DNA of 64,000 nucleotides from Ranitomeya imitator. Its lineage: Eukaryota. Below are positions 1 through 64,000 of the stretch, piece after piece (within the stretch, counting starts at the first letter, position 1; each line of letters starts with the position of its first letter). The stretch covers positions 43,338,001 through 43,402,000 of the forward strand of contig NC_091290.1 in the NCBI RefSeq assembly GCF_032444005.1. Reading direction: 5' to 3'. The notes under the pieces were generated by a model. The model saw only the letters and a program-made list of their open reading frames with translations. It ran no database searches and was not told the DNA's origin. The position numbers were made by a program, and so were the translations under genes.

Positions 1-345
1 GCAGGTTGCTAATAGATCCATATATTGGATCATAGACATAGTATTACGATTCTGTATATGATACATAGGTCCATAGGTTATTTCCGGACATGGCATTTCC
101 TCTTCATTGGTATGTGACCTCATTGCAGTACTGTGTGGGTTAAAGGGATAGCCTTTAGTGTCCTTATTTTATGTACGTGTTTGTATGTGTGTTTTCAGTG
201 TCTCAATAAAATTTTGTACTTTTTAACGTTGTATTTTGAACGCTCCTTTTTTCTCCTGATTGATCCGATTGCTATTTGGAGCAGGATTTGGTAGTGTCCA
301 GGACATGGTTTCTGGACACCTTGCATTATGAGTCTGGGTTTATAC

Positions 346-1297
346 ATACTGTAATACAGTGGGCCTGATTTATTCACTAGTCTCCCATATAAAAAAGGGG
401 AGATTAATATTGGCAAATCTGTGCATCTGTGCCAGTCCTGTCTGTGGTATCTGTCAGTCATTTTCTGCCACAGAAACTATACTGTAATACAGTGGGCCTG
501 ATTTATTCACTAGTCTCCCATAAAAAAGGGGAGATTAATATTGGCAAATCAGTGCATCTGTGCCAGTCCTGTCTGTGGTATCTGTCAGTCATTTTCTGCC
601 ACAGAAACTATACTGTAATACAGTGGGCCTGATTTATTCACTAGTCTCCCATATAAAAAAAGGGGAGATTAATATTGGCAAATCAGTGCATCTGTGCCAG
701 TCCTGTCTGTGGTATCTGTCAGTCATTTTCTGCCACAGGAACTATACTGTAATACAGTGGGCCTGATTTATTCACTAGTCTCCCATGTATAAAAAAGGGG
801 AGATTAATATTGGCAAATCTGTGCATCTGTGCCAGTCCTGATTGTGGTATCTGTCAGTCATTTTCTGCCACAGACACTATACTGTAATACAGTGGGCCTG
901 ATTTATTCACTAGTCTCCCATATAAAAAAAGGGGAGATTAATATTGCCTAATCTGTGCATCTGTGCCAGTCCTGTCTGTGGTATCTGTCAGTCATTTTCT
1001 TCCACAGAAACTGTACTGTAATACAGTGGGCCTGATTTATTCACTAGTCTCTCATATAAAAAAAGGGAGATTAATATTGGCAAATCTGTGCATCTGTGCC
1101 AGTCCTGTCTGTGGTATCTGTCAGTCATTTTCTGCCACAGAAACTATACTGTAATACAGTGGGCCTGATTTATTCACTAGTCTCCCATATAAAAAGGGGA
1201 GGTTAATATTGCCTAATCTGTGCATCTGTGCCAGTCCTGTCTGTGGTATCTGTCAGTCATTTTCTGCCACAGAAACTGCACTGTAATACAGTGGGCC
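346..1297. repeat. Tandem repeat, ~133-bp unit, 7 copies plus a partial
   Basis: The unit TACTGTAATACAGTGGGCCTGATTTATTCACTAGTCTCCC...GCCACAGAAAC recurs about every 133 bp. Units differ mainly in poly-A length. Confidence 0.95.
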
Positions 1298-1298
1298 A

Positions 1299-2731
1299 GT
1301 ATATACCTGTATGTCATCTCCTCCTGTATATAGTATATACCTGTGTGTCATCTCCCCTGTATATGGTATATATGTGTGTCATCTCCCCTGTATATAGTGT
1401 ATATCTGTGTGTCATCTCCTCCTATATATAGTATATACCTGTGTGTCATCTTCCCTGTATATAGTATATACCTGTGTGTCATCTCCCCTGTATATAGTAT
1501 ATATCTGTATGTCATCTGTTCCTGTATATAGTATATACCTGTGTGTCATCTCCTCTGTATATAGTATATATCTGTATGTCATCTTCTCCTGTGTTAGACC
1601 GCGTTCACACATTATTTGGTCTGTATTTTTACCTCAGTATTTGTAAGCTAAATTGGCAGCCTGATAAATCTCCAGCCAACAGGAAGCCCTCCCCCCTGAC
1701 AGTATATATTAGCTCACACATACACATAATAGACAGGTCATGTGACTGACAGCTGCCGTAGTTCCTATATGGTACATTTGTTGTAGTTTGTCTGCTTATT
1801 AATCAGTTTTTTATTTTTGAAGAATAATACCAGACTTGTGTGTGTTTTAGGGTGAGTTTCATGTGTCAAGTTGCGTGTGTTGAGTTGCATGTGGCTACAT
1901 GCATGTAGCGACTTTTGTGAGATGAGTTTTGTGTGTCGACATGCGTGTAGCAAGTTTTTGTATGTCGAGTTGCATGTGACAGGTTAGTGTAGCAAGTTGT
2001 GTGCAGCAAGTTTTGCGCATGGTGAGTTTTGCACGTGGCGAGTTTTATGTGTGGTTCGTTTTGAGTATGTGCAAGTTTTGTGTGAGGCAACTTTTGCATG
2101 TGTTGCAACTTTTGTGCATGTTGCAATTTTTCCGCGTGTGCAAGTTTTGCGTGTGGCGAGTTTTTCATGAGGTGAGTTTTGCACGTGTGGCGAGTTTTGC
2201 GTGAGCCTAGTTTTGCATGTGGCGAATATTGCGCGTGGCGAGTTTGGATGGGCGACTTTTGTGTTTCAACTTTTATGTGGCGAGGTTGGTGTATGTGTGG
2301 TGAAATGTGTGCTGAGGGTGGTATATGTGTTCAAGCACGTGGAAGTGTGTGGCGCATTTTGTGTGTGTGTTCATATCCCCGTGTGTGGTGAGTATCCCAT
2401 GTCGGGGCCCCACCTTGGCAAATGTACGGTATATACTCTTTGGCGCCATCGCTCTCAATCTTTAAGTCCCCCTTGTTCACATCTGGCAGCTGTCAATTTG
2501 CCTCCAACACTTTTCCTTTCACTTTTTCCCCATTATGTAGATAGGGGCAAAATTGTTTGGTGAATTGGAACATGCGGGGTTAAAATTTCGCCTCACAACA
2601 TAGCCTATGACGCTCTCGGGGTCCAGACGTGTGACTGTGCAAAATTTTGTGGCTGTAGCTGCGACGGTGCAGATGCCAATCCCAGACATACACACACACA
2701 TACACACACACATTCAGCTTTATATATTAGA
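1299..2731 (-). mobile_element. Non-autonomous Helitron-like element; 5' end present, 3' end not found; contains a ~33-bp minisatellite (1299-1592)
   Basis: The minus strand starts A|TCTAATATATAAAGCTGAATGTGTGTG, i.e. 5'-TC followed by a microsatellite, as in the other Helitrons here. There are about 9 copies of GTATATACCTGTGTGTCATCTCCCCTGTATATA. Confidence 0.6.
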
Positions 2732-3583
2732 TTATTTTCAGTAACAGCGCGGTCATCTGCTGAGGTTCTCCTACACTATTAGGGTGCCTCACCCAGTTGT
2801 AATCAAGGTTACCTGGTTAGGGGCCCATTCACAAGCTTCCCCCCCTGAACCAAAACCCTAGCTACGCCTTTGCTCTTACTGTTCAAAAAATATGTTATGC
2901 AGCAGTTGAGGTGTTTATTAGAAGAAGAAATAATGCACTCTAATTGTACATGGTTCACTGTGTCTTTTCTATTTTACAGCCTTATAATTCGTCCTTAACC
3001 TTATGTAACAATACAGAGCATTGGGATTGTAAGTGAATCAGCAGGATTTCACACCTTAAACTATTAATATGCACATGTAGCTCTTTCAAAGACAAGTCCA
3101 GCAATACCTTTACATGGCGAGTCCATTCCTCCATTACTGAGAAATCAGTGTTTGATTTGATATGGAAATGAGACTAAACCTGTGTCACTCCAGCTCTTTT
3201 ACCTGCCCAGCGCCACCTTCTCCTGCTTGCCTAAAAGCCTGTATGCTATGTCACTTCAGGTAAAGAAGCCATCAGTCAAGCAGGAGGAGGCGGCCCTGGG
3301 TGGGGAATAGAGCTGGAGTGACACAGGTTTCAGATCTACAAATAGCTCTTCATCTTCATTTGCATATCAAGTCAAATGCTGATTTTACAGTAATGGAGGA
3401 ATGTACTGGCCATGTACATATTCTGCTGGACTTGTCCTTCCAAGAGCTACATGCATATATATTAATAGTTTGGAAGTTTAAATTCTGCTGACATATTTCC
3501 TTCAATTTATTATACTTTATAAGTGATCATATTCAATAACAATAGAAAAAAATGTTAAAAGAAAAAAACAACAGCTTTTACTA

Positions 3584-4639
3584 TCATTTGTACCATGCTC
3601 CAAGTTTTGAAATAGTTTTGTTTGGCGGAGCCTCTTTTAGTGCTTTACAAACCCTGCAGTAATGAGTCCGCCAATTACCACCTGGAGAGGGATGAAGTCT
3701 GGATCTCCATGAAAAATACTGTTGGTAAGCTTTCTCATCACCGTCTAACTTCAAGATATATTTAGCGAGCTCTTCAGCTGTGGAGAAGTCATCTACGTGG
3801 ATAAAAGAGTCTTTTGGAATAAAGCGTTCATAATTTTTCCGAGTAGGACCAAGAACAACTGGTACGCATCCAAACGACAATGCGTTCTTCCAAAGTTTCT
3901 CTGTAATATAGTCTTCATGAATAGAATTTTCAAAGGCGAGATAAAACTTGTACTGTGACAACGTTTGTCCATGTTTATTTTTTGGCAGAGGTAAATGCTG
4001 CCTTCCATAAACGTCTACAGATAGAAATTTCTTTAGTTCCTGATAGTAGCGTACTCTTTTAGAACCTGGATTCCAGTTACTTATTGCCCAGGCCACCAGC
4101 TTAGTCTTTGGAGGAATTTGGAAGGTATCTTCTTCTTTATTTGGATCTAACCAACCATAAGGTGAGAAAATATCTGAGTCAGCTCTGTAAGACATTGTGA
4201 GGTTGATAAGATCATCCATAAAATGCAAATTTGGGCTATGTGATGGAGACTCCATGTTAAACCAAACCCAGTACTGATTTGGTGGTCTTGGCATCTGGGG
4301 TAATTGTTTTCTGGAATTACAAACATCTCTGTGATGCATAACAATTGCATCTGCGGAAGAATATAATGATATGTTAGTTGTATAAAAGCAGCCAGAAAAA
4401 TCAATGTATGGGGGACATTCATTAAGTGGAAATTTTTCACCAAATGGCCACGTCCAAAGAAGGATGATCTTAGTATTGTTAGCTGTTTCCTGGGGGATAC
4501 TTGTATATGAAAACTTACTGCTAACCAATGAGCGATTTGCATAGTTATAGAGTGAAAAGAAAATGGTTGAGAGGAACAGTTGTGCAATCAAAATGATAAA
4601 AGCATTCCTGTATGTCAGAGTTTTCCCTTGTTGCTCCAT
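3584..4639 (-). CDS. Alpha-1,3-fucosyltransferase (GT10, FUT3/5/6-like), copy 1, 351 aa, single coding exon
   Basis: N-terminal TM segment, LLWTWPFG, HHRD, and the GT10 motif YKFYLAFENSIHEDYITEKLWKNAL. Splice acceptor (TTTTTCATCTACAG) at 4697-4696. An in-frame upstream ATG at 4693 could add 18 aa. Confidence 0.95.
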   Translation of the reverse strand: MEQQGKTLTYRNAFIILIAQLFLSTIFFSLYNYANRSLVSSKFSYTSIPQETANNTKIILLWTWPFGEKFPLNECPPYIDFSGCFYTTNISLYSSADAIVMHHRDVCNSRKQLPQMPRPPNQYWVWFNMESPSHSPNLHFMDDLINLTMSYRADSDIFSPYGWLDPNKEEDTFQIPPKTKLVAWAISNWNPGSKRVRYYQELKKFLSVDVYGRQHLPLPKNKHGQTLSQYKFYLAFENSIHEDYITEKLWKNALSFGCVPVVLGPTRKNYERFIPKDSFIHVDDFSTAEELAKYILKLDGDEKAYQQYFSWRSRLHPSPGGNWRTHYCRVCKALKEAPPNKTISKLGAWYK

Positions 4640-5160
4640 TTGTTTAGGCAGAATCAATGGAGGAGCTTGTATCTGGAGATGAAACTGAATCATACCTGTA
4701 GATGAAAAACAAAATATATTTATGTCACAAAACCATTGCTGCAAATTATTATTTATTTTTAATTTTAGAAGGTTCAGCTTCTTTTTATACTAGAGATTTA
4801 TCTCATCTTGATAACCCCCTTTGTGTTTCATTGGTGCATGTATATGTTGTATAGGAGGACCCCTGCTCGGGATCCTCTCTTTCAGCCATAGACCAATAAG
4901 AAGGAAACTGAACATATGGTCAAAGAACAAAGAGTATGACGATAGAATTAAGGCTAAAATACCTTTTATTAGTGAGAGTAGGAAGAAGTAGCACTACATG
5001 CATAAAAAGGTGCCCGCACAAGTTAATAAAAAAGGAAATGAAATATGATTATACATAACAATAATAATACCTTAAAAACCGAACCAAAAGGTAATGGATG
5101 GGAAGATAATATATAAATATATTAGCATAAATAGCAGAGTAATTAGCAATTTATAAGAAA

Positions 5161-6748
5161 CTAGATGATGTCCCGATTCTAACGCATCGGGTATTCTAGA
5201 ATATGTATGTAGCGAAGCGTGGTTCAAATCCCACGCCAATCCGCGGCCGGACTGTGTCTGTCGCTGATTGTTCGCAGCCGGCCGTGCGTGACCAACCAGT
5301 GAAGCCAGGGAAGGCTCCAGGTTTTTGAGGGCCCCAGGTGAAAGAGCCTCACAGCTCACGTAGCATATAACACAGATATAGCATAGCCACGTAGTATATA
5401 GCACAGCCACTTAGTATATTGCACAGCCGTGTAGTATATTGCACAGCCACAAGGTATATAGCACAGCCACGTAGTATATTTCACAGCCTCTTAGTATATT
5501 GCACAGCCACATAGTATATTTCACAGCCACGTAGTATATAGCACAGCCCACGCAGTATATAACACAGCCATGTATTATATAGCACAGCCCACGTAGTATA
5601 TAGCACAGCCCACGCAGTATATAACACAGCCCAAGCAGTATATAACACAGCGCATGTAGTATATAGCACAGCCCACGTAGTATATAACACAGCCCACGTA
5701 GTATATAACACAGCCACGTAGTATATAGCACAGCCACGTAGTATATTGTACAGCGACATAGTATATAACACAGCCCATGTAGTATTTAACACAGACCATG
5801 CAGTATTTAACACAGCCCGTGCAGTATATCACAGAGCCCGCGCAGTATATAACACAGCCCATGTAGTATATAACACAGCCAACGCAGTATATAACACAGC
5901 CCATGCAGTATATAGCACAGCCCATGTAGTATATAACACAGCCACGCAGTATATAGCACAGCCCACGTAGTATATAGCACAGCGATGTAGTATATAACAC
6001 AGTCCATGCAGTATTTAATACAGCCCACACAGTATTTAACACAGCCCATGCAGTATATAACACAGCCCACGTAGTATGTAACACAGCTCACATAGTATAT
6101 AGCAATGTGGGCACCATATTCCTGTTAAAAAAAGAATTAAAATAAAAAGAAGTTATATACTCACCTTCCGGCGGCCCCCGGATTCAGCCCAGGCGTTGAG
6201 CAATGCTCCTCGTGACGCTCCTTTCCCAGTAATGCCTTGCGGCAATAACCTGTGATGATGTAGCGGTCTCGCGAGACTGCTACATCATCTGGGGTCATTG
6301 CCGCAATGCATTCTTGGGACCGGAGCGTCGCGATGAGCGGGAATGGCTGTCGCGGACACCGGAAGGTGAGAATATAACGATTTTTTTAATAATTATTTTA
6401 ACAATATATGTTTTTACTATTGATGCTGCATAGGCAGCATCAATAGTAAAAAGTTGGTCCCACTTACAGGGTTAATGGCAGCGTTAATGGACTGCGTTAC
6501 ACCGCTTTATGCCGCAGTGTAACGCAGTCCATTTAACGGACTGCTAAAATGCTATGTGGGAGGGGAGTATGGAGGGGCACTGGCTGGAGGGGAGTAGGGA
6601 GGGGCCAATTCACAGCTGGACTGTGCCTGTCGCTGATTGGTCACGCCCAGCCGGCCACGACCAATCAGCGACGCGGGATTTCCGTGACAGACAAACAGAC
6701 AGACAGACAAACAGACGGAAGTGGACCTTAGACAATTATATATATCGA
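5161..6748 (-). mobile_element. Non-autonomous Helitron, complete
   Basis: Minus strand: 5'-TC start; 3' hairpin CCCGAT-GCGTTAGA-ATCGGG then CTAG. Inserted between A and T with no TSD. The empty site AAGAAA|TAAC is seen at ~13575. Internal 21-22-bp minisatellite at 5375-6095. Confidence 0.9.
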
Positions 6749-6792
6749 TAACAAAACCCACAAGAAAAGATGGCTCACAGTATAAGTGTAAC

Positions 6793-7760
6793 TGCAGCGC
6801 CCCAGAGACCTGGTCGTTGCAGTAATGTCGCTCTGCCACTAAGGAGGGTGATGTTATGTCTGATTGCACTAAAGGAGTTCATCTGACCAGGTATCACAGC
6901 ACACATTACTCCTCACACTGGTAAAACTAGGGGTTGGATAGGAAGTTAGGCAGAACGCAGCCTGGGAGAGCTCCAGGGAGGATCTGTCAGAACTGGGAAT
7001 CTGGCAGGTACCTAGCCGAAAGGACAGATTGCTACGGAACCGCGCCTGCACTACCTTGCGGCAGTATCTAAAGAAAGGACATGAAACGAAGGATATTGTG
7101 GACAGTGAGAAAAGAGATCAAATACAAAGGAGAGCCAGTAGGAGTCGTGCCCCGAGAATGGCAACATCTTACTGAGGCGCGTAGCCGGTGGCCGGAGCAC
7201 CGGGGAAGTAACAATCTCCACGCATTACTTCAAACAGCGGCAGGACAGTTAATTACAGGTTGGCTGTCTACCATACATCACCTAAGAAGGACATAGGAGG
7301 CAATCGTGGGAGAGGGGCATCGCTAGGGTCCCAGAATAACTCCAGGCCTACCTGTCAGAAAGGTGCATCCTAGCCATATTATCTGGGGGACGGAGAGAGA
7401 GAAAGAACTAGAACGAGAACAGAAGTTGTGAGGACTATCCCGAATGCTCAGCAGGGAAGAACTACAACACACAGGCGCTAGTTGGTAGGCACTGATTTCC
7501 ACCTGCAAAGGGAACTCTGGATGTGCCTTCAGACCGGCCGGTCTCAGACAGCCCTGTTGACAGTGCTTTGGATTGAGGATCCTGAAGCCTTCAGTAAAAG
7601 GTAAAGAGACTGCAACCCTGTGTCCTCGTTATTCCTCGCACCTTGCACCACGCACCATCACCTTTCATTGGACGCCCCTTAGCAGGGTCACGGACCGGGT
7701 CCAGCCACCGTGGTAACCCCGTATTGAGTACCCCGTGGCCCTGTGTCTGGGGGCGCTTCA
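6793..7760 (+). mobile_element. 5' LTR of Gypsy element A
   Basis: Termini TGCAGCGCCCC...GGGGCGCTTCA. Followed by PBS TGGCGTCATGAACAGGAT, one mismatch from the complement of the tRNA-Ser(CGA) 3' end. Homology to the FUT flank stops exactly at 6792. Confidence 0.9.
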
Positions 7761-7827
7761 ACTTGGCGTCATGAACAGGATCTACTTAAGCCTGAAGAAT
7801 CAGGTCATGTGTGCCTTGGAACTGTGA

Positions 7828-9111
7828 TTGAACTGTGACTTATTGCAAAGACTGTGCCACCAAAAATCCGCCATTGCCGCGCCGTGTGGAGCGCGAGGGG
7901 AGGAGCCAGCTGGAAAAGAGCACAGAGCTGAAGAGGGCGGTAAGATGCCGACCCCGGAAGGAGAACCTCAACCCCGACAGGTTAGCAAGGGGGGAAGAAC
8001 GGCCATGTCAGATCCCGGAGGAGCGGAGGCGGCGGCCACAGCTGCAGACTCGGGAGCACTTCTAGATTCCGTGGTAGACGCAGCCACGGGTCTGATCTCA
8101 CCGCCGGATGCCGCGGGGCCTGCCGCTCCCATCAACCAGCCGGATACTGCCGCCGCTACAACAGCCATAATGTCCTTCTCTATGCCGTACCTACCAGGGG
8201 CCGCCTGGCTCCCACGATACTTCGGAGAAGCTCATACGTTAACTGACTTTAAAGAGGGGATTTGTAACCTGCTCGCGTTTTATCCCTTGACGGAGCCTCA
8301 GAAAGTTCATATGATAACCGGCCAACTCTTTGGAGCGGCATTGAGGGAAGTGAAGTCCTGGCCCGCTGCAGACAAGAAAACTGCGCAACAGGTATTTGCA
8401 AAGCTTAAAACCACCTTTGACACCCGCACCGCTACGGAAATTAAATTGACGTTCTATGGGTGCAAGCAGAGCCCGCAGGATAGCTTACAGGACTATGCCC
8501 TTAATCTTCAGGAGGCGCTGCGGGCCATCAAGCAAAGTGACCCAAACAGCATGCAAGATGAAGATAAACTCCTGAAGGAGCGGTTCGTCGAAGGGCTCCT
8601 GTGCAGTAACCAAAGGGCCCAGCTACACTTCCTGGCCATGCAGAACCCAGACCTGACTTTTGCACAATTCAAAGATAAAGCTATCCAGACACTACCAGAG
8701 CGACAGCCCAGCCGCGCCACACTTCCCAGGCGTCAAGCCCTCACGTACCACCAGGAGAAGGCGCCGGACGCACCCGTCTCCGCCGAGGCCGATGCTCAGA
8801 TCCTGGAAGACGACTCCGCTGCAGGACTGCGCCTCCAGGTACAGGAACTGACCAGGAGCGTTGCTGCCCTAGCCCGGACCGTCCAGTCCCTACAGGAGGC
8901 CCCCAAGGAGAAGATCCAGCTGGCTTCCAGACCGGAAGATGTCCTCTGGCAGCGACCAAGGAGAGTTCCATCGACCAGAGGCAGAGACGATGATCATTTT
9001 CATCGGGATGGATGACCTATCTGCCGCCGCTGCCACCAGGTGGGCCATCTTGCAAGGTACTGTCAGTTAAACGAGCAACCCCTGGGGCCAAGGGCCGACC
9101 CCCAGGAGTAG
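7828..9111 (+). pseudogene. Gypsy A gag with premature stop
   Basis: Retrotransposon gag-like ORF. The CCHC knuckle (CRRCHQVGHLARYC) lies in frame just after TGA at 9013-9015, probably CGA>TGA; the next stop is TAG at 9109-9111. Confidence 0.85.
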
Positions 9112-11031
9112 AACGCCAAGGCCCACAATGGAGAGCCAAATACATCGGGGGGCATCCAGTTCTCCCCATCGTGATCGACGGTATCCCCATGAACGCTTTG
9201 CTGGACACTGGTTCCCAGGTGACAACTATGCCTTACATTCTTTATAGACGTTATTGGGAGGACACCGACATTACCCGTGCCCCCGATGATGATTTCACCA
9301 TAATAGCTAGTAATGGCCAGCCGCTGCCGCAAGTGGGGTATAAAGAGGTCACTATTAAGGTGGGGCGGGTAGAATTGGAGGCCCAAGGAATTGTCATTGT
9401 TGATATTGACCGACGCGAATGTAACCCCATGATGACCATCGGTACTAATGTCATAGAAAATTGTCTTGCAGAAGTTATTGTCTTGTTGCAGCAAGTAGCA
9501 GAGGCAGCTGGTTACAGTGAACAACGTGCCTTGCAGAAAGAAATCAGAGCCCTAATGCGGAGACAGCAGGTGGAGCTGACTGGTGGTGAAATTGGCCGGG
9601 TCACAGTGAGTGATTCGAACCCCATTGCAATACCCCCCAGGAGTGAAATGTTAATATGGTGTCGGGCAGCCATAGGCCTCGGGGGTAAAGACTATCAGGC
9701 CCTGGTAGAACCTGTGTATTCGGAGAATAGGCCTACCCTCCTGACAGCCAGAGGGGTGGTTGACGTTCGCAAAGGGAGGGTGCCGGTACGTGTTCTTAAC
9801 TGCGGGGAGGAGGAAGTCCACCTAACCAAATATGTTACACTTGCCAAGCTGTTTACTGTTAATAATAGTGTGATACAGGCACCCGGGCCCTTGGCTCCGT
9901 GCAAGTTGGTGGAGGACAACGGCTCTGCAGAGCAATCAAAGGATTGGTGTCAAGAATTACATGTGGGCACTGATGCTACTCCATCTCACCAGATACAGGG
10001 GGCCTACAGGGTGGTTCACGAGTATGAGCGGGTATTCAGCAAACACCCCCTTGATTTTGGGCGGGTAAAAGGGATTCAACATCACATCCCCACAGGAGAT
10101 CACCCACCCGTAAAAGAAAGATACCGTCCTGTACCCCCAGCTCATTATCAGTGTGCCAAGGACATGTTGTGAGAGATGAAGGAGGCTGGGGTAGTGAGAG
10201 ACAGCTGTAGCCCCTGGGCAGCTCCATTAGTCATCGTTAGGAAGAAAGATGGCACCATGAGGATGTGTGTGAATTATAGGCAATTAAACCGCATTACACA
10301 TAAGGACGCATACCCCCTGCCTAGGATAGAGGAGTCCTTGGCTGCGTTAAAGTCTGCTTATTACTTCTCTACCTTAAGGTACCTTCACACTGAACAATAT
10401 TACAACGATAACGATAGCGATCCGTGACGTTGCAGCGTCCTGGATAGCGATATCGTTGTGTTTGACATGCAGCAACGATCAGGATCCTGCTGTGACATCG
10501 CTGGTCGGAGCTAGAAGGCCAGAACTTTATTTCGTCGCTGGATCAGCCGCTGACATCGCTGAATCGGCTTGTGTGACGCCAATCCAGCGATGTGTTCACT
10601 GGTAACCAGGGTAAACATCGGGTTACTAAGCGCAGGGCTGCGCTTAGTAACCCGATGTTTACCCTGATTACCATTGTAAATGTAAAAAAAAAAAAAAGCA
10701 CATACTCACATTCTGGTGCCTGTCACGTCCCCCGGCGTCCGCTTCCCTGCACTCCTCCTGCATCCTGTGTCAGCGCCGGCCAGCCGTGAAGCAGAGCACA
10801 GCAGTGACGTCACCGCTCTGCTTTACGGCCGGCGCTTAGTAACCCGATGTTTACCCTGGTTACCCGGGGACTTCGGCATCGTTGGTCGCTGGAGAGCTGT
10901 CTGTGTGACAGCTCTCCAGCGACCACACAAGGACTTTCCAACGATTACGGCTAGGTCGTATCGCTGGTCGTGATCGTTGGAAAGTTGCTGAGTGTGACGG
11001 TACCTTTAGATCTCACCAGTGGGTACTGGCA
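9012..11031 (+). pseudogene. Gypsy A pol (protease and start of RT), disrupted
   Basis: Protease motif LLDTGS. In-frame TGA at 10170-10172. RT motifs SPWAAPLVIVRKKDG and YFSTL|DLTSGYWQ are split by a MITE, and the RT is truncated at ~11031. Confidence 0.9.
10377..11005. mobile_element. Harbinger-type MITE inserted in Gypsy A RT
   Basis: TIR AGGTACCTTCACACT / AGTGTGACGGTACCT, TTA TSD (10374-10376 and 11006-11008). Removing it restores TACCTTAGATCTC (TL-DL). Internal ~70-bp hairpin at 10600-10672. Confidence 0.93.
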
Positions 11032-11617
11032 GACCTGAAGAGGAGAGGATTTCTTCATCCATCACGTCCGTTTGGCAAGGGGTTCTTGATAAATTAAAGA
11101 GGATGGATTCCAGGTATAAGAATGCGGCTGATCGGAGACGTGTGGAAGGTCCGGACCTGTATGTGGGTGATTGGGTTTGGTCGTCCTCGAAAAAAATTAA
11201 GCTGAGCGTTCCCTCATGGAAATTGGGCCCTAGGTTCATTGGCCCTTATAGGATTGTGGCCATCGTGAATTCAGTTGCTTTTCGGCTGGCTTTGCCTCAG
11301 TCATTTAAGATCCATAATGTTTTTCATCGCTCCTTACTCAAGAAGGTTGTGGCGTCATCCAATCCATCCTCTTCACCTCCATCTCCGGTCCTTGTTGAGG
11401 TAATCTCGAGTTCCAGATTTCCAGGGTTATGGATTCTCGTTTAGCTCATCGGTCCCTACAATATCTGGTACACTGGAGAGAGTACGGTCCTGAGGAGAGG
11501 ACGTGGGTACCTGCTGCCGATGTCCATGCGGTTAGGTTGGTTCGGGCATTTCAAACTGCTCATCCTGAGAAACCTGGTCCTCAGGTTCCAGAGGTCCCTC
11601 GTATAAGGGGGTGGTAC
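11032..11617 (+). pseudogene. Gypsy element B (chromovirus-type), 3' pol fragment: integrase C-terminus and chromodomain
   Basis: KLGPRFIGPYRI (GPF/Y module) and LQYLVHWREYGPEERTWVPA (chromodomain), frameshifted. Purine tract AAGGGGGTGG precedes the LTR. Confidence 0.88.
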
Positions 11618-12293
11618 TGTCACGGGGCTACCGCGACAGAGAGGTTCCAGAGAACTGCAGCGCTCTGGGCCTCGTTCACACACAGTGAACAGAAGCTCTT
11701 CTCCTGTGTTCTGACCTGGCTGCTTTGTGCCAGCAGTGCAGGAGTTAACCTTCTTGCTGAGTTGCTGTGAGCTGGGTCTCTCAGCTGAAGTAGATTTTGG
11801 TAATCTCCTCCTCTATATAGACCCAGCCTTGACTTCAGCTGTTGTCAGTGATCAGTTCTGAGTTCTGTTGCCTGGCTTGGAGGTTGAAGGAGCATAGTAT
11901 TTGGAGCTTAGAGGTTTATTACAGAGATTGGTGTCTGCTGTTTTGTTTGCATGTTAAACCTGTTTTCCTTCCTAGTTTTTTCCTTCTCTTCCCTTCTATG
12001 TGTTTCCTCTGTGGTTGTGTGAGCATTTGGTGAGTTTGAGACTTTTAGTTACCTTGTCTGTATACCCTGTTTATTGTTGTGTATATACACTGGTGCAGTC
12101 CTCCTCCCCGGGGGGAAGAGGGGGCCACTGATAGGGCCTGCACAGGAGACAGGGATACGCTGGCGGCTCAGGCCTCCTAATCATCATAGGTACCCCTGAG
12201 ATAAGGGAAAGTCAGAGCCCCATTATAGTGGCAGGGACAGGTGCGGGTCCCAGTACGCCGTCCTGCCCCTTTATCGCCGTTAACAGCGTGACA
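11618..12293 (+). mobile_element. 3' LTR of Gypsy element B
   Basis: TGTCACG...CGTGACA termini after the PPT. Abuts the FUT copy 2 coding sequence. No similarity to the LTR at 6793-7760. Confidence 0.9.
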
Positions 12294-13049
12294 GAGTTCT
12301 TCCAAAGTTTCTCTGTAATATAGTCTTCATGAATAGAGTTTTCAAAGGCGAGATAAAACTTGTACTGTGACAACGTTTGTCCATGTTTATTTCTTGGCAG
12401 AGGTAAATCCTGCCTTCCATAAATGTCTACCGATAGAAATTTCTTTAGTTCCTGATAATAGCGTACTCTTTTAGAACCTGGATTCCAGTTACTTATTGCC
12501 CAGGCCACCAGCTTGGTCTTTGGAGGAATTTGGAAGGTATCTTCTTCTTTATTTGGATCTAACCACCATAAGGTGAGAAAATATCTGAGTCAGCTCTGTA
12601 AGACATTGTGAGGTTGATAAGATCATCCATAAAATGCAAATTTGGGCTATGTGATGGAGACTCCAAGTTAAACCAAACCCAGTACTGATTTGGTGGTCTT
12701 GGCATCTGGGGTAATTGTTTTCTGGAATTACAAACATCTCTGTGATGCATAACAATTTCATCTGCGGAAGAATATAATGATCTGTTAGCTGTATAGAAGC
12801 ATCCAGAAATATCAGTGTATGGGGGACATTCATTAAGTGGAAATTTTTCACCAAATGGCCACGTCCAAACAAGGATGATCTTAGTATTGTTAGCTGTTTC
12901 CTGGGGGATACTTGTATATGAAACTTACTGCTAACCAATGAGCGATTTCCATAGTTAAAGAGTGAAAAGTAAATGGTTGAGAGGAACAGTTGTGCAATCA
13001 AAATGATAAAAGCATTCCTGTATGTCAGAGTTTTCCCTTGCTGCTCCAT
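12294..13049 (-). pseudogene. Fucosyltransferase copy 2, pseudogene
   Basis: Highly similar to copies 1 and 3. Two 1-nt deletions (near 12925 and near 12565). Truncated after ITEKLWKN by the Gypsy B LTR; the 3' ~100 codons are absent from the window. Confidence 0.93.
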
Positions 13050-14417
13050 TTGTTTAGGCAGAATCAATGGAAAAAGATTGTATCTGGAGATGAAACTAAG
13101 AAGTATCATACCTGTAGGAGAAAAACAAAATACATTTATGTCACAATAACATTGATGTAAATTATTATTTATTTTTAATTTTAGAATGTTCAGCTTCTTT
13201 TTATACTAGAGATTTATCTCATCTTGATAACCCCCTTTGTGTTTCATTGGTGCATGTATATGTTATATAGGAGGACCCCTGCTCGGGATCCTCTCTTTCA
13301 GCCATAGACCAAAAAGAAGGAAACTGAACATATGGTCAAAGAACAAAGAATATGACAATAGAATTAAGGCTAAAATACCTTTTATTAGTGAGAGTAGGAA
13401 GAAGTAGCGCTACATGCATAAAGAGGAGCCCGCACAAGTTACTAAAAAAGGAAATTAAACATGATTATACATAACAATAAAAATACATTAAAAACCAAAC
13501 CATAAGGTAATGGATGGGAAGATAATATATAAATTTATCAGCATAAATAGCAGAGTAGTTAGCAATTTATAAGAAATAACAAGGCCCACAAGAAAAGATG
13601 GCTCACAGTAGAAGTGTAACCGACAATGACTCACCGTATGTGTGAAATAGGACAGTCATCTGGATGTAAGGGTACCGTCACACAGTGCAATTTTGATCGC
13701 TACGACGGCACGATTTGTGATGTTCGAGCGATATAGGTACGATATCGCAGCGTGTGACACGCTCCTGCGATCAGGGACCCCGCTGTGAATCGTACGTCGT
13801 AGCACATCGTTTGAAACTTTCTTTCGTCGTCTAGTGTCCCGCTGTGGCGGCATGATCGCATGGTGTAACAAAGGTGTGCACGATATTGTATACGATGTAA
13901 AGGGCGGAGGAGCTGGCTACGTAGGAGCGCTAAATTCTCCACCTCCTGTGTGCTGATTGGGCGGTACAATACTGTGCGCTCATTCGACAGACAAAGGACT
14001 ATTGTTCCCAGCGGATAAAACCGGAGCTGTCGAGCGCTCTCTTCATTTCTCTCTGGAGCACGTGCTGGAAACAGAACTCCTAAATTCGCTGGATTCCCTG
14101 GACTTTGATAACTACTATACAGACTTTTACGGCAAGAGGTATGTATAACGCTACAGCGTAGCAGATGTTGCGCTTCAACGGGGATAAACGCTGGAGCGTG
14201 GTCGATTGTTCCTTTATGGAGAGTAGGGTAGAAGGCCAGAGAGCCTCAGGTACACAGCTGTAGCGTGGCCCAATTAATTAATCCTTTTTCAGATCGAGCT
14301 GTAGCATGGTTCACTGCCCCGTTTATGCCAGTAGTAATATAGTTATTAGATCAATGGTCAAAACATTGTTTTGTAAGCACGTGTATTTATTGTACGTTTG
14401 TTTTCTTTTTAGGAACT

Positions 14418-16145
14418 ATGCTCACTTCCGATGAGAGTTCTGTTGTTGCTGCTGCCCTGGTGTTTGAGGCAGCACGTCTCCAAGAGGAGAGACGTCCTAA
14501 ACGAAAACGTCGCATGTGGACCCGGAGCTGGCTGCAGAAAAGATCCACATTGTCACACATGGGTCTCATAAGAGAGTTACGTGATAATAATCCACATGAT
14601 TTCCGAAACTACCTTAGGATGTCAGAGGAATCATTCAAGATAATACTGTCTGCTGTTACGCCACTCATACAAAGGAGTGATACGCCGATGCGTGCAGCCG
14701 TGCCCGTGGATGAAAGGTTGGCGGTGACACTGCGGTTCCTGGCTACAGGAAGGTCTCTTCAGGATTTGCAGTTTTCCGCAGCTGTTTCCAGACCTTTCCT
14801 CAGCGTTGTGATTCCGGAGACATGCGCGGCCATTGTGCAGAGCTTAAGGCATTATATGGAGGTACTACTATTTAATTTGGGCTGCTGTGTTATGTCGATA
14901 TATTATACTAGCTATGTAACCCGTTCTACGGCCTGGCGGCGCACATTTCTATTGGTATCTGTTCTCCATCCTATCATGAGCTGCTCCCATCCTGTGCCCC
15001 CATTCTGACATGTGCTGCTGCGATCCTGCGCCTCCATTCTGACATGTGCTGCTCACATTTTGCGGCTCCATTCTGATATGTGCTGCTCCAATCCTGCGCC
15101 ACCCTTCTTTTATTTGCTGCTCCCAACGTAATTTAATAGGCTATATTATTTCGATATATTGTTTTGCACCCCCTCTCAGTCAGTGAAGCCGTTTCCTAAA
15201 TTGGCTGCCTGCATATTCAGGATTGTTGACTTTGTTATACTAATCAAAACTATGCGTCAATCTCTCTAGGATGTCCACATGAGAGTGTATGTGCACAACA
15301 ATATATTTGACCTAATTTGTACATGTTTCCTTCTCATCCTGCAGTTTCCCAAGTCGGCGGAGGACTGGAAGAAGATTGCTTCCGATTTTGATCAGCTGTG
15401 GCAGTTTCCAAACTGCGGTGGTGCATTAGATGGAAAGCATGTGCGCATCACACAACCAGCCAACTCTGGATCCTTTTTTTTCAACTACAAAGGATATTTC
15501 AGTGTGATCCTCATGGCCCTTGTCAATGCAAACTATGAGTTCGTAGATGTGGATGTTGGCATGAATGGTCGAGTCTCCGACGGTGGAGTTTTTGATCACA
15601 CTTCATTTGGGGAAAGCTTGAGGAACAATCAACTGCAGTTGCCAATAAATGAAGACACAAAAGCAAACCTCAATTTTGTTTTCATCGCTGATGAAGCTTT
15701 CCCTCTTCATCCACATTTGCTGAAGCCATTTGCGCAGAGAACACTCACACCGGAGCGCCGAATCTATAATTACCGGTTGTCGAGGGCCCGTCGTGTAGTT
15801 GAAAATGCCTTTGGGATAATGGCTAATCGGTTTAGAGTGTTCCACACAGCTATCAACTTGAAGCTGCCGTCTATAGACTTTGTGGTTTTGGCATGCTGTG
15901 TGCTCCATAATTTCCTGAGACGTCATGATACGAGCTCCTATTCTCCTCCTTCGTTTATTGATGCAGTGGACCCAAGAACCGGAGATATTGTGCCCGGGGA
16001 ATGGCGTACACAACCTGATAATTTAACAGCTCTTCAAGCACTCGGATCTGGCAGACAGGCAGACGATGCAAGGGACTGTCGAGAAAAATACTGTCAGTAC
16101 TTTAATGGTTCTGGAGCTGTACCCTGGCAGGATCACGCCGTATAA
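14418..16145 (+). CDS. Harbinger DDE transposase (HARBI1-like), 2 exons, 414 aa, open
   Basis: Exon 1 14418-14861 (GAG|GT), exon 2 15345-16145 (CAG|TTT), phase 0. Motifs GALDGKHV, FIADEAFPL and RRVVENAFG give a complete D-D-E triad; N-terminal HTH-like region RLAVTLRFLATG. Confidence 0.92.
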
Positions 16146-16606
16146 AAAAAAAATTTTTTTTTGCTTTGCTGTTTACTCAACAATATGTATGTTATGCTTT
16201 CGTGTCCACAATGTAAATTTGCGAGTAGGTCACTGTCTTTTGTGTAATAAAATTAAATTGTATTTATTTCTCCCATTATTGTTGATTGTTCATTTTAGAT
16301 AGTACGTTATAGCGGTCGGTCTATATTGCATTCCAAAGTCAAATGGCGACTTCCTTCCATTCCAAGCTCTGCCATGCACACAAACAATGGTGTACCCACA
16401 CAGAATCGTGTTTTCAATCATATAAACCTCTGTAAATTACTTAAATGTGATGAGATGCCTAAAAAATGGTGTTGTAAACCCTTATAGCTCCATAAATATT
16501 AAATAATGAGAAATTTTTTTTTTCTAAGGTAAGGTAACTATTTCTTTATATGTAATAATCTAACTCCAAAACATAACATAACAAAAAAAAAACAATAAAA
16601 AACAAA

Positions 16607-18307
16607 TTATCTTCTGCCACGGTCTAACAGGTGTCGCAGCGTCACACCCTGCTGCTCTACTTGAGCCTGGAGGAGCGCTGCTGGCTGCTGCAGGAGCGCT
16701 GCTGTACGCTCCAGGCGTAGTTGTCTGGCCAGGAGCTCTGTCACGGTGGGCAGTTCTGTGGATAGAAGAGGTTGGAGAACTGATGGTGATTCCGCTGAAA
16801 ATACATATTGACCTCTGTTGCTGGACCAAATTGAGTGTGTTGTAAATTTCTATTTGGTCCGGGCACACAGGGCATTTTGTTTTTAAATTAAATTTTACAG
16901 TTTCAGTTGTCAATTGTGACATTCCACCGAGATATCCACTCGTATTATCTTAATACTTACGGAGAAGGGACGCCGGTTCTTCGTTGCCAGAACCACTACT
17001 GCTTATTTCCCATCCATGACATCTGGCCACTGCTGCAACAGCTAAAAGGAAATAATAACAGATCTGGTTAACTATGGAACACTCCGTTGCAAAGCGCTCG
17101 CTGTTTTGGTCTCTTACGTATGGTAGCTTCTGGGGAGAAGACCGCCGACCCGGGGGTGGAAAATGAGGGCCGGAAGGGAGGTGTTGAGGGTGGTGTTGGG
17201 GTGCGAGGCTGCATGGTCAATAAAGATGTAGAGGTCCCGGGCTCTGGGCTGCTGCTGGTGGCGGATGAAGGAGAGCTTGTCTCAATGAGAGGTGCCTGTT
17301 GCCGACGCCTTCTCTCTACACATAAATGAAACAAACAAAATGTTTAGACATTCCTATACTGTATGTTCTAAACCAAGTGCAGAGCAAAGGGAATCATTGC
17401 AACCAATACGGTTCCTGCTTTAATTAGTCAAAAAAGTCTAATGAACGCTGTGTTCTGATCGTGTTTTCCAGCAGCATTTGGAGAAGTTGTAACAGAGAAG
17501 CTTGTCTTTTATATGTGTAGTACTGTGTGTGCCCCATATTGTGTGCTCCGTACGATGTGTACGTGGTTCTGTGTGCGGCACGGTGTGTACGTCGTTGTGT
17601 GCGCGTCGCGCTGTGTGTGCTACATATTATGTGCGGCACGGTGTGTATGCCGCAGTACTAGAAGAGCATCACGGCTGTGCGCGTCTACTGATTAGCTGCC
17701 ATTATTTCCCCTCCGGGCACTGTTCGCGCAGGATAATGTATGCAATATGTACGCTACACTGTTATGTCACCTATGCTATAATTACATTTCTATGAGTGAT
17801 GGTACACTTACGTGAGGTCCCGGGCTGTGGCCTGATGCTGTTGGTGGATGAAGGACAACTGGCAGCAATGGCAGGTCTGTGTTGCCGTCGCCTTCTCTCT
17901 ACACATAAATGAAAGAAAAGCAATGTTTTAAAAACAAAGAACAGGGATTCCAGAGCCCCCCCCAAAAAAAATAGCGCGCAGGGTGGCCAACCTCCTCGTA
18001 AAAGCGTGCATCGCCCAATTCCCCCATACTGGTACTTGCCTCGCCTTGTCTCCGCACGCAACTCAGCCAGAAGGTGTGGATTTTTGTGGCGGAGGTCGGC
18101 CCATTTCTTACGCAACTGCTGCGCACTCCGGCGGACGCCAAACCTCCTATCCAGCATTTTCCCAATGCGACGCAGCACCTCCTGCTTATGTTGGTTCGGG
18201 TGTGCTGGGATAGTCTTCTGGCATTCATAATCAAGGGCATCCATGCGATGTACCAAAAACCGGAGCTCGGTGTGCCCCAAAGGGGCAGATCTCTGTCTTC
18301 CAGCCAT
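16607..18307 (-). CDS. Element-borne Myb/SANT-like (trihelix) protein A with C-terminal coiled coil, 5 exons, 273 aa
   Basis: Exons 18307-18040, 17898-17812, 17315-17118, 17041-16961 and 16794-16607, all phase-1 junctions, no stops. Domain ...KQEVLRRIGKML..GVRRSAQQLRKKWADLR; last exon ELLARQLRLERTAALLQQ... Confidence 0.8.
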
Positions 18308-18600
18308 TACAGATAAAAAGACGTTATAAAGCAGCACCTAACCACGCCCAGAGGAAGTCCTTAACTATGCATTTCTCCCGCGCGATCCGCATCGCTATAG
18401 CGTTGCCGTTTATGGACAGCGTCACTTTTGTGACGTCTGAGAGTGACAGAAGGAACGCACATAGTAAATGACGCTCGAACGATGTAGATATTACGCCGGT
18501 GCGGCACGTAATGTGCGCTCGTGGTATATGACGGCGTGATGACGTTACAACGTTCCTGCGTGCCTGCGCTACCTTGCTTTGCTTCCCTGACATCCTTAAA
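18308..18600. promoter_or_regulatory. Probable bidirectional promoter between Myb genes A and B
   Basis: 293 bp separate the divergent ATGs. CpG-rich, with several TGACG half-sites. Function is inferred. Confidence 0.55.
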
Positions 18601-20099
18601 ATGGCTGCCAGGCGACGTGATTCTCCTATGGGTGTCCCAGAGCTAAAGTTCATGATTAGCACTATGGATCGGATGCGTTACGAAACCACAGGGCTGGTGC
18701 TGCACCGCAACCAGCACAAGGATGAAGTCGTACGTGTGGTGTCTGAGGGCCTCAGGAAGCAGTTTGGGATAACCAGAAGTAAGGCCCAGATTGTGAAGAA
18801 ATGGGGCGATCTTAAATCCAAAAGCCCAGCGCGCCTGCAGGAGCTTCGCCGCGAGATCCGCAGTGGTGAGTACGCAGGTACCCAAAAGTATTGCACGCCG
18901 AAGGGTTAATTGGGTGTGTATGTGGTGTGTATGTGGCCCTGCTATGGTGCAATAATGAAAGGTGCAGAGCACTTTTTTGCCATGCTATGGTGCAATAATG
19001 AATGGTGCAGAGCACTATGTGGCCCTGCTATGGTGCAATAATGAACGGTGCAGAGCACTATGTGGCTCTGCTGTGTTTCCACAATGAACGGTGCAGAGCA
19101 CTATGTGGCTCTGCTGTGTTTCCACAATGAACGGTGCAGAGCACTAGGTGGCCCTGCTGTGGTGCAACAATGAACGGTGCACAGCACTATGTGGCCCTGC
19201 TGTGGTGCAATAATGAATGGTGCAGAGCACTTTTTTGCCATGCTATGGTGCAATAATGAATGGTGCAGAGCACTATGTGGCCCTGCTATGGTGCTATGCT
19301 AACAGACCTTTTTTTTTTTTTTTTCCTTCACAGAGGCAAAGAGACAGCGTCGCCGCCACGAGGCATCCCACACCACCACAGATATTGCTGTGCCCTCCGG
19401 GTCAACGGCTCAACAACCCAGTAGGTTCACCCAATAATGTGATTATGATTTGTTGGAAGGTGCCCTCCCCCCCCCCCCCCCACCTGCAGTCACTGTTACC
19501 ATTTATGTAAAAAAAAATTTTTTATTTTTTCCCTTCACAGAGGCAAAGACACAGCGCCGCCGTCGAGTGTACCAGGCCTTTGACACGGACTCAGATCCAG
19601 ACTTGCCCTCCGTGCCTACAGATCCTAGTAGGTTCCCACAATAATGTGATTTGAATCTGGTGGCAGGTCCCCTATTCCCCCCCCCACCTGCAGTGACTGT
19701 TGCCATTTATGTAAAAAAAATTTTTTTTTTTTTTCCCCTCACAGAGGCAACGACACAGCGTCGCAGCCACGAGGCTTCCCACCCCGCCTCACATGTCCGT
19801 GTGCCCTCTGGGTCAACAGCTGAACAACCTAGTAGGTTCCCACAATAAGGCCGGCGTCACACACAGCGTAAAACAATACGGTCCGTATATTACGGCCGTA
19901 ATACACTGAAAAGTCCCGAAAAAAGTGGTCCGTAGCTCCTCCGTAGGCAGGGTGTGTCAGCGTTTTTTGCGCATGGCATCCTCCGTATGTAATCCGTATG
20001 GCATCCGTACTGCGTGGTTTTCTCGCAGGCTAGCAAAACCAACATACCGCTATAGAAGTGATCCATGTGTCCCAAAAAGAAAAGAAAATATATATATAC

Positions 20100-20159
<60 letters not shown>

Positions 20160-23100
20160 AGTAGACACATATATTAGAGAGAAAAGCCGGTAATTCAGTG
20201 CGGTGTACAGTAAAATCACACTGACAGCTTACAGTAGAATAGGTAGAATAAATGTGTACACATAGAATAGGTATATATATATATATATGTCAGTGAGACA
20301 CATATATGTATATATATTAATATTTATTCCAGCGCTAGACAGCTTGAAAGCCGGTAATTCAATTACCGGCTTTTTCCTTCTCCTTCCTAAAACCCGACAT
20401 GATTTGAGACATGGTTTACATACAGTAAACCATGTCTTCTCTCCATTTTTTTTGCAGATTCCACACTACTAATGTCAGTAGTGTGTATCTGCAAAATTTG
20501 GCCGTTCTAGCTCTTAAAATAAAGGGTTAAATGGCGGAAAAAATTGGCGTGGGCTCCCGCGCAATTTTCTCCGCCAGAGTAGTAAAGCCAGTGACTGAGG
20601 GCAGATATTAATAGCCTGGAGAGGGTCCATGGTTATTGGCCCCCCCCTGGCTAAAAATATCTGCCCCCAGCCACCCCAGAAAAGGCACATCTGGAAGATG
20701 CGCCTATTCTGGCACTTGGCCACTCTCTTCCCATTCCCGTGTAGCGGTGGGATATGGGGTAATGAAGGGTTAATGCCACCTTGCTATTGTAAGGGGACAT
20801 TAAGCCTAATTAATAATGGAGAGGCGTCAATTATGACACCTATCCATTATTAATCCAATTGTAGTGAAGGGTTAAATAAAACACAAACACATTATTTAAA
20901 ATTATTTTAATGAAATAAAAACAATGGGTGTTGCAGTATTTTATTCAACGCCCAATCCAGTCACTGAAGACCCTCGTTCTGTGAGTAAAAAAACATAATA
21001 AACCAACAATATACTTACCCTCCGCAGATCTGTAACGTCCAACGATGTAAATCCTTCTGAAGGGGTTAAAACATTTTGCAGCAATGCAGAAAGCCAGGGA
21101 GCTTTCTAGGTAATTTCCCACGATCTATGAACAGCCAGCAGAGGGCGCCTCACCGCAAATAAAGCTAAATATAGATCATTGATCTATTTTTAGCCTCATT
21201 CCCTGGGGTTTTGCAGCGAGGAGCAGCCTGCATTAGCACAGCTCCTTGCTGCAAAATGTTTTAACCCCTTCAGAAGGGTTTACATCGTTGGACGTTACAG
21301 ATCTGCGGAGGGTAAGTATATTGTTGGTTTATTATGTTTTTTTACTCACAGAACGAGGGTCTTCAGTGACTGGATTGGGCGTTGAATAAAATACTGCAAC
21401 ACCCATTGTTTTTATTTCATTAAAATAATTTTAAATAATGTGTTTGTGTTTTATTTAACCCTTCACTACAATTGGATTAATAATGGATAGGTGTCATAAT
21501 TGACGCCTCTCCATTATTAATTAGGCTTAATGTCACCTTACAATAGCAAGGTGGCATTAACCCTTCATTACCCCATATCCCACCGCTACACGGGAATGGG
21601 AAGAGAGTGGCCAAGTGCCAGAATAGGCGCATCTTCCAGATGTGCCTTTTCTGGGGTGGCTGGGGGCAGATATTTTTAGCCAGGGGGGGCCAATAACCAT
21701 GGACCCTCTCCAGGCTCTTAATATCTGCCCTCAGTCACTGGCTTTACTACTCTGGCGGAGAAAATTGCGCGGGAGCCCACGCCAATTTTTTCCGCCATTT
21801 AACCCTTTATTTTAAGAGCTAGAACGGCCAAATTTTGCAGATACACACTACTGACATTAGTAGTGTGGAATCTGCAAAAAAAATGGAGAGAAGACATGGT
21901 TTACTGTATGTAAACCATGTCTCAAATCATGTCGGGTTTTAGGAAGGAGAAAGAAAAAGCCGGTAATTGAATTACCGGCTTTCAAGCTGTATAGCGCTGG
22001 AATAAATATTAATATATATACATATATGTGTCTCACTGACATATATATATATATACCTATTCTATGTGTACACATTTATTCTACCTATTCTACTGTAAGC
22101 TGTCAGTGTGATTTTACTGTACACCGCACTGAATTACCGGCTTTTCTCTCTAACAGCGCTGCGTATTTCTCGCAAGTCACACTGCTTGTCCGTGTGTAAT
22201 CCGTATTTTTCACGCTTCCATAGACTTTCATTGGCGTATTTCTTGCGCAGTACGGTGACAAACGCAGCATGCTGCGATTTTGTACGGCCGTAGAAAGCCG
22301 TATAATACTGATCAGTAAAATACGGCAAATAGGAGCAGGGGCATAGAGAATAATTGTGCCGTATTTTTTGCGAGTTTTACGGACGTAGATTCTGCGCTCT
22401 TACGTCCGTAAAACTCGCATGTGTGACGCCGGCCTAATGTGTTCAGGATTTGGTGGCAGGTCCCCTCTTTCCCCCCCCCCCCTCCCCCGGCAGCAAGTGT
22501 TGCCATATATGCTAACAGACCTTTTTTTTTTTTTTCCATTCACAGAGGCAAAGACACAGCACCGCAGCCACGAGGCTTCCCACCCCGCCTCACATGTCCG
22601 TGTGCCCTCTGGGTCAACAGCTGAACAACCTAGTAGGTTCCCACAATAATGTGTTCAGGATTTGGTGGCAGGTCCCCTCTTTTTCCCCCCCCCCCCCGGC
22701 AGCAAGTGTTGCCATATATGCCAACAGACCTTTTTTTTTTTTTTTTCCCTTCACAGAGGCAAAGACACAGCGCCGCAGCCACGAGGCTTCCCACCCCGCC
22801 TCACATGTCCGTGTGCCCTCTTGGTCAACAGCTGAACAACCTAGTAGGTTCCCACAATAATGTGTTCAGGATTTGGTGGCAGGTCCCCTCTTTCCCCCCC
22901 CCCCTCCCCCGGCAGCAAGTGTTGCCATATATGCTAACAGACCTTTTTTTTTTTTTTCCCTTCACAGAGGCAAAGACACAGCGCCGCAGCCACGAGGCTT
23001 CCCACCCCGCCTCACATGTCCTTGTGCCCTCTGGGTCAACAGCTGAACAACCTAGTAGGTTCCCACAATAATGTATTCAGGATTTGGTGGCAGGTCCCCT

Positions 23101-23790
23101 CTTTTCCCCCCCCCTCCCCCGGCAGCAAGTGTTGCCATATATGCTAACAGACCTTTTTTTTTTTCCCTTCACAGAGGCAAAGACACAGCGCCGCAGCCAC
23201 AAGGCTTCCCACCCCGCCTCACATGTCCGTGTGCCCTCTGGGTCAACAGCTGAACAACCTAGTAGGTTCCCACAATAATGTGTTCAGGATTTGGTGGCAG
23301 GTCCCCTCTTTTCCCCCCCCCCCTCCCACGGCAGCAAGTGTTGCCATATATGCCAAAAGACCTTTTTTTTTTTTCCTTCACAGAGGCAAAGAGACAGCGC
23401 CACCGCCGACAGCACGAGGCATTCGACACCGACACAGATCCCGAAGTGCCCTCCGTGCCTCAACATCCTAGTAGGTTCCCACAATAAAGTTATTTTGATT
23501 TTGTTGCAGGCCCACTCTTTCACCCCCAACCCAAACCCCCCCCCCCCCCCCAACTCAGTTTTGCTTACTTTTTTTGTATTTATTTTACTTCACAGAAGCA
23601 AAGACACATCGGGAGACTACTGTGTTATTAATGTTATGTTTTTTGACCCACAGCTGTCGTCACTGTCAACAAGGAGGATATTGAAGCCGGCATAGAAAAG
23701 TTACTCCACACTATGGCACATATTCAGGAGCAGCACAATGTGGCAATGGAGGAGCTGCAGAAGCTGCGGGACATGTGCCAGCAGTTGTAG
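18601..23790 (+). CDS. Element-borne Myb/SANT-like protein B with repeat linker and C-terminal coiled coil, 10 exons, up to 365 aa
   Basis: Exon 1 18601-18865 (G|GTGAGT). Eight 87-nt exons: 19334-19420, 19541-19627, 19745-19831, 22546-22632, 22757-22843, 22968-23054, 23175-23261, 23384-23470. Last exon 23654-23790 (EDIEAGIEKLLHTMAHIQEQHNVAMEELQKLRDMCQQL*); AATAAA at ~23821. Confidence 0.78.
18930..19294. repeat. 43-bp minisatellite in intron 1 of Myb gene B
   Basis: About 8 copies of CTATGTGGCCCTGCTATGGTGCAATAATGAACGGTGCAGAGCA and variants. Confidence 0.9.
19849..22434. mobile_element. Non-autonomous Harbinger-type element with ~900-bp internal inverted repeat, nested in an intron of Myb gene B
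   Basis: TIR GGCCGGCGTCACAC, TAA TSD (19846-19848 and 22435-22437). Arms ~20175-21086 and ~21246-22152 are near-identical reverse complements. Confidence 0.95.
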
Positions 23791-24031
23791 GCGGGCCAAT
23801 AATCCATATTTTGTTGTTACAATAAAAATATTTTGTTAAACTATCATTCCATTTTTTTTGTATTACTTAACTGTACATGAATTTGTTACGTTAATTTGTG
23901 CCCTCATACAGTGCTGTGATTGAGACACACCAATCAAAAAGTAGTGATAGAATTTATAATAAAAGCTTTTATTTGAAACATTATTTTAACAAGACAATAA
24001 AATAAAAAGGAATGTAAAAGAAGCTAGGAAA

Positions 24032-25455
24032 TCACAAATTATGATACGACGATTGTTCCCGCTGAAAACTTTGGTGCCTGATGGGCGAAGCCATATCTAA
24101 AGGTATTGGCGTGTAGGAGTTATTAGGGGGTGGATGGCCGAAGTGGGAAACGTGAGCATTGTGTCGCATCGATGTCTGACACTGTGACCAACCATTGTAA
24201 TTTGATGGCTCTGTCCGCTGTATTGGCCGGGAAGAGACCAAACAAGTGTTCTTGTCCAAATCGCCATCAGTACCCTTGTTTACTGCTTCCAGAATCAGAC
24301 GCTCTGCTAGTATTCTTTGGTTGTCGTCCATTTTTGCCAGTTTGTCAACCACATAGTGTCCAAACCCCTCTAACGCAGGGCTAACATTTCTTGTCAACAC
24401 CTTCTTTGCAAGGCTCAATAGTTCATTTGAGGCGTCTGAGGTGGCTTTCCGTTTTCTTGGACCTTGCCTCGATTGAGTCCTGGCAGGTGCAGCCTCCACT
24501 AAATCTGTTGTCGTGCAGTCCTGTGAACAGTCCAGTGTACTCTCCTGCGCACTGTCATCCTGGGGGGGGGGGAAAAAAAAAACAAGTTATGAACCCGGCA
24601 ACAAAAAGTAGTACCACCATAACCGCATCCAAACTATATATTCGTAGTAGGTAACAAAAAGATTATAATATATTTGATGCTTAGTAATATTCTTTAACCC
24701 TCCCTTTTATTGAATACTTTGAACTACACTGTTCTGACTGTTAGGTGAACCTGACCAATATTTTATAGTCTAAATAGTCTCAACAAGAGTACATCGGCAG
24801 CTTGAAGCGATACTATTTTCTATATTGCTTAGATGGTATGGTTTACATATATCGCCATTTCATACATATTAAGTTCCCCATATAATACTTGACTGCGACA
24901 GGGTTACTTATGTGTACATGTTTTTGTAACAACTTCAAACTGATGTGATAATCAGAAGTATAAAACCTAAAATGCAGAGAAACATTATGTAATTATAGGA
25001 CACATTGGTGAACTTTCGTCCAAAGAGCTACTTACTTGTTGCCCTTGTGACTCCTGCTCGGCGTGGTTCTCCGAAACTATTGGTTCCACAGGTGACAACA
25101 ACCGAAGACACGTGGAAGTCCGTGGCACCTCTTGGTCCCTCAGAAAATTAAGATGCTCAAAATACCAAAGTTTTGGCACATAAACTTCTTCAGTGGAAGC
25201 TCCGGACCTTGTAGTCTGAAGAACCTTGTTCAGCTCCTTCCTCCACACCGTGCGGAGCGCCTGGATTTTCTTTTTAATAACTGCTTCGTTAGCTGCCTCA
25301 TCTGGTGCATGACGATTGTAAAGCTCAATGAGCTGTAAGTAACCCTCCCTCCTCTTTTCCCTGTTACAATACTCAGGAGACTTGATTTTCCTGAGGCAGG
25401 GAAAAGACTGATAAATCTCGATGAAATCCCTGATGAACTCCACACGATTAGACAT
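24032..25455 (-). CDS. MADF-domain protein, the usual Harbinger partner, 2 exons, 315 aa
   Basis: Exon 1 25455-25036 (CAA|GTAAGT), exon 2 24559-24032. MADF motifs FIEIYQSFPCLRKIK and KKKIQALRTVWRKE...YVPKLWYFEHLNFL. BESS-like FGHYVVDKLAKMDDNQRILAERLI. Confidence 0.88.
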
Positions 25456-25539
25456 CTGAAAAATAATTATAAAAAAAAATTACATGGTTGACAAAGAGTC
25501 CTATTAACAATACTTTTGACAGTGTGCCAAACGCTTAAC

Positions 25540-26480
25540 AACAGCAGCCACACAAAGCGCTCATGCCTACCATCGCTTCTTCCATCTGCCACGCCATAGG
25601 CCACCATAACCCAAAACAGTGTACCGCCCACTTCCCTACAGCAGCCACACAAAGCGCTCATGGTGACCATCCATTGTACCATCTGCCACGCTCTAGCTCA
25701 ACAGACACAACCGGTCATAAGCAGTCACAACAGCGTACCATCCGCATCGCTTCAGCGGCGGAACGAAGCGGTAATGCCGACCAAACTGCGTTCCATCTAC
25801 CACGCTGTAGCCCACCAGTCACGACCAGTCACAACCAGTCACGACAGCGTACCATCCGCATCGCTTCTTCCATCTGCTCCGCCATAGGCCACTACCGCCC
25901 GCTTCCCTACAGCAGCCACACAAAGCGCTCATGGTGACCATCCATTGTACCATCTGCCACGCTCTAGCTCAACAGACACAACCGGTCATAAGCAGTCACA
26001 ACAGCGTACCATCCGCATCGCTTCAGCGGCGGAACGAAGCGGTCATGCCGACCAAACTGCGTTCCATCTACCACGCTGTAGCCCACCAGTCACGACCAGT
26101 CACAACCAGTCACAACAGCGTACCATCCGCATCGCTTCTTCCATCTGCTGCGCCATAGGCCACTACTGCCCGCTTCCCTACAGCAGCCACACAAAGCGCT
26201 CATGGTGACCATCCATTGTACCATCTGCCACGCTCTAGCTCAACAGACACAACCGGTCATAAGCAGTCACAACAGCGTACCATCCGCATCGCTTCAGCGG
26301 CGGAATGAAGCGGTCATGCCGAACAAACTGAGTTACATCTACCACGCTGTAGCCCACCAGTCACAACCAAGCACAACAGCGTACCATCTGCCACATTGTA
26401 GCCCTCCAGTCACAACAGTGTACCATCCGCTTCGCTTCAGCGGTGGAACGAAGCACTCATGCCGTCCATACAGCGTTCCA
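25540..26480. repeat. ~271-bp tandem repeat upstream of the MADF gene
   Basis: CAGCAGCCACACAAAGCGCTCATGG recurs at ~25640, 25911 and 26181, with degenerate partial units on both sides. Confidence 0.9.
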
Positions 26481-27451
26481 TCCACCACGCCCAAGCGGTT
26501 TACATACCTCGAAGCAGCGGTGCAAAGCGTGGTATATTCAGCGAAGTAGAAAATTCCAATGTCCAGGTCCACCAAGTGTCCAAGTACGAAGTGAAGAAAG
26601 GAAATTTTGAAAGCAGTGAGGTAGCATTGGGAACAATAGCGCTCAGGTGACAAATTTTCCAACCAATTGTGTGCACAGAACCTTTGGCCTATCAGCACAC
26701 TAGCTAGTAGCACAACACGCCCCTAGTGAACAACGTCACGCACAGATTATGCAAAATTTGCTCTGAATCGTCGTGTGTGACACGACCGTACGACTGTCCC
26801 ATACGACTTCTACATCGCAAATACGTCATGAATTTATCGCTTCAGCGCCGTGCATCGTGTTGTGTGACCGCAGTCTACGATGTTTGAAACGATAATTAAG
26901 CGACGATGTAACGTCACAAATCGTGCCGTCGTAGCGATCAAAATTGCACTGTGTGACGGTACCCTAAGAGTATCAGAGGAAACAGTAACTGTGCTATATA
27001 CAATGAAGGAAAATAGACACCACAGGGATGTAAATTCATGTAAAGGTACAAACAAAGGTCACTATAAGGTTGTGTATTTTGTCCATAGTGTATAGAAGCA
27101 GGAGATGCAAGACCTACAAAAAAAGTCATTATAATTGCAATATATTGATAGGGCAAGTAGGTAGAAGGAGGAGATGCACAACCTGTGGGGTACAACTATC
27201 CAGAGAAGGATGGAATACTGCGAATATGGGCACAATAGATTACCTGTATGGTTCATGGTCCTGGTACGGCGCACACCCCGATGCATGTTTTGGAACGTGT
27301 CCTCTTTATGCATGTAGTGCCACTAATAATGGTATTTTAGCCTTAATTCTATTGTCCTACTCTTTGTTGTTTCACCATATGTTCAGTTACCCTCATTTTG
27401 GTCTTCACAATTCCCAAATGGTCTTCTATTCTTCCCTGTACAGCAGATATA

Positions 27452-27994
27452 CAGCTCTGGCAAAAATTAAGAGACCACCACATCAAAACCCTGTCATGGG
27501 CAGCCCAATCTCCAGACCTGAACCCCATTGAAAACCTCAGGAATGTAATCAAGAGGATGCTGGATAGTCACAAGCCATCAAACAAAGAAGAACTGCTTAC
27601 ATTTTTGAGCCAGAAGCAGTGTGAAAGACTGGTGGAAAGCATGCCAAGACGCATGAAAGCTGTGATTAAAAATCATGGTTATTCCACAAAATATTGATTT
27701 CTGAACTCTTTCTGAGATAAAACATTAGTATTTTTGGTTCTAAATGATTATGAACTTGTTTTCTTTGTATTATTTGAGGTCTGAAAGCACTATTTTTTGT
27801 TTCTTTTATTTTGATAATTTTTCTTTGTCAGAAAAAAAAATACAAAATGTATTGCTTGGAAATTCGGAGACATGTTGCCAGAAGTTTATAGAATAAATGA
27901 ACAATTTACATTTTACTCAAAAATATACATGTAAAGAGAAAAATCAGACAAACTGATAATTTTGCAGTGGTCTCTTATTTTTTTGCCAGAGCTG
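27452..27994 (+). mobile_element. Internally deleted Tc1/mariner element
   Basis: TIR CAGCTCTGGCAAAAATTAAGAGACCAC, TA TSD, transposase C-terminus SPDLNPIENL...ESMPRRMKAVIKNHG. Confidence 0.93.
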
Positions 27995-29314
27995 TAAACT
28001 GTATCACTCACTTTCCAGGAGAATTACTACTCTACCTTTTATGATTAGAGATATATATCTATTGCTGAATTTCTCTTTCAGCCACAGTTTAGAGCCATTA
28101 AAGTACAGTCACTCTTTCTCTGATGAACCTGGACCATACGATCTACAAGGGAATAGGTGACTTTCCCAATGGGGTCCTGTGCAGGAATGGGCCACTTACA
28201 CCATTATATGAGTATTAGTAGTAACCAGCAAAATATGTTTGATTCACTATGCACAGACAGAAGCAGCATTGCATCATTCAATTAGCAAACTACCCAATGT
28301 ATTATATAAACTTCGGAAAGAGAATAATGCAATATTTGCTTGTAGCTGAACAATGGCCATATATATACTGTATATGATATATGGGGATGGACCAAGGTGT
28401 AGTTTTTCTTAAAGAATTTAAAGTCTTCGAATTACTCCTCTACTCCAGAAAAAATACTCAGTTTCCTCCAATTAAAGGGAATCTGTCAGCAGGTTTTCCC
28501 CACATAATCTGAGAGCTGCCCAAAGCAGTAAATTAGACTGATTGGTTGATGATCATAATGAGAGAAGATCCTGTCAACCTCAGCATCTCTACACCAATGC
28601 CGTACTAAATGCTGCTTGTCAGGGGAAGGTGCTAGAGGACGATATGACCCCTAACCGTTGCCCCGTTTGCTTTGCAATATGCATACTCTCAGGCAGAGCC
28701 TGTCTAATGGGTGCAGCCTCACTGCAGACTTTTCATTTTTGACCGGATAACTCCTTTGATAGAAATGACCCTCATGTATATGTGAAAGGCACCTTTTGGG
28801 CCCCACTTGGATCAGAGACCAGGTGCAACTGCAATGTCTGCATCTACTTTTGTAATGACCCTGACACTGGCACCAGCATGATGTTCCTGAGACTGTGAGA
28901 GACTGTATGACACTTTTTTTACAGTATAATGTCACTACAGATAGGTTGACCGTGACTTATTAAGTTATTCCTTTTTAAGGGTCACCTGAAAATTAAACAG
29001 TAGGTCAGAATATTCTTTACCGGACTTAAGAAACATTCATTGTGTTGTGTTCTATTCAAAAAAGCATTGTAAATCAAAAAGTTACCGGTGCCTATTGTTT
29101 AACGTGCATGTGACCTGTCAGAATCAATAGTTTTATAGGAGCGTATAAATTATCTAAAAACCCATTGTTATCAGTGTTAAAAAAAAATTTTAATCAGCCT
29201 TTCTGCAAATTCCAATAGTTTCATCTGTGAATCATTTGCCATCAACATACTGTGATATTTCTTGACATAATACATACTACATTACGTCCTTTTTTTTATT
29301 TATTATTTTAAAGA

Positions 29315-30204
29315 GCCTTTCGCTCAATTTCGAGCCATGGCGACTTGAGGGATGAACGATCTGTAGAAAGATGGATCTTGTGCAGGCCTAGGTAGGTCCA
29401 CAGGGGTTTTCTCCACCATTATCTTGATAGTATCAAGCCATCGAGTTGCTGGTTCCTTCTATTCTTCCAACCATAATGTACTTCTCCAGTGATTGCTCTC
29501 TTCATATGATGTGTCCAAAGAAGGCAAGTCATGGCTTGGTGATCCTTGCTTCCAGCGACATGTCTGGCTTTATTTTTTCCAAAATTGATTTGTTCTTCTT
29601 GCCATTCATGGTATTGATAAAATGCTTTCTCAACACCACATTTTGATTCTTCTGTCTTGTTTCTTTATCTTACAGATTTCACATCTGTATATTACCACAG
29701 AAAAGACTAAACTATGTATGAGCCGTGTCTTCGTCACAATCGTCACTACATCTTGAGTGATCATTAATCTGAGCAGGTTGAAGTACTCTTAGATTCTTAG
29801 TCCTCGTAGGTCCTCCTACGGGTTCCATAATAACACAAAATGAAGCTATGTTTACATCTGTGGCTTTGTGGCTGCATTACATATATCAATATTTTCATAT
29901 TTCATGTTTGATGGCAATGCAATATTGTTAAAATGAAAACAATGGATACTTCAGCAGAATCTGTCCATCGGGCTCCAGTTGCATACTTTATATGATGGAT
30001 CCAGGAGTGTTTTACATAAGTGAAGAAAACATAAGGCTGTTTTTACACATCCAACATTCGTGAACCAAGTATGTATGTGATGCGTGGATTTCTTGACCTA
30101 AACCTATTAGGTTGTCCATACCCTGACTGGGAATGTTGGGTTTGCATAGCCGGCCAAAGAGTGTAAGTAAAGGCCAATTAAATGATCTCATAAAATTTAA
30201 TTTA
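29315..30204 (-). mobile_element. RTE-clade LINE 3' fragment, decayed
   Basis: The minus strand encodes FFGHI..REQSLEKYIMVGRIEG...PATRWLDTIK, typical of an RTE ORF C-terminus. Confidence 0.7.
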
Positions 30205-30212
30205 GTCTTTAT

Positions 30213-30724
30213 TAGTGATGAGCAAATATACTCGTTACTCCAGATTTCCCGAGGTGCTCGGAAATTTAGTTTTTATTGCCACAGCTGAATGATTTACATC
30301 TGTTAGTCAGCATAATTTATCCCATTATCTACCAATGTCCTTTTTTTGGCATGCCTAATCTTTAGCTTCTAGCAACTAAGATTTTATAATTTTTATAATT
30401 AGGTCCAATTTTTTGTGTTGTGTTTGTTAAATGAATGTTTTCGAAATAGGAAATCATGTCATTGTCATTTTTAATTGAATATTGGGACGCCCTTTTCTAA
30501 AAAATCAACACTTGTAAAGACTTTAATTTGCAAAGTAATGGGATAAGTACATGTGGGGATTCCCTAGCAACCAGGCAACCCCCACATGTACTTATGCTGG
30601 CTAACAGATGTAAATCATTCAGCTGTGGCAATAAAAACTAAATTTCCGAACACTAAAAAATACTCGGAGGACACCCGAGCAGGCTCGGGAAGTCTCGAGT
30701 AACGAGTATATTCGCTCATCACTA
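30213..30724. mobile_element. hAT-type MITE with a nested ~230-bp insertion
   Basis: TIR TAGTGATGAGC..ATATACTCGTTACTC, 8-bp TSD GTCTTTAT on both sides. Confidence 0.9.
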
Positions 30725-30819
30725 GTCTTTATAAGAAATTATAACAAATGCTCTTTTATCCTTTGCCTCTCAGATATTCAGTAGATCCAAGAGGGTCCAG
30801 ATAGCAATCTCCTCTAGAA

Positions 30820-31618
30820 TCTATATGTATAATTGTCTAAGGTCCACTTCCATTTGTTTGTCTGTCTGTTTGTCTGTCACGGAAATCCCGCATCGCTGAT
30901 TGGTCGCGGCCACCTGGGCTGGAAACACCAGCGGCTCTGATCTGCAGTAAGATTATTTCTGTCGGTCAGAAAGCTGCGGTTCATCTGACAGCCAGAAGCT
31001 ATGACTGACTTTACTAATCCCATAAGCCTACACCTGCTGTTGCAGATGACAGCGAGAGCAGGTGCGGCCGATGGGAGTATTCATCAGCCGGCACCTACGC
31101 TATAAATAAATTTGAAAAATAATGACACAGCAATCAGTTTTGCCATGCTGGTTAACAAAAATAGAAGATACACCACATCATTTTTTATTATTTTTTCTTT
31201 ATTTATAGTGCACAGGCGCTGGCTGATGAACACTCCCATCAATGGCGCCTGCTCTCAATGTTATCAGTGACAGCAGGCATAGGCTGATGGGAGTAGTGCT
31301 CTCTTATCAGCCAACACCTGTGACAGGAGGTAAATTTTTGACCCCCGGGCACAGCTGCTTGCTCACATTGTCATCTGACAGCATGGGAATGGAAGCACTC
31401 AGATTGGTGGTAATAATCTGACCACCAATCAAAGGCAGTATTTGCCACACTGTCATGCAGATGACAGCATGGAAAACAGTGGATTTTCAGGCCCCCCATT
31501 TATCTGAATAGGGTCGGGGTTTGAGTTCGGGTACTGTTCTGGTACCAGAACCAAACTTTTTTTTAAATGTTTAGCCGAACCCGACGGATCCAAACATCCA
31601 GGGGTTTACCCATCACTA
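30820..31618. mobile_element. Helitron 5' end (30820-~30910) fused to the right part of a hAT-type element ending CCCATCACTA
   Basis: Same Helitron insertion site as 39888, but the sequence switches abruptly at ~30910. Confidence 0.7.
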
Positions 31619-33108
31619 ATAATAACACCAATGCTACTTTTCCTTTATAATATATTACTGGTCACTATCTATGATTTGTTTTTTACACTTTGCTAATATT
31701 TTTCTGTATTTGATACCTGACTAGGACAAGATATATATTTTTTATTTCATTATTATTATTTATTTAATTATAGGGCAATGGGCGATAGGATTGTTGGCTT
31801 ATCATTGACACAACCCTTTATATTATTGTGGCTTTGCACACCTTTTTACATGCTTTTAAATGTAAGTCTTTTTGTGATTCGTTAATAAAATAATATTTTT
31901 ATATCCTCCTCCTGATCTATACATTTCTATACTGCAGTTCAAACCAGCAGTGTGACCATGCCACTGGTCTAAAATGTCAATCTTCAAGAGCGCATTTTCC
32001 CCAGGTGAAGCAGTGAGTTCTTAAAAATACATCTTGCGAAAAAAAACCTTTAATAAATTTGGTGTATTTTACAAATATACAGAGCGATTTACCATTTTAT
32101 ATATATTTTATACAAGTGTCTAGTGATACACAAAAAAGTGTCTAAAACTTTAATTAAATGTGACACATGGATTAGCCAGAATTCTGTCTCAATTCGCCAA
32201 ATTTTTGTTATTAAATGAGCTCCATAGTGTACTTTTCCCAAATTTAGTTATTAAATGAGCTCCATAGTGTATTTTTCTCATTAAAAATTGTGGTTTGCGT
32301 TATACAGCGCTGTTCCATTCTGATGCTATTGCAAAAAAAAAAATCCATATCTGCATATCTCTCTTGCTGCTCAAAAAAGATGTTCTGCATCAGTTGAGGT
32401 ATTTATTATAAGAAGAAATAATGCACTCTAATTGTATATGGTTCATTGTAGACTTCACAGTATCTTTTCTATTTTACAGCATTATAATTTATCCTTTACC
32501 TTATGTCACAATACAAAGCATTGGGATTTTAAAGTGAATCTGTCAGCAGGATTTCACACCCTAAACTATTAATATGCACATGTAGCTCTTTCAAAGACAA
32601 GTCCAGCAATACCTTTACAAGGCCAGTTCATTCCTCCATTACTGAGAAATCAGTGTTTGATTTGATATGTAAATTAGGCTGAAGAGCATTTGTAGGTCTT
32701 AAACCTGTGTCACTCCAGCTCTTTTACCTGCCCAGCGCCACCTTCTCCTGCTTGCCTAAAAGCCTGTATGCTATGTCACTTCAGGTAAAGAAGCCATTCA
32801 GTCAAGCAGGAGGAGGTGGCCCTGGGTGGGGAATAGAGCTGGAGTGACACAGGTTTCAGATCTACAAATTGCTCTTTATCTTCATTTGCATATCAAGTCA
32901 AATGTTGATTTTACAGCAACGGAGGAATGTACTGGCCATGTAAATATTTTGCTGGACTTGTCCTTCCAAGAGCTTCATGCATATATATTAATAGTTTGGG
33001 AGTTGATATTTTGCTGACGGATTTCCTTCAATTTATTATACTTTATAAGTTAACATATTCAGTAATAATAGAAAAAATGTTAAAAGAAAAAAACAACAGC
33101 TTCTACGA

Positions 33109-34164
33109 TCATTTGTACCATTCTCCAAGTTTTGAAATAGTTTTGTTTGGCGGAGCCTCTTTTAGTGCTTTACACACCCTGCAGTAATGAGTCTGCCAAG
33201 GACCACTTCTACAGGGATGAAATCTGGATCTCCATGAAAAATACTGTTGGTAAGCTTTCTCATCACCGTCTAACTTCAAGATATATTTAGCGAGCTCTTC
33301 AGCTGTGGAGAAGTCATCTACGTGGATAAAAGAGTCTTTTGGAATATAGCGTTCATAATTTTTCCGAGTAGGACCAAGAACAACTGGTACGCATCCATAT
33401 ATCAATGCGTTCTTCCAAAGTTTCTCTGTAATATAGTCTTCATGAATAGAGTTTTCAAAGGCGAGATAAAACTTGTACTGTGCCAACGTTTGTTCAAGTT
33501 TATTTCTTGGCAGAGGTACATGCTGCCTTCCATAAATGTCTACAGATAGAAATTTCTTTAGTTCCTGATAATAGCGTACTCTTTTAGAACGTGGGTTCCA
33601 GTTACTTATTGCCCAGGCCACCAGCTTGGTCTTTGGAGGAATTTGGAAGGTATCTTCTTCTTTATTTGGCTCTAACCAACCATAAGGTGAGAAAATATGT
33701 GAGTCAGCTCTGTAAGACATTGTGATGTTGATAAGATCATCCATAAAATGCAAATTTGGGCTATGTGATGGAGACTCCAAGTTAAACCAAACCCAGTACT
33801 GATTTGGTGGTCTTGGCATCTGGGGTAATTGTTCTCTGTAATGACAAACATCTCTGTGATGCATAACAATTGCATCTGCGGAAGAATATAATGATCTGTT
33901 AGCTGTATAAAAGCATCCAGAAAAATCAATGAATGGGGGACATTTATTAAGTGTAAATACATCACCAAATGGCCACGTCCAAAGAAGGATGATCTTAGTA
34001 TTGTTAGCTGTTTCCTGGGGGATACTTGTATATGAAAACTTACTGCTAACCCACGAGCGATTTCCATAGTTAAAAAGTGAAAAGAAAATGGTTGAGAGTA
34101 ACAGTTGTGCAATCAAAATGATAAAAGCATTCCTGTATGTCAGAGTTTTCCCTTGCTGCTCCAT
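33109..34164 (-). CDS. Alpha-1,3-fucosyltransferase (GT10, FUT3/5/6-like), copy 3, 351 aa
   Basis: Same motifs as copy 1; 35 of 351 residues differ. Acceptor at 34227-34226. Confidence 0.95.
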   Translation of the reverse strand: MEQQGKTLTYRNAFIILIAQLLLSTIFFSLFNYGNRSWVSSKFSYTSIPQETANNTKIILLWTWPFGDVFTLNKCPPFIDFSGCFYTANRSLYSSADAIVMHHRDVCHYREQLPQMPRPPNQYWVWFNLESPSHSPNLHFMDDLINITMSYRADSHIFSPYGWLEPNKEEDTFQIPPKTKLVAWAISNWNPRSKRVRYYQELKKFLSVDIYGRQHVPLPRNKLEQTLAQYKFYLAFENSIHEDYITEKLWKNALIYGCVPVVLGPTRKNYERYIPKDSFIHVDDFSTAEELAKYILKLDGDEKAYQQYFSWRSRFHPCRSGPWQTHYCRVCKALKEAPPNKTISKLGEWYK

Positions 34165-34354
34165 TTATTTAGGCAGAATCAATGGAAATGCTTGTATCTG
34201 GAGATGAAACTAACAAGTATCATACCTGTCGGAGAAACACAAAATACATTTATGTCACAAAAACATTGATGTAAATTATTATATATATTTAATTTTAGAA
34301 GGTTCAGCTTCTTTTTATACTAGAGATTTATCTCATCTTGATAACCCCCTTTGT

Positions 34355-34448
34355 AGAAGGACGTAGATCTGGGGATTTATTATGATGGAATATAGGCTGA
34401 ACTGGATGGACAAATGTCTTTTTTCGGCCTTACTAACTATGTTACTAT
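34355..34448 (+). mobile_element. CR1-type LINE 3' tail fragment
   Basis: Absent from the homologous flanks of copies 1 and 2. Ends GGCTGAACTGGATGGACAAATGTCTTTTTTCGGCCTTACTAACTATGTTACTAT. Confidence 0.7.
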
Positions 34449-34841
34449 GTGTTTCATTGGTGCATGTATATGTTATATAGGAGGACCCCTGCTCGGAATC
34501 CTCTCTTTCAGCCATAGACCAAAAAGAAGGAAACTGAAAATATGGTCAAAGAACAAAGAGTATGACGATAGAATTAAGGCTAAAATACCTTTTATTAGTG
34601 AGAGTAAGAAGAAGTAGCGCTACATGCATAAAGAGGAGCCCGCACAAGTTAATAAAAAAGGAAATGAAATATGATTATACATAACAATAAAAATACATTA
34701 AAAACCAAACCATAAGGTAATGGATGGGAAGATAATATATAAATATATTAGCATAAATAGAGTAATTAGCAATTTATAAGAAACAACAAGGCCCACAAGA
34801 GAAGATGGCTCACAGTAGAAGTGTAACCGAAAATGACTCAC

Positions 34842-34912
34842 CGTATGTGTGAAATAGGACAGTCATCGGGATGTAAGAGTATCAGAGGAAACAGTAACTG
34901 TGCTATATATAA
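34842..34912 (-). promoter_or_regulatory. Candidate TATA box and short non-coding first exon of FUT copy 3
   Basis: Minus strand TATATATAG at 34911-34903, then the donor ACG|GTGAGT at 34841, facing the conserved acceptor at 34226. The donor is conserved at 13634 in copy 2. Motif-based only. Confidence 0.45.
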
Positions 34913-35379
34913 TGAAGGAAAATAGACACCACAGGGATGTACATTCATGTAAAGGTACAAACAATACGTCACTATAAGGTTGTGTAGTTTGTCCTAAATA
35001 AAGGAGAGCAAGTGAACAGAAGCAGCCAGGAGATGCAAGACCTACAAAAAAAGTCGTTATAATTGCAATATATTGATAGGGCAAGTAGGTAGAAGGAGGA
35101 GATGCACAACCTGTGGGGTACAACTATCCAGAGAAGGATGGAATACTGCGAATTTGGGCACAATAGATTACCTGTATGGTTCACGGTCCTGGTACGGCGC
35201 ACACCCCGATGCATGTTTTGGAACGTGTCCTCTTTATGCATGTAGTGCCACTAATAAAGGTATTTTAGCCTTAATTCTATTGTCCTACTCTTTGTTGTTT
35301 CACCATATGTTCAGTTACCCTCTTTTTGGTCTTCACAATTCCCAAATGGTCTTCTATTCTTCCCTGTACAGCAGATATA

Positions 35380-36668
35380 CAGCTCTGGCAAAAATTAAGA
35401 GACCACTGTTGTGAGTTCTGTTTTTGGGCTCCCTCTGGTGGTTACTGATGGTACTGGGTGACTTGTCTTTCCTGGGTTTCTGGGTTCCACCTGTTCCATC
35501 AGCATATGGGAGTTTCCTATTTAACCTGGCTTTGCTGGCATTTCCTCGCCGGTTATCAATGTATCCAGTGTGTCTTGTTTCCTCTGCTCCCTGCTCCTAG
35601 AACCTTCTGGACAAGCTAAGTTTGGATTTTCCTGTTTTGTGTTTTGCTTAATTTGGTTTTTAGTCCAGCCTGCAGATATGTGATTCTCTGCTGCTGGTTG
35701 CTCTAGTGGGCTGAAATTGCTTTTCATGTACCATGAGTTGGCACATGAGTTCAAGTAATTTCAGGATGGTTTTTTGAAGGGTTTTTCGCTGACCGCGCAG
35801 TTCACTTTTCTATCCTCTGCTATCTAGCTTTAGCGGGCCTCATTTTGCTGAAACTGTTTTCATTCTATGTATGTGCTTTCCTCTCATTTCACCGTCATTA
35901 TATGTGGGGGGCTGCTATTTGCTGTGGGGTATTTCTCTGGAGGCAAGAGAGGTCTGTGTTTCTTCTAATAGAGGAAGTTAGATCTTTGGCTGGAGCGAGA
36001 CGTCTAGGATCATCGTAGGCACGTTCCCCGGCTACATTTATTTGTGTGTTAGGTTCAGGGTCGCGGTCAGCTCAGGTTCCATCGCCCTAGAGCTTGTTTG
36101 TATCTGTGCTTGTCCTTTTTGTGATCCCCTGCCATTGGGATCATGACAGACCACCACATCAAAACCCTGTCATGGGCAGCCAAATCTCCAGACCTGAACC
36201 CCATTGAAAACCTCTGGAATGTAATCAAGAGGATGATGGATAGTCAGAAGCCATCAAACAAAGAAGAACTACTTACATTTTTGAGCCAGGAGCAGTGTGA
36301 AAGACTGGTGGAAAGCATGCCAAGACGCATGAAAGCTGTGATTAAAAATCATGGTTATTCCACAAAATATTGATTTCTGAACTCTTTCTGAGTTAAAACA
36401 TTAGTATTTTTGGTTCTAAATGATTATGAACTTGTTTTCTTTGCATTATTTGAGGTCTGAAAGCACTGTTTCTTTTTTTTTTTTTTTTGATAATTTTTCT
36501 TTGTCAGAAAAAAAATACTAAATTTATTGCTTGGAAATTCGGAGACATGATGTCAGAAGTTTATAGAATAAATGAACAATTTACATTTTACTCAAAAATA
36601 TACATGTAAAGAGAAAAATCAGACAAACTGATAATTTTGCAATGGTCTCTTAATTTTTGCCAGAGCTG
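35380..36668 (+). mobile_element. Paralogous deleted Tc1 element containing a solo LTR
   Basis: Same TIRs, TA TSD and flanks as 27452-27994. Confidence 0.9.
35407..36148. mobile_element. Solo LTR, 742 bp
   Basis: TGTTGTGAG...CATGACA termini flanked by a GACCAC direct repeat. Absent from the paralogous Tc1. Confidence 0.8.
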
Positions 36669-38004
36669 TAAACTGTATCACTCACTTTCCAGGAGAATTA
36701 CTATTCTACCTTTTATGATTAGAGATATATATCTATTGCTGAATTTCTCTTTCAGCCACAGTTTAGAGCCATTAAAGTACAGTCACTCTTTCTCTGATGA
36801 ACCTGGACCATACGATCTACAGGGGAATAGGTGACTTCCCCAATGGGGTCCTGTGCAGGAATGGGCCACTTACACCATTATATGAGTATTAGTAGTAACT
36901 GGCAAAATATGCTTGATTCACTATGCACAGACAGAAGCAGCATTGCATCATTCAATTAGCAAACTACCCAATGTATTATATAAACTTCGGAAAGAGAATA
37001 ATGCAATATTTGCTTGTAGCTGAACAATGGCCATATATATACTGCATATGATATATGGGGATGGACCAAGGTGTAGTTTTTCTTAAAGAATTTAAGGTCT
37101 TCGAATTACTCCTCTACTCCAACAAAAATACTCAGTTTTCTCCAATTAAAGGGAATCTGTCAGCAGGTTTTCCCCACATAATCTGAGAGCTGCCCAAAGC
37201 AGTAAATTAGACTGATTGGTTAATGATCATAATGAGATCAGATCCTGTCAACCTCAGCATCTCTACACCAATGCCGTACAAAATGCTGCTTGTCAGGGGA
37301 AGGTTCTAGAGGACGGTATGACCCCTAACCGTTGCCCCGGGAAAGGTGGCTAGGTTTGCAATATGCATACTCTCAGGCAGAACCTGTCTAATGGGTGCAG
37401 CCTCACTGCAGACTTTTCATTTTTGACTGGATAACTCCTTTGATAGAAATGACCCTCATGTATATATGAAAGGCACCTTTTGGGCCCCACTTGGATGAGA
37501 GACCAGGTGCAACTGCAATGTCTGCATCTACTTTTGTAATGACCCTGACACTGGCACCAGCACGATGTTCCTGAGACTGTGAGAGACTGTATGACACTTT
37601 TTTTACTGAATAATGTCACTACAGATAGGTTGACCGTGACTTATTAAGTTATTCCTTTTTAAGGGTCACCTGAAAATTAAACAATAGGTCACAATATTCT
37701 TTACCGGACTTAAGAAACATTCATTGTGTTGTGTTCTATTCAAAAAAGCATTGTACATGAAAAAGTTACAGGCGCCTAATGTTTAACGTGCATGTGACCT
37801 GTCAGAATCAATAGTTTTATAGGAGCGTATAAATTATCTAAAAACCCATTGTTATCAGTGTTAAAAAAAACTTTTAATCAACCTTTCTGCAAATTCAAAT
37901 AGTTTCATCTGTGAATCATTTGCCATCAACATACTGTGATATTTCTTGATATAATACATACTACATTAGGTTCTTTTTATTTTATTTATTTTTTTGAAAC
38001 AGCC

Positions 38005-39250
38005 TTTTGCTCAATTTCGAGCCATGGCGACTTGAGGGATGAACGATCTGTAGAAAGATGGATCTTGTGCAGGCCTAGATAGGTCCACAGGGGTTTTCTC
38101 CACCATTATCTTGATAGTATCAAGCCATCGAGTTGCTGGTTCCTTCTATTCTTCCAACCATAATGTACTTCTCCAGTGATTGCTCTCTTCATATGATGTG
38201 TCCAAAGAAGGCAAGTCATGGCTTGGTGATCCTTGCTTCCAGTGACATGTCTGGCTTTATTTTTTCCAAAACTGATTTGTTCTTCTTGCCATTCATGGTA
38301 TTGATAAAATGCTTTCTCAACACCACATTTTGATTCTTCTGTCTTGTTTCTTTATCATACAGATTTCGCATCTGTATATTACCACAGAAAAGACTAAACT
38401 ATGTATGAGCCGTGTCTTCGTCACAATCGTCACTACATCTTGAGTGATCATTAATCTGAGCAGGTTGAAGTACTCTTAGATTCTTAGGCTAGGTTCACAT
38501 TGCGTTAATGGGTGTCCGCTAGTGGACTCCGTTACAAGGTGCAATTGTCGCAATTAGCGCTATGTAATGGATCCGTTAGCGCACCCATTGACTGCAATGT
38601 GCTAACGGATCTCTAGCGCATCGCTAGCGCATGCCATTTTTGGCATGCGCTAGCGATGTCCTGTTAGTTTTGGACTGACCGCGGACGCTGCTTGCAGCGT
38701 CCGAGGTCTGTTCCTCGCTAGCGCAGATCGGGTATCTGCACTAGCGGGACCGCCAAACGCGATCTCTTTTGGGACATTGCGTTAGCGCAATCCGCTAGCA
38801 TATGCGCTAAACGGATTGCCCTAACGCAATGTGAACGTAGCCTTAGTCCTCATAGGTCCTCCTACGGGTTCCATAATAACACAAAATGAAGCTATGCTTA
38901 CATCTGTGGCTTTGTGGCTACATTACATATATCAATATTTTTATATTTCATGTTTGATAGCAATGCATTATTGTTAAAATGAAAACAATGGATACTTCAG
39001 CAGAATCTGTCCGTCGGGCTCCAGTTGCGCACTTTATATGATGGCTCCAGGAGTGTTTTCCATAAGTGAAGAAAACATAAGGCTGTTTTTACACATCCAA
39101 CATTCGTGAACCAAGTATGTATGTGATGCGTGGATTTCTTGACCTAAACCTATTAGGTTGTCCATTCCCTGACTGGGAATGTTGGGTTTGCAAAGCCGGC
39201 CAAAGAGTGTAAGTAAAAGCCAATTAAATGATCTCATAAAATTTCATTTA
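38005..39250 (-). mobile_element. Paralogous RTE fragment, interrupted by a MITE
   Basis: Duplicate of 29315-30204. Confidence 0.7.
38487..38842. mobile_element. Harbinger-type MITE
   Basis: TIR GGCTAGGTTCACATTGCGTT / AACGCAATGTGAACGTAGCC, TTA TSD. Empty site at ~29795. Confidence 0.93.
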
Positions 39251-39258
39251 GTCTTTAT

Positions 39259-39792
39259 TAGTTATATACTCGTTACTCGAGATTTCCTGAGCACGCGCGA
39301 GTGTCCTCTGAGTATTTTTTAGTGCTCGGAAATTTAGTTTTTATTGCCGCCGCTCAATGATTTACATCTGTTAGTCAGCATAATTTATCCCATTATCTAC
39401 CAATGTCCTTTTTTTGGGATGCCTAATCTTTAGCTTCTAGCAATTAAGATTTTATAATTTTTATAATTAGGTCCAATTTTTTGTGTTGTGTTTGTAAAAT
39501 GAATGTTTTCAAAATAGGAAAGCATGTCATTGTCATTTTTAATTGAATATTGGGTTGCCCTTTTCTGAAAAATCCATACTTGTAAAAATTTTAATTTGGC
39601 AAGTAATGGGATAAGTACATGTGGGGATTCCTTAGCAACCAGACAACCCCCACATGTACTTATGCTGGCTAACAGATGTAAATCATTCAGCTGCGGCAAT
39701 AAAAACTAAATTTCCGAACACTAAAAAATACTCGGAGGACACCCGAGCAGGCTCGGGAAATCTCGAGTAACGAGTATATTCGCTCATCACTA
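39259..39792. mobile_element. hAT-type MITE, paralog of 30213-30724
   Basis: GTCTTTAT TSD; left TIR partly deleted. Confidence 0.85.
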
Positions 39793-39887
39793 GTCTTTAT
39801 AAGAAATTATAACAAATGCTCTTTTATCCTTTGCCTCTCAGATATTCAGCAGATCCAAGAGGGGCCAGATAGCAATCTCCTCTAGAA

Positions 39888-41742
39888 TTTATATGTATAA
39901 TTGTCTAAGGTCCACTTCTGTCTGTTTGTCTGTCTGTTTGTCTGTCACGGAAATCCCGTGTCGCTGATTGGTCGCGGCCGCCTGGGTGTGACCAATGAGC
40001 AACAAACACAGTCCGGCTGCGAATTGGCCCCTCCCTACTCCCCTCCAGTCAGTGCCCCCTTCATACTCCCCTCCACTCAGCACCCACATAGCGTTTTAGA
40101 AGTCCGTTAATGGGACTGCGTTACACCGTGGCATAATGCGGTGTAACGCAGTCCGTTAACACTGCCATTAACCCTGTAAGTGAGACCAACTTTTTACTAT
40201 TGATACTGTCTATGCAGCATCAATAGTAAAAACATATAATGTTAAAAAAAATCATTATATTTTCACCTTCCGGCGTCCGTGGCAGCCCTTCCCACACCTC
40301 GCAATGCTCCGGTCCCAAGAATGCATTGCGGCAATGACCACAGATGACATAGCGGTCTAGCGAGACCGCTACATGATCACAGGTTTTTGCCACAAGGCAT
40401 TACTGGGAACGGAGTGTCGCGAGGAGCATCGCTAAACGCCTGGGCTGAATCCGGGGGACGCCGGAAGGTGAGTATATAACTTTTTTAGTTTAATTCTTTT
40501 TTAAACAGGGATATGGTGCCCACAGTGCTATTTACTATGTGGGCTGTGTTATATACTACGTGGGCTGTGTTATATACTACGTGGGCTGTGTTATATACTG
40601 CGTGGGCTGTGTTATATACTGCATGGGCTGTGTTATGTATTGCGTGGGCTGTGTTATATACTACATCGCTGTGCTATATACTACGTGGGCTGTGCTGTAT
40701 AATACGTGGCTGTGCAATTTACTATGTGGCTGTGCTATATACTACGTGGCTGTGTTATATACTATGTGGGCTTTGTTATATACTGCGTGGGCTGTGCTAT
40801 ATACTATGTGGCCTGTGCTATATACTATGTGGGCTGTGTTATATACTGCGTGGGCTGTGTTATATACTGCGTGGGCTGTGCTATATACTATGTGGGCTGT
40901 GCTATATACTACATGGGCTGTGTTATATACTGCGTGGGCTGTGCTATGTACTATGTGGCTGTGCAATATACTACGTGGCTGTGCTATATACTGCGTGGCT
41001 GTGCAACATACTACGTGGCTGTATATAGCAATCTAGGAGAAAAGGCGCCGCACAGCTGGTCCTCAATAATTAGCGGTAACTTCGGTGCATAGTAACTTCT
41101 CTAGGATCCGACTGCCAGGTAGAGGTGCACGCAGGAAACAAGTATAAACCACTGGCAATATGTAGAGAAAAGCGGCAACACTCACCAGTCTTGTGTGGTC
41201 TGATTCATTTATTGGAAGGGTGCATACACCGCATCTTCACGGCATCGGGATACAAACAAGGAAGGAGGTGAGCAGGATGTGACGATGGCCGTTTCGCGTC
41301 AACAGTAGCGCTTCCACGGGTCTCAATACTACGTGGCTGTGCAATATACTATGTGGGCTGTACTATATACTATGTGGCTGTGCTATATACTACATGGCTG
41401 TGCTGTATACTACCTGGGTGTGCTATATACTACGTGGCTGTGCTATATACTATGTGGGCTGTGTTATATGCTACGTGGGCTGTGAGACTCTTTCGCCCGG
41501 GGCCCTCAAAACCTGGATCCGACCCTGGCTTCACTGATTGGTCACACCCAGCTGGCCGCAAACCATCAGGGACAAACGCAGTCCGACCGCGAATTGGCGT
41601 GGGATTTGAACAACGCTTCGCTAATTGGTCACGCCCGGCCGGCCGAATCCTGTGTATTCATTGCATTATTCTGAAATCTTCATAAATAAACTACATACAT
41701 ATTCTAGAACACCCAATGCGTTAGATTTGGGCCACCATCTAG
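39888..41742 (+). mobile_element. Non-autonomous Helitron, same family as 5161-6748
   Basis: A|TTTATATGTATAATTGTCTAAGG start (TC in the paralog at 30820). 3' hairpin CCCAAT..ATTTGGG then CTAG|T. Internal 21-22-bp minisatellite. Confidence 0.9.
41030..41324 (-). mobile_element. Penelope-like pLTR fragment inserted in the Helitron minisatellite
   Basis: Minus strand: hammerhead-like motif, then AATAAA, then GGTGAGT. Interrupts the minisatellite. Confidence 0.6.
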
Positions 41743-42529
41743 TCTTTACTTAAAAGGTTATTTTCACTTTTAATATTAAGGGGCACAAGGCTCCCCAGCC
41801 TCCAAGGTTACTGTTTGCGGGGGAAGGGGGTATGGCGGTGAGCTCCTGAATGATTGACAGCTCATCTAAGTGGCATTGTTGAATCAGTTCCTCTACAGCG
41901 GGGGTGATTTAGTTTCCTCAGGAGCCAAGTGAGAGACAATAAGTATTGAGGGAAGGCTGAACTTATAGGCTGTAATTAATTCTGCTCAATATTAATATTA
42001 ACTTATTATTTCATATTAATATTAATTTTATAACTTAATATTAATCAGAATGAGCTATGATGTCTCACTGCTACTGCTAGTACAAATTACGATAGGGCTT
42101 ATGATAACATGTATTCTTATCTAAAGCAGCCAATCAGAACAATACAATTTGCTGCTTTTTGTAAAGTTATATACAGTACAGTATTGTACTGTTCCTGTTA
42201 TTCAGTCCTTGCACCTTGCATCAACAATGCCCCCCACCCACAATGATGTTTTCACAGCCCTCTCACATACACAGTATAATGCTCCAACAGCTCAGCCAAA
42301 GAGTATGATGCCCAATGATGTCTCTAACTGTATGATGGTCATTACAGCACACACACAGTATAATCCCACACAGTCCCCATATAGTAAGCTGTCCTCGGGG
42401 TTCCCCACACAGTGTGATGCTACAGATCCCCATACTGTATAACCCCACAGCTCCCCACATAGTATGATGTCCTCACGTTTCCTCACACAGTGTGATGCTA
42501 CAGCTCCCCATACTGTATAACCCCACATC

Positions 42530-43060
42530 TGAAACAATGATTTTTCAGAGAAGAAAATGTGGGTCCAATGTTATGCCAACATGAAACGAACCTGAGACTA
42601 TTCATGTGTGGGGGCTTTTCATCCATGGAGAAGGCTCATTCATAATTTTGCTTAAGAACCCTGCCATGAATAATGAATGGGATCTAAATATCCTCCAAGA
42701 CCAACTTCTCCTAATAATCCAAGGGCAATTTGCTTTTCCAGCCTGATGGAGACCATGTCACATGGCAAAAAAATGATAACTAAGTGGTTCAGTGAAAAAA
42801 AATTGACAATTTTTGGTCCATGGCCAAGAAATTCCCCAATTCTCATACTAATTAAGAATCTGTGGTAAATCATCAGTGTCTGGACAAAAAAATTGCTATA
42901 AACTACAAGCACTAATAGGCAGAAACTGATCTCCAGCATGTCAAGGACAACTGAAGCAGTTTTGAAACACTGTAATTATTGAGTCTTTGCATAAACTTGA
43001 TGAACAGCGACAAGCAAAAAGGTAACAATGTTTTGAACTTTTGAATTTCAGGCTCCATAT
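42530..43060 (+). mobile_element. Old Tc1 transposase remnant
   Basis: WPRNSPILILIKNLW resembles the WPxxSPDLNPIENLW motif. Confidence 0.65.
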
Positions 43061-43114
43061 ATCACCATTCACTACTGCTTCGAAATTGGGCCTACCATCA
43101 TTTTATATACATTC

Positions 43115-43985
43115 ATCTTGGCTAGAGCATCGCCTCTATGTAGCAGAGCCAATCAAGTTGTGTCAGCTTCTAGCCTCCCATGGAGGCTATTGAAGCATGC
43201 CAAAAGCAAAAAAAAAATGTTTTTAAAAATATGAAAAAAATAAAAAAGACATAAAAGTTCAAATCACCCCCCTTTCGTCCCATTCAAAATAAAACAATAA
43301 AAATGAAATCAAACATAGACATATTTGGCATCACCACAATAAGAATCATCTGATCTATCAATAAAATAAAGGATAAACCTGATTGCTACACGGCGTAGTG
43401 ATAAAAGCATTAAAAATGCTTATTTTTGGTCCCGCGACATTGCATTAAAATGCAATAACGGGTGATCAAAATAACTTATCTGCACCAATATGGTATAATT
43501 AAAAATGTCAGCTCGGCACGCAAAAAATAAGCCATCACCCATCCCCAGATCATGAAAAATGGAGACGCTACAGGTCTCGGAAAATTGCACAATTTTTTTT
43601 TTTTAGCAAAGTTTGGATTTTTTTTTCACCACTTAGATAAAAAAGAATCCAGACATGTTTGATGTGTACGAACTCATAATGACTTGGAGAATCATAATGG
43701 CAGGTAAGTTTTTGCATTTAGTGAATCTAGCAAAAAAGTCAAACAAAAAAACAAGTGTGGGATTGCACTTTTTTTGCAATTTCACCGCACTTGGAATTTG
43801 TTCCCATTTTCTAGTACATGATATGGTAAAACCCATGGTGTCGTTCAAAAGTACAACTCGTCCTGCACAAAATAAGGCCTCACATGGCCATATTGACAAA
43901 AAAAAAAAAGATATGGCTGTGGAAAGAATGGGAGCGAAAAACGAAAAAGCAAAACGAAAAACGCTCCGGTCATCAAGGGGTTGAA
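43115..43985. mobile_element. Fragment of a non-autonomous TTAA-type (piggyBac-like) element, right end
   Basis: Similar to the 46960-47600 subterminal region. Ends ...AAGGGG followed by a degenerate TTGAA. Confidence 0.5.
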
Positions 43986-44660
43986 AGGAACTTGTCAACT
44001 GATTGATGCTGCCAAAACCACAGACAGGATGAATCAGAGCCTGACTGCACAATTGTAGCCAGGTTTATTCCCTCATTACAAATTACAACATTACAAATAT
44101 GAAGTCCCGATTCATCAAGACCATCAATTCATGAATCAAGAGTGCTGATAATTGGAGTGTGGGTCCGTGCACCACACCAGAAGTCTTACATCAGTCCCTA
44201 ACTGGAGAAAGATTTCTGTAGTAAGGAATGCCACAACTGCGGCGTCACGCCACCGTACCTCCCCAGCTTCGTCCATTTTTGGTGGAGCTAGAAGAAACTG
44301 TATTGAAAATGTCATGAGACACAAAAAAGTCTGTTTCGGCAACATTTTGTGACTTTTCAATGCAATTGCCAAAATTACTTTGATGAATCATGACCAAATT
44401 TTCACACAAAAATTCTTGGTCTGGCAAGACTGCAATTTACTTTAATCAAATTCTTGTTTTGCAAAAAAATGTTTGTTTCAACTGGTGTCAAATTTCCCAG
44501 TAGAACCCTGCACAGGATCCAGCCTGTTTCCAGGACTGAGAACATAAAAAACTGTTGTAAGGTAATTTTTTTGTCACAAACTCACATGGTTGGAGAGGAT
44601 TGAATTAAACCAGGTATCAAACCCTGACTCTATTTTTCCCATGGTCTGAACACCGTGTTA

Positions 44661-45417
44661 GGCATGTCCCACACGTCAAGATAATTACGGTACTGGAAAA
44701 CTCGGTACCGGAGTTATCCGTGTCCGTGTGTCCGTGAGCTCACGTAGGCCATCCGTGTGGCACACGTGCGGCACACATGTGCCGCCTGTGTGCCAACTGG
44801 GTACCACACGGAGCGTGCAGGAGACAGCGCTAGAGATAAGCGCTGTCCCCTTCATCTGGTGCTGAAGCCGCCATTCATATCTTCTCTCCAGCAGCGTTTG
44901 CTGGAGAGAAGATATGAAAAATCCTTTTTTTTTTTTTCGTGTTTAAAATAAAGATCCCTGTCCCCAACCCCCTCAAACCCCCTGTGCGCCTGCCCGCTGT
45001 TAATAAAATACTCACCTGGCTCCCTCGCAGCGTCCTGTCCTTGCCACAGCTTCTCCTGTATGAGCGGTCATGTGGTGCCCCCCATTACAGTGATGAATAT
45101 GCGGCTCCACCCCTATGGGGGGGACAGCACTTACTGTAGCGCTATCTCCTGCACGGTACACGGACTGCACACGGACAGCGTCCATGTGCGGTACGTGTTT
45201 TACACGGACCCATTGACTTTAATGGGTCTATGTAATCCGTGCACTCCCACGAACACTGACATGTCTCCGTGTTTTGCACACAGACACACGGTCCGTGAAA
45301 ACACGCTGACATGTGCAGAGACACATTGATTTCAATGTGTCTACGTGAGTCAGTGTCTCTGGTACGTGAGGAAACTGTCACCTCACGTACCGGAGCCACT
45401 GACGTGTGAAACCGGCC
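44661..45417. mobile_element. Harbinger-type MITE
   Basis: Termini GGCATGTCCCACACGTC / GACGTGTGAAACCGGCC, TTA TSD. Confidence 0.85.
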
Positions 45418-45599
45418 TTAGGCACGGAATGTAGGTCGTTATGACACAAGAATTGGTGGTCGTCATCAAATCCAAGACTGTGCTTGTATCATTTATAAAA
45501 TGCATGGTCATTCAATTTTGGCATGGACTAAAGACCTACTCAGGTGAGTTCTTCATAAGTCCCTATGCAGGAATTTTTAGCCTTGCTCTTGGACTTTTA

Positions 45600-45990
45600 G
45601 GCCGGTTTCACACGTCAGTGGCTCCGGGACATGAGATGACAGTTTCCTCACGTACCGGAGACACTGACACACGTAGACACATTCAAATCAATGCATCTGT
45701 GCAGATGTCATTGATTTTTTGTGGACCGTGTCTCCATGTGCCAAACACAGAGACATGTCAGTGTTCGTGGGAGCGCACGGATTACACGGACCCATTAAAG
45801 TCGATGGGTCCATGTAAAACACGTACCGCACACGGACGTTGTCCATGTGCAGTCCGTGTGCCGTGCAGGAGACAGTGCTACTGTAAACGCTGTCCCACCC
45901 ACTGGTGCTGAAGCCGCGATTCATATCTTCCCTGCAGCAGCGCTTGCTGTAGAGAAGATATGAATAATCGTGTCTAAAATAAAGCTCCAT
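45600..45990. mobile_element. Truncated MITE of the same family, inverted relative to 44661-45417
   Basis: TTA|GGCCGGTTTCACACGTCAGTGG; reverse complement of ~45000-45417. Confidence 0.8.
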
Positions 45991-47712
45991 GTGCCCAAAC
46001 AATTGAAATTGTGTGATCCATGGCGAATCAATTTGCTGCAAGTCAAATTTTAAAAAAAAGGATATGCCAAAGCTGGTAGCTTTGAATTTGAAAAGATTGG
46101 TTTGTCACTATACCTATCTGTGCTTATTTCTTAGTTTCAAATTTTGTTTCATTGATTGTTAAAGAGAAAAAAAATGAAATGAAAGAGTGAAGAGCTGACT
46201 ATTACTATTAATTAATTACAATTTAACTTATTCTATAAACTGTTGACAACATGTCTCCGAATTTCGAAGAATACATTTTGTATTTTTTTTTTCTGAAAAA
46301 GAGAAATGGTCAAAATGGAAAAAAAACCTGTGATTTCAGACCTCAAATAATGCAAAGAAAACAAGTTCATAATCATTTAGAAACAACAATACAAATGTTT
46401 TAACTCAGGAAGAGTTCAGAAATGAATATTTTGTGGAACAACCATGATTTTTAACTCCTTAATCCCATTGGACGTACTATCCTGTCAAGGTGACCTGGGA
46501 CTTAATTCCCAGTGACTGGATACTACGTCCAGCGCGATCAGCTGCGCTCACGGGGGGAGCGCAGCCGGGTGTCAGCTGACTATCGCAGCTGACATCCGGC
46601 ACTATGTGCCAGGAGCAGTCACGGACCGCCCCTGGCACATTAACCCCCGGCACACTGCGATCAAACATGCGTTCCGGGGGCATACGGAAGCATCGTGCAG
46701 GGAGAGGGCTCCCTGCGGGCTTCCCTGAGACCCTTGGTACAAGGCGATGTGCACACCTAGTACCGAGCGTCTCCTCCCTGCAGGCCCCAGATCCAAAATT
46801 GCCACGGGATTGCATCCAGGTCCTGCAGGGAGGTGGCTTACCAGCGCCTGCTTGTAAGCCTGCTGATCTGACACAGTGCTGTGCAAATAAAAAAACAATA
46901 AAAGTACACATATTTAGTATCGACACGTCTGTGGCAATCCGACCTATAAAACTGTCCCACTAGTTAACCCCTTCAGTGAACACCGTAAACATTTTTTTAA
47001 AAAAACAAGGCAAAAAACAACCCTTTATTATCATAACACCGAGCAAAAAGTGGAATAGTACGCGATCAAAAAGACAGATATAAATAACCATGGTACCGCT
47101 GAAAACGTCATCTTGTCCTGCAAAAATCAAACTGCAATATAGCGCCATCAGTGAAAAAATAAAAAAGCTATAGTCCTCAGAATAAAGCGATGCAAAAATA
47201 ATTATTTTGTCTATAAAATATTTTTTATCATATAAAAGCGCCAAAACATAAAAAAAATAATCTAAATCAGGTATCGCTGTAATTGTACTGACCCAAAGAA
47301 TAAAACTGCTTTATCCATTTTACCAAACGTGGAACAGTAAAAACGCCCCCCCAAAAGAAATTCATGAATAGCTGGTTTTTGGTCATACTGCCTCACAAAA
47401 ATAGGAATAAAAAGCGATCAAAAAATGTCACGTGCCCAAAGATGTTACCAATAAAAATGTCAACTCGTCCCGCAAAAAACTAGACCCCACATGACTCTGT
47501 GGACCAAAATATGGAAAAATTATAGTTCTCAAAATGTGGTAATGCAAAAAAATATTTTTGCAAGAAAAAGCGTCTTTTAATGTGTGACAGCTACCAATCA
47601 TAAATATCCACTAAAAAACCCGCTATAAAAGTACATCAAACCTCCTTCATCACCCCCTTAGTTTTGGAAAAATAAAAAAAAATTAAAAAATGTATTTATT
47701 TCCATTTTCCCA

Positions 47713-48100
47713 TTAGGGTTAGTGTTAGGGTTAGGGCTACGGTTAGGGCTAGAGTTCGGGCTAGGGTTAGGGTTGGGGCTAGGGTTGGGGCTAGGGTTAG
47801 GGCTAGGGCTAGAGTTAGGGTTGCAGCTAGGGTTGGGGCTAGGGTTAGGGCTGGGGTTAGGGTTAGGGGTAGGGTTAGGGTTGGGGTTAGGGTTGGGGCT
47901 AGGGTTAGGGTTGGGGCTAGGGTTAGGGTTTGGATTACATTTAGGGTTGGGATTAGGGTTAGGGGTGTGTCAGGGTTAGGGGTGTGGTTAGGGTTATGGT
48001 TGGGATTAGGGTTAGGCGTGTGTTGGAGTTAGGGGTGTGGTTAGGTTTGGGGTTAGGGGTGTGGTTGGGATTATGGGTGTGTTTGGGTTAGGGTTTCAGT
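47713..48100 (+). repeat. Telomere-like (TTAGGG and variants) array inside the piggyBac element
   Basis: TTAGGG mixed with CTAGGG and TTGGGG hexamers, degrading to GGGGTGTG-containing units. Confidence 0.9.
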
Positions 48101-49731
48101 TAGAATTGGGGTTTACACTGTTTAGGCACATCAGGGCTCTCCTAACGCAACATGGTGTCCGATCTCAATTCCAGCCAATTCTGCTTTGATAAAGTAAAAC
48201 AGTGCTCCATCCCTTCTGAGCTCTCCCGTGTGCCCAAAAAGGGGTTTACCCCAACATATGGGGTATCAGCGTACTCAGGACAAATTGCACAACGACTTCT
48301 GGGGACCAATTTTTCTTGTTACCCTTGGGAAAATACAAATTTGGGGGGCTAAAAAAACATTTTTATGGGACAAAAATGATTTTTTTATTTTCACGGCTCT
48401 GCGTTACTAACTGTAGTGAAACACGTGGGGGTTCAAAGTTCTCACAACACATCTAGATAAGTTCCTTGGGGTGTCTAGTTTCCAATATGGGGTCACTTGT
48501 GGGGGGTTTCTACTGTTTAGGTACATTAGGGGCTCTGCAAATGCAATGTGACACCTGCAGACCATTCCATCTAAGTCTGCATTCCAAATGGTGCTCCTTC
48601 CCTTCCGAGCTCTGCCATGCGCCGAAACGGTGGTTCCCCCCACATATGGGGTATCAGCGTACTCAGGACAAATTGGACCACAACTTTTGGGGTCCAATTT
48701 CTCCTGTTAGCCTTGGGAAAATTCAAAACTGGGGGCTAAAAAATAATTTTTGTGGAAAAAAAAGAATTTTTATTTTCACGGCTCTACGTTATAAACTGTA
48801 GTGAAAGACATGGGGGTTCAAAGCTCTAACAACACATCTAGAAAAGATCCTTAGGGGGTCTACTTTCCAAAGTGGTGTCACTTGTGGGGGGTTTCAATGT
48901 TTAGGCACATCAGGGGCTCTCCAAAAACAACATGGCGTCCCATCTCAATTCCAGCCAATTTTGCATTGAAAAGTCAAACGCCGCTCCTTCCCTTCCGAGC
49001 TCTGCCATGCGCCCAAACAGTGGTTTACCCCCACATATGGGGTGTCAGCGTACTCAGAACAAATTGCACAACGTTTGGGGTACAATTTCTTCTGGTAACC
49101 TTGGGAAAATAAAAAATTTGGGGTGAAAAGTTCATTTTTGTGAAAAAATATTATTTTTTATTTTTACGGCTCTACATTATAAACTTCTGTGAAGCACTTT
49201 GGGATTCAAAGTGCTCACCACACATCTAGATAAGTTCCCTGGGGGGTCTATTTTCCAAAATGGTGTCACTTGTGGGGGGTTTCCACTGTTTAGGCACATC
49301 AGGGGCTCCAAAATGGTGTCACTTTTGGGGGGGTTCAATGTTTAGGCACATTAGTGGCTCTCCAAACGCAACATGGCGTCCCATCTCAATTCCAGCCAAT
49401 TTTGCATTGAAAAGTCAAATGGCGCTCCTTCCCTTCCGATCTCTGCCATGTACCCAAACAGTGGTTTACCTCCACATATGGGGTATCCGGGTACTCAGGA
49501 CAAATTGTACAACAACTTTTGTGGTCCATTTTCTCCTGTTACCCTTGGTAAAATAAAACAAATTGAAACTGAAGTAAATTTTTTGCGAAAAAAAAATTAA
49601 ATATTCATTTTTTTTAAACATTCCAAAAATTCCTGTGAAACACCTGAAGGGTTAATAAACTTCTTGAATGTGGTTTTGAGCACCTCGAGGGAGCTCAATG
49701 AATGGTGTCACACTTGGGTATTTTCTATCAT

Positions 49732-49899
49732 TGAAAAAAAAAAAAACCACGATGTTCCAGCTCCAAAAGGTAAAATAAACAAACTTTATTAGGAAAATAT
49801 AAAAACATGAAAAATCATGAGCTCCATGAAGACAACACCATGACCTGCGTGAGTTTGGCTACGCATTTCGACCGGAAAGGTCTTTGTCAAAGCACAAAT
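49732..49899 (-). mobile_element. Short Penelope-like pLTR fragment
   Basis: Minus strand TTGACAAAGACC-TTTCC-GGTCGAAATGCGT...AATAAAG...TTTTGGAGCTG. Appears to interrupt the piggyBac sequence. Confidence 0.5.
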
Positions 49900-50394
49900 G
49901 ACCCCTCAAAATGACTTAAAATGTGACGTGTTCCCTAAAAAAATGGTGTTGTAAAAATGAGAAATTGCTGGTCAACTTTTAACCCTTATAACTCCCTAAC
50001 AAAAAAAAATGTTGTTTCCAAAATTGTGCTGATGTAAAGTAGACATGTGGGAAATGTTACTTATTAAGTATTTTCTGTGACATACTGTATCTCTGTGATT
50101 TAAGGGCATTAGGATAATGATTGTCACTGTAATTTTTTCATACAAACTTTTTTTTTACTTTCACTGATTTTTCTTTTCACTTTTTTCTTCTAAGTGTTTC
50201 TTCTTTTTCTCTCCATTTTACTTTTTTCTCTACTTTTTTCTCAGCTTCTTTTCTCAGTACTTTTTTTCTCTCTTTATTTTATAGTAAATTTAATAATAAA
50301 TAGTACAATTTGCACACGCCCCAAACAATGCATGTAAAAGCACCACTTACACACAAGCCCAATGTTTTGAAGAATAAAATAAAAATGGCCCATT

Positions 50395-51700
50395 CGTGAA
50401 TAAGACGCTATTCTCAAGAGGAGGCATATGCTTTACTAGCCTTCAACATGGATTTAGGAAGTGATGAAGATCTCACATTCCTCTATTTTTCTTCCTCCTC
50501 CTGATTTAGTGAGGAGGGACCTACAGCAAGGCACCCTAGGACCGAGGCAAACCTTTCAGCAATTGATCCCCTATGGACTCTCACCCCCCGGAGATTATCG
50601 GCCTGTTATTTGAGATTTCATGGGCAGCTCAGGAATCCAATTTGACGTTACAGGCCTCACTGAAACTGACTTTTTCAAATTCTTTTCCAGCAAGGATATA
50701 GTACATCTTATGGCGGCCAAGATAAATTTGTATGGCCATCAATTTTTTGACCCAAAATCCCACATCATCATACGCCAGACTGACTCTTGCAAAATGCAGC
50801 AGAAATTATGACATTGTGGGTCATTGTACTGCATATGGGCACAGTGAAAAAAACAGAGCTTCAGAAGTACTGATATACTATTTAGCACCCCATTTTTTGT
50901 ATAGGCATGGCAAGGGCACGATTTGAAGCAATCAAAAAATGTTTGCATTATAGTGACAGCATTAAACTCTGCAAGCTGTGTGAGAGTACCTCAGTGTACA
51001 CTCACAGATTTAGGGTCTATGAAGGAAGGGACACCCAGATTGAACTCCTTGAATGCCTCCGTGTTTTGGGGGTGAGTGGGAAAATGGTGTGGGAATTGCT
51101 GCACACCCTGCTGGATAAAGGTTATCACCTCTATGTAGATAATTTTTATACCCACATCCCACTCTTCAAGACAATATCTGCCAGAGGTACTGTTGCACAT
51201 AGCCACTGTGCAAAGAACTCAAAGAGACCTCCCTAACCACAACAGAAGTCCCAAAACTAGATTGTATTCTGGATTATAAGTTCATGGGGGTATAGATCTC
51301 TCAGATCAGGTCCTCAAACCATACAGTGCCATGCAAAAAGCTAAAGTATGGTACAAAAAGTTGTTAGTGCACATTGTACGGATGAGTCTCTACAATGCTA
51401 TTGTGCTGTTTTGATGTGCGGGCAATATCGTGACCTTCCTTCAGTTTAAGGAGGAAGTCATCAAGGCCCTAATGTATGGCAGTCAGGAAGGTACTTCTGA
51501 AAATTATGGTGCCCGCATCGTACCAGGTCAACATTTTCCCAGTTAGGTTCCCCAAACTGCGAAGAAGAAATGAACACAAAAAAGGTGCAGCATATATGAA
51601 TATATATGAAAGGATACAATTTGCCATAGTGAAACATACCCTGAGAAACATGACCTTTGCATTAAGGATAATTTCAAAACTTTCCACATTTCTATAAGTG
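50395..51700 (+). pseudogene. piggyBac (PGBD4-like) transposase remnant
   Basis: MARARFEAIKKCLHYSD and KGYHLYVDNFYT, a frameshifted GGVDLSDQ region, and a decayed C-terminal Cys-rich domain. Many stops and deletions. Confidence 0.85.
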
Positions 51701-54549
51701 AATAAAGTTTGTTTTTTCACTGTTGACACAACACATTTTAATAATTGTATGCAGTCTGCACAACTTACATATAGCAACTCATAATAAATTCATACACCAG
51801 TAAATCTAAAATAATTATTAGCATTATTATAACTAGACCTCTAGATAATTCCTTAGGGAATGTAGTTTCCAAAAATGGTGTCACTTGTGGGGAGTTTCCA
51901 CTATTTAGGCACATCAGGGGCTCTCCAAACTCAACATGGTGAACGCAGACCGTTCCATCAAAGTGTACGTTCCAAAACATCGCTCCATCCTTTTGGAGCT
52001 CAACCGTGTGTCCAAACAGTAGTTTCCCACCACATTACACAGGAGAAATTGCACAACAAAATTGATTTCAGTAAATTTGGCCTTTTAATTCTACAAACTC
52101 AAAAAATGACGATTTCCAGATCTTTGCAACCTATTAAATGTTTGGGAACTCTGTCATGCATAATAGTTTGGAACAGTGCATTTTGAGTTTTTTTAGTATT
52201 GAAAAACTACTGTAATCATTGGGACGTTTGTCCAGTAACATTTGGTTGATGATTTGAACATTGTACTGACTCATTTGCATCAAACATTTAGGAAAATCAG
52301 AGAAAAATAGCATTTGTATAATGGAATGGTGTTTATGGGGTCTGGCATGAGGTATACATATTTTTAGGACCATCTAGGGTGAGAGTTTTGTGGTCTGTCT
52401 GTTTTACAATTTATAGAGTCTGGGTTTACGAAATTAGTTCTTTACGCCAGGCTTGATAAAAATTCTAACTAAATGCAAAATAAAACTAAGGTTATTATTG
52501 CAGAAAAAAATCCTCTCCATTTATGTTGTCCTCACTGTATGGTCCTTCTAGTGAGTGCAATACATAGGGAATATTCATAAAAAAGCTTATTTGGATAAAC
52601 CATGCCCCAATTTCAAGCGAGATGCTGAAAAATAAATTAACCCTGCATGAAGGTTAAAAGTCAATATGTCCTTAGAAATTATTTTCAGATGATCAGAACA
52701 TTTAGGGAACATATACCCTAAATCATGCTACACACCTGAGAAATATTTGTGTCATTTTTCCATTTCCTACTGCTTTGTCACTTTATAAAAAAAATGAGAG
52801 TGGAGCTTTGCAGAGGGGTCATTTGGCTACCAGCGACCCAATATATTTAAAATTTAAATTTTGGAGAATAAAATGTAATGATTTAGTCCAGTGATTCAAC
52901 ACAACTTAAAATTGACCTCTTGGTCCTCCACTTCTTACTTAGGTGTTTGATAAAATTGAGGTCTTAATTTATTCTTCACCTTGAACCCTCTTCTTTATCA
53001 GTCTAAATGAATATTGTAAGAAGTTTCCAGTAAATCTAAAAATATCAGCATTCATTTCATAATGGAATGGTCAATTGATTTTGGAGATAGGATTAAAACT
53101 CAGGCATGTTATTTAATAAAAATTGGAAAAAAATAAAAATTTTCTGTTGAAGTACAGCAAAGCTCAAATACATTTTAAAAAATGTCTACTTATTCATCAA
53201 CTAGATCATCTTTCTTTGGCTTAATTATCAAAGAGGACAAAAAATATTCTAAAATCATCAAAAACTTTGGTGACAATGAGGGAATTAATCAAGATTGGTG
53301 CTTTGCACTCCAGTCTTGAACCTAAAGCTCACTAGAGTGAGGGGCACCAAATTTATTAACATGTCAATTCCTTTTAATAAATTTGGCGCATCTTATGACA
53401 TCTGGTGTAGATGCCAGCTACAATGTACAGCAGTTTTCAGGTGAATATTAGAGTCAATTTGTCACAGTGCAACAGACCACATGACTTTTGCAATGACCAG
53501 CCCACTTAAAAAAAAATGATCAGGAGGTTGCTGCAAAAAAAAATCTCAAAATTTTGTACGAAATGCCATTTACAGCAAATCTTGTGACAGCAGTTTTCTG
53601 GCACATAAAGAATGATAAATTCTTCTAATATCTGTTTTTTAGTCTCTTTATTAGTATGAAGCAAATCAGCACATGACTAACACCAAGGAAAAAGTGGATC
53701 AAGTCACTTTCAAAAGTTTTTGTAGCATGCCACCTTAGAAAGTTGGTGTATTCTGAGACTATTTAACTAGACCTTGTAAAGTGATAGCTGCAAGTCATTA
53801 ATAGGAAACTTGCCCCCCTGCACCCAACTTCATGTGAGCTTTCTCTGGCTGATGTAATATTCTGCAAAGTGTAACATCAAAGCTTTGAGAAAAGAAATCA
53901 CAAAATCTGATTTGGCTTTCTACTTCTTTACCTAACTGCAGTGTACTTGCATGATGATTTTCTTATAGCTTTCTTATCAGAAGCGCCTATTTAGGTGTTA
54001 ACTTCAATGGTTGGCCTGGAAGTTTCTGTGAGATGATTGCTTTCTATCTTTGTTACATTTCTATATCACTTTTTTCCAGTATTCTGAATGATAAGTAAAG
54101 GTTTCATTATCTTTTTGTAGCCTTCACCTTTCTTGTGATTCTTAGGTGTTGTCACATTTCTCTACCATGTGGTGCCATTGCTGACAATAGTAAGAGGTTT
54201 TCTTTGCTACGTAATGACCTTTTATAGTCTGCTGGGCATCTGTTTAATTAATAATTAGACTTACTTGTGGTTGAATTCTTCTTAATTAGAATTCTGTAGT
54301 TTAAACTTTAGGTTTGCTCCTATCACTTTTCATTGGGGTGTACTCATTTTGTCAACATGTTCTTCAATAAATTTTTTCGTAAAGTTACCTTTTTGAATTT
54401 ACAAAATAACAAATCTTGTTTGCAATCAGTGGTCCACACTTGCAGGAATATTTTGTAACATGCTATCCAATATAAAATGTTCATTCTGAAAGGAAACTAA
54501 AGGTTTTCTTACAAATGTGTTGGGATCTACTCATTTATTCTAAGATATA

Positions 54550-55195
54550 CAGTGCCTTGCGAAAGTATTTGGCTCCCTGGAACTTCTCAACCTTTTCCCA
54601 CATATTATGCTTGAAACATAAAGATACTAAATGTAAATTTTTGGTGAAGAATCAACAACAAGTGGAACACAATTGTGAAATTGAGTGAAATTTATTGGTT
54701 ATTTTAAATTTTTGTGGAAAATCAAATCAATAGGCTGCTTGCCTATTGCAGATTCAGTCTTCCCAGCCTGGTGCAGGGCTACAATTTTGTTTCTGTTGTC
54801 CTTCGACAGCTCTTTGGTCTTCACCATAGTGGAGTTTGGAGTGTGACTGTTTGAGGTTGTGGACAGGTGTCTTTTATACTGATAAGTTCAAACAGATGAC
54901 ATTACTACAGGTAATGAGTGGAGGACAGAGGAGCCTCTTAAAGAAGAAGTTACAGGTCAGGTCTGTGAGAGCCAGAAATCTTGCTTGTTTTTAGGTGACC
55001 AAATACTTATTTTCCACCATAATTTGTAAAATACATCTTGCCAAATCAGACAGGGTGATTTTCTGGATTTGTTTTCTCATTTTCACTCTCATAGTTGTGG
55101 TCTACCTTTGATGTCAATTACAGGCCTCTCTCATCTTTTTAAGCGGGAGAACTTGCACAGCTGGTGGCTGACTAAATACTTTTTTTCCCCACTGT
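54550..55195. mobile_element. Tc1/mariner remnants (ends of two families)
   Basis: TA|CAGTGCCTTGCGAAAGTATT on the left and TAAATACTTTTTTTCCCCACTG|TA on the right; the two termini do not match. Confidence 0.65.
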
Positions 55196-55792
55196 AGGTA
55201 TAAAACCTCTGGAAGAAAAATAACAAGAAAATTATTGTCTCTCCCTCATATTCTCTGTCTGTCCATCTCTTTCTCTCTCTCTCTCATTCTCTATCTCTTT
55301 CTTTATCTCTTTTTCTCTCTCTATCATTCTCTGTCTCTATCTTTTTCTCTCTGTCTCTCTATCTTTTTCTCTATCTCTTTTTCTTTCTTTACCTCTTTAG
55401 CTTTCTCTCTCATATGGAGTTGGTTTGGGCTTTTATTCTGTTTTCTTGATGTATTCCTTCTTATGTCGTGTTTGTTAAAATTTGTAACGTGATAAAAAAA
55501 ACTAAAAAATAATTATTTTAACTTAAAGACCAAAATACAATTCTCTTCTAATATTTATATTTTTATTAGTAACTTATCCTTATCATAAGAAGTGAAAAAG
55601 TGGGGCGGGTTGCTTAGTGTGTAGTGGTTTTATGCTGTTGAGGCAGACAAGTAAAGCAATCATTTTTCTTGGTCTCTTATGATCTCTATTTGTCACAGGG
55701 CTCGGCTATAGAACTACTTTGTCAGATATTCTGAAATAGTTTATTAGAATTACAGTTCACTCAGCATTTATTAGATGTCACTGTAACACTAA

Positions 55793-57567
55793 CGCTATGT
55801 GCACACGTCGCGTATTTTGATGCGGATCCGCAGCGTTTTTGGACGCGCGGAATTGCATCAAATCCACAGTGTAGTGCACAAGCAATGTTAGTCAATGTGA
55901 AATTGAGATTTGGTGTGCACATGCTGCGGAAAAAAGTGCAGAATCGCAGCTTTTTTTTCCCGCAGCATGTCAATTCTTTCTGTGGATCTGCAGCATTTCT
56001 GCATCCATTGACTTCCATTGTGTCAGGCCAATCCGCAGCAAAACCGCAGGTTTAAAAAAGATCTGTGGATTTGCTGCGGATGTGCCTGCGAGAAACGCTG
56101 CAGATCAGGAGGGGGAAGAGTGTGTGTGTGGGCGGAGACTGTGTGTGTGCAGAGAAGATGTGCGGGGCTGTGTGTGGGTGTTTGTGTGTCTGTGTGGAGA
56201 AGATATGTGGGATGTGTGTGTGTGCGGGTGTTTCTGTGTATCTGTGTTGGTGTGCAGGGCTGTATGTGTGTGTGCGGAGCTGTGTGTGTGTGCATGCGGG
56301 TCTGTGTGTAGGTAGGCATCATCCGATAGGACTACTAGGCCCATCCGGCTATGCCTGCTACAGTGACAGGTAACCGGAGGATGGGACAGTAGTAATCCCA
56401 TCCTCTGGCTACTGTGTTCAAGTGTAAAAAAAAAAACACATATACAGTACATACATATAGACATAAAGTACATACAACATACAGTATAAACTCACCAATC
56501 ACCTAGTCCCCAAAGCCCTCCATCACCTGTAAAAAATATAAAAATAATAAACCAACAGTATACTCCCTGATCCGATGTAATCCATTTAATAGTGAGTGTT
56601 CCATGATGATCTCCCATGGAGAGCTGTCACATCGGCAGATATGACCGCTCTCCAGGGGCATCGGTGATACAATGATGGAAGGTGTCCTTCCGCACTGTAT
56701 CCCTCCACCGCTGTGAGTGCAGAGTTCATACTGTTACTTGCGGCACCGCTGTGTGGGAAAATTCTCACGCAGCAGTGCCGTAAAGTGAGAGCAATGAACT
56801 CATTGAACCCTCAGTGATAACACTGCAGGAGCCATTGTCTTCTGTCAGCGCATCACTGGAGGGCTATAGAGCTGTCACATCTCCTGATGTGACAGCTCTA
56901 TAGGGGAGATCATCGTGGGACACTCGTTATTAATTGGACTGCGTCGGACCAGGGAGTATACTGTTGGTTTATTATTTTTTATTTTTTGCAGTTGATCGAT
57001 GGCTTCGAGGAATTAGGCGTGGTTGTAAGTATGGCGAAATTAAGAATATTAAAATACTTTTTCTGTCTTTGTCTTCATTTAACTCTTTCATACTATAGGA
57101 TTAGTAATGGATAGATATCTTATTAACACCTCTCCATTACTAGCCTGGCTTAATGTCACCTTACAATCAAAGGTGAGATTAACCCATTATTACCCCATAT
57201 GTCACCGCTACAGGGCAGTGGAAAGAGAGAGGCTAAGTGCCGGAATTGACTCATCTTACAGATACGCCATTTCTGGGGCGGCACGGAGCTGGTATTTGTA
57301 GCCGGGGGGCAATATCCTTGCCCCCTCTCTAGGCAATGAATATCAGCCTGCGACTGACTGCATAGCATTTTCTGGCTATTAACTATATGGACACCCCATG
57401 TCATTTTTGGGGGGGCCCCTATTTTAAGAAAATTGTGTGAGAGCCCATGTCATTTTTTTTTCATTTTTTAAAAAATTAAAGATATTGCGTGCAGATTTTG
57501 TGTGTGTGTATTTATTTAGCTATTTATATACTATTTTATTAGGTTCCTTGCTAAACATCGGCCTTGG

Positions 57568-57615
<48 letters not shown>

Positions 57616-57999
57616 CCTATCTATCTATAGATCTATCTATCTATCTCCTATCTATCTATCTATAGATATATCTATTATCTATCTAAGTATCTATCATCTA
57701 TCTGTCTGTCTATATCTGTGTGTGTAAACATTATTCTTCAATAGAGTAGGTAAATGAAGAGGTTGGACAAATGACAAGAAAATAAATGACATCACATTTC
57801 TTTTTTTTGTTAAATAATAGATCTTTATTTAGGCTACAAAAACGCATGAAAATCCACATAAAAAAATGCATCAAAAATGCATCAAAACACTTCAAAAACG
57901 CATCAAAAACGTGTGGATTTTTACCTGCGTTTTCTGCCAAGAGACGCAGATTCTGAGCGGAAAATTCTGCAGACAAATCTGCAACGTGTGCACATACCC
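55793..57999. mobile_element. Non-autonomous Harbinger-type element with internal quasi-palindrome and (TCTA)n
   Basis: TIR CGCTATGTGCACACGT / ACGTGTGCACATACCC, TAA TSD. Inverted arms ~56490-56650 and ~56870-56990. Confidence 0.85.
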
Positions 58000-58851
58000 T
58001 AAAGCATCACAAAGTCTAGATATGGCAGGTAGTAAGTGTACGTGATTTTAAACAAAATTAATGCTTAAAAAAATCAAGTTAATATAGTGGTAAAAATAAT
58101 GTTAACAATGGAGTTAAAACTTGAAAATATAAATACAATTTTAAACATTATAACACTCCAGGGCTATCATTTAAATTTAAAATATCACAATATCATAATT
58201 ATTCTTAACGTTTACTGAAAACCTTTAAAATTCTGACATTATATGGGGAAAAATTATAAATTTATTGATTTGAAATCCAATACCAAACACAGATTGAGAC
58301 ACTAGAAGATCCTGGTCACGTGTAAAGTTATAACTAGTATCAAAAGGGAAAAAATTGTAAATAATCCATAAAAAGAGACATCCCGAAGCGCTCCAAATTT
58401 GGTGCAAAAGTAAAACAGTGTTTATTTTCCTAGTCGTACGCAACATTTTAACGTTTAACAAAGAACAATTCATGGTAAATTTGTAGTTTTAGTTATTAGC
58501 AATGTTAATATTGTATTACATAAAATTCTTAATATACAAAAGAATCCAAGCAAAAAAGTGAAAAAATAAATAAAATTAGTTAAATATTGATGTGCTTGGA
58601 AAATCCAGTGATTTAAAATTATTGATAAATTGTGATTATCTACAGAGTTTTTAATAAGAGGAGCACATACCTGGATGACAGACTCTGGAGCTGTGTGAGT
58701 AATGAAACAGGTAATCAAGAGGAAACTAACTCAGCAGGACCTAAAGGAGGAAACTCTTGGATAAAAGCTGCTTAACCATTTAAGCCAAGCCTACTAGCAC
58801 CTACTGACAAGTCTGACATTGGTTGTAGAGTTTTACAGAACTGCACTATTA

Positions 58852-59242
58852 GGGCTTAATCCCACTTGCCATGAAATCGGGCAAAGGCAATCCGCTAAAA
58901 AATCAGATTGAATTCGGGCCAATGTTATTTTATGATTGTGTCTTCATCCGCGTTTTTTTTCCAGCTCAGGTCGGATCACGAATAAACTGGAAAAAAGTCG
59001 CAGCATGCTGTGATTGTAATCGAAATTTGTATCACATCCTGCAATAGAAGTCAATGGGTGCTAGACAAAAATAACACAGCACTCGGACCATGCAAGTGCT
59101 GTCCAATTTTTATACACCAAGCGCATTTGAAAATCCAGCAATTCATGTGTGGGTACAGTAAAATCACACTGACTGGTTAGAATAGAATAAATAGAATAGA
59201 TATATGCACATAGAATATATATATATATATATATATATAAAA

Positions 59243-59282
<40 letters not shown>

Positions 59283-59354
59283 TGTATATGTCAGTGACAC
59301 ACATGTATATGTATTTATATTACATAGATAGATAGAAGAAAAGCCGGTAATTCT
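58852..59354. mobile_element. Truncated Harbinger-type MITE related to 19849-22434
   Basis: TTA|GGGCTTAATCCCAC start. Shares GTACAGTAAAATCACACTGAC...AAAAGCCGGTAATTC. Interrupted by the Penelope-like element. Confidence 0.65.
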
Positions 59355-61330
59355 GCAGCCGCGGTAGTGAGGTCAGTTACGGAACCCCTATCTAGATACT
59401 TAGACTGGCTGTTGAGACCACTGCTACGAGATGTACCTTCTTATTTGAAGGACACTAATGATTTTTTGCGCAACATCAGGGGGTTTCAATGGCAGGAAGG
59501 TTTTAATTTTACCTCCATTGATGTGGAGCGTCTTTATACCCGGATTCCTCAGAATATGGGGGTAACGGCGATCAGGGAAATTCTGTCTCATACGCCTACA
59601 GATGGGAGCACAATTGACTTCATTTGTGAAGCTTTATCTTTTGTTCTTAGTCATAATGACTTTCGATTTAATGATTCCTGGTATATCCAGGAGGAAGGTA
59701 CGGCCATGGGCACGTCGGTGTCTTGTACTCTGGCTAACCCTTTTTTGGCGGTGTTTGAGGAGAGATTCATCTACTCTATAGATAACCCGTTTTTGAAGTA
59801 CATTAAGCTTTATATAAGGTATATTGATAATATCTTTATGGTTTGGGACTTCGCTCAGGATGTATTTGTACAGTTTGCAGAGTATTTGGGGGTCGTGAAT
59901 ACAATGAACATGAAGTTTACATCTCATTTTGGAGGCGCAGTTTTGGATTTTTTAGATGTAAAGGTGGAAATAAAAGAAGGGATTGTTCACACTTTTCCGT
60001 AAACTGACCTCTTCTGATTCTTTACTTCATTATGAGAGCGCACATCCACAATATACCAAACGTTCCTTACCTTACAGTCAGTTTCTCAGAGTAAGAAGGA
60101 TAAATAGTACATTGTCGGGTTTTAAAGAGCAGTCTTTGGCACTGCACAAGGGGTTTCAGAATCGGGGTTACCCACCTTCCATCCTGGATGCAGCTTTGGC
60201 TAGAGTGGAGAATGATGGGGTAAATCTCTCTTCTATTAGATTGAAAAACAGGGAGGGTGACGGGCGATTTATTTTCTCTTTTAAATTTGGCCCTATGGAT
60301 AATGTGATCAGGACAGTCATTAGAAAAAATTGGGATATTTTGTGCAGGGATAGTGACCTTAAGGATAGAACTGATAATGGTCCTCTTTTTGCCAGCCGCC
60401 GTGGAAAAAATATAAAAGACTTATTGGTGAACAATTAGGTTCGGCCCAAGGGTAGGAATTGGTTAACGGAATGTGTCCCTAGAGGTAACTTCAAGTGCGG
60501 GCAGTGTAATTTTTGTTCCTTTCACCAGATTGGTAGGACTTGTAAAATTGGCCCTATGGATCATGTGGTGCGTGATTTTATCTTCTGTAAAACCACGCAT
60601 GTTGTGTATGCCATTTTGTGCCCGTGCGGTTTGTACTATATTGGCAAGACTTTTCATCCTCTTTTTGTTCGTATAAGTGAGCACTTCAGTTCGGTCCGCA
60701 CAGGGAAGGGTGTTGCCCGTCTTATCAGCCATGTGAGACAGATGCACAATGGAGATGTAAAGTCACTAGTATTTCTTGGTTTAGAAAGAGTTTTTTTACC
60801 GCAACTGGGTGGGGATCTGAATAGGCTCCTTCTAAGAAGGGAGGCGACATGGATATTACGTACTAACGCATTGGGCCCAATGGGCCTTAATGAGAAAATA
60901 GATATGTCGGTCTTTCTGTAAGTTTTTTCATTATTTGATGTGTTTTTTTGTTTTTTTGTTTTATGCTGTTCATTTGATTTTTCGCTTTTCGTTTTCTTTG
61001 GTTAAAATTCCTTGTGTTCCTTTTTATTTGTGAGCACTAATGTTTTATATGTTTGATTAATGTTTTTTTCTTTGTTCTTCTCTTTTTTATGTTTCACATT
61101 TTGGTGTAGGGGGAGTTTTTTGGTATGATGTCATTTCGGGGGAGGGGTTGCATTTGTATATATTGTTACCTCATTTCCCGTTCTGACATCGGGATCTGTA
61201 GAAGCGCCGTGTGCGCGAAACAGCTGTCATCCTGTGGTCAACATGATCTCCTTGTCCATTTGGCACATGTCCTAATAAAGACTTCATTGTTCTACCGGGC
61301 TGGGTGAGAGCAAACCTTCTTTTTTTCTTT
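59355..61330 (+). mobile_element. Penelope-like element, 5'-truncated: RT, GIY-YIG endonuclease and pLTR
   Basis: GTAMG..LAN and YIRYIDNIF (RT, second Asp replaced by Asn); SLPYSQFLRVRRINS; VVYAILCPCGLYYIGKT...RISEH (GIY-YIG). Frameshift near 60000 and a stop at ~60436. Confidence 0.93.
61190..61234 (+). ncRNA. Minimal type I hammerhead ribozyme motif, variant core
   Basis: CGGGAT / CTGTAGA-A / GCGC-CGTGT-GCGC / GAAAC-AGCT-GTC / ATCCTG: stem I 6 bp, stem II 4 bp, palindromic stem III loop, GUC triplet. A6 is replaced by U. Confidence 0.7.
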
Positions 61331-61339
61331 TTTTTCTAG

Positions 61340-62190
61340 ATTGTCATGTCTCTGCTAAGGGAGCTCCGCAAGCCTGGATGTTTTCTCTCCCCTCTATGGC
61401 CCCTGAGAGAGTGTCGGTGGATGCATTTTTTGAGGCCATAGGGCACATTTACGATGAGCCTGATACAGTGGGTCTGGCGGATCATATGCTGATGAGTGTT
61501 TGTCAGGGGAAGCACTCAGCCGAGTGGTTTTGTTTGGAATTCAGATGTTGGGCTGCTGAGGTTTCGTGGGATGATGCCGCCCTCCAGGGCTTGTTCAGTA
61601 GAGGCCTGTCCAAACATCTGAAGGATGCCCTGGCACTTCATCCCCCACCTGATTCCCTGGAAGATGCCATGACGTAGGGAATTCGTATGGATCGCAGGTT
61701 ACAGGCAAGAGGTGTTATGCTATAGGAAACATCACTGTTCCCCAGTGGAGACGAAGCCATGGCTACTTCGGAGGCTATGGAGGTGGGCGCCATCACTTTG
61801 AAATAGAGAAGACATCATCTTGAGAAGCAGCTGTGCTTCTATTGTGGAGAATCGGGACACTGGAAGAGAGATTGTCTGTCCTGCCCTTCACCATTCAAGA
61901 CAGCGGGAAACGACTAGGACTGGGTGGTGGTCGAGGAAGCCATCCAGACCCTCAGGTACATTTTTCCTCATTTGCTAAAGGTTAGCTTCTAGTGGAACTG
62001 TTGGTGCACTGTTGTCCTTATTTTTATACAGCTTTTGTGGACTGCGGTTCACCCATCAACTTGGTCAGTCCTCACTTGATTTCCCAATGCAAGATAGGGA
62101 CAGTTTGACTCCAGACTCCGATTAAAGTGGTGGCCATTGACTCCTCTCCCCTCACTAAAGACGGAATTCGTTACACTTCAGAGGTCTTTT
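61340..62190 (+). pseudogene. Gypsy gag-protease remnant
   Basis: Retrotrans_gag-like CQGKHSAEWFCLEFR, knuckle CFYCGESGHWKRDC, protease-like FVDCGS. Multiple stops. Confidence 0.8.
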
Positions 62191-62191
62191 C

Positions 62192-64000
62192 TAGTGATGG
62201 GCAAGCACTAAAATGCTCGGGTGCTCATTGCTCGGATCGAGCAAATTGCAATACTCGGGTACTCGACCCGAGCCCAATGTAAGTCTATGGGAAACCCGAG
62301 CATTTTTACCGCGATTCCCCCCGGGGTCCTTTTAAGGTCTAAAAACGTCTGAAAATTATGGAAACACTGATCAAATGACACGGGAACATCATGGGGATCG
62401 CCCCTGGAAGCATTTCTGACTCCTAGGTCACAGCTGTAAACAATGTTGTCAGAGTTTCACGCCATTTTTGCAAGCGCACCAAAAAATCATAGAAAAACTA
62501 AAGCAAAATGGATTCTACTGTGAAATATGTTAAGGAACATCTTTTCCAGGGTAATGAATTATATAAAGCAAAATAATTAATCCCAACCAAAAATATTTCC
62601 TCCACCACTTGGGCTATGTTCACACACAGCAATTTTGATGCGTTTTTCAACTTTAACATTGCTTTCAACCAATACAAATGCATTCACTGGGTAATGCCAT
62701 TGTAACATTGAACAACCCTAGCTGGCCATGTGTTGTGTGACACATAAGCAGATGCTTATTATTGCTTCATTTATGAAGGATGGACTCAAAGTCACAGAGC
62801 CTATTTTTAGAGGGGCATCAGATGTCATTAATGTTCTTAAAGGGCCATTAAACAGTGGGTCTCCTATACTGTTATTGCCTATGCAGTGAGTGGCTGGGCT
62901 ACCAAAAATTATGACGCACTCCATTACCCCTTTCATGTGATGTACAGGAGTGTCTCCTGAAAAAATGTGCCCCAAAGTTACATGCACCCCAATAACCGTT
63001 ACTGCAGACGTACTTGAGGGTCTCATGTCAAAATTGTTCCCATTAGAAGAGACTGTGCCTCCCATACTATTTGCTTATGCCTTGAATGCAAGGCCTGCCT
63101 GCACCATTGTTAAATGCACCCCAAGGACTGTTTCAGCAGACGTACTTTGCCGCCTCATGACAAAATTGTTCCCATTAGAAGAGGGTGTGTTCCACACTGT
63201 TTGCTTATTCATTGATTGCAAGGCCTGCCCTGCACCAATGTTACATGCACCCCAATAACTGTTTCCGCAGACTTACTTTACCGCCTCATGACTAGAGTTG
63301 AGCAACTTTTACTTTTTTAGGATCGAGTAGGGTTTCGCGAAACCCGACTTTGTCAAAAGTCGGGTCGGGTGAAATCGGCCGATTATTGCGAAAAGTCGGG
63401 GGCCGACCGAAACACGAAACCCAATGCAAATCAATGGGGAATCAAAGTCGGCAGTGAGTGGAGGACATGAAACCACCTACAGTGTCCATTTTAATGCCAA
63501 AAACATCAATTCTTATTTCTTAAGCTTGCCAATCTTAATTTACTTTATAATAATAGTTAGGCATTGAAAACAGGGGGTCATTTGGCTAAAGTTGTGGGGG
63601 GTAGGGCTGGCTCAAGATTTTCGTGGGCCCAGGAAACGTGGAATACATCACGGCGGAGGAGCAGGGAGAGGTAAGTATTTCAACTTTTCAAGTGCTGTGA
63701 TCCTGAGCAACCAGGGGGGGGCCCACTCATTGGCACTGGCACAGGGCCCCTCATAGTACGGCGGTGTGTTTGACGGTGGGTGGCGCCTCCCACTGCCAGA
63801 GACACTTTTGTGTACTATGAGGGGCCCTGTGCCAGTGACGTCGCCAACGAGTATGCCCCCCCACCTGATGAAGGAACCTGCACTTTCATTTGCACCTTCC
63901 TCTTTGTCCCTGTGTAAGGTGGTATAGTATGCGGGAAGGGAAGCCTGACTTTCAGCAGGGTCAGATTCTGGCTGTGTAGAGTGCAAGGGGAATGTAGTGG
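62192..64000. mobile_element. Two nested hAT-type non-autonomous elements (starts at 62192 and 63293), running off the window
   Basis: TAGTGATGGGC.. and TAGAGTTGAGC.. starts resemble the termini of the 8-bp-TSD MITE at 30213. The other ends are not visible. Confidence 0.55.

Follow-up and report, generated by a model that had tools for sequence, protein, structure and literature searches.

The element at positions 13670-26964 of the window (the 64,000-nt stretch of Ranitomeya imitator DNA analysed here) is probably a recently inserted, structurally complete and autonomous PIF/Harbinger transposon, a member of a lineage in dendrobatoid frogs that regularly encodes more than the two genes of textbook Harbingers, with a history and a mechanism that may be proposed in outline. 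PIF/Harbinger elements are described with two genes, a transposase and one DNA-binding partner, and to our knowledge no other superfamily of cut-and-paste transposons depends on a further DNA-binding protein with a gene of its own. The reason for this second protein is partly understood, from one fish and one rice element. The superfamily itself is known; what appears to be new is the presence of both known partner types in one Harbinger, with the Myb partner duplicated, and no published description of such a multi-gene Harbinger architecture was found in the literature.

Boundaries and insertion site of the element

The 13.3-kb element lies inside a copy of a host repeat. A sequence-only reading had described perfect 51-bp terminal inverted repeats (TIRs), a TAA target site duplication (TSD) and an empty paralogous site, and each of these is corroborated here. 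The two ends form an inverted repeat of 55-56 nt, whose outermost 51 nt match perfectly before a single T/C mismatch, and a 30-nt terminal probe finds matches within the window at both element ends only (0 expected). In another copy of the host repeat the sequence is ...GGGATGTAAGAGTATCAGAGG..., where TAA occurs once.

13667-13669, no strand: left TSD, TAA, single in the empty paralog
13670-13724, plus strand: left TIR, perfect over 51 nt and extending to 55 nt with a single mismatch; starts GGGTACCGTCACACA
16275-16449, no strand: unrelated high-copy repeat fragment between the convergent 3' ends of the transposase and MybA genes; depth spike, loose ends at 16385
25519-26502, no strand: 271-bp tandem array (88-nt sub-repeats) that separates the MADF start from the right end of the element
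26910-26964, minus strand: right TIR, pairing as an inverted repeat with the left end
26965-26967, no strand: right TSD, TAA, flanking the right TIR
34871-34894, plus strand: empty paralogous target site in another copy of the host repeat

The element is a bona fide PIF/Harbinger: it encodes a DDE_Tnp_4 transposase, is flanked by a 3-bp TSD (usually TAA/TTA in this superfamily), has TIRs beginning GG(G/C), and carries the Myb/SANT/MADF second gene, of which there are three here rather than one. No continuation of the high-copy fragment at 16275-16449 was found elsewhere in the window. Word depth over the terminal ~330 bp is ~100 times that of the interior, which points to a swarm of MITEs sharing the ends of the element. 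The element may be mobile; the signs are indirect and consist of the empty paralogous site, the near-perfect TIRs, a transposase transcript that is spliced, and a large number of nearly identical transposases in the annotation.

Coding capacity

Four intact GT-AG gene models, all open, were recovered in the order previously claimed, that is, as two convergent pairs (transposase> <MybA / MybB> <MADF). The accompanying claim that the reading frames are spliced is borne out by RNA for the transposase intron, and the other three genes stand as GT-AG gene models; no MybA or MybB splice joints were seen in two RNA libraries, in which coverage was ~3x and which may contain some DNA. Open frames in a copy so young are not in themselves evidence of selection.

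14418-14861, plus strand: transposase exon 1, ATG at 14418; splice joint from 14859/61 to 15343/45 (GT..AG) seen in an RNA contig
14964-15125, no strand: 34-bp minisatellite in the transposase intron, a high-copy motif in the genome; depth spike
15345-16145, plus strand: transposase exon 2, DDE_Tnp_4 domain and stop codon

The transposase is a protein of 414 aa with a strong match to DDE_Tnp_4 (Pfam PF13359; E=4e-32, 111.5 bits against a cutoff of 24.8), and its putative DDE positions lie in the motifs ALDGKH (residue ~175), IADEAF (262) and VENAFG (300). The RNA contig places the intron at 14862-15344, correcting an earlier model. Across all 414 aa it shares 95.7% identity with P0072 of R. 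imitator, and the annotated R. imitator proteins that match it so closely belong to 90% clusters of 8 and 74 members. The best Anomaloglossus transposases share 69-71% identity with that of the window. RefSeq labels the genes of these transposons 'uncharacterized' and, once, 'serine/arginine repetitive matrix protein 2-like'.

Between the transposase and MADF genes lie MybA and MybB, arranged head to head.

16607-16794, minus strand: MybA exon 4, conserved C-terminal helix, TAA stop; homologous helix predicted in the protein P0001
16961-17041, minus strand: MybA exon 3, GWEISSS motif
17118-17311, minus strand: MybA exon 2, basic cluster and Ser/Pro-rich linker; exon order as in P0001
17812-17894, minus strand: truncated duplicate of MybA exon 2 in intron 1; frame kept only if it replaces exon 2
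18036-18307, minus strand: MybA exon 1, with the start codon (ATG at 18307) and the Myb/SANT-like (trihelix) DNA-binding domain
18308-18600, no strand: spacer of 293 bp that separates the start codons of the two head-to-head Myb genes; putative bidirectional promoter
18601-18865, plus strand: MybB exon 1, paralogous Myb/SANT-like domain
18930-19294, no strand: 43-bp minisatellite in MybB intron 1
19334-19831, plus strand: three ~205-bp tandem units, each with one 87-nt phase 1-1 cassette exon (19334-19420, 19541-19627, 19745-19831)
19849-22434, no strand: nested Harbinger-type MITE of 2,586 bp in a MybB intron; 15-bp TIRs GGCCGGCGTCACACA, TAA duplication at 19846-48 and 22435-37
22546-23470, plus strand: five further 211-bp units with 87-nt cassette exons (22546-22632, 22757-22843, 22968-23054, 23175-23261, 23384-23470)
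23654-23790, plus strand: last exon of MybB, encoding the C-terminal helix and ending in TAG; AATAAA at 23821-23826

MybA encodes 244 aa in four exons, and its exon structure is reproduced in an independently annotated protein of 71% identity. MybB encodes up to 365 aa, its open frame crossing up to eight tandemly amplified 87-nt exons; the exon structure, including the splicing of the 29-aa repeats encoded by the cassettes, recurs in the annotated R. imitator protein XP_069617890.1 (P0008), which is 95% identical. RNA-library contigs cover 18090-18449 (the MybA exon 1 region, at low depth) and 18623-18779 (MybB exon 1). The interior of the nested MITE is a palindrome whose ~960-bp arms are 100% identical, and the intact repeat units neighbouring it carry a single TAA.

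24035-24559, minus strand: MADF exon 2, C-terminal half, TGA stop
25036-25455, minus strand: MADF exon 1, MADF_DNA_bdg domain; start codon at 25455 (ATG), with an AG acceptor immediately before it

The MADF protein (314 aa) matches PF10545 over the whole profile (positions 1-84 of 84; E=1.1e-13, 51.7 bits against a cutoff of 22). Since the 174 aa of exon 2 gave no Pfam match of any kind at E<=1, and hence no BESS motif, the gene is classed as MADF only.

The Myb proteins belong to a family with a predicted trihelix domain

MybA and MybB are built alike: a trihelix Myb/SANT-like domain at the N-terminus is followed by a disordered linker, basic and rich in Ser and Pro, and then by a C-terminal 38-residue helix that is predicted and conserved in the Myb proteins. 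At the level of single sequences the Pfam evidence is marginal: MybA exon 1 scores 21.6 bits against Myb_DNA-bind_5 (cutoff 21.7 bits, E=2e-4), and the one match of MybB, to Myb_DNA-bind_4, reaches 16.7 bits with a cutoff of 27. At the family level, 19 of 28 relatives match one or other of these profiles at E<=0.01, the best at 1.8e-7. The AlphaFold model of the MybA domain (pLDDT 84.3) comprises four helices and has the trihelix Myb/SANT-like fold. In a Foldseek search of the Swiss-Prot AFDB, the top matches to residues 1-90 were FSBP, MSANTD4, MSANTD3, NAIF1, MYPOP and TSNARE1 (TM 0.62-0.67), with weak E-values (0.07-0.5 overall, 0.07-0.3 for the first four) and a probability of 0.96-1.0; the best matches in the PDB were GT-1 and Zeste.

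The two window proteins are 46% identical over 92 aa. Although they have diverged by 55%, each has kept the full set of 8 positions that are invariant or nearly so in the family, which speaks for constraint. The Myb domains of Anomaloglossus are 45-52% identical to those of the window. In the tree, the MybA, MybB and single-Myb types group together in a single starred dendrobatoid clade (99/94), and all family members carrying a source name are from frogs. By sequence comparison, MybA and MybB are old paralogs within this one clade.

As judged from the modelled fold, the Myb genes are of the classical vertebrate Harbinger Myb-like partner type (NAIF1/MSANTD/FSBP), and MADF is the second partner type. 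Either type could therefore count as the 'extra' one. The earlier suggestion of a maintained accessory module of two additional proteins holds as regards the layout, which recurs in R. imitator and in two diverged Anomaloglossus elements; the Myb genes themselves are not an exotic accessory, their domain being of the NAIF1/MSANTD/FSBP type.

Recurrence of the layout and probable history of the element

Recurrence was read from the gene order in public annotations. The order transposase> Myb> <MADF is found in other copies and in another frog family. One R. imitator locus consists of DDE_Tnp_4 (plus), a gap of 2.67 kb, a MybB homolog (plus) and MADF (minus), the last of the same length, 314 aa, as in the window. 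The corresponding gap in the window, from the transposase stop to the ATG, measures 2.46 kb and contains MybA; MybA is unannotated at the R. imitator locus, and the spacing suggests that it is present there. In Anomaloglossus baeobatrachus, element 1 comprises DDE_Tnp_4 (418 aa, plus), Myb (247 aa, plus) and MADF (304 aa, minus), and element 2 DDE_Tnp_4 (415 aa, plus) and Myb (230 aa, plus). Partial layouts were also seen: a convergent Myb (plus) and MADF (minus) in R. imitator, and in R. variabilis a MADF gene 3.07 kb upstream of a MybA-like gene on the same strand, a distance that in the window is 3.14 kb once the nested MITE is subtracted.

It is hardly credible, in view of these data, that the structure is a one-off, whether produced by a nested insertion, by capture of two host genes or by misassembly, with frames open only through youth. 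The middle of the element is indeed rich in secondary events (the nested MITE, its perfect palindrome, the tandem arrays), and the near-perfect TIRs leave little time for decay. However, the gene order is the same at other loci and in other species, DNA runs of two organisms contain several copies of the Myb region, some as variant contigs, and the MybA and MybB exon structures recur in the independently annotated proteins described above. Furthermore, the Myb pair has no termini of its own, as had been stated from the sequence, there being no inverted repeat >10 nt that brackets it; the nested insertion that was named in advance as fatal to the four-gene reading is thus not what is found, and this alternative is largely refuted.

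The recurring multi-gene element probably has a layered history. Because diverged relatives show three genes, a later inverted duplication is the simplest account of four, and the ancestral element is likely to have had three. In a Ranitomeya sub-lineage the Myb gene would have been duplicated in inverted orientation, with MybA as the new copy and MybB in the ancestral position; the window copy would later have swelled to 13.3 kb through the nested MITE, the minisatellites and tandem amplification of the 87-nt MybB cassette. Word depth over the Myb pair is ~2-10 times below that of the transposase, which suggests many related copies without the Myb pair, or with a more diverged version of it.

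Comparison with known systems and proposed mechanism

A close parallel is zebrafish Harbinger3_DR, a reconstructed element with the domesticated counterparts HARBI1/NAIF1, which likewise has a DDE_Tnp_4-type transposase, TIRs, a 3-bp TAA-type duplication and a Myb partner. Its separate Myb/SANT/trihelix protein recognises subterminal motifs, and the transposase depends on it to enter the nucleus (summarised in PMC9710019). Harbinger3_DR has two genes, whereas the window element has in addition a MADF gene and another Myb paralog in inverted orientation. In structure the MybA domain resembles NAIF1; in sequence MybA and MybB are <25% identical to it. Their roles are assigned by analogy.

Drosophila PIF, Caenorhabditis Turmoil1/2 and Harbinger-1M_cIno combine a transposase and a MADF partner in one TIR-bounded element with a 3-bp TSD (PMC13668399; PMC9710019). 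In these insect and nematode elements MADF is the sole partner and is typically head to head with the transposase; in the window, by contrast, MADF is the gene farthest from the transposase and converges on a Myb coiled-coil gene, and the element holds two more genes for DNA-binding proteins. In rice Ping/Pong, ORF1 and TPase are both required, and the termini are common to the far more abundant MITE mPing (PMC2836001). The ~100x depth of its ends likens the window element to the Ping/Pong-mPing pair, but Ping/Pong belongs to a plant lineage with a single Myb-like ORF1, no MADF and no duplicated partner. MSANTD3, MSANTD4, FSBP, MYPOP and TSNARE1, vertebrate genes derived from Harbinger Myb-like proteins and among the best structural matches to the trihelix of the Myb domain, are single-copy host genes, whereas MybA and MybB are multi-copy and reside inside a mobile element.

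By analogy with Harbinger3_DR and Ping/Pong, the transposase would cut and paste at TAA, and the Myb coiled-coil proteins would bind subterminal motifs, recruit the transposase to the element ends and bring it into the nucleus. The repeated GTGTGAC is a candidate for the bound motif; GTCACAC occurs at only 5 sites in the two subterminal 430 bp, where no strong repeated motif was found. The Myb proteins may self-associate or pair via the C-terminal helix, and MADF may supply a second DNA-binding specificity, at other subterminal repeats or in chromatin targeting. We tentatively propose, as one possibility, that dendrobatoid Harbingers use a multi-partner machinery in which NAIF1-like Myb coiled-coil and MADF proteins split end recognition, nuclear import and transposase recruitment, and in which a MybA/MybB heterodimer, formed via the C-terminal helix, could distinguish or bridge the two ends.

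Two other divisions of labour must be weighed. The Myb coiled-coil genes could be maintained passengers or regulators (a self-encoded repressor, an anti-silencing or chromatin factor, a hitchhiker), with MADF as the true transposase partner. We consider this unlikely: nematode and insect PIF elements do use MADF as partner, the depth difference means that Myb-less copies probably exist and may be mobile, and Arabidopsis Harbinger-derived proteins act in anti-silencing (PMC5339849), but the Myb domain is of the NAIF1/MSANTD type, the essential partner in Harbinger3_DR, and even where the transposases are ~30% diverged the Myb gene is found between those for transposase and MADF. Conversely, MADF could be an acquired passenger and the duplicated Myb coiled-coil protein the functional partner. 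That teleost and vertebrate Harbinger papers give Myb-like partners without mention of MADF, and that MybA has as its structural neighbours precisely those genes that arose by domestication of Myb-like proteins of vertebrate Harbingers, would fit this idea; yet MADF keeps its position and orientation in the R. imitator and Anomaloglossus elements and is intact in the window with a strong Pfam score, and we regard a passenger role for it as quite improbable.

A frog lineage with both partner types and, in one branch, a diverged Myb pair offers a test of which partner does what, and makes it possible to relate partner number to activity, MITE mobilisation and host silencing. If the multi-partner machinery proves true, these elements would be a natural system for studying the role of the second Harbinger protein and the origin of pairs of the HARBI1-NAIF1 type.

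Boundaries and insertion site of the element

The PIF/Harbinger transposon at 13670-26964 is real and precisely bounded. An inverted-repeat search paired its two terminal inverted repeats (TIRs), the initial 51 nt being perfect and followed by a single T/C mismatch, and a 30-nt terminal probe found two matches in the whole window (expected, 0), both at the element ends. TAA stands at each flank. The host repeat is present in three paralogous copies that are 95-97% identical, one of which houses the element, and the copy near 34.8 kb provides an uninterrupted empty site with one TAA (34871-34894). The sequence-only reading had claimed 51-bp perfect TIRs, a TAA target-site duplication and an empty paralogous site, and all are borne out; together they are hallmarks of PIF/Harbinger. 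The occupied host copy (12296-13669 / 26968-27404) additionally contains a 77-nt, 90% inverted repeat (13306-13382 versus 27328-27404).

Terminal repeats and host repeat copies
13670-13724: left TIR, pairing with 26910-26964
26910-26964: right TIR
3884-4988: host repeat copy
12296-13404: host repeat copy
33409-34614: host repeat copy

The terminal 330 bp reach a word depth of ~600,000 in the Logan contigs of a DNA run from organism A, and the terminal ~330 bp (13650-13999 and the right end) show ~100x the interior word depth in all four runs, indicating that a very large population of MITEs (short nonautonomous elements) has the same ends as the element. Loose contig ends at 13714, 13735, 13829 and 13898 are divergence points of MITE variants.

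Four predicted genes

GT-AG exon models were built for all four genes, and the four open frames originally proposed, Tpase> <MybA / MybB> <MADF, stand.

Gene models of the element
14418-14861, 15345-16145 (+): transposase, 414 aa
18307-18036, 17311-17118, 17041-16961, 16794-16607 (-): MybA, 244 aa
18601-18865, up to eight 87-nt phase 1-1 cassette exons, 23654-23790 (+): MybB
25455-25036, 24559-24035 (-): MADF gene, 314 aa

Pfam places DDE_Tnp_4 in 15270-16142(+) (E=4e-32) and a MADF domain in 24988-25479(-) (E=1e-13), while the two central ORFs, MybA and MybB, with 46% identity between them, give Myb/SANT-like matches below threshold only. A BESS motif was sought in the MADF protein and not found. 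The transposase model is 95.7% identical to annotated R. imitator proteins across all 414 residues. The exon order of MybA matches that of R. variabilis LOC143787373 (protein P0001), with a domain 71% identical, and the structure of MybB, including its spliced 29-aa cassettes, matches that of R. imitator XP_069617890.1 (P0008). MybB measures 365 aa with every cassette, and any subset of cassettes keeps the frame.

At the RNA level, the predicted junctions were verified in part: an RNA-library contig joins 14859/61 to 15343/45 with GT..AG, so the transposase intron is spliced, whereas no MybA or MybB splice joints were present in the two RNA libraries, whose contigs cover the first exon of each gene at only ~3x depth.

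Several observations concern variation within the Myb family. P0008 is 95% identical to the window MybB (18601-23790) in exon 1 and only 52% in the terminal exon, and has a penultimate exon absent from the latter. Its RefSeq name, 'serine/arginine repetitive matrix protein 2-like' (other members being 'uncharacterized'), evidently stems from the amplified basic, Ser-rich 29-aa cassettes. Modular mixing is also seen, P0002 of R. variabilis combining a MybB-type domain with MybA-type downstream exons.

Secondary events within this copy

This copy has been enlarged by secondary events. A MybB intron houses a nested MITE of 2,586 bp (19849-22434), with 15-bp TIRs GGCCGGCGTCACACA similar to the element's own termini GGGTACCGTCACACA and with its own TAA duplication; its interior is a palindrome with ~960-bp arms, a 161-nt loop and 100% identity over 444 nt, which could be a genuine foldback element or an assembly artefact. 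The remaining events are tandem arrays of 34-bp, 43-bp and 271-bp units, amplification of the MybB exon-intron cassette, a truncated second copy of exon 2 of MybA within intron 1 of that gene, and part of an unrelated high-copy repeat at 16275-16449, recognized by contig depth. Elsewhere in the window lie a degenerate telomere-like array (GGGTTA/GGGCTA; 47684-48111) and 20-21-bp minisatellite arrays (5347-6125 and 40483-41484).

Evidence on the Myb pair as a component of the family

The head-to-head Myb pair might have been a nested insertion carried by a single copy. The two intergenic regions flanking it share no inverted repeat beyond poly-A of at most 10 nt, in agreement with the initial statement that no TIR brackets the pair, and this possibility was rejected. 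Loose contig ends at 16385 were considered as a mark of two-gene copies with a junction to the MADF side; the sequence that continues from them does not occur in the window, and they are uninformative because they coincide with the unrelated high-copy repeat. The Myb region is itself multi-copy, with several variant contigs in the organism A DNA run, at a word depth of ~400-5,000 against ~4,000-10,000 for the transposase (2-10x lower), and its contigs are also present in a run from organism B.

The strongest evidence that the Myb genes belong to the family comes from annotated gene neighbourhoods, which we compared in public annotations by gene order, strand, spacing and protein length. An R. 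imitator locus presents DDE_Tnp_4(+), a 2.67-kb gap, a MybB homolog(+) and MADF(-, 314 aa), thus matching the window in order, orientation, spacing and MADF length; the corresponding window gap is 2.46 kb and is occupied by MybA. The layout recurs in Anomaloglossus baeobatrachus, a member of the sister family to that of Ranitomeya, where one locus carries DDE_Tnp_4 (418 aa, +), Myb (247 aa, +) and MADF (304 aa, -) and another DDE_Tnp_4 (415 aa, +) and Myb (230 aa, +). In a second R. imitator family Myb(+) and MADF(-) are convergent, and an R. variabilis MybA-like gene has a same-strand MADF gene 3.07 kb upstream, comparable to the MybA-MADF distance of 3.14 kb in the window once the nested MITE is subtracted. 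Neighbours at the Engystomops contig and at the Hyperolius and Phyllobates loci were uninformative for gene layout.

A distant homolog from Xenopus laevis (P0016, ~30% identical) lies within a transposon of >18.4 kb with terminus GGGGGGAATTCACAAAAGTGTCGGG, found at at least six loci (e.g. L001:1-18463) that are 99.8% identical over >18.4 kb; a MITE with the same ends and a 3-bp ATT duplication adjoins it at L006:18665-19131. No transposase or MADF gene occurs within the examined part of the six loci, which leaves an anuran-wide three-gene layout unsupported by them.

Relatives and predicted fold of the Myb proteins

A HMMER scan, covering 1.84 billion representatives in full, returned 52 relatives, nearly all labelled uncharacterized or hypothetical. 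Those with a named source are all from frogs (Ranitomeya, Phyllobates, Anomaloglossus, Xenopus, Hyperolius, Bufo, Lithobates and Engystomops), and 19 of 28 family members match Myb_DNA-bind_5 or Myb_DNA-bind_4. AlphaFold predicts four helices for the MybA domain (pLDDT 84), and the structures closest to this model are FSBP, MSANTD4, MSANTD3, NAIF1, MYPOP and TSNARE1 (TM 0.62-0.67, probability 0.96-1.0, with weak E-values); in the PDB, GT-1 trihelix and Zeste domains are closest by structure comparison, while a sequence search with the family profile gave no significant match. NAIF1 and MSANTD genes were reportedly domesticated from Harbinger Myb-like proteins (PMC9392472; PMC9710019), and the 'extra' Myb genes therefore represent the partner type that is classical for vertebrates. 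In insects and nematodes the known partner type is MADF (PMC13668399; PMC9710019). The full-length model of P0001 comprises the domain, a disordered linker and a single 38-residue C-terminal helix, the sequence motif of which is conserved across the clade and MybA and looser in MybB.

Putative mechanism and history

By analogy with Harbinger3_DR and Ping/Pong, the transposase would cut at TAA, and the Myb coiled-coil proteins, possibly as homo- or heterodimers, would bind subterminal motifs and would recruit the transposase or import it. The MADF protein would contribute a second specificity. A search for subterminal motifs produced only a weak 7-mer, GTCACAC, at five sites.

The closest Anomaloglossus transposases are 69-71% identical to that of the window and the Myb domains 45-52%, which places the origin of the layout before the element lineages had diverged substantially. 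The window transposase shares 53-60% identity with beetle, firefly and shrimp proteins (Anthonomus, Acanthoscelides, Photinus, Palaemon, Penaeus), roughly the level seen for Xenopus or Hyperolius copies, and this patchy distribution might reflect horizontal transfer. In a maximum-likelihood tree the MybA, MybB and single-Myb types form one dendrobatoid clade (support 99/94), within which they split three ways with unresolved branching. Of the positions that are invariant or nearly so in the family alignment of 28 sequences, MybA and MybB each keep 8 of 8, although the two have diverged by 55%; this suggests constraint on the predicted proteins.

The papers searched consistently describe PIF/Harbinger transposons as two-gene elements, and none of them was found to report Harbingers with three or four genes; the sequence-only reading had not been aware of any either. 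The four-gene observation is confirmed. Its interpretation as a maintained accessory module of two additional genes finds partial support: the layout has been maintained, recurring in R. imitator and Anomaloglossus, but the Myb genes belong to the canonical type of partner, and a set of three genes was probably ancestral. The simplest history is that of a three-gene ancestor in which an inverted duplication gave rise to four.

What the first reader, a model, noticed from the sequence alone, without database searches (positions are those of the whole stretch)
16607..18865. Head-to-head paralogous Myb/SANT-like genes with degenerate DNA-binding signature: candidate regulators or anti-silencing factors
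Seen: the ATGs are 293 bp apart. Both exon 1s encode an ~89-aa domain (EL.F....MD...Y...HxNQHK.EV...G..RS..Q..KKW.DL) ending at the same phase-1 position, followed by an 87-nt exon starting with a basic NLS-like run, and both genes end in a coiled-coil exon. Only the last Trp (KKW) of the usual trihelix aromatic positions is kept. Established: plant Harbinger-derived proteins (ALP1/ALP2, HDP1/HDP2) act in chromatin complexes, and VANDAL elements encode VANC anti-silencing proteins. Inference: A and B arose by an old inverted duplication, are co-expressed, may heterodimerise through the coiled coils, and modulate transposition or silencing.
Basis: partly seen in the sequence, partly recalled or inferred. 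Interest (0 to 1): 0.8.

Follow-up and report, generated by a model that had tools for sequence, protein, structure and literature searches.

The report
Two extra Myb-like genes in frog Harbinger
A young, multi-copy Harbinger "jumping gene" of a poison frog carries, besides its transposase and MADF partner, two intact, spliced, back-to-back sister genes for small Myb/SANT-type DNA-binding proteins, which matters because Harbinger elements are textbook two-gene transposons.

Summary
Gene A (minus strand, ATG 18307) and gene B (plus strand, ATG 18601) are 293 bp apart. Their first exons are 45% identical (E 7e-27) and end in the same phase. Both spliced reading frames are open (260 and 365 aa).

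They lie inside a 13.3-kb PIF/Harbinger element (13670-26964) with 56-nt TIRs, a TAA target duplication, a DDE_Tnp_4 transposase and a MADF gene. The genome is almost certainly Ranitomeya imitator, not a plant.

The N-terminal domain is a confident, strongly basic three-helix fold. Its best structural matches are Harbinger-derived Myb-like proteins (NAIF1, MSANTD3/4, FSBP, MYPOP, TSNARE1), Zeste and GT-1. It is divergent rather than degenerate.

Both genes evolve under purifying selection (dN/dS about 0.2-0.26). At least 40 copies keep the whole head-to-head module.

A is the old "third gene" of this transposon lineage. Three-gene relatives occur in the same genome and in Xenopus laevis. B is a fast-evolved duplicate seen only in Ranitomeya.

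Heterodimerisation, divergent transcription and any anti-silencing role remain untested. This scan had already noted the third gene on other DNA of this genome. The new points here are the A/B pair, the origin of B and the conserved shared promoter.

The parts
13670..26964 (.). Whole four-gene PIF/Harbinger element. TIRs at 13670-13724 and 26910-26964. TAA target-site duplication at 13667-13669 and 26965-26967.
   Evidence: Inverted repeat of 56 nt, 98% complementary. TAA read on both flanks.
14418..16145 (+). Transposase gene in two coding blocks, 14418-about 14890 and about 15340-16145. This is context for the finding.
   Evidence: DDE_Tnp_4 E 3.9e-32, Plant_tran E 2.9e-9.
18040..18307 (-). 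Gene A exon 1: an 89-aa Myb/SANT-like domain, ending in a GC donor (G|GCAAGT).
   Evidence: The donor is kept in 35 of 37 copies. AF2 pLDDT 86.7.
17812..17898 (-). Gene A exon 2a: 87 nt, phase 1-1, basic run ERRRRQHR. It duplicates the 5' part of exon 2b.
   Evidence: Its donor is joined to exon 2b in a contig of run X1 (17812 to 17315, ends CT..AC).
17118..17315 (-). Gene A exon 2b: 198 nt, Pro/Ser-rich linker.
   Evidence: Joints 17315/17812 and 17118/17041. It matches the NCBI model P0001.
16961..17041 (-). Gene A exon 3: 81 nt.
   Evidence: Joints 17041/17118 (X2) and 16755/16961 (X2, X4) with CT..AC ends.
16607..16755 (-). Gene A last exon: C-terminal long helix and stop codon.
   Evidence: The homologous part of P0001 is modelled as helix 188-226.
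18308..18600 (.). The 293-bp A-B spacer, a candidate bidirectional promoter. CpG o/e is 1.49. The core 18378-18425 is invariant in 7 copies of diverged sublineages.
   Evidence: The A-proximal 105-122 bp are also kept (76-84% identity) in the A-transposase spacers of three-gene elements.
18601..18865 (+). Gene B exon 1: an 88-aa Myb/SANT-like domain, donor G|GTGAGT.
   Evidence: It is 100-85% identical in at least 150 copies.
19334..23470 (+). Gene B: eight 87-nt phase 1-1 exons starting at 19334, 19541, 19745, 22546, 22757, 22968, 23175 and 23384, each with its own intron. The array is interrupted by a nested MITE at 19849-22434.
   Evidence: The same 29-aa repeats appear in the NCBI model P0002.
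23654..23790 (+). Gene B last exon: C-terminal amphipathic helix and stop codon.
24035..25455 (-). MADF gene, the canonical Harbinger second gene. Coding blocks at 25455-24988 and 24499-24035. This is context for the finding.
   Evidence: MADF_DNA_bdg E 1.2e-13.

Best explanation
A and B are two functional paralogous genes encoded by the element itself. The element is a recently active four-gene PIF/Harbinger DNA transposon of a dendrobatid frog.

Each protein has four parts: a strongly basic N-terminal trihelix-type Myb/SANT domain (a divergent relative of the Myb_DNA-bind_5 / NAIF1-MSANTD group), a basic helix or NLS-like run, a disordered linker, and one long C-terminal amphipathic helix.

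A is the ancient third gene of a frog Harbinger lineage that also carries a MADF gene. B is a fast-evolved duplicate of an A-like gene, found only in Ranitomeya. It sits head to head with A at a conserved, CpG-rich 293-bp spacer.

Shown: gene structure, fold class, residence inside the transposon, copy number, purifying selection, and antiquity of A.

Inferred mechanism: by analogy with the Harbinger3_DR Myb-like protein and NAIF1, A and B bind specific sequences of their own element through helix 3. Candidate targets are the subterminal repeats or the promoter core. They then oligomerise through the C-terminal helix and work with the transposase and the MADF protein to assemble or tune the transposition complex. 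Both genes would be transcribed divergently from the shared spacer.
For: The element:
- TIRs, TAA duplication, DDE_Tnp_4 and MADF.

The genes:
- Both spliced frames are open.
- Three A introns are removed exactly at the predicted GT..AG sites in contigs of runs X1, X2 and X4, whose kind is not on record (the tool guesses RNA).
- The GC donor of intron 1 is kept in 35 of 37 copies, although dS reaches about 1.
- NCBI models P0001 (A-type) and P0002 (B-type) have the same exon logic.

The fold:
- AF2 pLDDT 86.7.
- 22 of the 24 best Swiss-Prot AFDB matches are FSBP, MSANTD3/4, MYPOP, NAIF1 and TSNARE1, with probability 0.80-0.99 and TM 0.57-0.66.
- VIA-align gives Zeste Z 7.4 and GT-1 Z 6.7.
- All 25 family members give weak Myb_DNA-bind_4/5 hits.
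- The family profile hits P0020 and P0022 at E about 1e-12, and these carry PF13873 at 44-46 bits.
- ESM features point to PF13873 and TSNARE1 clusters.
- Net charge is +12 and +11.
- Helix 3 (R60 S61 Q64 K67 K68 W69 D71 L72 K75) is invariant between A and B.

Selection and mobility:
- Median dN/dS is 0.21 for A and 0.26 for B.
- At least 40 full modules exist, five of them about 100% identical on four chromosomes.

Antiquity of A:
- Three-gene elements (<A Tnp> <MADF) occur in the same genome.
- Xenopus laevis has Tnp> <MADF A-like> within 27-nt TIRs.

B:
- It forms a 100/100 clade on a stem of 1.02 substitutions per site inside the dendrobatoid clade.
- It is also present in R. variabilis.

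The spacer:
- Conserved core and CpG o/e 1.49.

Background: the Harbinger Myb-like protein binds subterminal DNA and the transposase (PMC9710019, PMC9392472).
Against: - No DNA-binding, protein-interaction or transposition data exist.
- Formal Pfam membership fails: A scores 21.6 bits against a cut-off of 21.7 on PF13873, and B has no PF13873 hit.
- Foldseek against the PDB gave nothing below E 1, and Z 6-7 is within the range of chance helical matches.
- The A-B coiled-coil complex prediction gave no verdict.
- The window copy of A has a Pro inside the C-terminal helix.
- The kind of the sequencing runs is only guessed to be RNA. Splicing of intron 1 and any B splice were not seen, and strands are unknown.
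- Canonical Harbingers transpose with two proteins, so a third or fourth protein may be regulatory rather than part of the transposition machinery.
- Mosaic copies combine a 72%-identical A with a 97%-identical transposase. This argues against tight A-transposase co-adaptation.
Confidence: 0.6

Rival explanations
1. A and B are regulators or anti-silencing factors. They would not take part in cutting and pasting. Instead they would bind the element's own promoter, or chromatin factors, to keep the element transcribed or unmethylated, functionally like VANC or HDP1/2.
For: - Two-gene Harbingers suffice for transposition (PMC9710019), so the extra genes may be accessory.
- A always sits at a shared, CpG-rich, conserved promoter region: with B here, with the transposase in three-gene elements, and with MADF in Xenopus.
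- SANT-type folds can bind proteins as well as DNA (PMC9392472).
Against: - There is no homology to VANC and no chromatin domain.
- The strongly basic domain and the invariant helix 3 look like a DNA binder of the NAIF1 type, whose transposon relatives act in transposition.
- Nothing here measures methylation or expression.
Confidence: 0.2
2. A and B are self-limiting repressors. They would compete with the MADF protein or the transposase for the element's binding sites and damp transposition, like the KP repressor of the P element.
For: - Both keep a DNA-binding-type domain and an oligomerisation helix but have no catalytic part.
- Very large copy numbers could favour self-regulation.
Against: - Purifying selection has acted in every autonomous sublineage for a long time, including Xenopus. 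This is easier to explain by a positive role in propagation.
- The subfamilies that carry them are the recently amplified ones.
Confidence: 0.1
3. A and B are captured or hitch-hiking host genes, or one of them is a decaying duplicate, with no function for the element.
For: - Relatives occur in frogs away from any recognisable transposase: Xenopus L041 and Engystomops L042.
- There are KRAB fusions in Bufo and Phyllobates.
- The copy number of B's exon cassette varies between copies.
Against: - The three-gene set is linked inside TIRs in both Ranitomeya and Xenopus.
- dN/dS is about 0.2-0.26 for both genes.
- Hundreds of exon-1 copies are open.
- Promoter and splice signals are conserved.
- The fold class is the one typical of Harbinger Myb-like proteins.
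Confidence: 0.05

Closest known systems
Harbinger Myb-like protein (the second gene of PIF/Harbinger, e.g. Harbinger3_DR) and its domesticated descendants NAIF1, MSANTD3, MSANTD4, FSBP, MYPOP and TSNARE1
   Same: - Encoded by a Harbinger element.
- N-terminal trihelix-type Myb/SANT domain with the KKW.DLK third-helix motif.
- These are the best structural matches.
- The layout matches my recollection of MSANTD4 and MYPOP, which was not tested here: N-terminal domain, basic run and C-terminal helix.
   Different: - Here it is a third and a fourth gene beside a MADF-type second gene.
- The middle Trp is replaced by Leu or Val.
- Family-specific DY(D/E)(G/C) and HPN.HK motifs are present.
- It falls below the Pfam PF13873 threshold.
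- It is multi-copy and mobile, not domesticated.
Canonical two-gene PIF/Harbinger transposons
   Same: DDE_Tnp_4 transposase, TIRs, TWA (TAA) duplication, and a MADF/Myb-like partner gene.
   Different: - Four genes in 13.3 kb, or three in sister subfamilies and in Xenopus.
- The literature I could search describes two genes as the hallmark (PMC9710019, PMC4482050, PMC9392472). I found no report of a third or fourth gene.
Plant trihelix GT-1 and Drosophila Zeste DNA-binding domains
   Same: Best solved-structure matches: Z 6.7 and 7.4, 67-73 aligned residues, three helices plus a fourth.
   Different: Sequence identity is only 10-18% and the aromatic triad is not kept. This is resemblance in fold only.
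ALP1/ALP2 and HDP1/HDP2 (plant Harbinger-derived chromatin proteins) and VANC (VANDAL anti-silencing protein)
   Same: They are proteins of transposon origin that act on chromatin, and HDP2/ALP2 are Myb-like.
   Different: The plant proteins are single-copy domesticated host genes, or, for VANC, belong to an unrelated MULE. A and B are mobile, multi-copy genes of a frog element. No chromatin function has been tested.

Membership tests
PIF/Harbinger DNA transposon | DDE transposase of the DDE_Tnp_4 / Plant_tran type | tested here: met
   E 3.9e-32 on 15279-16145.
PIF/Harbinger DNA transposon | Terminal inverted repeats and a 3-bp TWA target-site duplication | tested here: met
   56-nt TIRs, 98% complementary, with TAA on both flanks.
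PIF/Harbinger DNA transposon | A second gene for a Myb/SANT/MADF protein | tested here: met
   MADF_DNA_bdg E 1.2e-13 at 24988-25455. A and B are additional to it.
Pfam Myb_DNA-bind_5 (PF13873) | Score at or above the curated gathering cut-off (21.7 bits) | tested here: not met
   A scores 21.6 bits. B has no hit, only Myb_DNA-bind_4 at 16.7 bits. Of the 25 family members, 18 hit at E up to 0.1 with a best E of 2e-4. I therefore file it as a divergent relative, not a formal member.
Pfam Myb_DNA-bind_5 (PF13873) | Homology through intermediate sequences | tested here: met
   The profile of A and B hits P0020 and P0022 at E 2.6e-12 and 5.9e-12. These carry PF13873 at 46 and 44 bits.
Myb/SANT/trihelix fold | Three-helix bundle with a recognition helix, matching known members | tested here: met
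   AF2 pLDDT 86.7 with helices 12-24, 37-56, 62-74 and a fourth at 77-88. AFDB matches have probability up to 0.99 but E 0.15-0.9. Zeste Z 7.4 and GT-1 Z 6.7. These scores are moderate.
Myb/SANT/trihelix fold | Three regularly spaced bulky aromatic residues (Trp triad) | tested here: not met
   Only W69 is kept. The helix 1 position is F17 and the helix 2 position is L or V. The same holds in Bufo P0022, which still passes PF13873.
Coiled-coil dimerisation module | Long amphipathic C-terminal helix with a heptad pattern | tested here: met
   Helix 188-226 in P0001 at pLDDT 83-94. The a/d positions are 62% (A) and 69% (B) hydrophobic.
Coiled-coil dimerisation module | A-B (or A-A) association | tested here: inconclusive
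   The complex prediction gave no verdict.
Bidirectional promoter | Head-to-head genes less than 1 kb apart with a conserved CpG-rich spacer | tested here: met
   293 bp, CpG o/e 1.49, invariant core at 18378-18425.
Bidirectional promoter | Divergent transcription from the spacer | not testable with these tools
   Only unstranded contigs of runs of unknown kind were available.
Domesticated Harbinger-derived host genes (ALP/HDP/NAIF1 type) | Single-copy, syntenic, without TIRs | tested here: not met
   Hundreds of copies inside TIR-bounded elements.
VANC-type anti-silencing factor | Sequence relation to VANC and loss of methylation at the element's own DNA | not tested

The most novel reading that the evidence does not exclude
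A whole lineage of vertebrate Harbinger transposons, from Xenopus to poison frogs, works with three proteins: a transposase, a MADF protein and a NAIF1-type Myb/coiled-coil protein. In Ranitomeya it works with four. The two classes of Myb-like protein would have separate jobs, for example nuclear import and recruitment versus end-bridging or promoter control. B would be a newly evolved partner of A that changed the element's specificity or regulation and went along with its recent burst.
Probability: 0.3. Interest if true: 0.75.

Novelty: new variant of a known kind. Interest (0 to 1): 0.6.

Why it matters
PIF/Harbinger elements are defined in the literature as two-gene transposons. Here a lineage keeps a third Myb-like gene under selection across distant frogs. 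In one genus that gene has duplicated into a head-to-head pair driven from a conserved shared spacer.

If the extra proteins act in transposition or in its control, this changes the minimal model of Harbinger mobility. It also gives a natural case of duplication and divergence of a transposon accessory protein. It may bear on what NAIF1 and the MSANTD proteins inherited from their transposon ancestors.

Copies that are about 100% identical on different chromosomes suggest a vertebrate DNA transposon that is active or was active very recently. That makes the question experimentally tractable.

Tried and rejected
- **Complex prediction.** The two C-terminal exons (A 16610-16753, B 23656-23787) were folded together. 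The result was no verdict, so it counts neither for nor against binding.
- **Foldseek against the PDB.** Nothing below E 1. A sequence profile against PDB chains gave only chance hits.
- **RNA evidence.** No run on record as RNA holds the stretch. The four runs I laid are contigs of unknown kind. They show three A splices, but not intron 1, no B splice and no strand.
- **Context look-ups.** Look-ups for P0009, P0011 and P0013 found nothing. P0019 came without DNA. Xenopus L041 and Engystomops L042 show no transposase or MADF near the homologue.
- **TIRs of three-gene elements.** The window's TIR was found only in L032, and the ends of the others lie outside the fetched loci.
- **Subterminal motifs.** TACGAC/GTCGTA, ACGACG, ACATCGT and GTCACAC are enriched at both ends. 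The background is CpG-depleted, so I do not count this as evidence for binding sites.
- **Literature.** Searches for a third ORF or gene in Harbingers found nothing relevant. One search failed on syntax.
- **Plant reading.** The plant interpretation was rejected because the genome is a frog's.
Full report
**What is there**

Gene A is on the minus strand and starts at 18307. Gene B is on the plus strand and starts at 18601. The spacer 18308-18600 is 293 bp. The first exons (A 18307-18040, B 18601-18865) translate to 89 and 88 residues. They share 40 of 88 identities (E 7e-27), and both end after the first base of a codon.

I rebuilt both genes from the sequence.

- **A** has five exons: 18307-18040, 17898-17812, 17315-17118, 17041-16961 and 16755-16607. 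They give an open 260-aa frame.
- **B** has exon 1, eight 87-nt phase 1-1 exons each preceded by the same acceptor (ttcacag) and followed by gtaggt, and a last exon at 23654-23790. They give an open 365-aa frame.

**Are the exons real?**

I laid contigs of four public runs on 16550-18925. Their kind is not on record, and the tool guesses RNA. The contigs contain joints 17812/17315, 17118/17041 and 16961/16755. Each has CT..AC ends, that is GT..AG on A's strand, exactly at my predicted introns 2, 3 and 4.

Intron 1 uses a GC donor (G|GCAAGT). I did not see it spliced. However, the donor is kept in 35 of 37 copies from all subfamilies, although synonymous divergence between those copies reaches about 1.

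NCBI gene models from other copies or species have the same exon logic. P0001 is an A-type protein of Ranitomeya variabilis (227 aa). P0002 is a B-type protein of R. imitator (334 aa) with five of the 29-aa repeats.

No B splice and no strand information were obtained.

**Where it sits**

The pair lies inside a 13.3-kb element, 13670-26964. The element has 56-nt terminal inverted repeats (98% complementary) and TAA on both flanks. It also carries a DDE_Tnp_4 transposase (E 3.9e-32) and a MADF gene (E 1.2e-13). This is a PIF/Harbinger transposon with the layout Tnp> <A B> <MADF.

The genome has 5.96 Gb. Its contig 1 has the same length as the contig that carries XP_069617890.1 of Ranitomeya imitator (assembly size in PMC12822217). 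The host is therefore a poison frog, not a plant.

**Copy number and selection**

- Exon 1 of A has 977 candidate places in the genome and exon 1 of B has 953.
- All 150 scored places for each gene are 65-100% (A) or 85-100% (B) identical, and nearly all are open.
- The 827-bp module (A exon 1, spacer, B exon 1) is found end to end in at least 40 scored places at 91-100% identity.
- Five of these places, on four chromosomes, are about 100% identical. That points to very recent movement.
- Between subfamilies, the median pairwise dN/dS of exon 1 is 0.21 for A (151 pairs) and 0.26 for B (21 pairs).

Both genes have been kept by selection along the active lineages.

**What the proteins are**

By sequence, Pfam gives only sub-threshold hits. 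A scores 21.6 bits on Myb_DNA-bind_5 against a cut-off of 21.7, and B scores 16.7 bits on Myb_DNA-bind_4. Still, all 25 aligned family members hit Myb_DNA-bind_4 and 18 hit Myb_DNA-bind_5.

A profile of the family finds 93 representative proteins. Every one that carries a name is from a frog: Ranitomeya, Phyllobates, Anomaloglossus, Xenopus, Lithobates, Hyperolius, Engystomops or Bufo. Among the hits, P0020 and P0022 (E about 1e-12) carry PF13873 at 44-46 bits. This gives a link through intermediate sequences.

AlphaFold2 on the alignment gives a confident model (pLDDT 86.7) with helices 12-24, 37-56 and 62-74 and a fourth at 77-88.

- In the Swiss-Prot part of AlphaFold DB, 22 of the 24 best matches are the Harbinger-derived Myb-like proteins FSBP, MSANTD3, MSANTD4, MYPOP, NAIF1 and TSNARE1. 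Probabilities are 0.80-0.99 and TM 0.57-0.66, but E-values are only 0.15-0.9.
- An exhaustive structural search of the PDB puts Zeste (Z 7.4) and GT-1 (Z 6.7) on top, followed by many Myb domains.
- Foldseek against the PDB alone was not significant.
- Language-model features also point to PF13873 and TSNARE1 clusters.

The domains carry net charge +12 and +11. The residues invariant between A and B cluster in helix 3: R60, S61, Q64, K67, K68, W69, D71, L72 and K75.

The full-length A orthologue is modelled as this domain, then a disordered stretch 97-187, then one long helix 188-226. The C-terminal exons of A and B have a moderate heptad pattern.

I conclude that both are trihelix-type Myb/SANT proteins of the NAIF1/MSANTD kind. 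They are divergent, and not degenerate. The missing middle Trp is shared by the frog relatives printed and by Bufo P0022, which still passes PF13873.

**History**

Twenty more distant copies show other architectures.

- Where A is only 66-81% identical to the window's A and the transposase about 67-70%, the element has three genes, <A Tnp> <MADF. A is then head to head with the transposase and there is no B.
- Two Xenopus laevis loci (L043, L044) have Tnp> <MADF A-like>. In L044 this set lies inside 27-nt inverted repeats. The transposase is 53-58% identical and MADF 49-53% identical to the window's.

In a tree of the domain, the dendrobatoid sequences form one clade (support 99/90) with three groups:

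- A;
- B, with 100/100 support on a long stem of 1.02 substitutions per site;
- a third group in which even the last Trp is Leu (KKL).

A and B are sisters only weakly (83/33). B-type proteins were found only in R. imitator and R. variabilis.

So A is the ancient third gene, and B is a later, fast-evolved duplicate that then came under purifying selection. That the duplication happened in place and inverted is possible but not shown.

Copies L029 and L035 combine a distant A (72-78% identical) with a near B (82-93%), and L035 and L032 pair such a distant A (72-73%) with a near transposase (93-97%). In L029 and L035 the switch lies inside the spacer, at about column 70 of the alignment. This shows recombination between lineages at the conserved promoter core.

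**The spacer**

- CpG o/e is 1.49, against 0.5-0.57 in the flanks.
- In seven copies from sublineages with dS 0.15-0.27, the core 18378-18425 is invariant and most of the B-proximal half is conserved.
- The 105-122 bp next to A's ATG are also kept (76-84% identity) in the A-transposase spacers of three-gene elements.

A therefore travels with its own conserved upstream region, and in every architecture it shares that region with a diverging neighbour: B, the transposase or MADF. This fits a bidirectional promoter. Divergent transcription itself was not observable with the data at hand.

**Mechanism**

Shown: the genes are intact, spliced at least in part, mobile, selected, of Myb/SANT fold and basic, with a C-terminal helix.

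Inferred: the Harbinger3_DR Myb-like protein binds subterminal repeats and the transposase, and NAIF1 does the same with HARBI1 (PMC9710019, PMC9392472). By analogy, A and B most likely bind specific DNA of their own element through helix 3 and oligomerise through the C-terminal helix. They would then help to assemble or tune the complex formed with the transposase and the MADF protein.

I put about 0.9 on the identity statement and about 0.4 on this mechanism. The rivals are a regulatory or anti-silencing role (0.2), a self-limiting repressor (0.1) and a functionless passenger (0.05). The prediction of an A-B complex gave no verdict.

**Comparison and novelty**

The element meets every defining feature of PIF/Harbinger. 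A and B fail the formal Pfam cut-off and lack the aromatic triad, so I call them divergent relatives of the Myb_DNA-bind_5 group rather than members. They are not domesticated genes of the ALP/HDP/NAIF1 type, because they are multi-copy and lie inside TIRs.

The papers I could search describe two genes as the hallmark of the superfamily (PMC9710019, PMC4482050, PMC9392472). No report of a third or fourth gene turned up. My literature access is partial, and Repbase could not be consulted.

This scan had already noted the third gene, and a four-gene copy, elsewhere in this genome. This report adds:

- the verified A/B pair and both gene models;
- the evidence for the fold;
- selection on both genes;
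- the restricted distribution and long branch of B;
- the three architectures;
- the conserved shared spacer.

I rate it a new variant of a known kind, with interest 0.6.

Noticed in passing
window 19849-22434: A 2.6-kb nested element sits in an intron of gene B. It has TAA duplications on both sides (19846-19848 and 22435-22437), termini GGCCGGCGTCACAC...GTGTGACGCCGGCC that share CGTCACAC with the host element's TIR, and an almost perfect internal palindrome (arms of 444 and 373 nt). It looks like a Tourist/Harbinger-type MITE.
   Followed up: partly
window 19310-23470: Gene B's eight 87-nt exons form a minisatellite of exon-plus-intron cassettes with a period of about 204-211 bp. The NCBI model of another copy (P0002) has only five such repeats, so the number varies between copies.
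   Followed up: partly
L024:6050-6316 and L026:5486-5752: In two copies, B exon 1 lies between the transposase and the 3' end of A. The whole A gene therefore sits antisense inside what would be B's first intron. This is a third gene order in the same family.
   Followed up: no
L032:4302-4403: This is a deletion derivative. A terminal inverted repeat lies about 90-140 bp upstream of A's ATG, so the copy keeps only the transposase and A.
   Followed up: no
L029 and L035 (spacer, alignment A3 columns 1-70): These are mosaic elements. A and the A-proximal 70 bp of the spacer come from a distant sublineage, and the rest is close to the window's. This is recombination at the conserved promoter core.
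   Followed up: partly
P0008 (Phyllobates terribilis), P0022/P0108 (Bufo bufo, B. gargarizans): These are annotated proteins that fuse a KRAB box to one or two domains of this Myb-like family. The Bufo protein is shared by two toad species. They could be host repressors built from the transposon's DNA-binding domain, or annotation chimeras.
   Followed up: no
P0003-P0008, P0010 (Anomaloglossus, Phyllobates, Ranitomeya): This is a third dendrobatoid paralogue group in which even the last Trp is Leu (KKLADL). In Anomaloglossus one member lies 1.5 kb from a DDE_Tnp_4 gene.
   Followed up: partly
window 25622-26377: There is a 271-bp tandem repeat (2.8 copies, 97% identical) between the MADF gene and the right end of the element. 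Its function is unknown.
   Followed up: no
window 18539-18646: An upstream ATG in the spacer opens a 35-codon frame that overlaps B's start out of frame. In copies with an 8-bp deletion (e.g. L010) it is in frame, which appears to be the form in which NCBI's model P0002 starts.
   Followed up: no
genome places listed (e.g. C1:476298521 and C1:476302499): Several elements show a second B-type exon 1 (88-89% identical) 4-6 kb downstream of the first on the same strand. The context could not be fetched.
   Followed up: no

What the first reader, a model, noticed from the sequence alone, without database searches (positions are those of the whole stretch)
19295..23600. A minisatellite whose unit is a complete exon-intron cassette: eight 87-nt symmetric exons
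Seen: each ~210-bp unit has a polypyrimidine tract + CACAG, an exon of exactly 87 nt, then GTAGGT. All eight exons keep length, phase 1/1 and an open frame (e.g. KAKTQRRSHEASHPASHVRVPSGSTAEQP), while indels fall only in the intronic poly-C/poly-T runs. The exons form diverged sequence classes (SH-rich versus acidic DTDSDPD-type). Inference: selection keeps a tunable disordered linker with repeated basic motifs; exon skipping or unequal crossover could give many isoforms from a transposon gene.
Basis: partly seen in the sequence, partly recalled or inferred. Interest (0 to 1): 0.78.

Follow-up and report, generated by a model that had tools for sequence, protein, structure and literature searches.

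The report
Repeated exon array in frog transposon gene
A helper gene inside a Harbinger jumping gene of a Ranitomeya poison frog has multiplied one 87-base exon plus its short intron eight times; the copies are spliced into a floppy protein spacer, and nothing shows that the spacer length is selected.

Summary
Eight exons of exactly 87 nt sit in ~210-bp head-to-tail units. Each has a T-rich tract plus CACAG in front, GTAGGT behind, and the same phase (1/1). One 2.6-kb transposon insertion splits the array.

The array is the middle of a real gene. A Myb/SANT-like three-helix head exon (18601-18865) precedes it and a C-terminal helix exon (23654-23790) follows. The gene lies in a 13.3-kb PIF/Harbinger transposon (TIRs, TAA duplication, DDE_Tnp_4 transposase).

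- **Splicing:** transcriptome-like contigs give GT..AG joints exactly at exon4->exon5 and exon8->last exon.
- **Other copies:** NCBI proteins from other Ranitomeya copies join the same head, 1-5 such units and the same tail. One R. variabilis isoform pair differs by exactly one 29-residue unit.
- **Structure:** an AlphaFold model of a 5-unit copy shows the array as disordered coil.

The selection claim is not supported.
- Exons are no better conserved than introns (74-82% against 82-88% in old pairs).
- pN/pS is 0.64-0.80.
- Non-homopolymer intron sequence lacks indels too.
- A second frame is also open in all eight exons.

The scan found this array before on other DNA of the same genome (s1-312579). 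I read it as a tolerated, copy-number-variable disordered linker: a new member of a known kind.

The parts
13670..13720 (.). Left terminal inverted repeat of the 13.3-kb PIF/Harbinger element, with the TAA target duplication at 13667-13669
   Evidence: A k-mer diagonal gives about 51 nt of perfect match to the right end. The sequence was read.
26914..26964 (.). Right terminal inverted repeat, with TAA at 26965-26967
14418..16145 (+). Harbinger transposase gene in two ORF blocks, carrying the DDE_Tnp_4 domain
   Evidence: Pfam PF13359, E = 3.9e-32
17812..17898 (-). Single 87-nt phase-1 exon of the mirrored sister gene. It starts with a basic RRRRQH motif and marks the ancestral state of the repeated exon.
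18601..18865 (+). Exon 1 of the array gene: ATG, 88 codons and 1 base, then donor G|GTGAGT. It encodes the Myb/SANT-like three-helix head.
   Evidence: It is 93% identical to the head of P0002. The paralog model shows three helices with pLDDT >90.
18930..19294 (.). 43-bp satellite (8.5 copies) in intron 1
19334..19420 (+). Array exon 1, 87 nt, S/H-type (older form)
19541..19627 (+). Array exon 2, 87 nt, acidic type
19745..19831 (+). Array exon 3, 87 nt, S/H-type. Its K->T change is shared with unit 3 of P0001 and P0002.
19849..22434 (.). Inserted element in intron 3. The TAA duplication is at 19846-19848 and 22435-22437. The termini resemble the host Harbinger TIR. It holds an inner hairpin of about 900 nt that is 99-100% complementary.
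22546..22632 (+). Array exon 4, 87 nt
   Evidence: One 212-nt contig covers exactly this exon with 58 and 67 nt of other sequence on its sides, and there is a joint 22632->22757.
22757..22843 (+). Array exon 5, 87 nt
22968..23054 (+). Array exon 6, 87 nt
23175..23261 (+). Array exon 7, 87 nt
23384..23470 (+). Array exon 8, 87 nt, acidic type. It resembles the acidic unit of P0003.
   Evidence: The joint from 23470 to the last exon appears in all four runs.
23591..23620 (+). Relic of the old acceptor (CACAG) and of the start of the long last exon of other copies. Read from here, the frame hits a stop, and the joints seen do not use it.
   Evidence: Sequence. The QYWPP..PPAGS segment of P0002/P0003/P0004 has no match in the window.
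23654..23790 (+). Last exon: C-terminal helix, stop TAG at 23788-23790
   Evidence: The acceptor is supported by joints in 4 runs. The corresponding helix in the P0002 model has pLDDT 84-94.
23821..23826 (+). AATAAA after the stop. Contigs run past it.

Best explanation
The array is the middle of a real, spliced gene. It is one of two head-to-head Myb/SANT-like (three-helix) accessory genes inside a 13.3-kb PIF/Harbinger DNA transposon of a Ranitomeya poison frog.

An ancestral 87-nt phase-1/1 exon is still single in the mirrored sister gene. Here it was multiplied head to tail together with its ~120-nt intron, by unequal recombination or slippage between ~210-bp units. Every unit brings its own long T-tract/CACAG acceptor and a moderate GTAGGT donor. 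Each copy is therefore spliced in and adds 29 residues: a basic start (KAKTQRR-type) and then an S/H/P-rich or acidic tail. Together the units form an intrinsically disordered spacer between the DNA-binding-type head and a C-terminal helix that I take to be a pairing helix.

Unit number differs between transposon copies, and units turn over within lineages. The unit sequence drifts almost neutrally. What is kept are the splice signals, the frame and the basic exon start. I read the array as a tolerated, copy-number-variable linker, not a tuned device.

**Shown:** the array anatomy, two splice joints, multi-unit proteins in other copies, one cassette-skipping isoform pair, predicted disorder, and near-neutral substitution.

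**Inferred:** the growth mechanism, the spacer or nuclear-import role of the basic motifs, and the lack of selection on length.
For: - **Anatomy and phase:**
- **Gene model:** exon 1 ends in phase 1 at a consensus donor, and the last exon continues the same frame to a stop.
- **Transposon context:** DDE_Tnp_4, ~51-bp perfect TIRs and a TAA duplication.
- **Splicing:** joint 22632->22757 (GT..AG) in X1. Joint 23470->23654 in four runs from four studies. One 212-nt contig covers exactly exon 4 between other sequence.
- **Other copies:** P0002 has the head, 5 units and the tail. P0001 has 3 units. P0003 has 3 units, one of them 33 residues long. P0004 and P0006 are isoforms X3 and X4 of one R. 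variabilis locus and differ by exactly 29 residues, with the junction residues expected for phase 1.
- **Unit turnover:** the young units read HVRV in the window but HVRA in P0001/P0002. That means independent expansion or homogenisation.
- **Ancestral exon:** the mirrored gene has one 87-nt phase-1 exon.
- **Disorder:** in the AlphaFold model of P0002, residues 124-290 are coil with pLDDT 44-55. The head has pLDDT >90 and the C-terminal helix 84-94.
- **Near neutrality:** exon identity is at or below intron identity. pN/pS is 0.64-0.80, and young units show 5 nonsynonymous to 1 synonymous change.
- **What is conserved:** the first 15 nt of the exon (0.92) and the donor region (0.90).
Against: - The runs are only guessed to be RNA. 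They are assembled contigs, so neither strand nor level is known.
- The contigs at the exon8->last-exon joint differ from the window at several bases. They come from another copy or allele, possibly from a chimeric host transcript.
- Intron-containing contigs occur at similar depth (for example 23545-23655 in X2). Intron retention or read-through transcription is therefore not excluded.
- No joint across the enlarged intron 3 was among the rows shown.
- NCBI models are predictions and are open by construction.
- pN/pS below 1, in-frame-only exon indels (6, 6 and 12 nt) and the exact 87-nt length shared even with the sister gene hint at some constraint on frame and length.
- There is no protein-level evidence.
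Confidence: 0.7

Rival explanations
1. One reading: selection maintains the array as a tunable module. Unit number and cassette skipping would give a graded series of linker lengths, or of basic (nuclear-import or DNA-contact) motifs, that matters for the transposon.
For: - The exact 87-nt length and phase are kept in diverged units and in the sister gene.
- Exon indels are all multiples of three.
- The basic exon start is the best conserved part.
- The donor matches the U1 consensus at only 6 of 9 positions, as is common for cassette exons (sequence).
- One annotated isoform pair skips a cassette.
- Harbinger Myb-like proteins are reported to import the transposase into the nucleus (PMC9392472).
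Against: - Exons are no better conserved than introns.
- pN/pS is 0.64-0.80 and not distinguishable from 1 with about 16 changes.
- Non-homopolymer intron sequence has no indels either.
- Relatives outside Ranitomeya have unrelated linkers without this array.
- Copies with 1, 3, 5 and 8 units all exist, with no sign of a preferred number.
- The conserved exon start could equally be a splicing enhancer.
Confidence: 0.15
2. In this particular copy the array is a decaying relic. The copy is not productively expressed, for example because the 2.6-kb hairpin-bearing insertion in intron 3 and the remodelled last exon disturb splicing. The RNA evidence would then come from other copies only.
For: - The contigs at the joints carry differences from the window.
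- The insertion is absent from the uninterrupted intron sequence of the neighbouring units.
- The stop comes four codons earlier than in other copies, and the QYWPP segment is lost.
- Exon 1 has depth in only 2 of 4 runs.
Against: - All ten exons of this copy are open and in phase, with intact splice signals.
- Two X1 contigs match exon 1 of this copy without a single difference.
- The same remodelled acceptor is used in all four runs, so the remodelled form is expressed somewhere.
Confidence: 0.1
3. Assembly artefact: a collapsed or expanded repeat, not a real eight-unit array.
For: Tandem repeats of ~210 bp at 97-99% identity are prone to mis-assembly.
Against: Each young unit has its own private substitution. 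The array is anchored by diverged units on both sides and by a unique insertion.
Confidence: 0.03

Closest known systems
Repetitive exon-intron pairs with homogenised introns in spider silk genes (MaSp2 of Argiope, flagelliform spidroins; PMC9779670)
   Same: The tandem unit is one exon plus one intron. Introns are as similar to each other as the exons, or more so. Unequal crossing-over between repeated introns is the proposed way in which units are gained, lost and homogenised. The encoded protein segment is repetitive.
   Different: The silk units are far larger and encode a structural fibre under strong selection and extreme homogenisation. Here the units are ~210 bp, encode a 29-residue disordered stretch, drift nearly neutrally and sit in a transposon gene, so 'alleles' are transposon copies.
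Titin PEVK exons (PMC6469411 and PMC3575840; the exon size of about 28 residues and the shared phase are from my own knowledge)
   Same: Many short exons each encode one ~28-residue unit of a disordered segment. Exons can be included or skipped without breaking the frame. Exon number changes by tandem duplication.
   Different: PEVK splicing is regulated (RBM20) and has a demonstrated mechanical role, and its introns are not a uniform minisatellite-like set. Here regulation and function are unshown.
Copy-number-variable multi-exon repeats such as LPA kringle IV-2 or NBPF Olduvai (own knowledge, not tested)
   Same: The repeat unit contains whole exons and introns, the copy number varies, and each unit adds an in-frame protein module.
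   Different: Those units are kilobases long and encode folded domains in host genes.
Myb/SANT-like (trihelix) second protein of PIF/Harbinger transposons, and its domesticated relatives NAIF1 and MSANTD1-4 (PMC9392472)
   Same: The gene is carried by a Harbinger with TIRs, a TAA duplication and a DDE transposase. The protein has a three-helix head of Myb/SANT type followed by a non-globular region.
   Different: This element also has a MADF gene, which may be the canonical partner. The array gene and its mirrored sister are extra genes. No described Harbinger protein has a tandem exon array, and the head does not reach any Pfam threshold.

Membership tests
Tandem exon-intron repeat array (tandem exon duplication encoding a repetitive protein segment) | Head-to-tail repeat whose unit holds one whole exon and one whole intron with its own splice signals | tested here: met
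Tandem exon-intron repeat array (tandem exon duplication encoding a repetitive protein segment) | Symmetric exons of one phase, so that any number of units keeps the frame | tested here: met
   87 nt, phase 1/1 in all eight. The X3/X4 isoform junction residues fit.
Tandem exon-intron repeat array (tandem exon duplication encoding a repetitive protein segment) | Units are joined in mature RNA | tested here: met
   GT..AG joints at exon4->exon5 and exon8->last exon, and one contig with exon 4 between other exonic sequence. NCBI models hold 3-5 units. Caveat: the runs are only guessed to be RNA, and most contigs come from other copies.
Tandem exon-intron repeat array (tandem exon duplication encoding a repetitive protein segment) | Unit number differs between copies or alleles | tested here: met
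   0/1, 3, 3, 5 and 8 units among Ranitomeya copies. Population-level variation at one locus was not tested.
Regulated cassette-exon array (titin-PEVK-like) | Documented alternative inclusion of units that is regulated and changes function | tested here: inconclusive
   Only one annotated isoform pair in R. variabilis. No skipping joint appeared among the rows shown for this locus.
Classical minisatellite (VNTR) | Unit of about 10-100 bp | tested here: not met
   The unit is 204-211 bp. 'Minisatellite' is used loosely in the finding.
Classical minisatellite (VNTR) | Hypervariable copy number between individuals at one locus | not tested
PIF/Harbinger transposon accessory Myb/SANT-like protein | Encoded inside an element with TIRs, a 3-bp TAA/TWA target duplication and a DDE_Tnp_4 transposase | tested here: met
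PIF/Harbinger transposon accessory Myb/SANT-like protein | Recognisable Myb/SANT/trihelix domain | tested here: inconclusive
   No Pfam hit for the window head or for P0002. 7 and 6 of 24 relatives give sub-threshold hits to Myb_DNA-bind_5 and Myb_DNA-bind_4. The AlphaFold model has three helices with pLDDT >90. The best Foldseek hits are the Zeste DNA-binding domain (TM 0.64-0.66, E = 0.45) and the GT-1 trihelix.
PIF/Harbinger transposon accessory Myb/SANT-like protein | Binds the transposon ends and brings the transposase into the nucleus | not testable with these tools
   Known for Harbinger3_DR according to PMC9392472. No data here.

The most novel reading that the evidence does not exclude
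Unit number is a selected, adjustable property of the transposon. Multiplying the basic motif and lengthening the spacer would change nuclear import, or the reach between the DNA-binding head and the pairing helix. Cassette skipping would give a graded isoform series, and lineages with more units would transpose differently. The same cassettes are also being captured into host transcripts, as in the R. variabilis chimera.
Probability: 0.12. Interest if true: 0.6.

Novelty: new member of a known kind. Interest (0 to 1): 0.4.

Why it matters
- **Transposon genes can grow exon arrays.** A DNA transposon's own gene can grow and shrink an array of spliced exons, as some host genes for repetitive proteins do. 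The many transposon copies in one genome provide a natural series of 0-8 units.
- **A test system.** That series could be used to test how linker length and repeated basic motifs affect a Harbinger accessory protein.
- **Annotation.** It explains odd names in frog genome annotations. These transposon proteins are labelled 'SRRM2-like' and 'anion exchange protein 3-like'.
- **Host capture.** At least one locus feeds transposon-derived cassette exons into a host-like transcript.
- **A caution.** An indel pattern confined to homopolymer runs is not evidence of selection.

Tried and rejected
- **The look-up of encoding contigs was closed.** I could not fetch the genomic DNA of the other copies (P0001-P0005).
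- **Read laying allows one call.** Only 15 of 25 joints and 32 of about 3,400 pieces were shown. Splicing across intron 3, skipping joints and the number of units per transcript stay unknown.
- **Word search with one exon** (an ORF that happens to contain exon 6), then with P0001 and P0002, found only five Ranitomeya proteins. No protein of the window itself was listed.
- **HMMER over 1.84 billion representatives** found 29 relatives. None outside Ranitomeya has the array.
- **Pfam** gives no domain for the head. Foldseek against PDB gives only weak trihelix hits.
- **The scan's notes by sequence** returned nothing.
- **Literature searches** for tandem exon duplication were mostly off target.
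- **Rejected: openness of the frame as evidence.** Frame 0 is open too.
- **Rejected: 'indels only in introns' as a sign of selection.** Exon classes differ by 6-nt indels, and non-homopolymer intron sequence has none.
- **Left tentative:** two 'goes back' joints (22563->19351 and 23433->22757). They probably reflect other copies with a 90-nt variant exon or another unit order, but I could not see the contigs.
Full report
**1. The observation**

The region was read in full. A pattern scan finds exactly eight segments bounded by CACAG and GTAGGT, and every one is 87 nt long. They lie at 19334-19420, 19541-19627, 19745-19831, 22546-22632, 22757-22843, 22968-23054, 23175-23261 and 23384-23470.

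Tandem Repeats Finder sees two arrays: 19310-19848 (period 204, 71% matches) and 22435-23401 (period 211, 95% matches). A 2,586-bp inserted element at 19849-22434 in intron 3 separates them. Its target duplication TAA is evident when intron 3 is compared with intron 4.

Each exon is preceded by 11-16 T, then CC(C)TTCACAG, and followed by GTAGGTTC. The introns are 117-124 nt.

The frame at offset 2 is open in all eight exons. Each reads 28 codons plus a junction codon A|AG (K), which means phase 1 on both sides. The frame at offset 0 is also open in all eight, so openness alone proves little.

Two exon classes exist: S/H-rich (units 1, 3-7) and acidic (units 2, 8). Units 3-7 are 97-99% identical in both exon and intron. 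The eight units therefore amount to about four independent lineages.

**2. What the array belongs to**

The array fits a coherent gene model.
- **Upstream exon.** An ATG at 18601 opens 88 codons and ends with one extra base at a consensus donor, G|GTGAGT (18865/18866). That is phase 1, matching the array.
- **Downstream exon.** The exon starting at 23654 continues the same frame through a helix-forming segment to TAG at 23788-23790.

The gene lies inside a PIF/Harbinger DNA transposon.
- Perfect ~51-bp terminal inverted repeats sit at 13670 and 26964, flanked by TAA on both sides.
- A DDE_Tnp_4 transposase lies at 14418-16145 (E = 3.9e-32).
- A MADF gene lies on the minus strand at 24985-25455.
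- A mirrored sister gene sits head to head with the array gene (17771-18337, minus strand; weak Myb_DNA-bind_5 hit).

The sister gene holds a single 87-nt phase-1 exon (17898-17812) that begins with a basic RRRRQH motif, followed by a 198-nt exon with the same start. So the 87-nt symmetric exon is older than the array. The array gene has multiplied it.

**3. Is it spliced?**

The look-up of sequencing runs lists runs of 60-250 Mb of contigs that are only guessed to be RNA. I laid four of them, from four studies, on 18500-23900. The informative rows are these.
- A joint 22632->22757 has GT..AG ends. This is exactly the end of exon 4 joined to the start of exon 5 (X1).
- A joint runs from 23470 (end of exon 8) to the last exon in all four runs. 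It is reported as 23470->23657 with the letters CTC between. That equals the acceptor at 23653/23654 with one substitution, G>C at 23656, which the table of other letters also lists.
- A 212-nt contig covers exactly exon 4 (22546-22632) with 58 and 67 nt on its sides that lie elsewhere.

These are what spliced transcripts would give. There are limits.
- The material is assembled contigs, and its RNA nature is a guess.
- The contigs at the last joint differ from the window at several bases, so they come from another copy or allele.
- Intron-containing pieces occur at similar depth, for example 23545-23655 in X2.
- Exon 1 has depth in only two runs.
- Only part of the output is shown. Nothing can be said about the joint across the enlarged intron 3 or about skipping at this locus.

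**4. Other copies**

Exons were searched by reference. An ORF that happens to contain exon 6 in frame found P0001, and P0001 and P0002 then served as queries. All hits are NCBI models from Ranitomeya (accessions).

| Protein | Species | Length | Composition |
|---|---|---|---|
| P0002 | R. imitator | 334 aa | Same head (93% identical to the window's exon 1), five units, a longer last exon |
| P0001 | R. imitator | 206 aa | Three units |
| P0003 | R. imitator | 233 aa | Three units; the acidic one has 33 residues, an in-frame +12 nt |
| P0004 | R. variabilis, LOC143807995 isoform X3 | 267 aa | One unit |
| P0006 | R. variabilis, LOC143807995 isoform X4 | 238 aa | No unit |

P0004 and P0006 differ by exactly 29 residues. 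Their junction residues, G-E...T-A against G-A-A, are what skipping a phase-1 cassette predicts. These two carry an acidic, lysine-rich N-terminus instead of the Myb-like head. It resembles nucleolin by my recollection only. At that locus the transposon's 3' exons are apparently part of a chimeric transcript.

Three points follow on unit history.
- The K->T change of unit 3 is shared by the window, P0001 and P0002. Units 1-3 are therefore ancestral.
- The young units read HVRV in the window and HVRA in P0001/P0002. Later units arose, or were homogenised, separately in each lineage.
- Unit 8 resembles the acidic unit of P0003, not unit 2.

The window copy lacks the QYWPP..PPAGS part of the long last exon of the other copies. 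It uses an in-frame acceptor inside what remains of that exon. The relic of the old acceptor is at 23591-23595. The window's stop replaces a glutamate codon four codons before the usual end.

A HMMER pass over 1.84 billion representative proteins finds only 29 relatives. Those outside Ranitomeya share the plan of head, non-globular linker and C-terminal helix, but they have other linkers. One of them carries an unrelated repeat.

**5. The protein**

I ran AlphaFold2 on P0002 with 24 aligned relatives.
- Three helices at 30-91, pLDDT about 86-98.
- A helix at 94-123 that runs into the basic start of the first unit.
- Coil with pLDDT 44-55 over the rest of the array (124-290).
- A C-terminal helix at 292-333, pLDDT 84-94.

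The best Foldseek hits are the Zeste DNA-binding domain (TM 0.64-0.66, probability 0.9, E = 0.45) and the GT-1 trihelix. These are weak but of the expected fold. Pfam gives nothing for this head and only sub-threshold Myb_DNA-bind_5/4 hits for some relatives. 'Disordered linker' is thus supported by the model. 'Myb/SANT-like' is likely but not proven.

**6. Selection or tolerance?**

The comparisons do not bear that out.

| Pair | Exon identity | Intron identity |
|---|---|---|
| Units 1-2 | 74% | 88% |
| Units 2-3 | 77% | 85% |
| Units 1-3 | 82% | 82% |
| Units 2-8 | 80% | 82% |
| Young units (3-7) | 97-98% | 96-99% |

Further points:
- pN/pS is 0.80 (units 1-3), 0.77 (units 2-8) and 0.64 (units 1-4). 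The young units carry five nonsynonymous changes and one synonymous change, against 62 nonsynonymous and 22 synonymous sites. None of this is distinguishable from neutrality.
- Intron indels sit in or beside the poly-C and poly-T/A runs. The roughly 75 nt of non-homopolymer intron sequence per unit has no indels either. The pattern is therefore the signature of homopolymer slippage.

Some things do hint at constraint.
- The two exon classes differ by a +6 and a -6 nt indel that keep both frame and total length.
- P0003's variant unit is +12 nt.
- The best conserved stretches of the unit are the first 15 nt of the exon (0.92 mean pairwise identity) and the donor region (0.90).

These hints point to constraint on the splice signals, the frame and the basic motif. 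The conserved exon start could equally be a splicing enhancer.

**7. How it most likely works**

Each unit is a self-sufficient splicing cassette.
- It has a long pyrimidine tract with AG.
- In the young introns a CTAAC branch-point-like motif lies about 30 nt upstream.
- The donor matches the U1 consensus at 6 of 9 positions.

Short introns favour joining neighbours, so all units would normally be included, adding 29 residues each. Identical sites and the common phase allow skipping without a frame penalty, as in the X3/X4 pair.

Units are gained and lost by unequal recombination or slippage between the ~210-bp repeats. This happens in transposon lineages, and new copies inherit the state of their source.

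The role of the product is inferred. It would be a flexible, basic-patch-bearing spacer between a DNA-binding-type head and a pairing helix. Its motifs could aid nuclear import, a function reported for Harbinger Myb-like proteins (PMC9392472).

**8. Comparison with what is known**

Repeated exon-intron pairs with homogenised introns are described in spider silk genes and several other repetitive proteins (PMC9779670). Arrays of short symmetric exons that encode a disordered segment and are variably spliced are the hallmark of titin's PEVK region (PMC6469411 and PMC3575840; details of phase are from my own knowledge).

The present case is another example of that kind. It has an unusually small unit, and it sits in a transposon gene. 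I found no description of that setting.

The scan itself found the same array before on another piece of this genome (s1-312579). Its conclusion agrees with mine.

**9. Housekeeping**

- The window holds no N.

**Verdict.** The exon-cassette reading and the copy-number variation are supported. Adaptive tuning is not supported. Interest is moderate.

Noticed in passing
window 19849-22434: A 2,586-bp element is inserted in intron 3, with a TAA target duplication. Its termini (GGCCGGCGTCACACA) resemble the TIR of the host Harbinger (GGGTACCGTCACACA). Inside it lies a hairpin of about 900 nt that is 99-100% complementary (arms 20174-21084 and 21246-22153). Its depth in the transcriptome-like contigs is very high. 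A long double-stranded RNA inside a transposon gene's intron could affect splicing or feed RNA silencing.
   Followed up: partly
window 18930-19294: A 43-bp satellite (8.5 copies, 89% matches) fills most of intron 1 of the array gene. It has depth in the hundreds to thousands in all four runs, so the repeat is abundant elsewhere.
   Followed up: no
P0004 / P0006 (R. variabilis LOC143807995, isoforms X3 / X4): A chimeric gene model. An acidic, lysine-rich host-like N-terminus is fused to the transposon gene's cassette exon and last exon. The two isoforms differ by exactly one 29-residue cassette.
   Followed up: partly
window 23471-23793: This copy has lost the QYWPP..PPAGS part of the long last exon seen in P0002, P0003 and P0004. 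It uses a new in-frame acceptor at 23653/23654. The relic of the old acceptor is at 23591-23595. The stop TAG replaces a glutamate codon four codons before the usual end.
   Followed up: partly
window 17118-17898 (minus strand): The mirrored sister gene has two exons that begin with the same basic RRRRQ motif: 87 nt at 17898-17812 and 198 nt at 17315-17118. This is a two-unit version of the same theme.
   Followed up: partly
P0002, P0003 (NCBI XP_069617890.1, XP_069610676.1): These transposon proteins are named 'serine/arginine repetitive matrix protein 2-like' and 'anion exchange protein 3-like'. The names are most likely misnomers caused by low-complexity similarity.
   Followed up: no
window 3584-4744, 12549-13109, 33109-34164 (minus strand): Tandem fucosyltransferase (GT10) gene copies. 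Two are full length (Pfam E = 2e-66 for the first) and one is a fragment. Transposons lie between them, including an LTR-type gag/protease at 7828-10172.
   Followed up: no
P0016 (relative found): A distant relative with the same head has an unrelated acidic repeat (EEEDGGQADHPPQT-type) in its linker. Repeat expansion in the linker of this protein family may therefore be recurrent.
   Followed up: no
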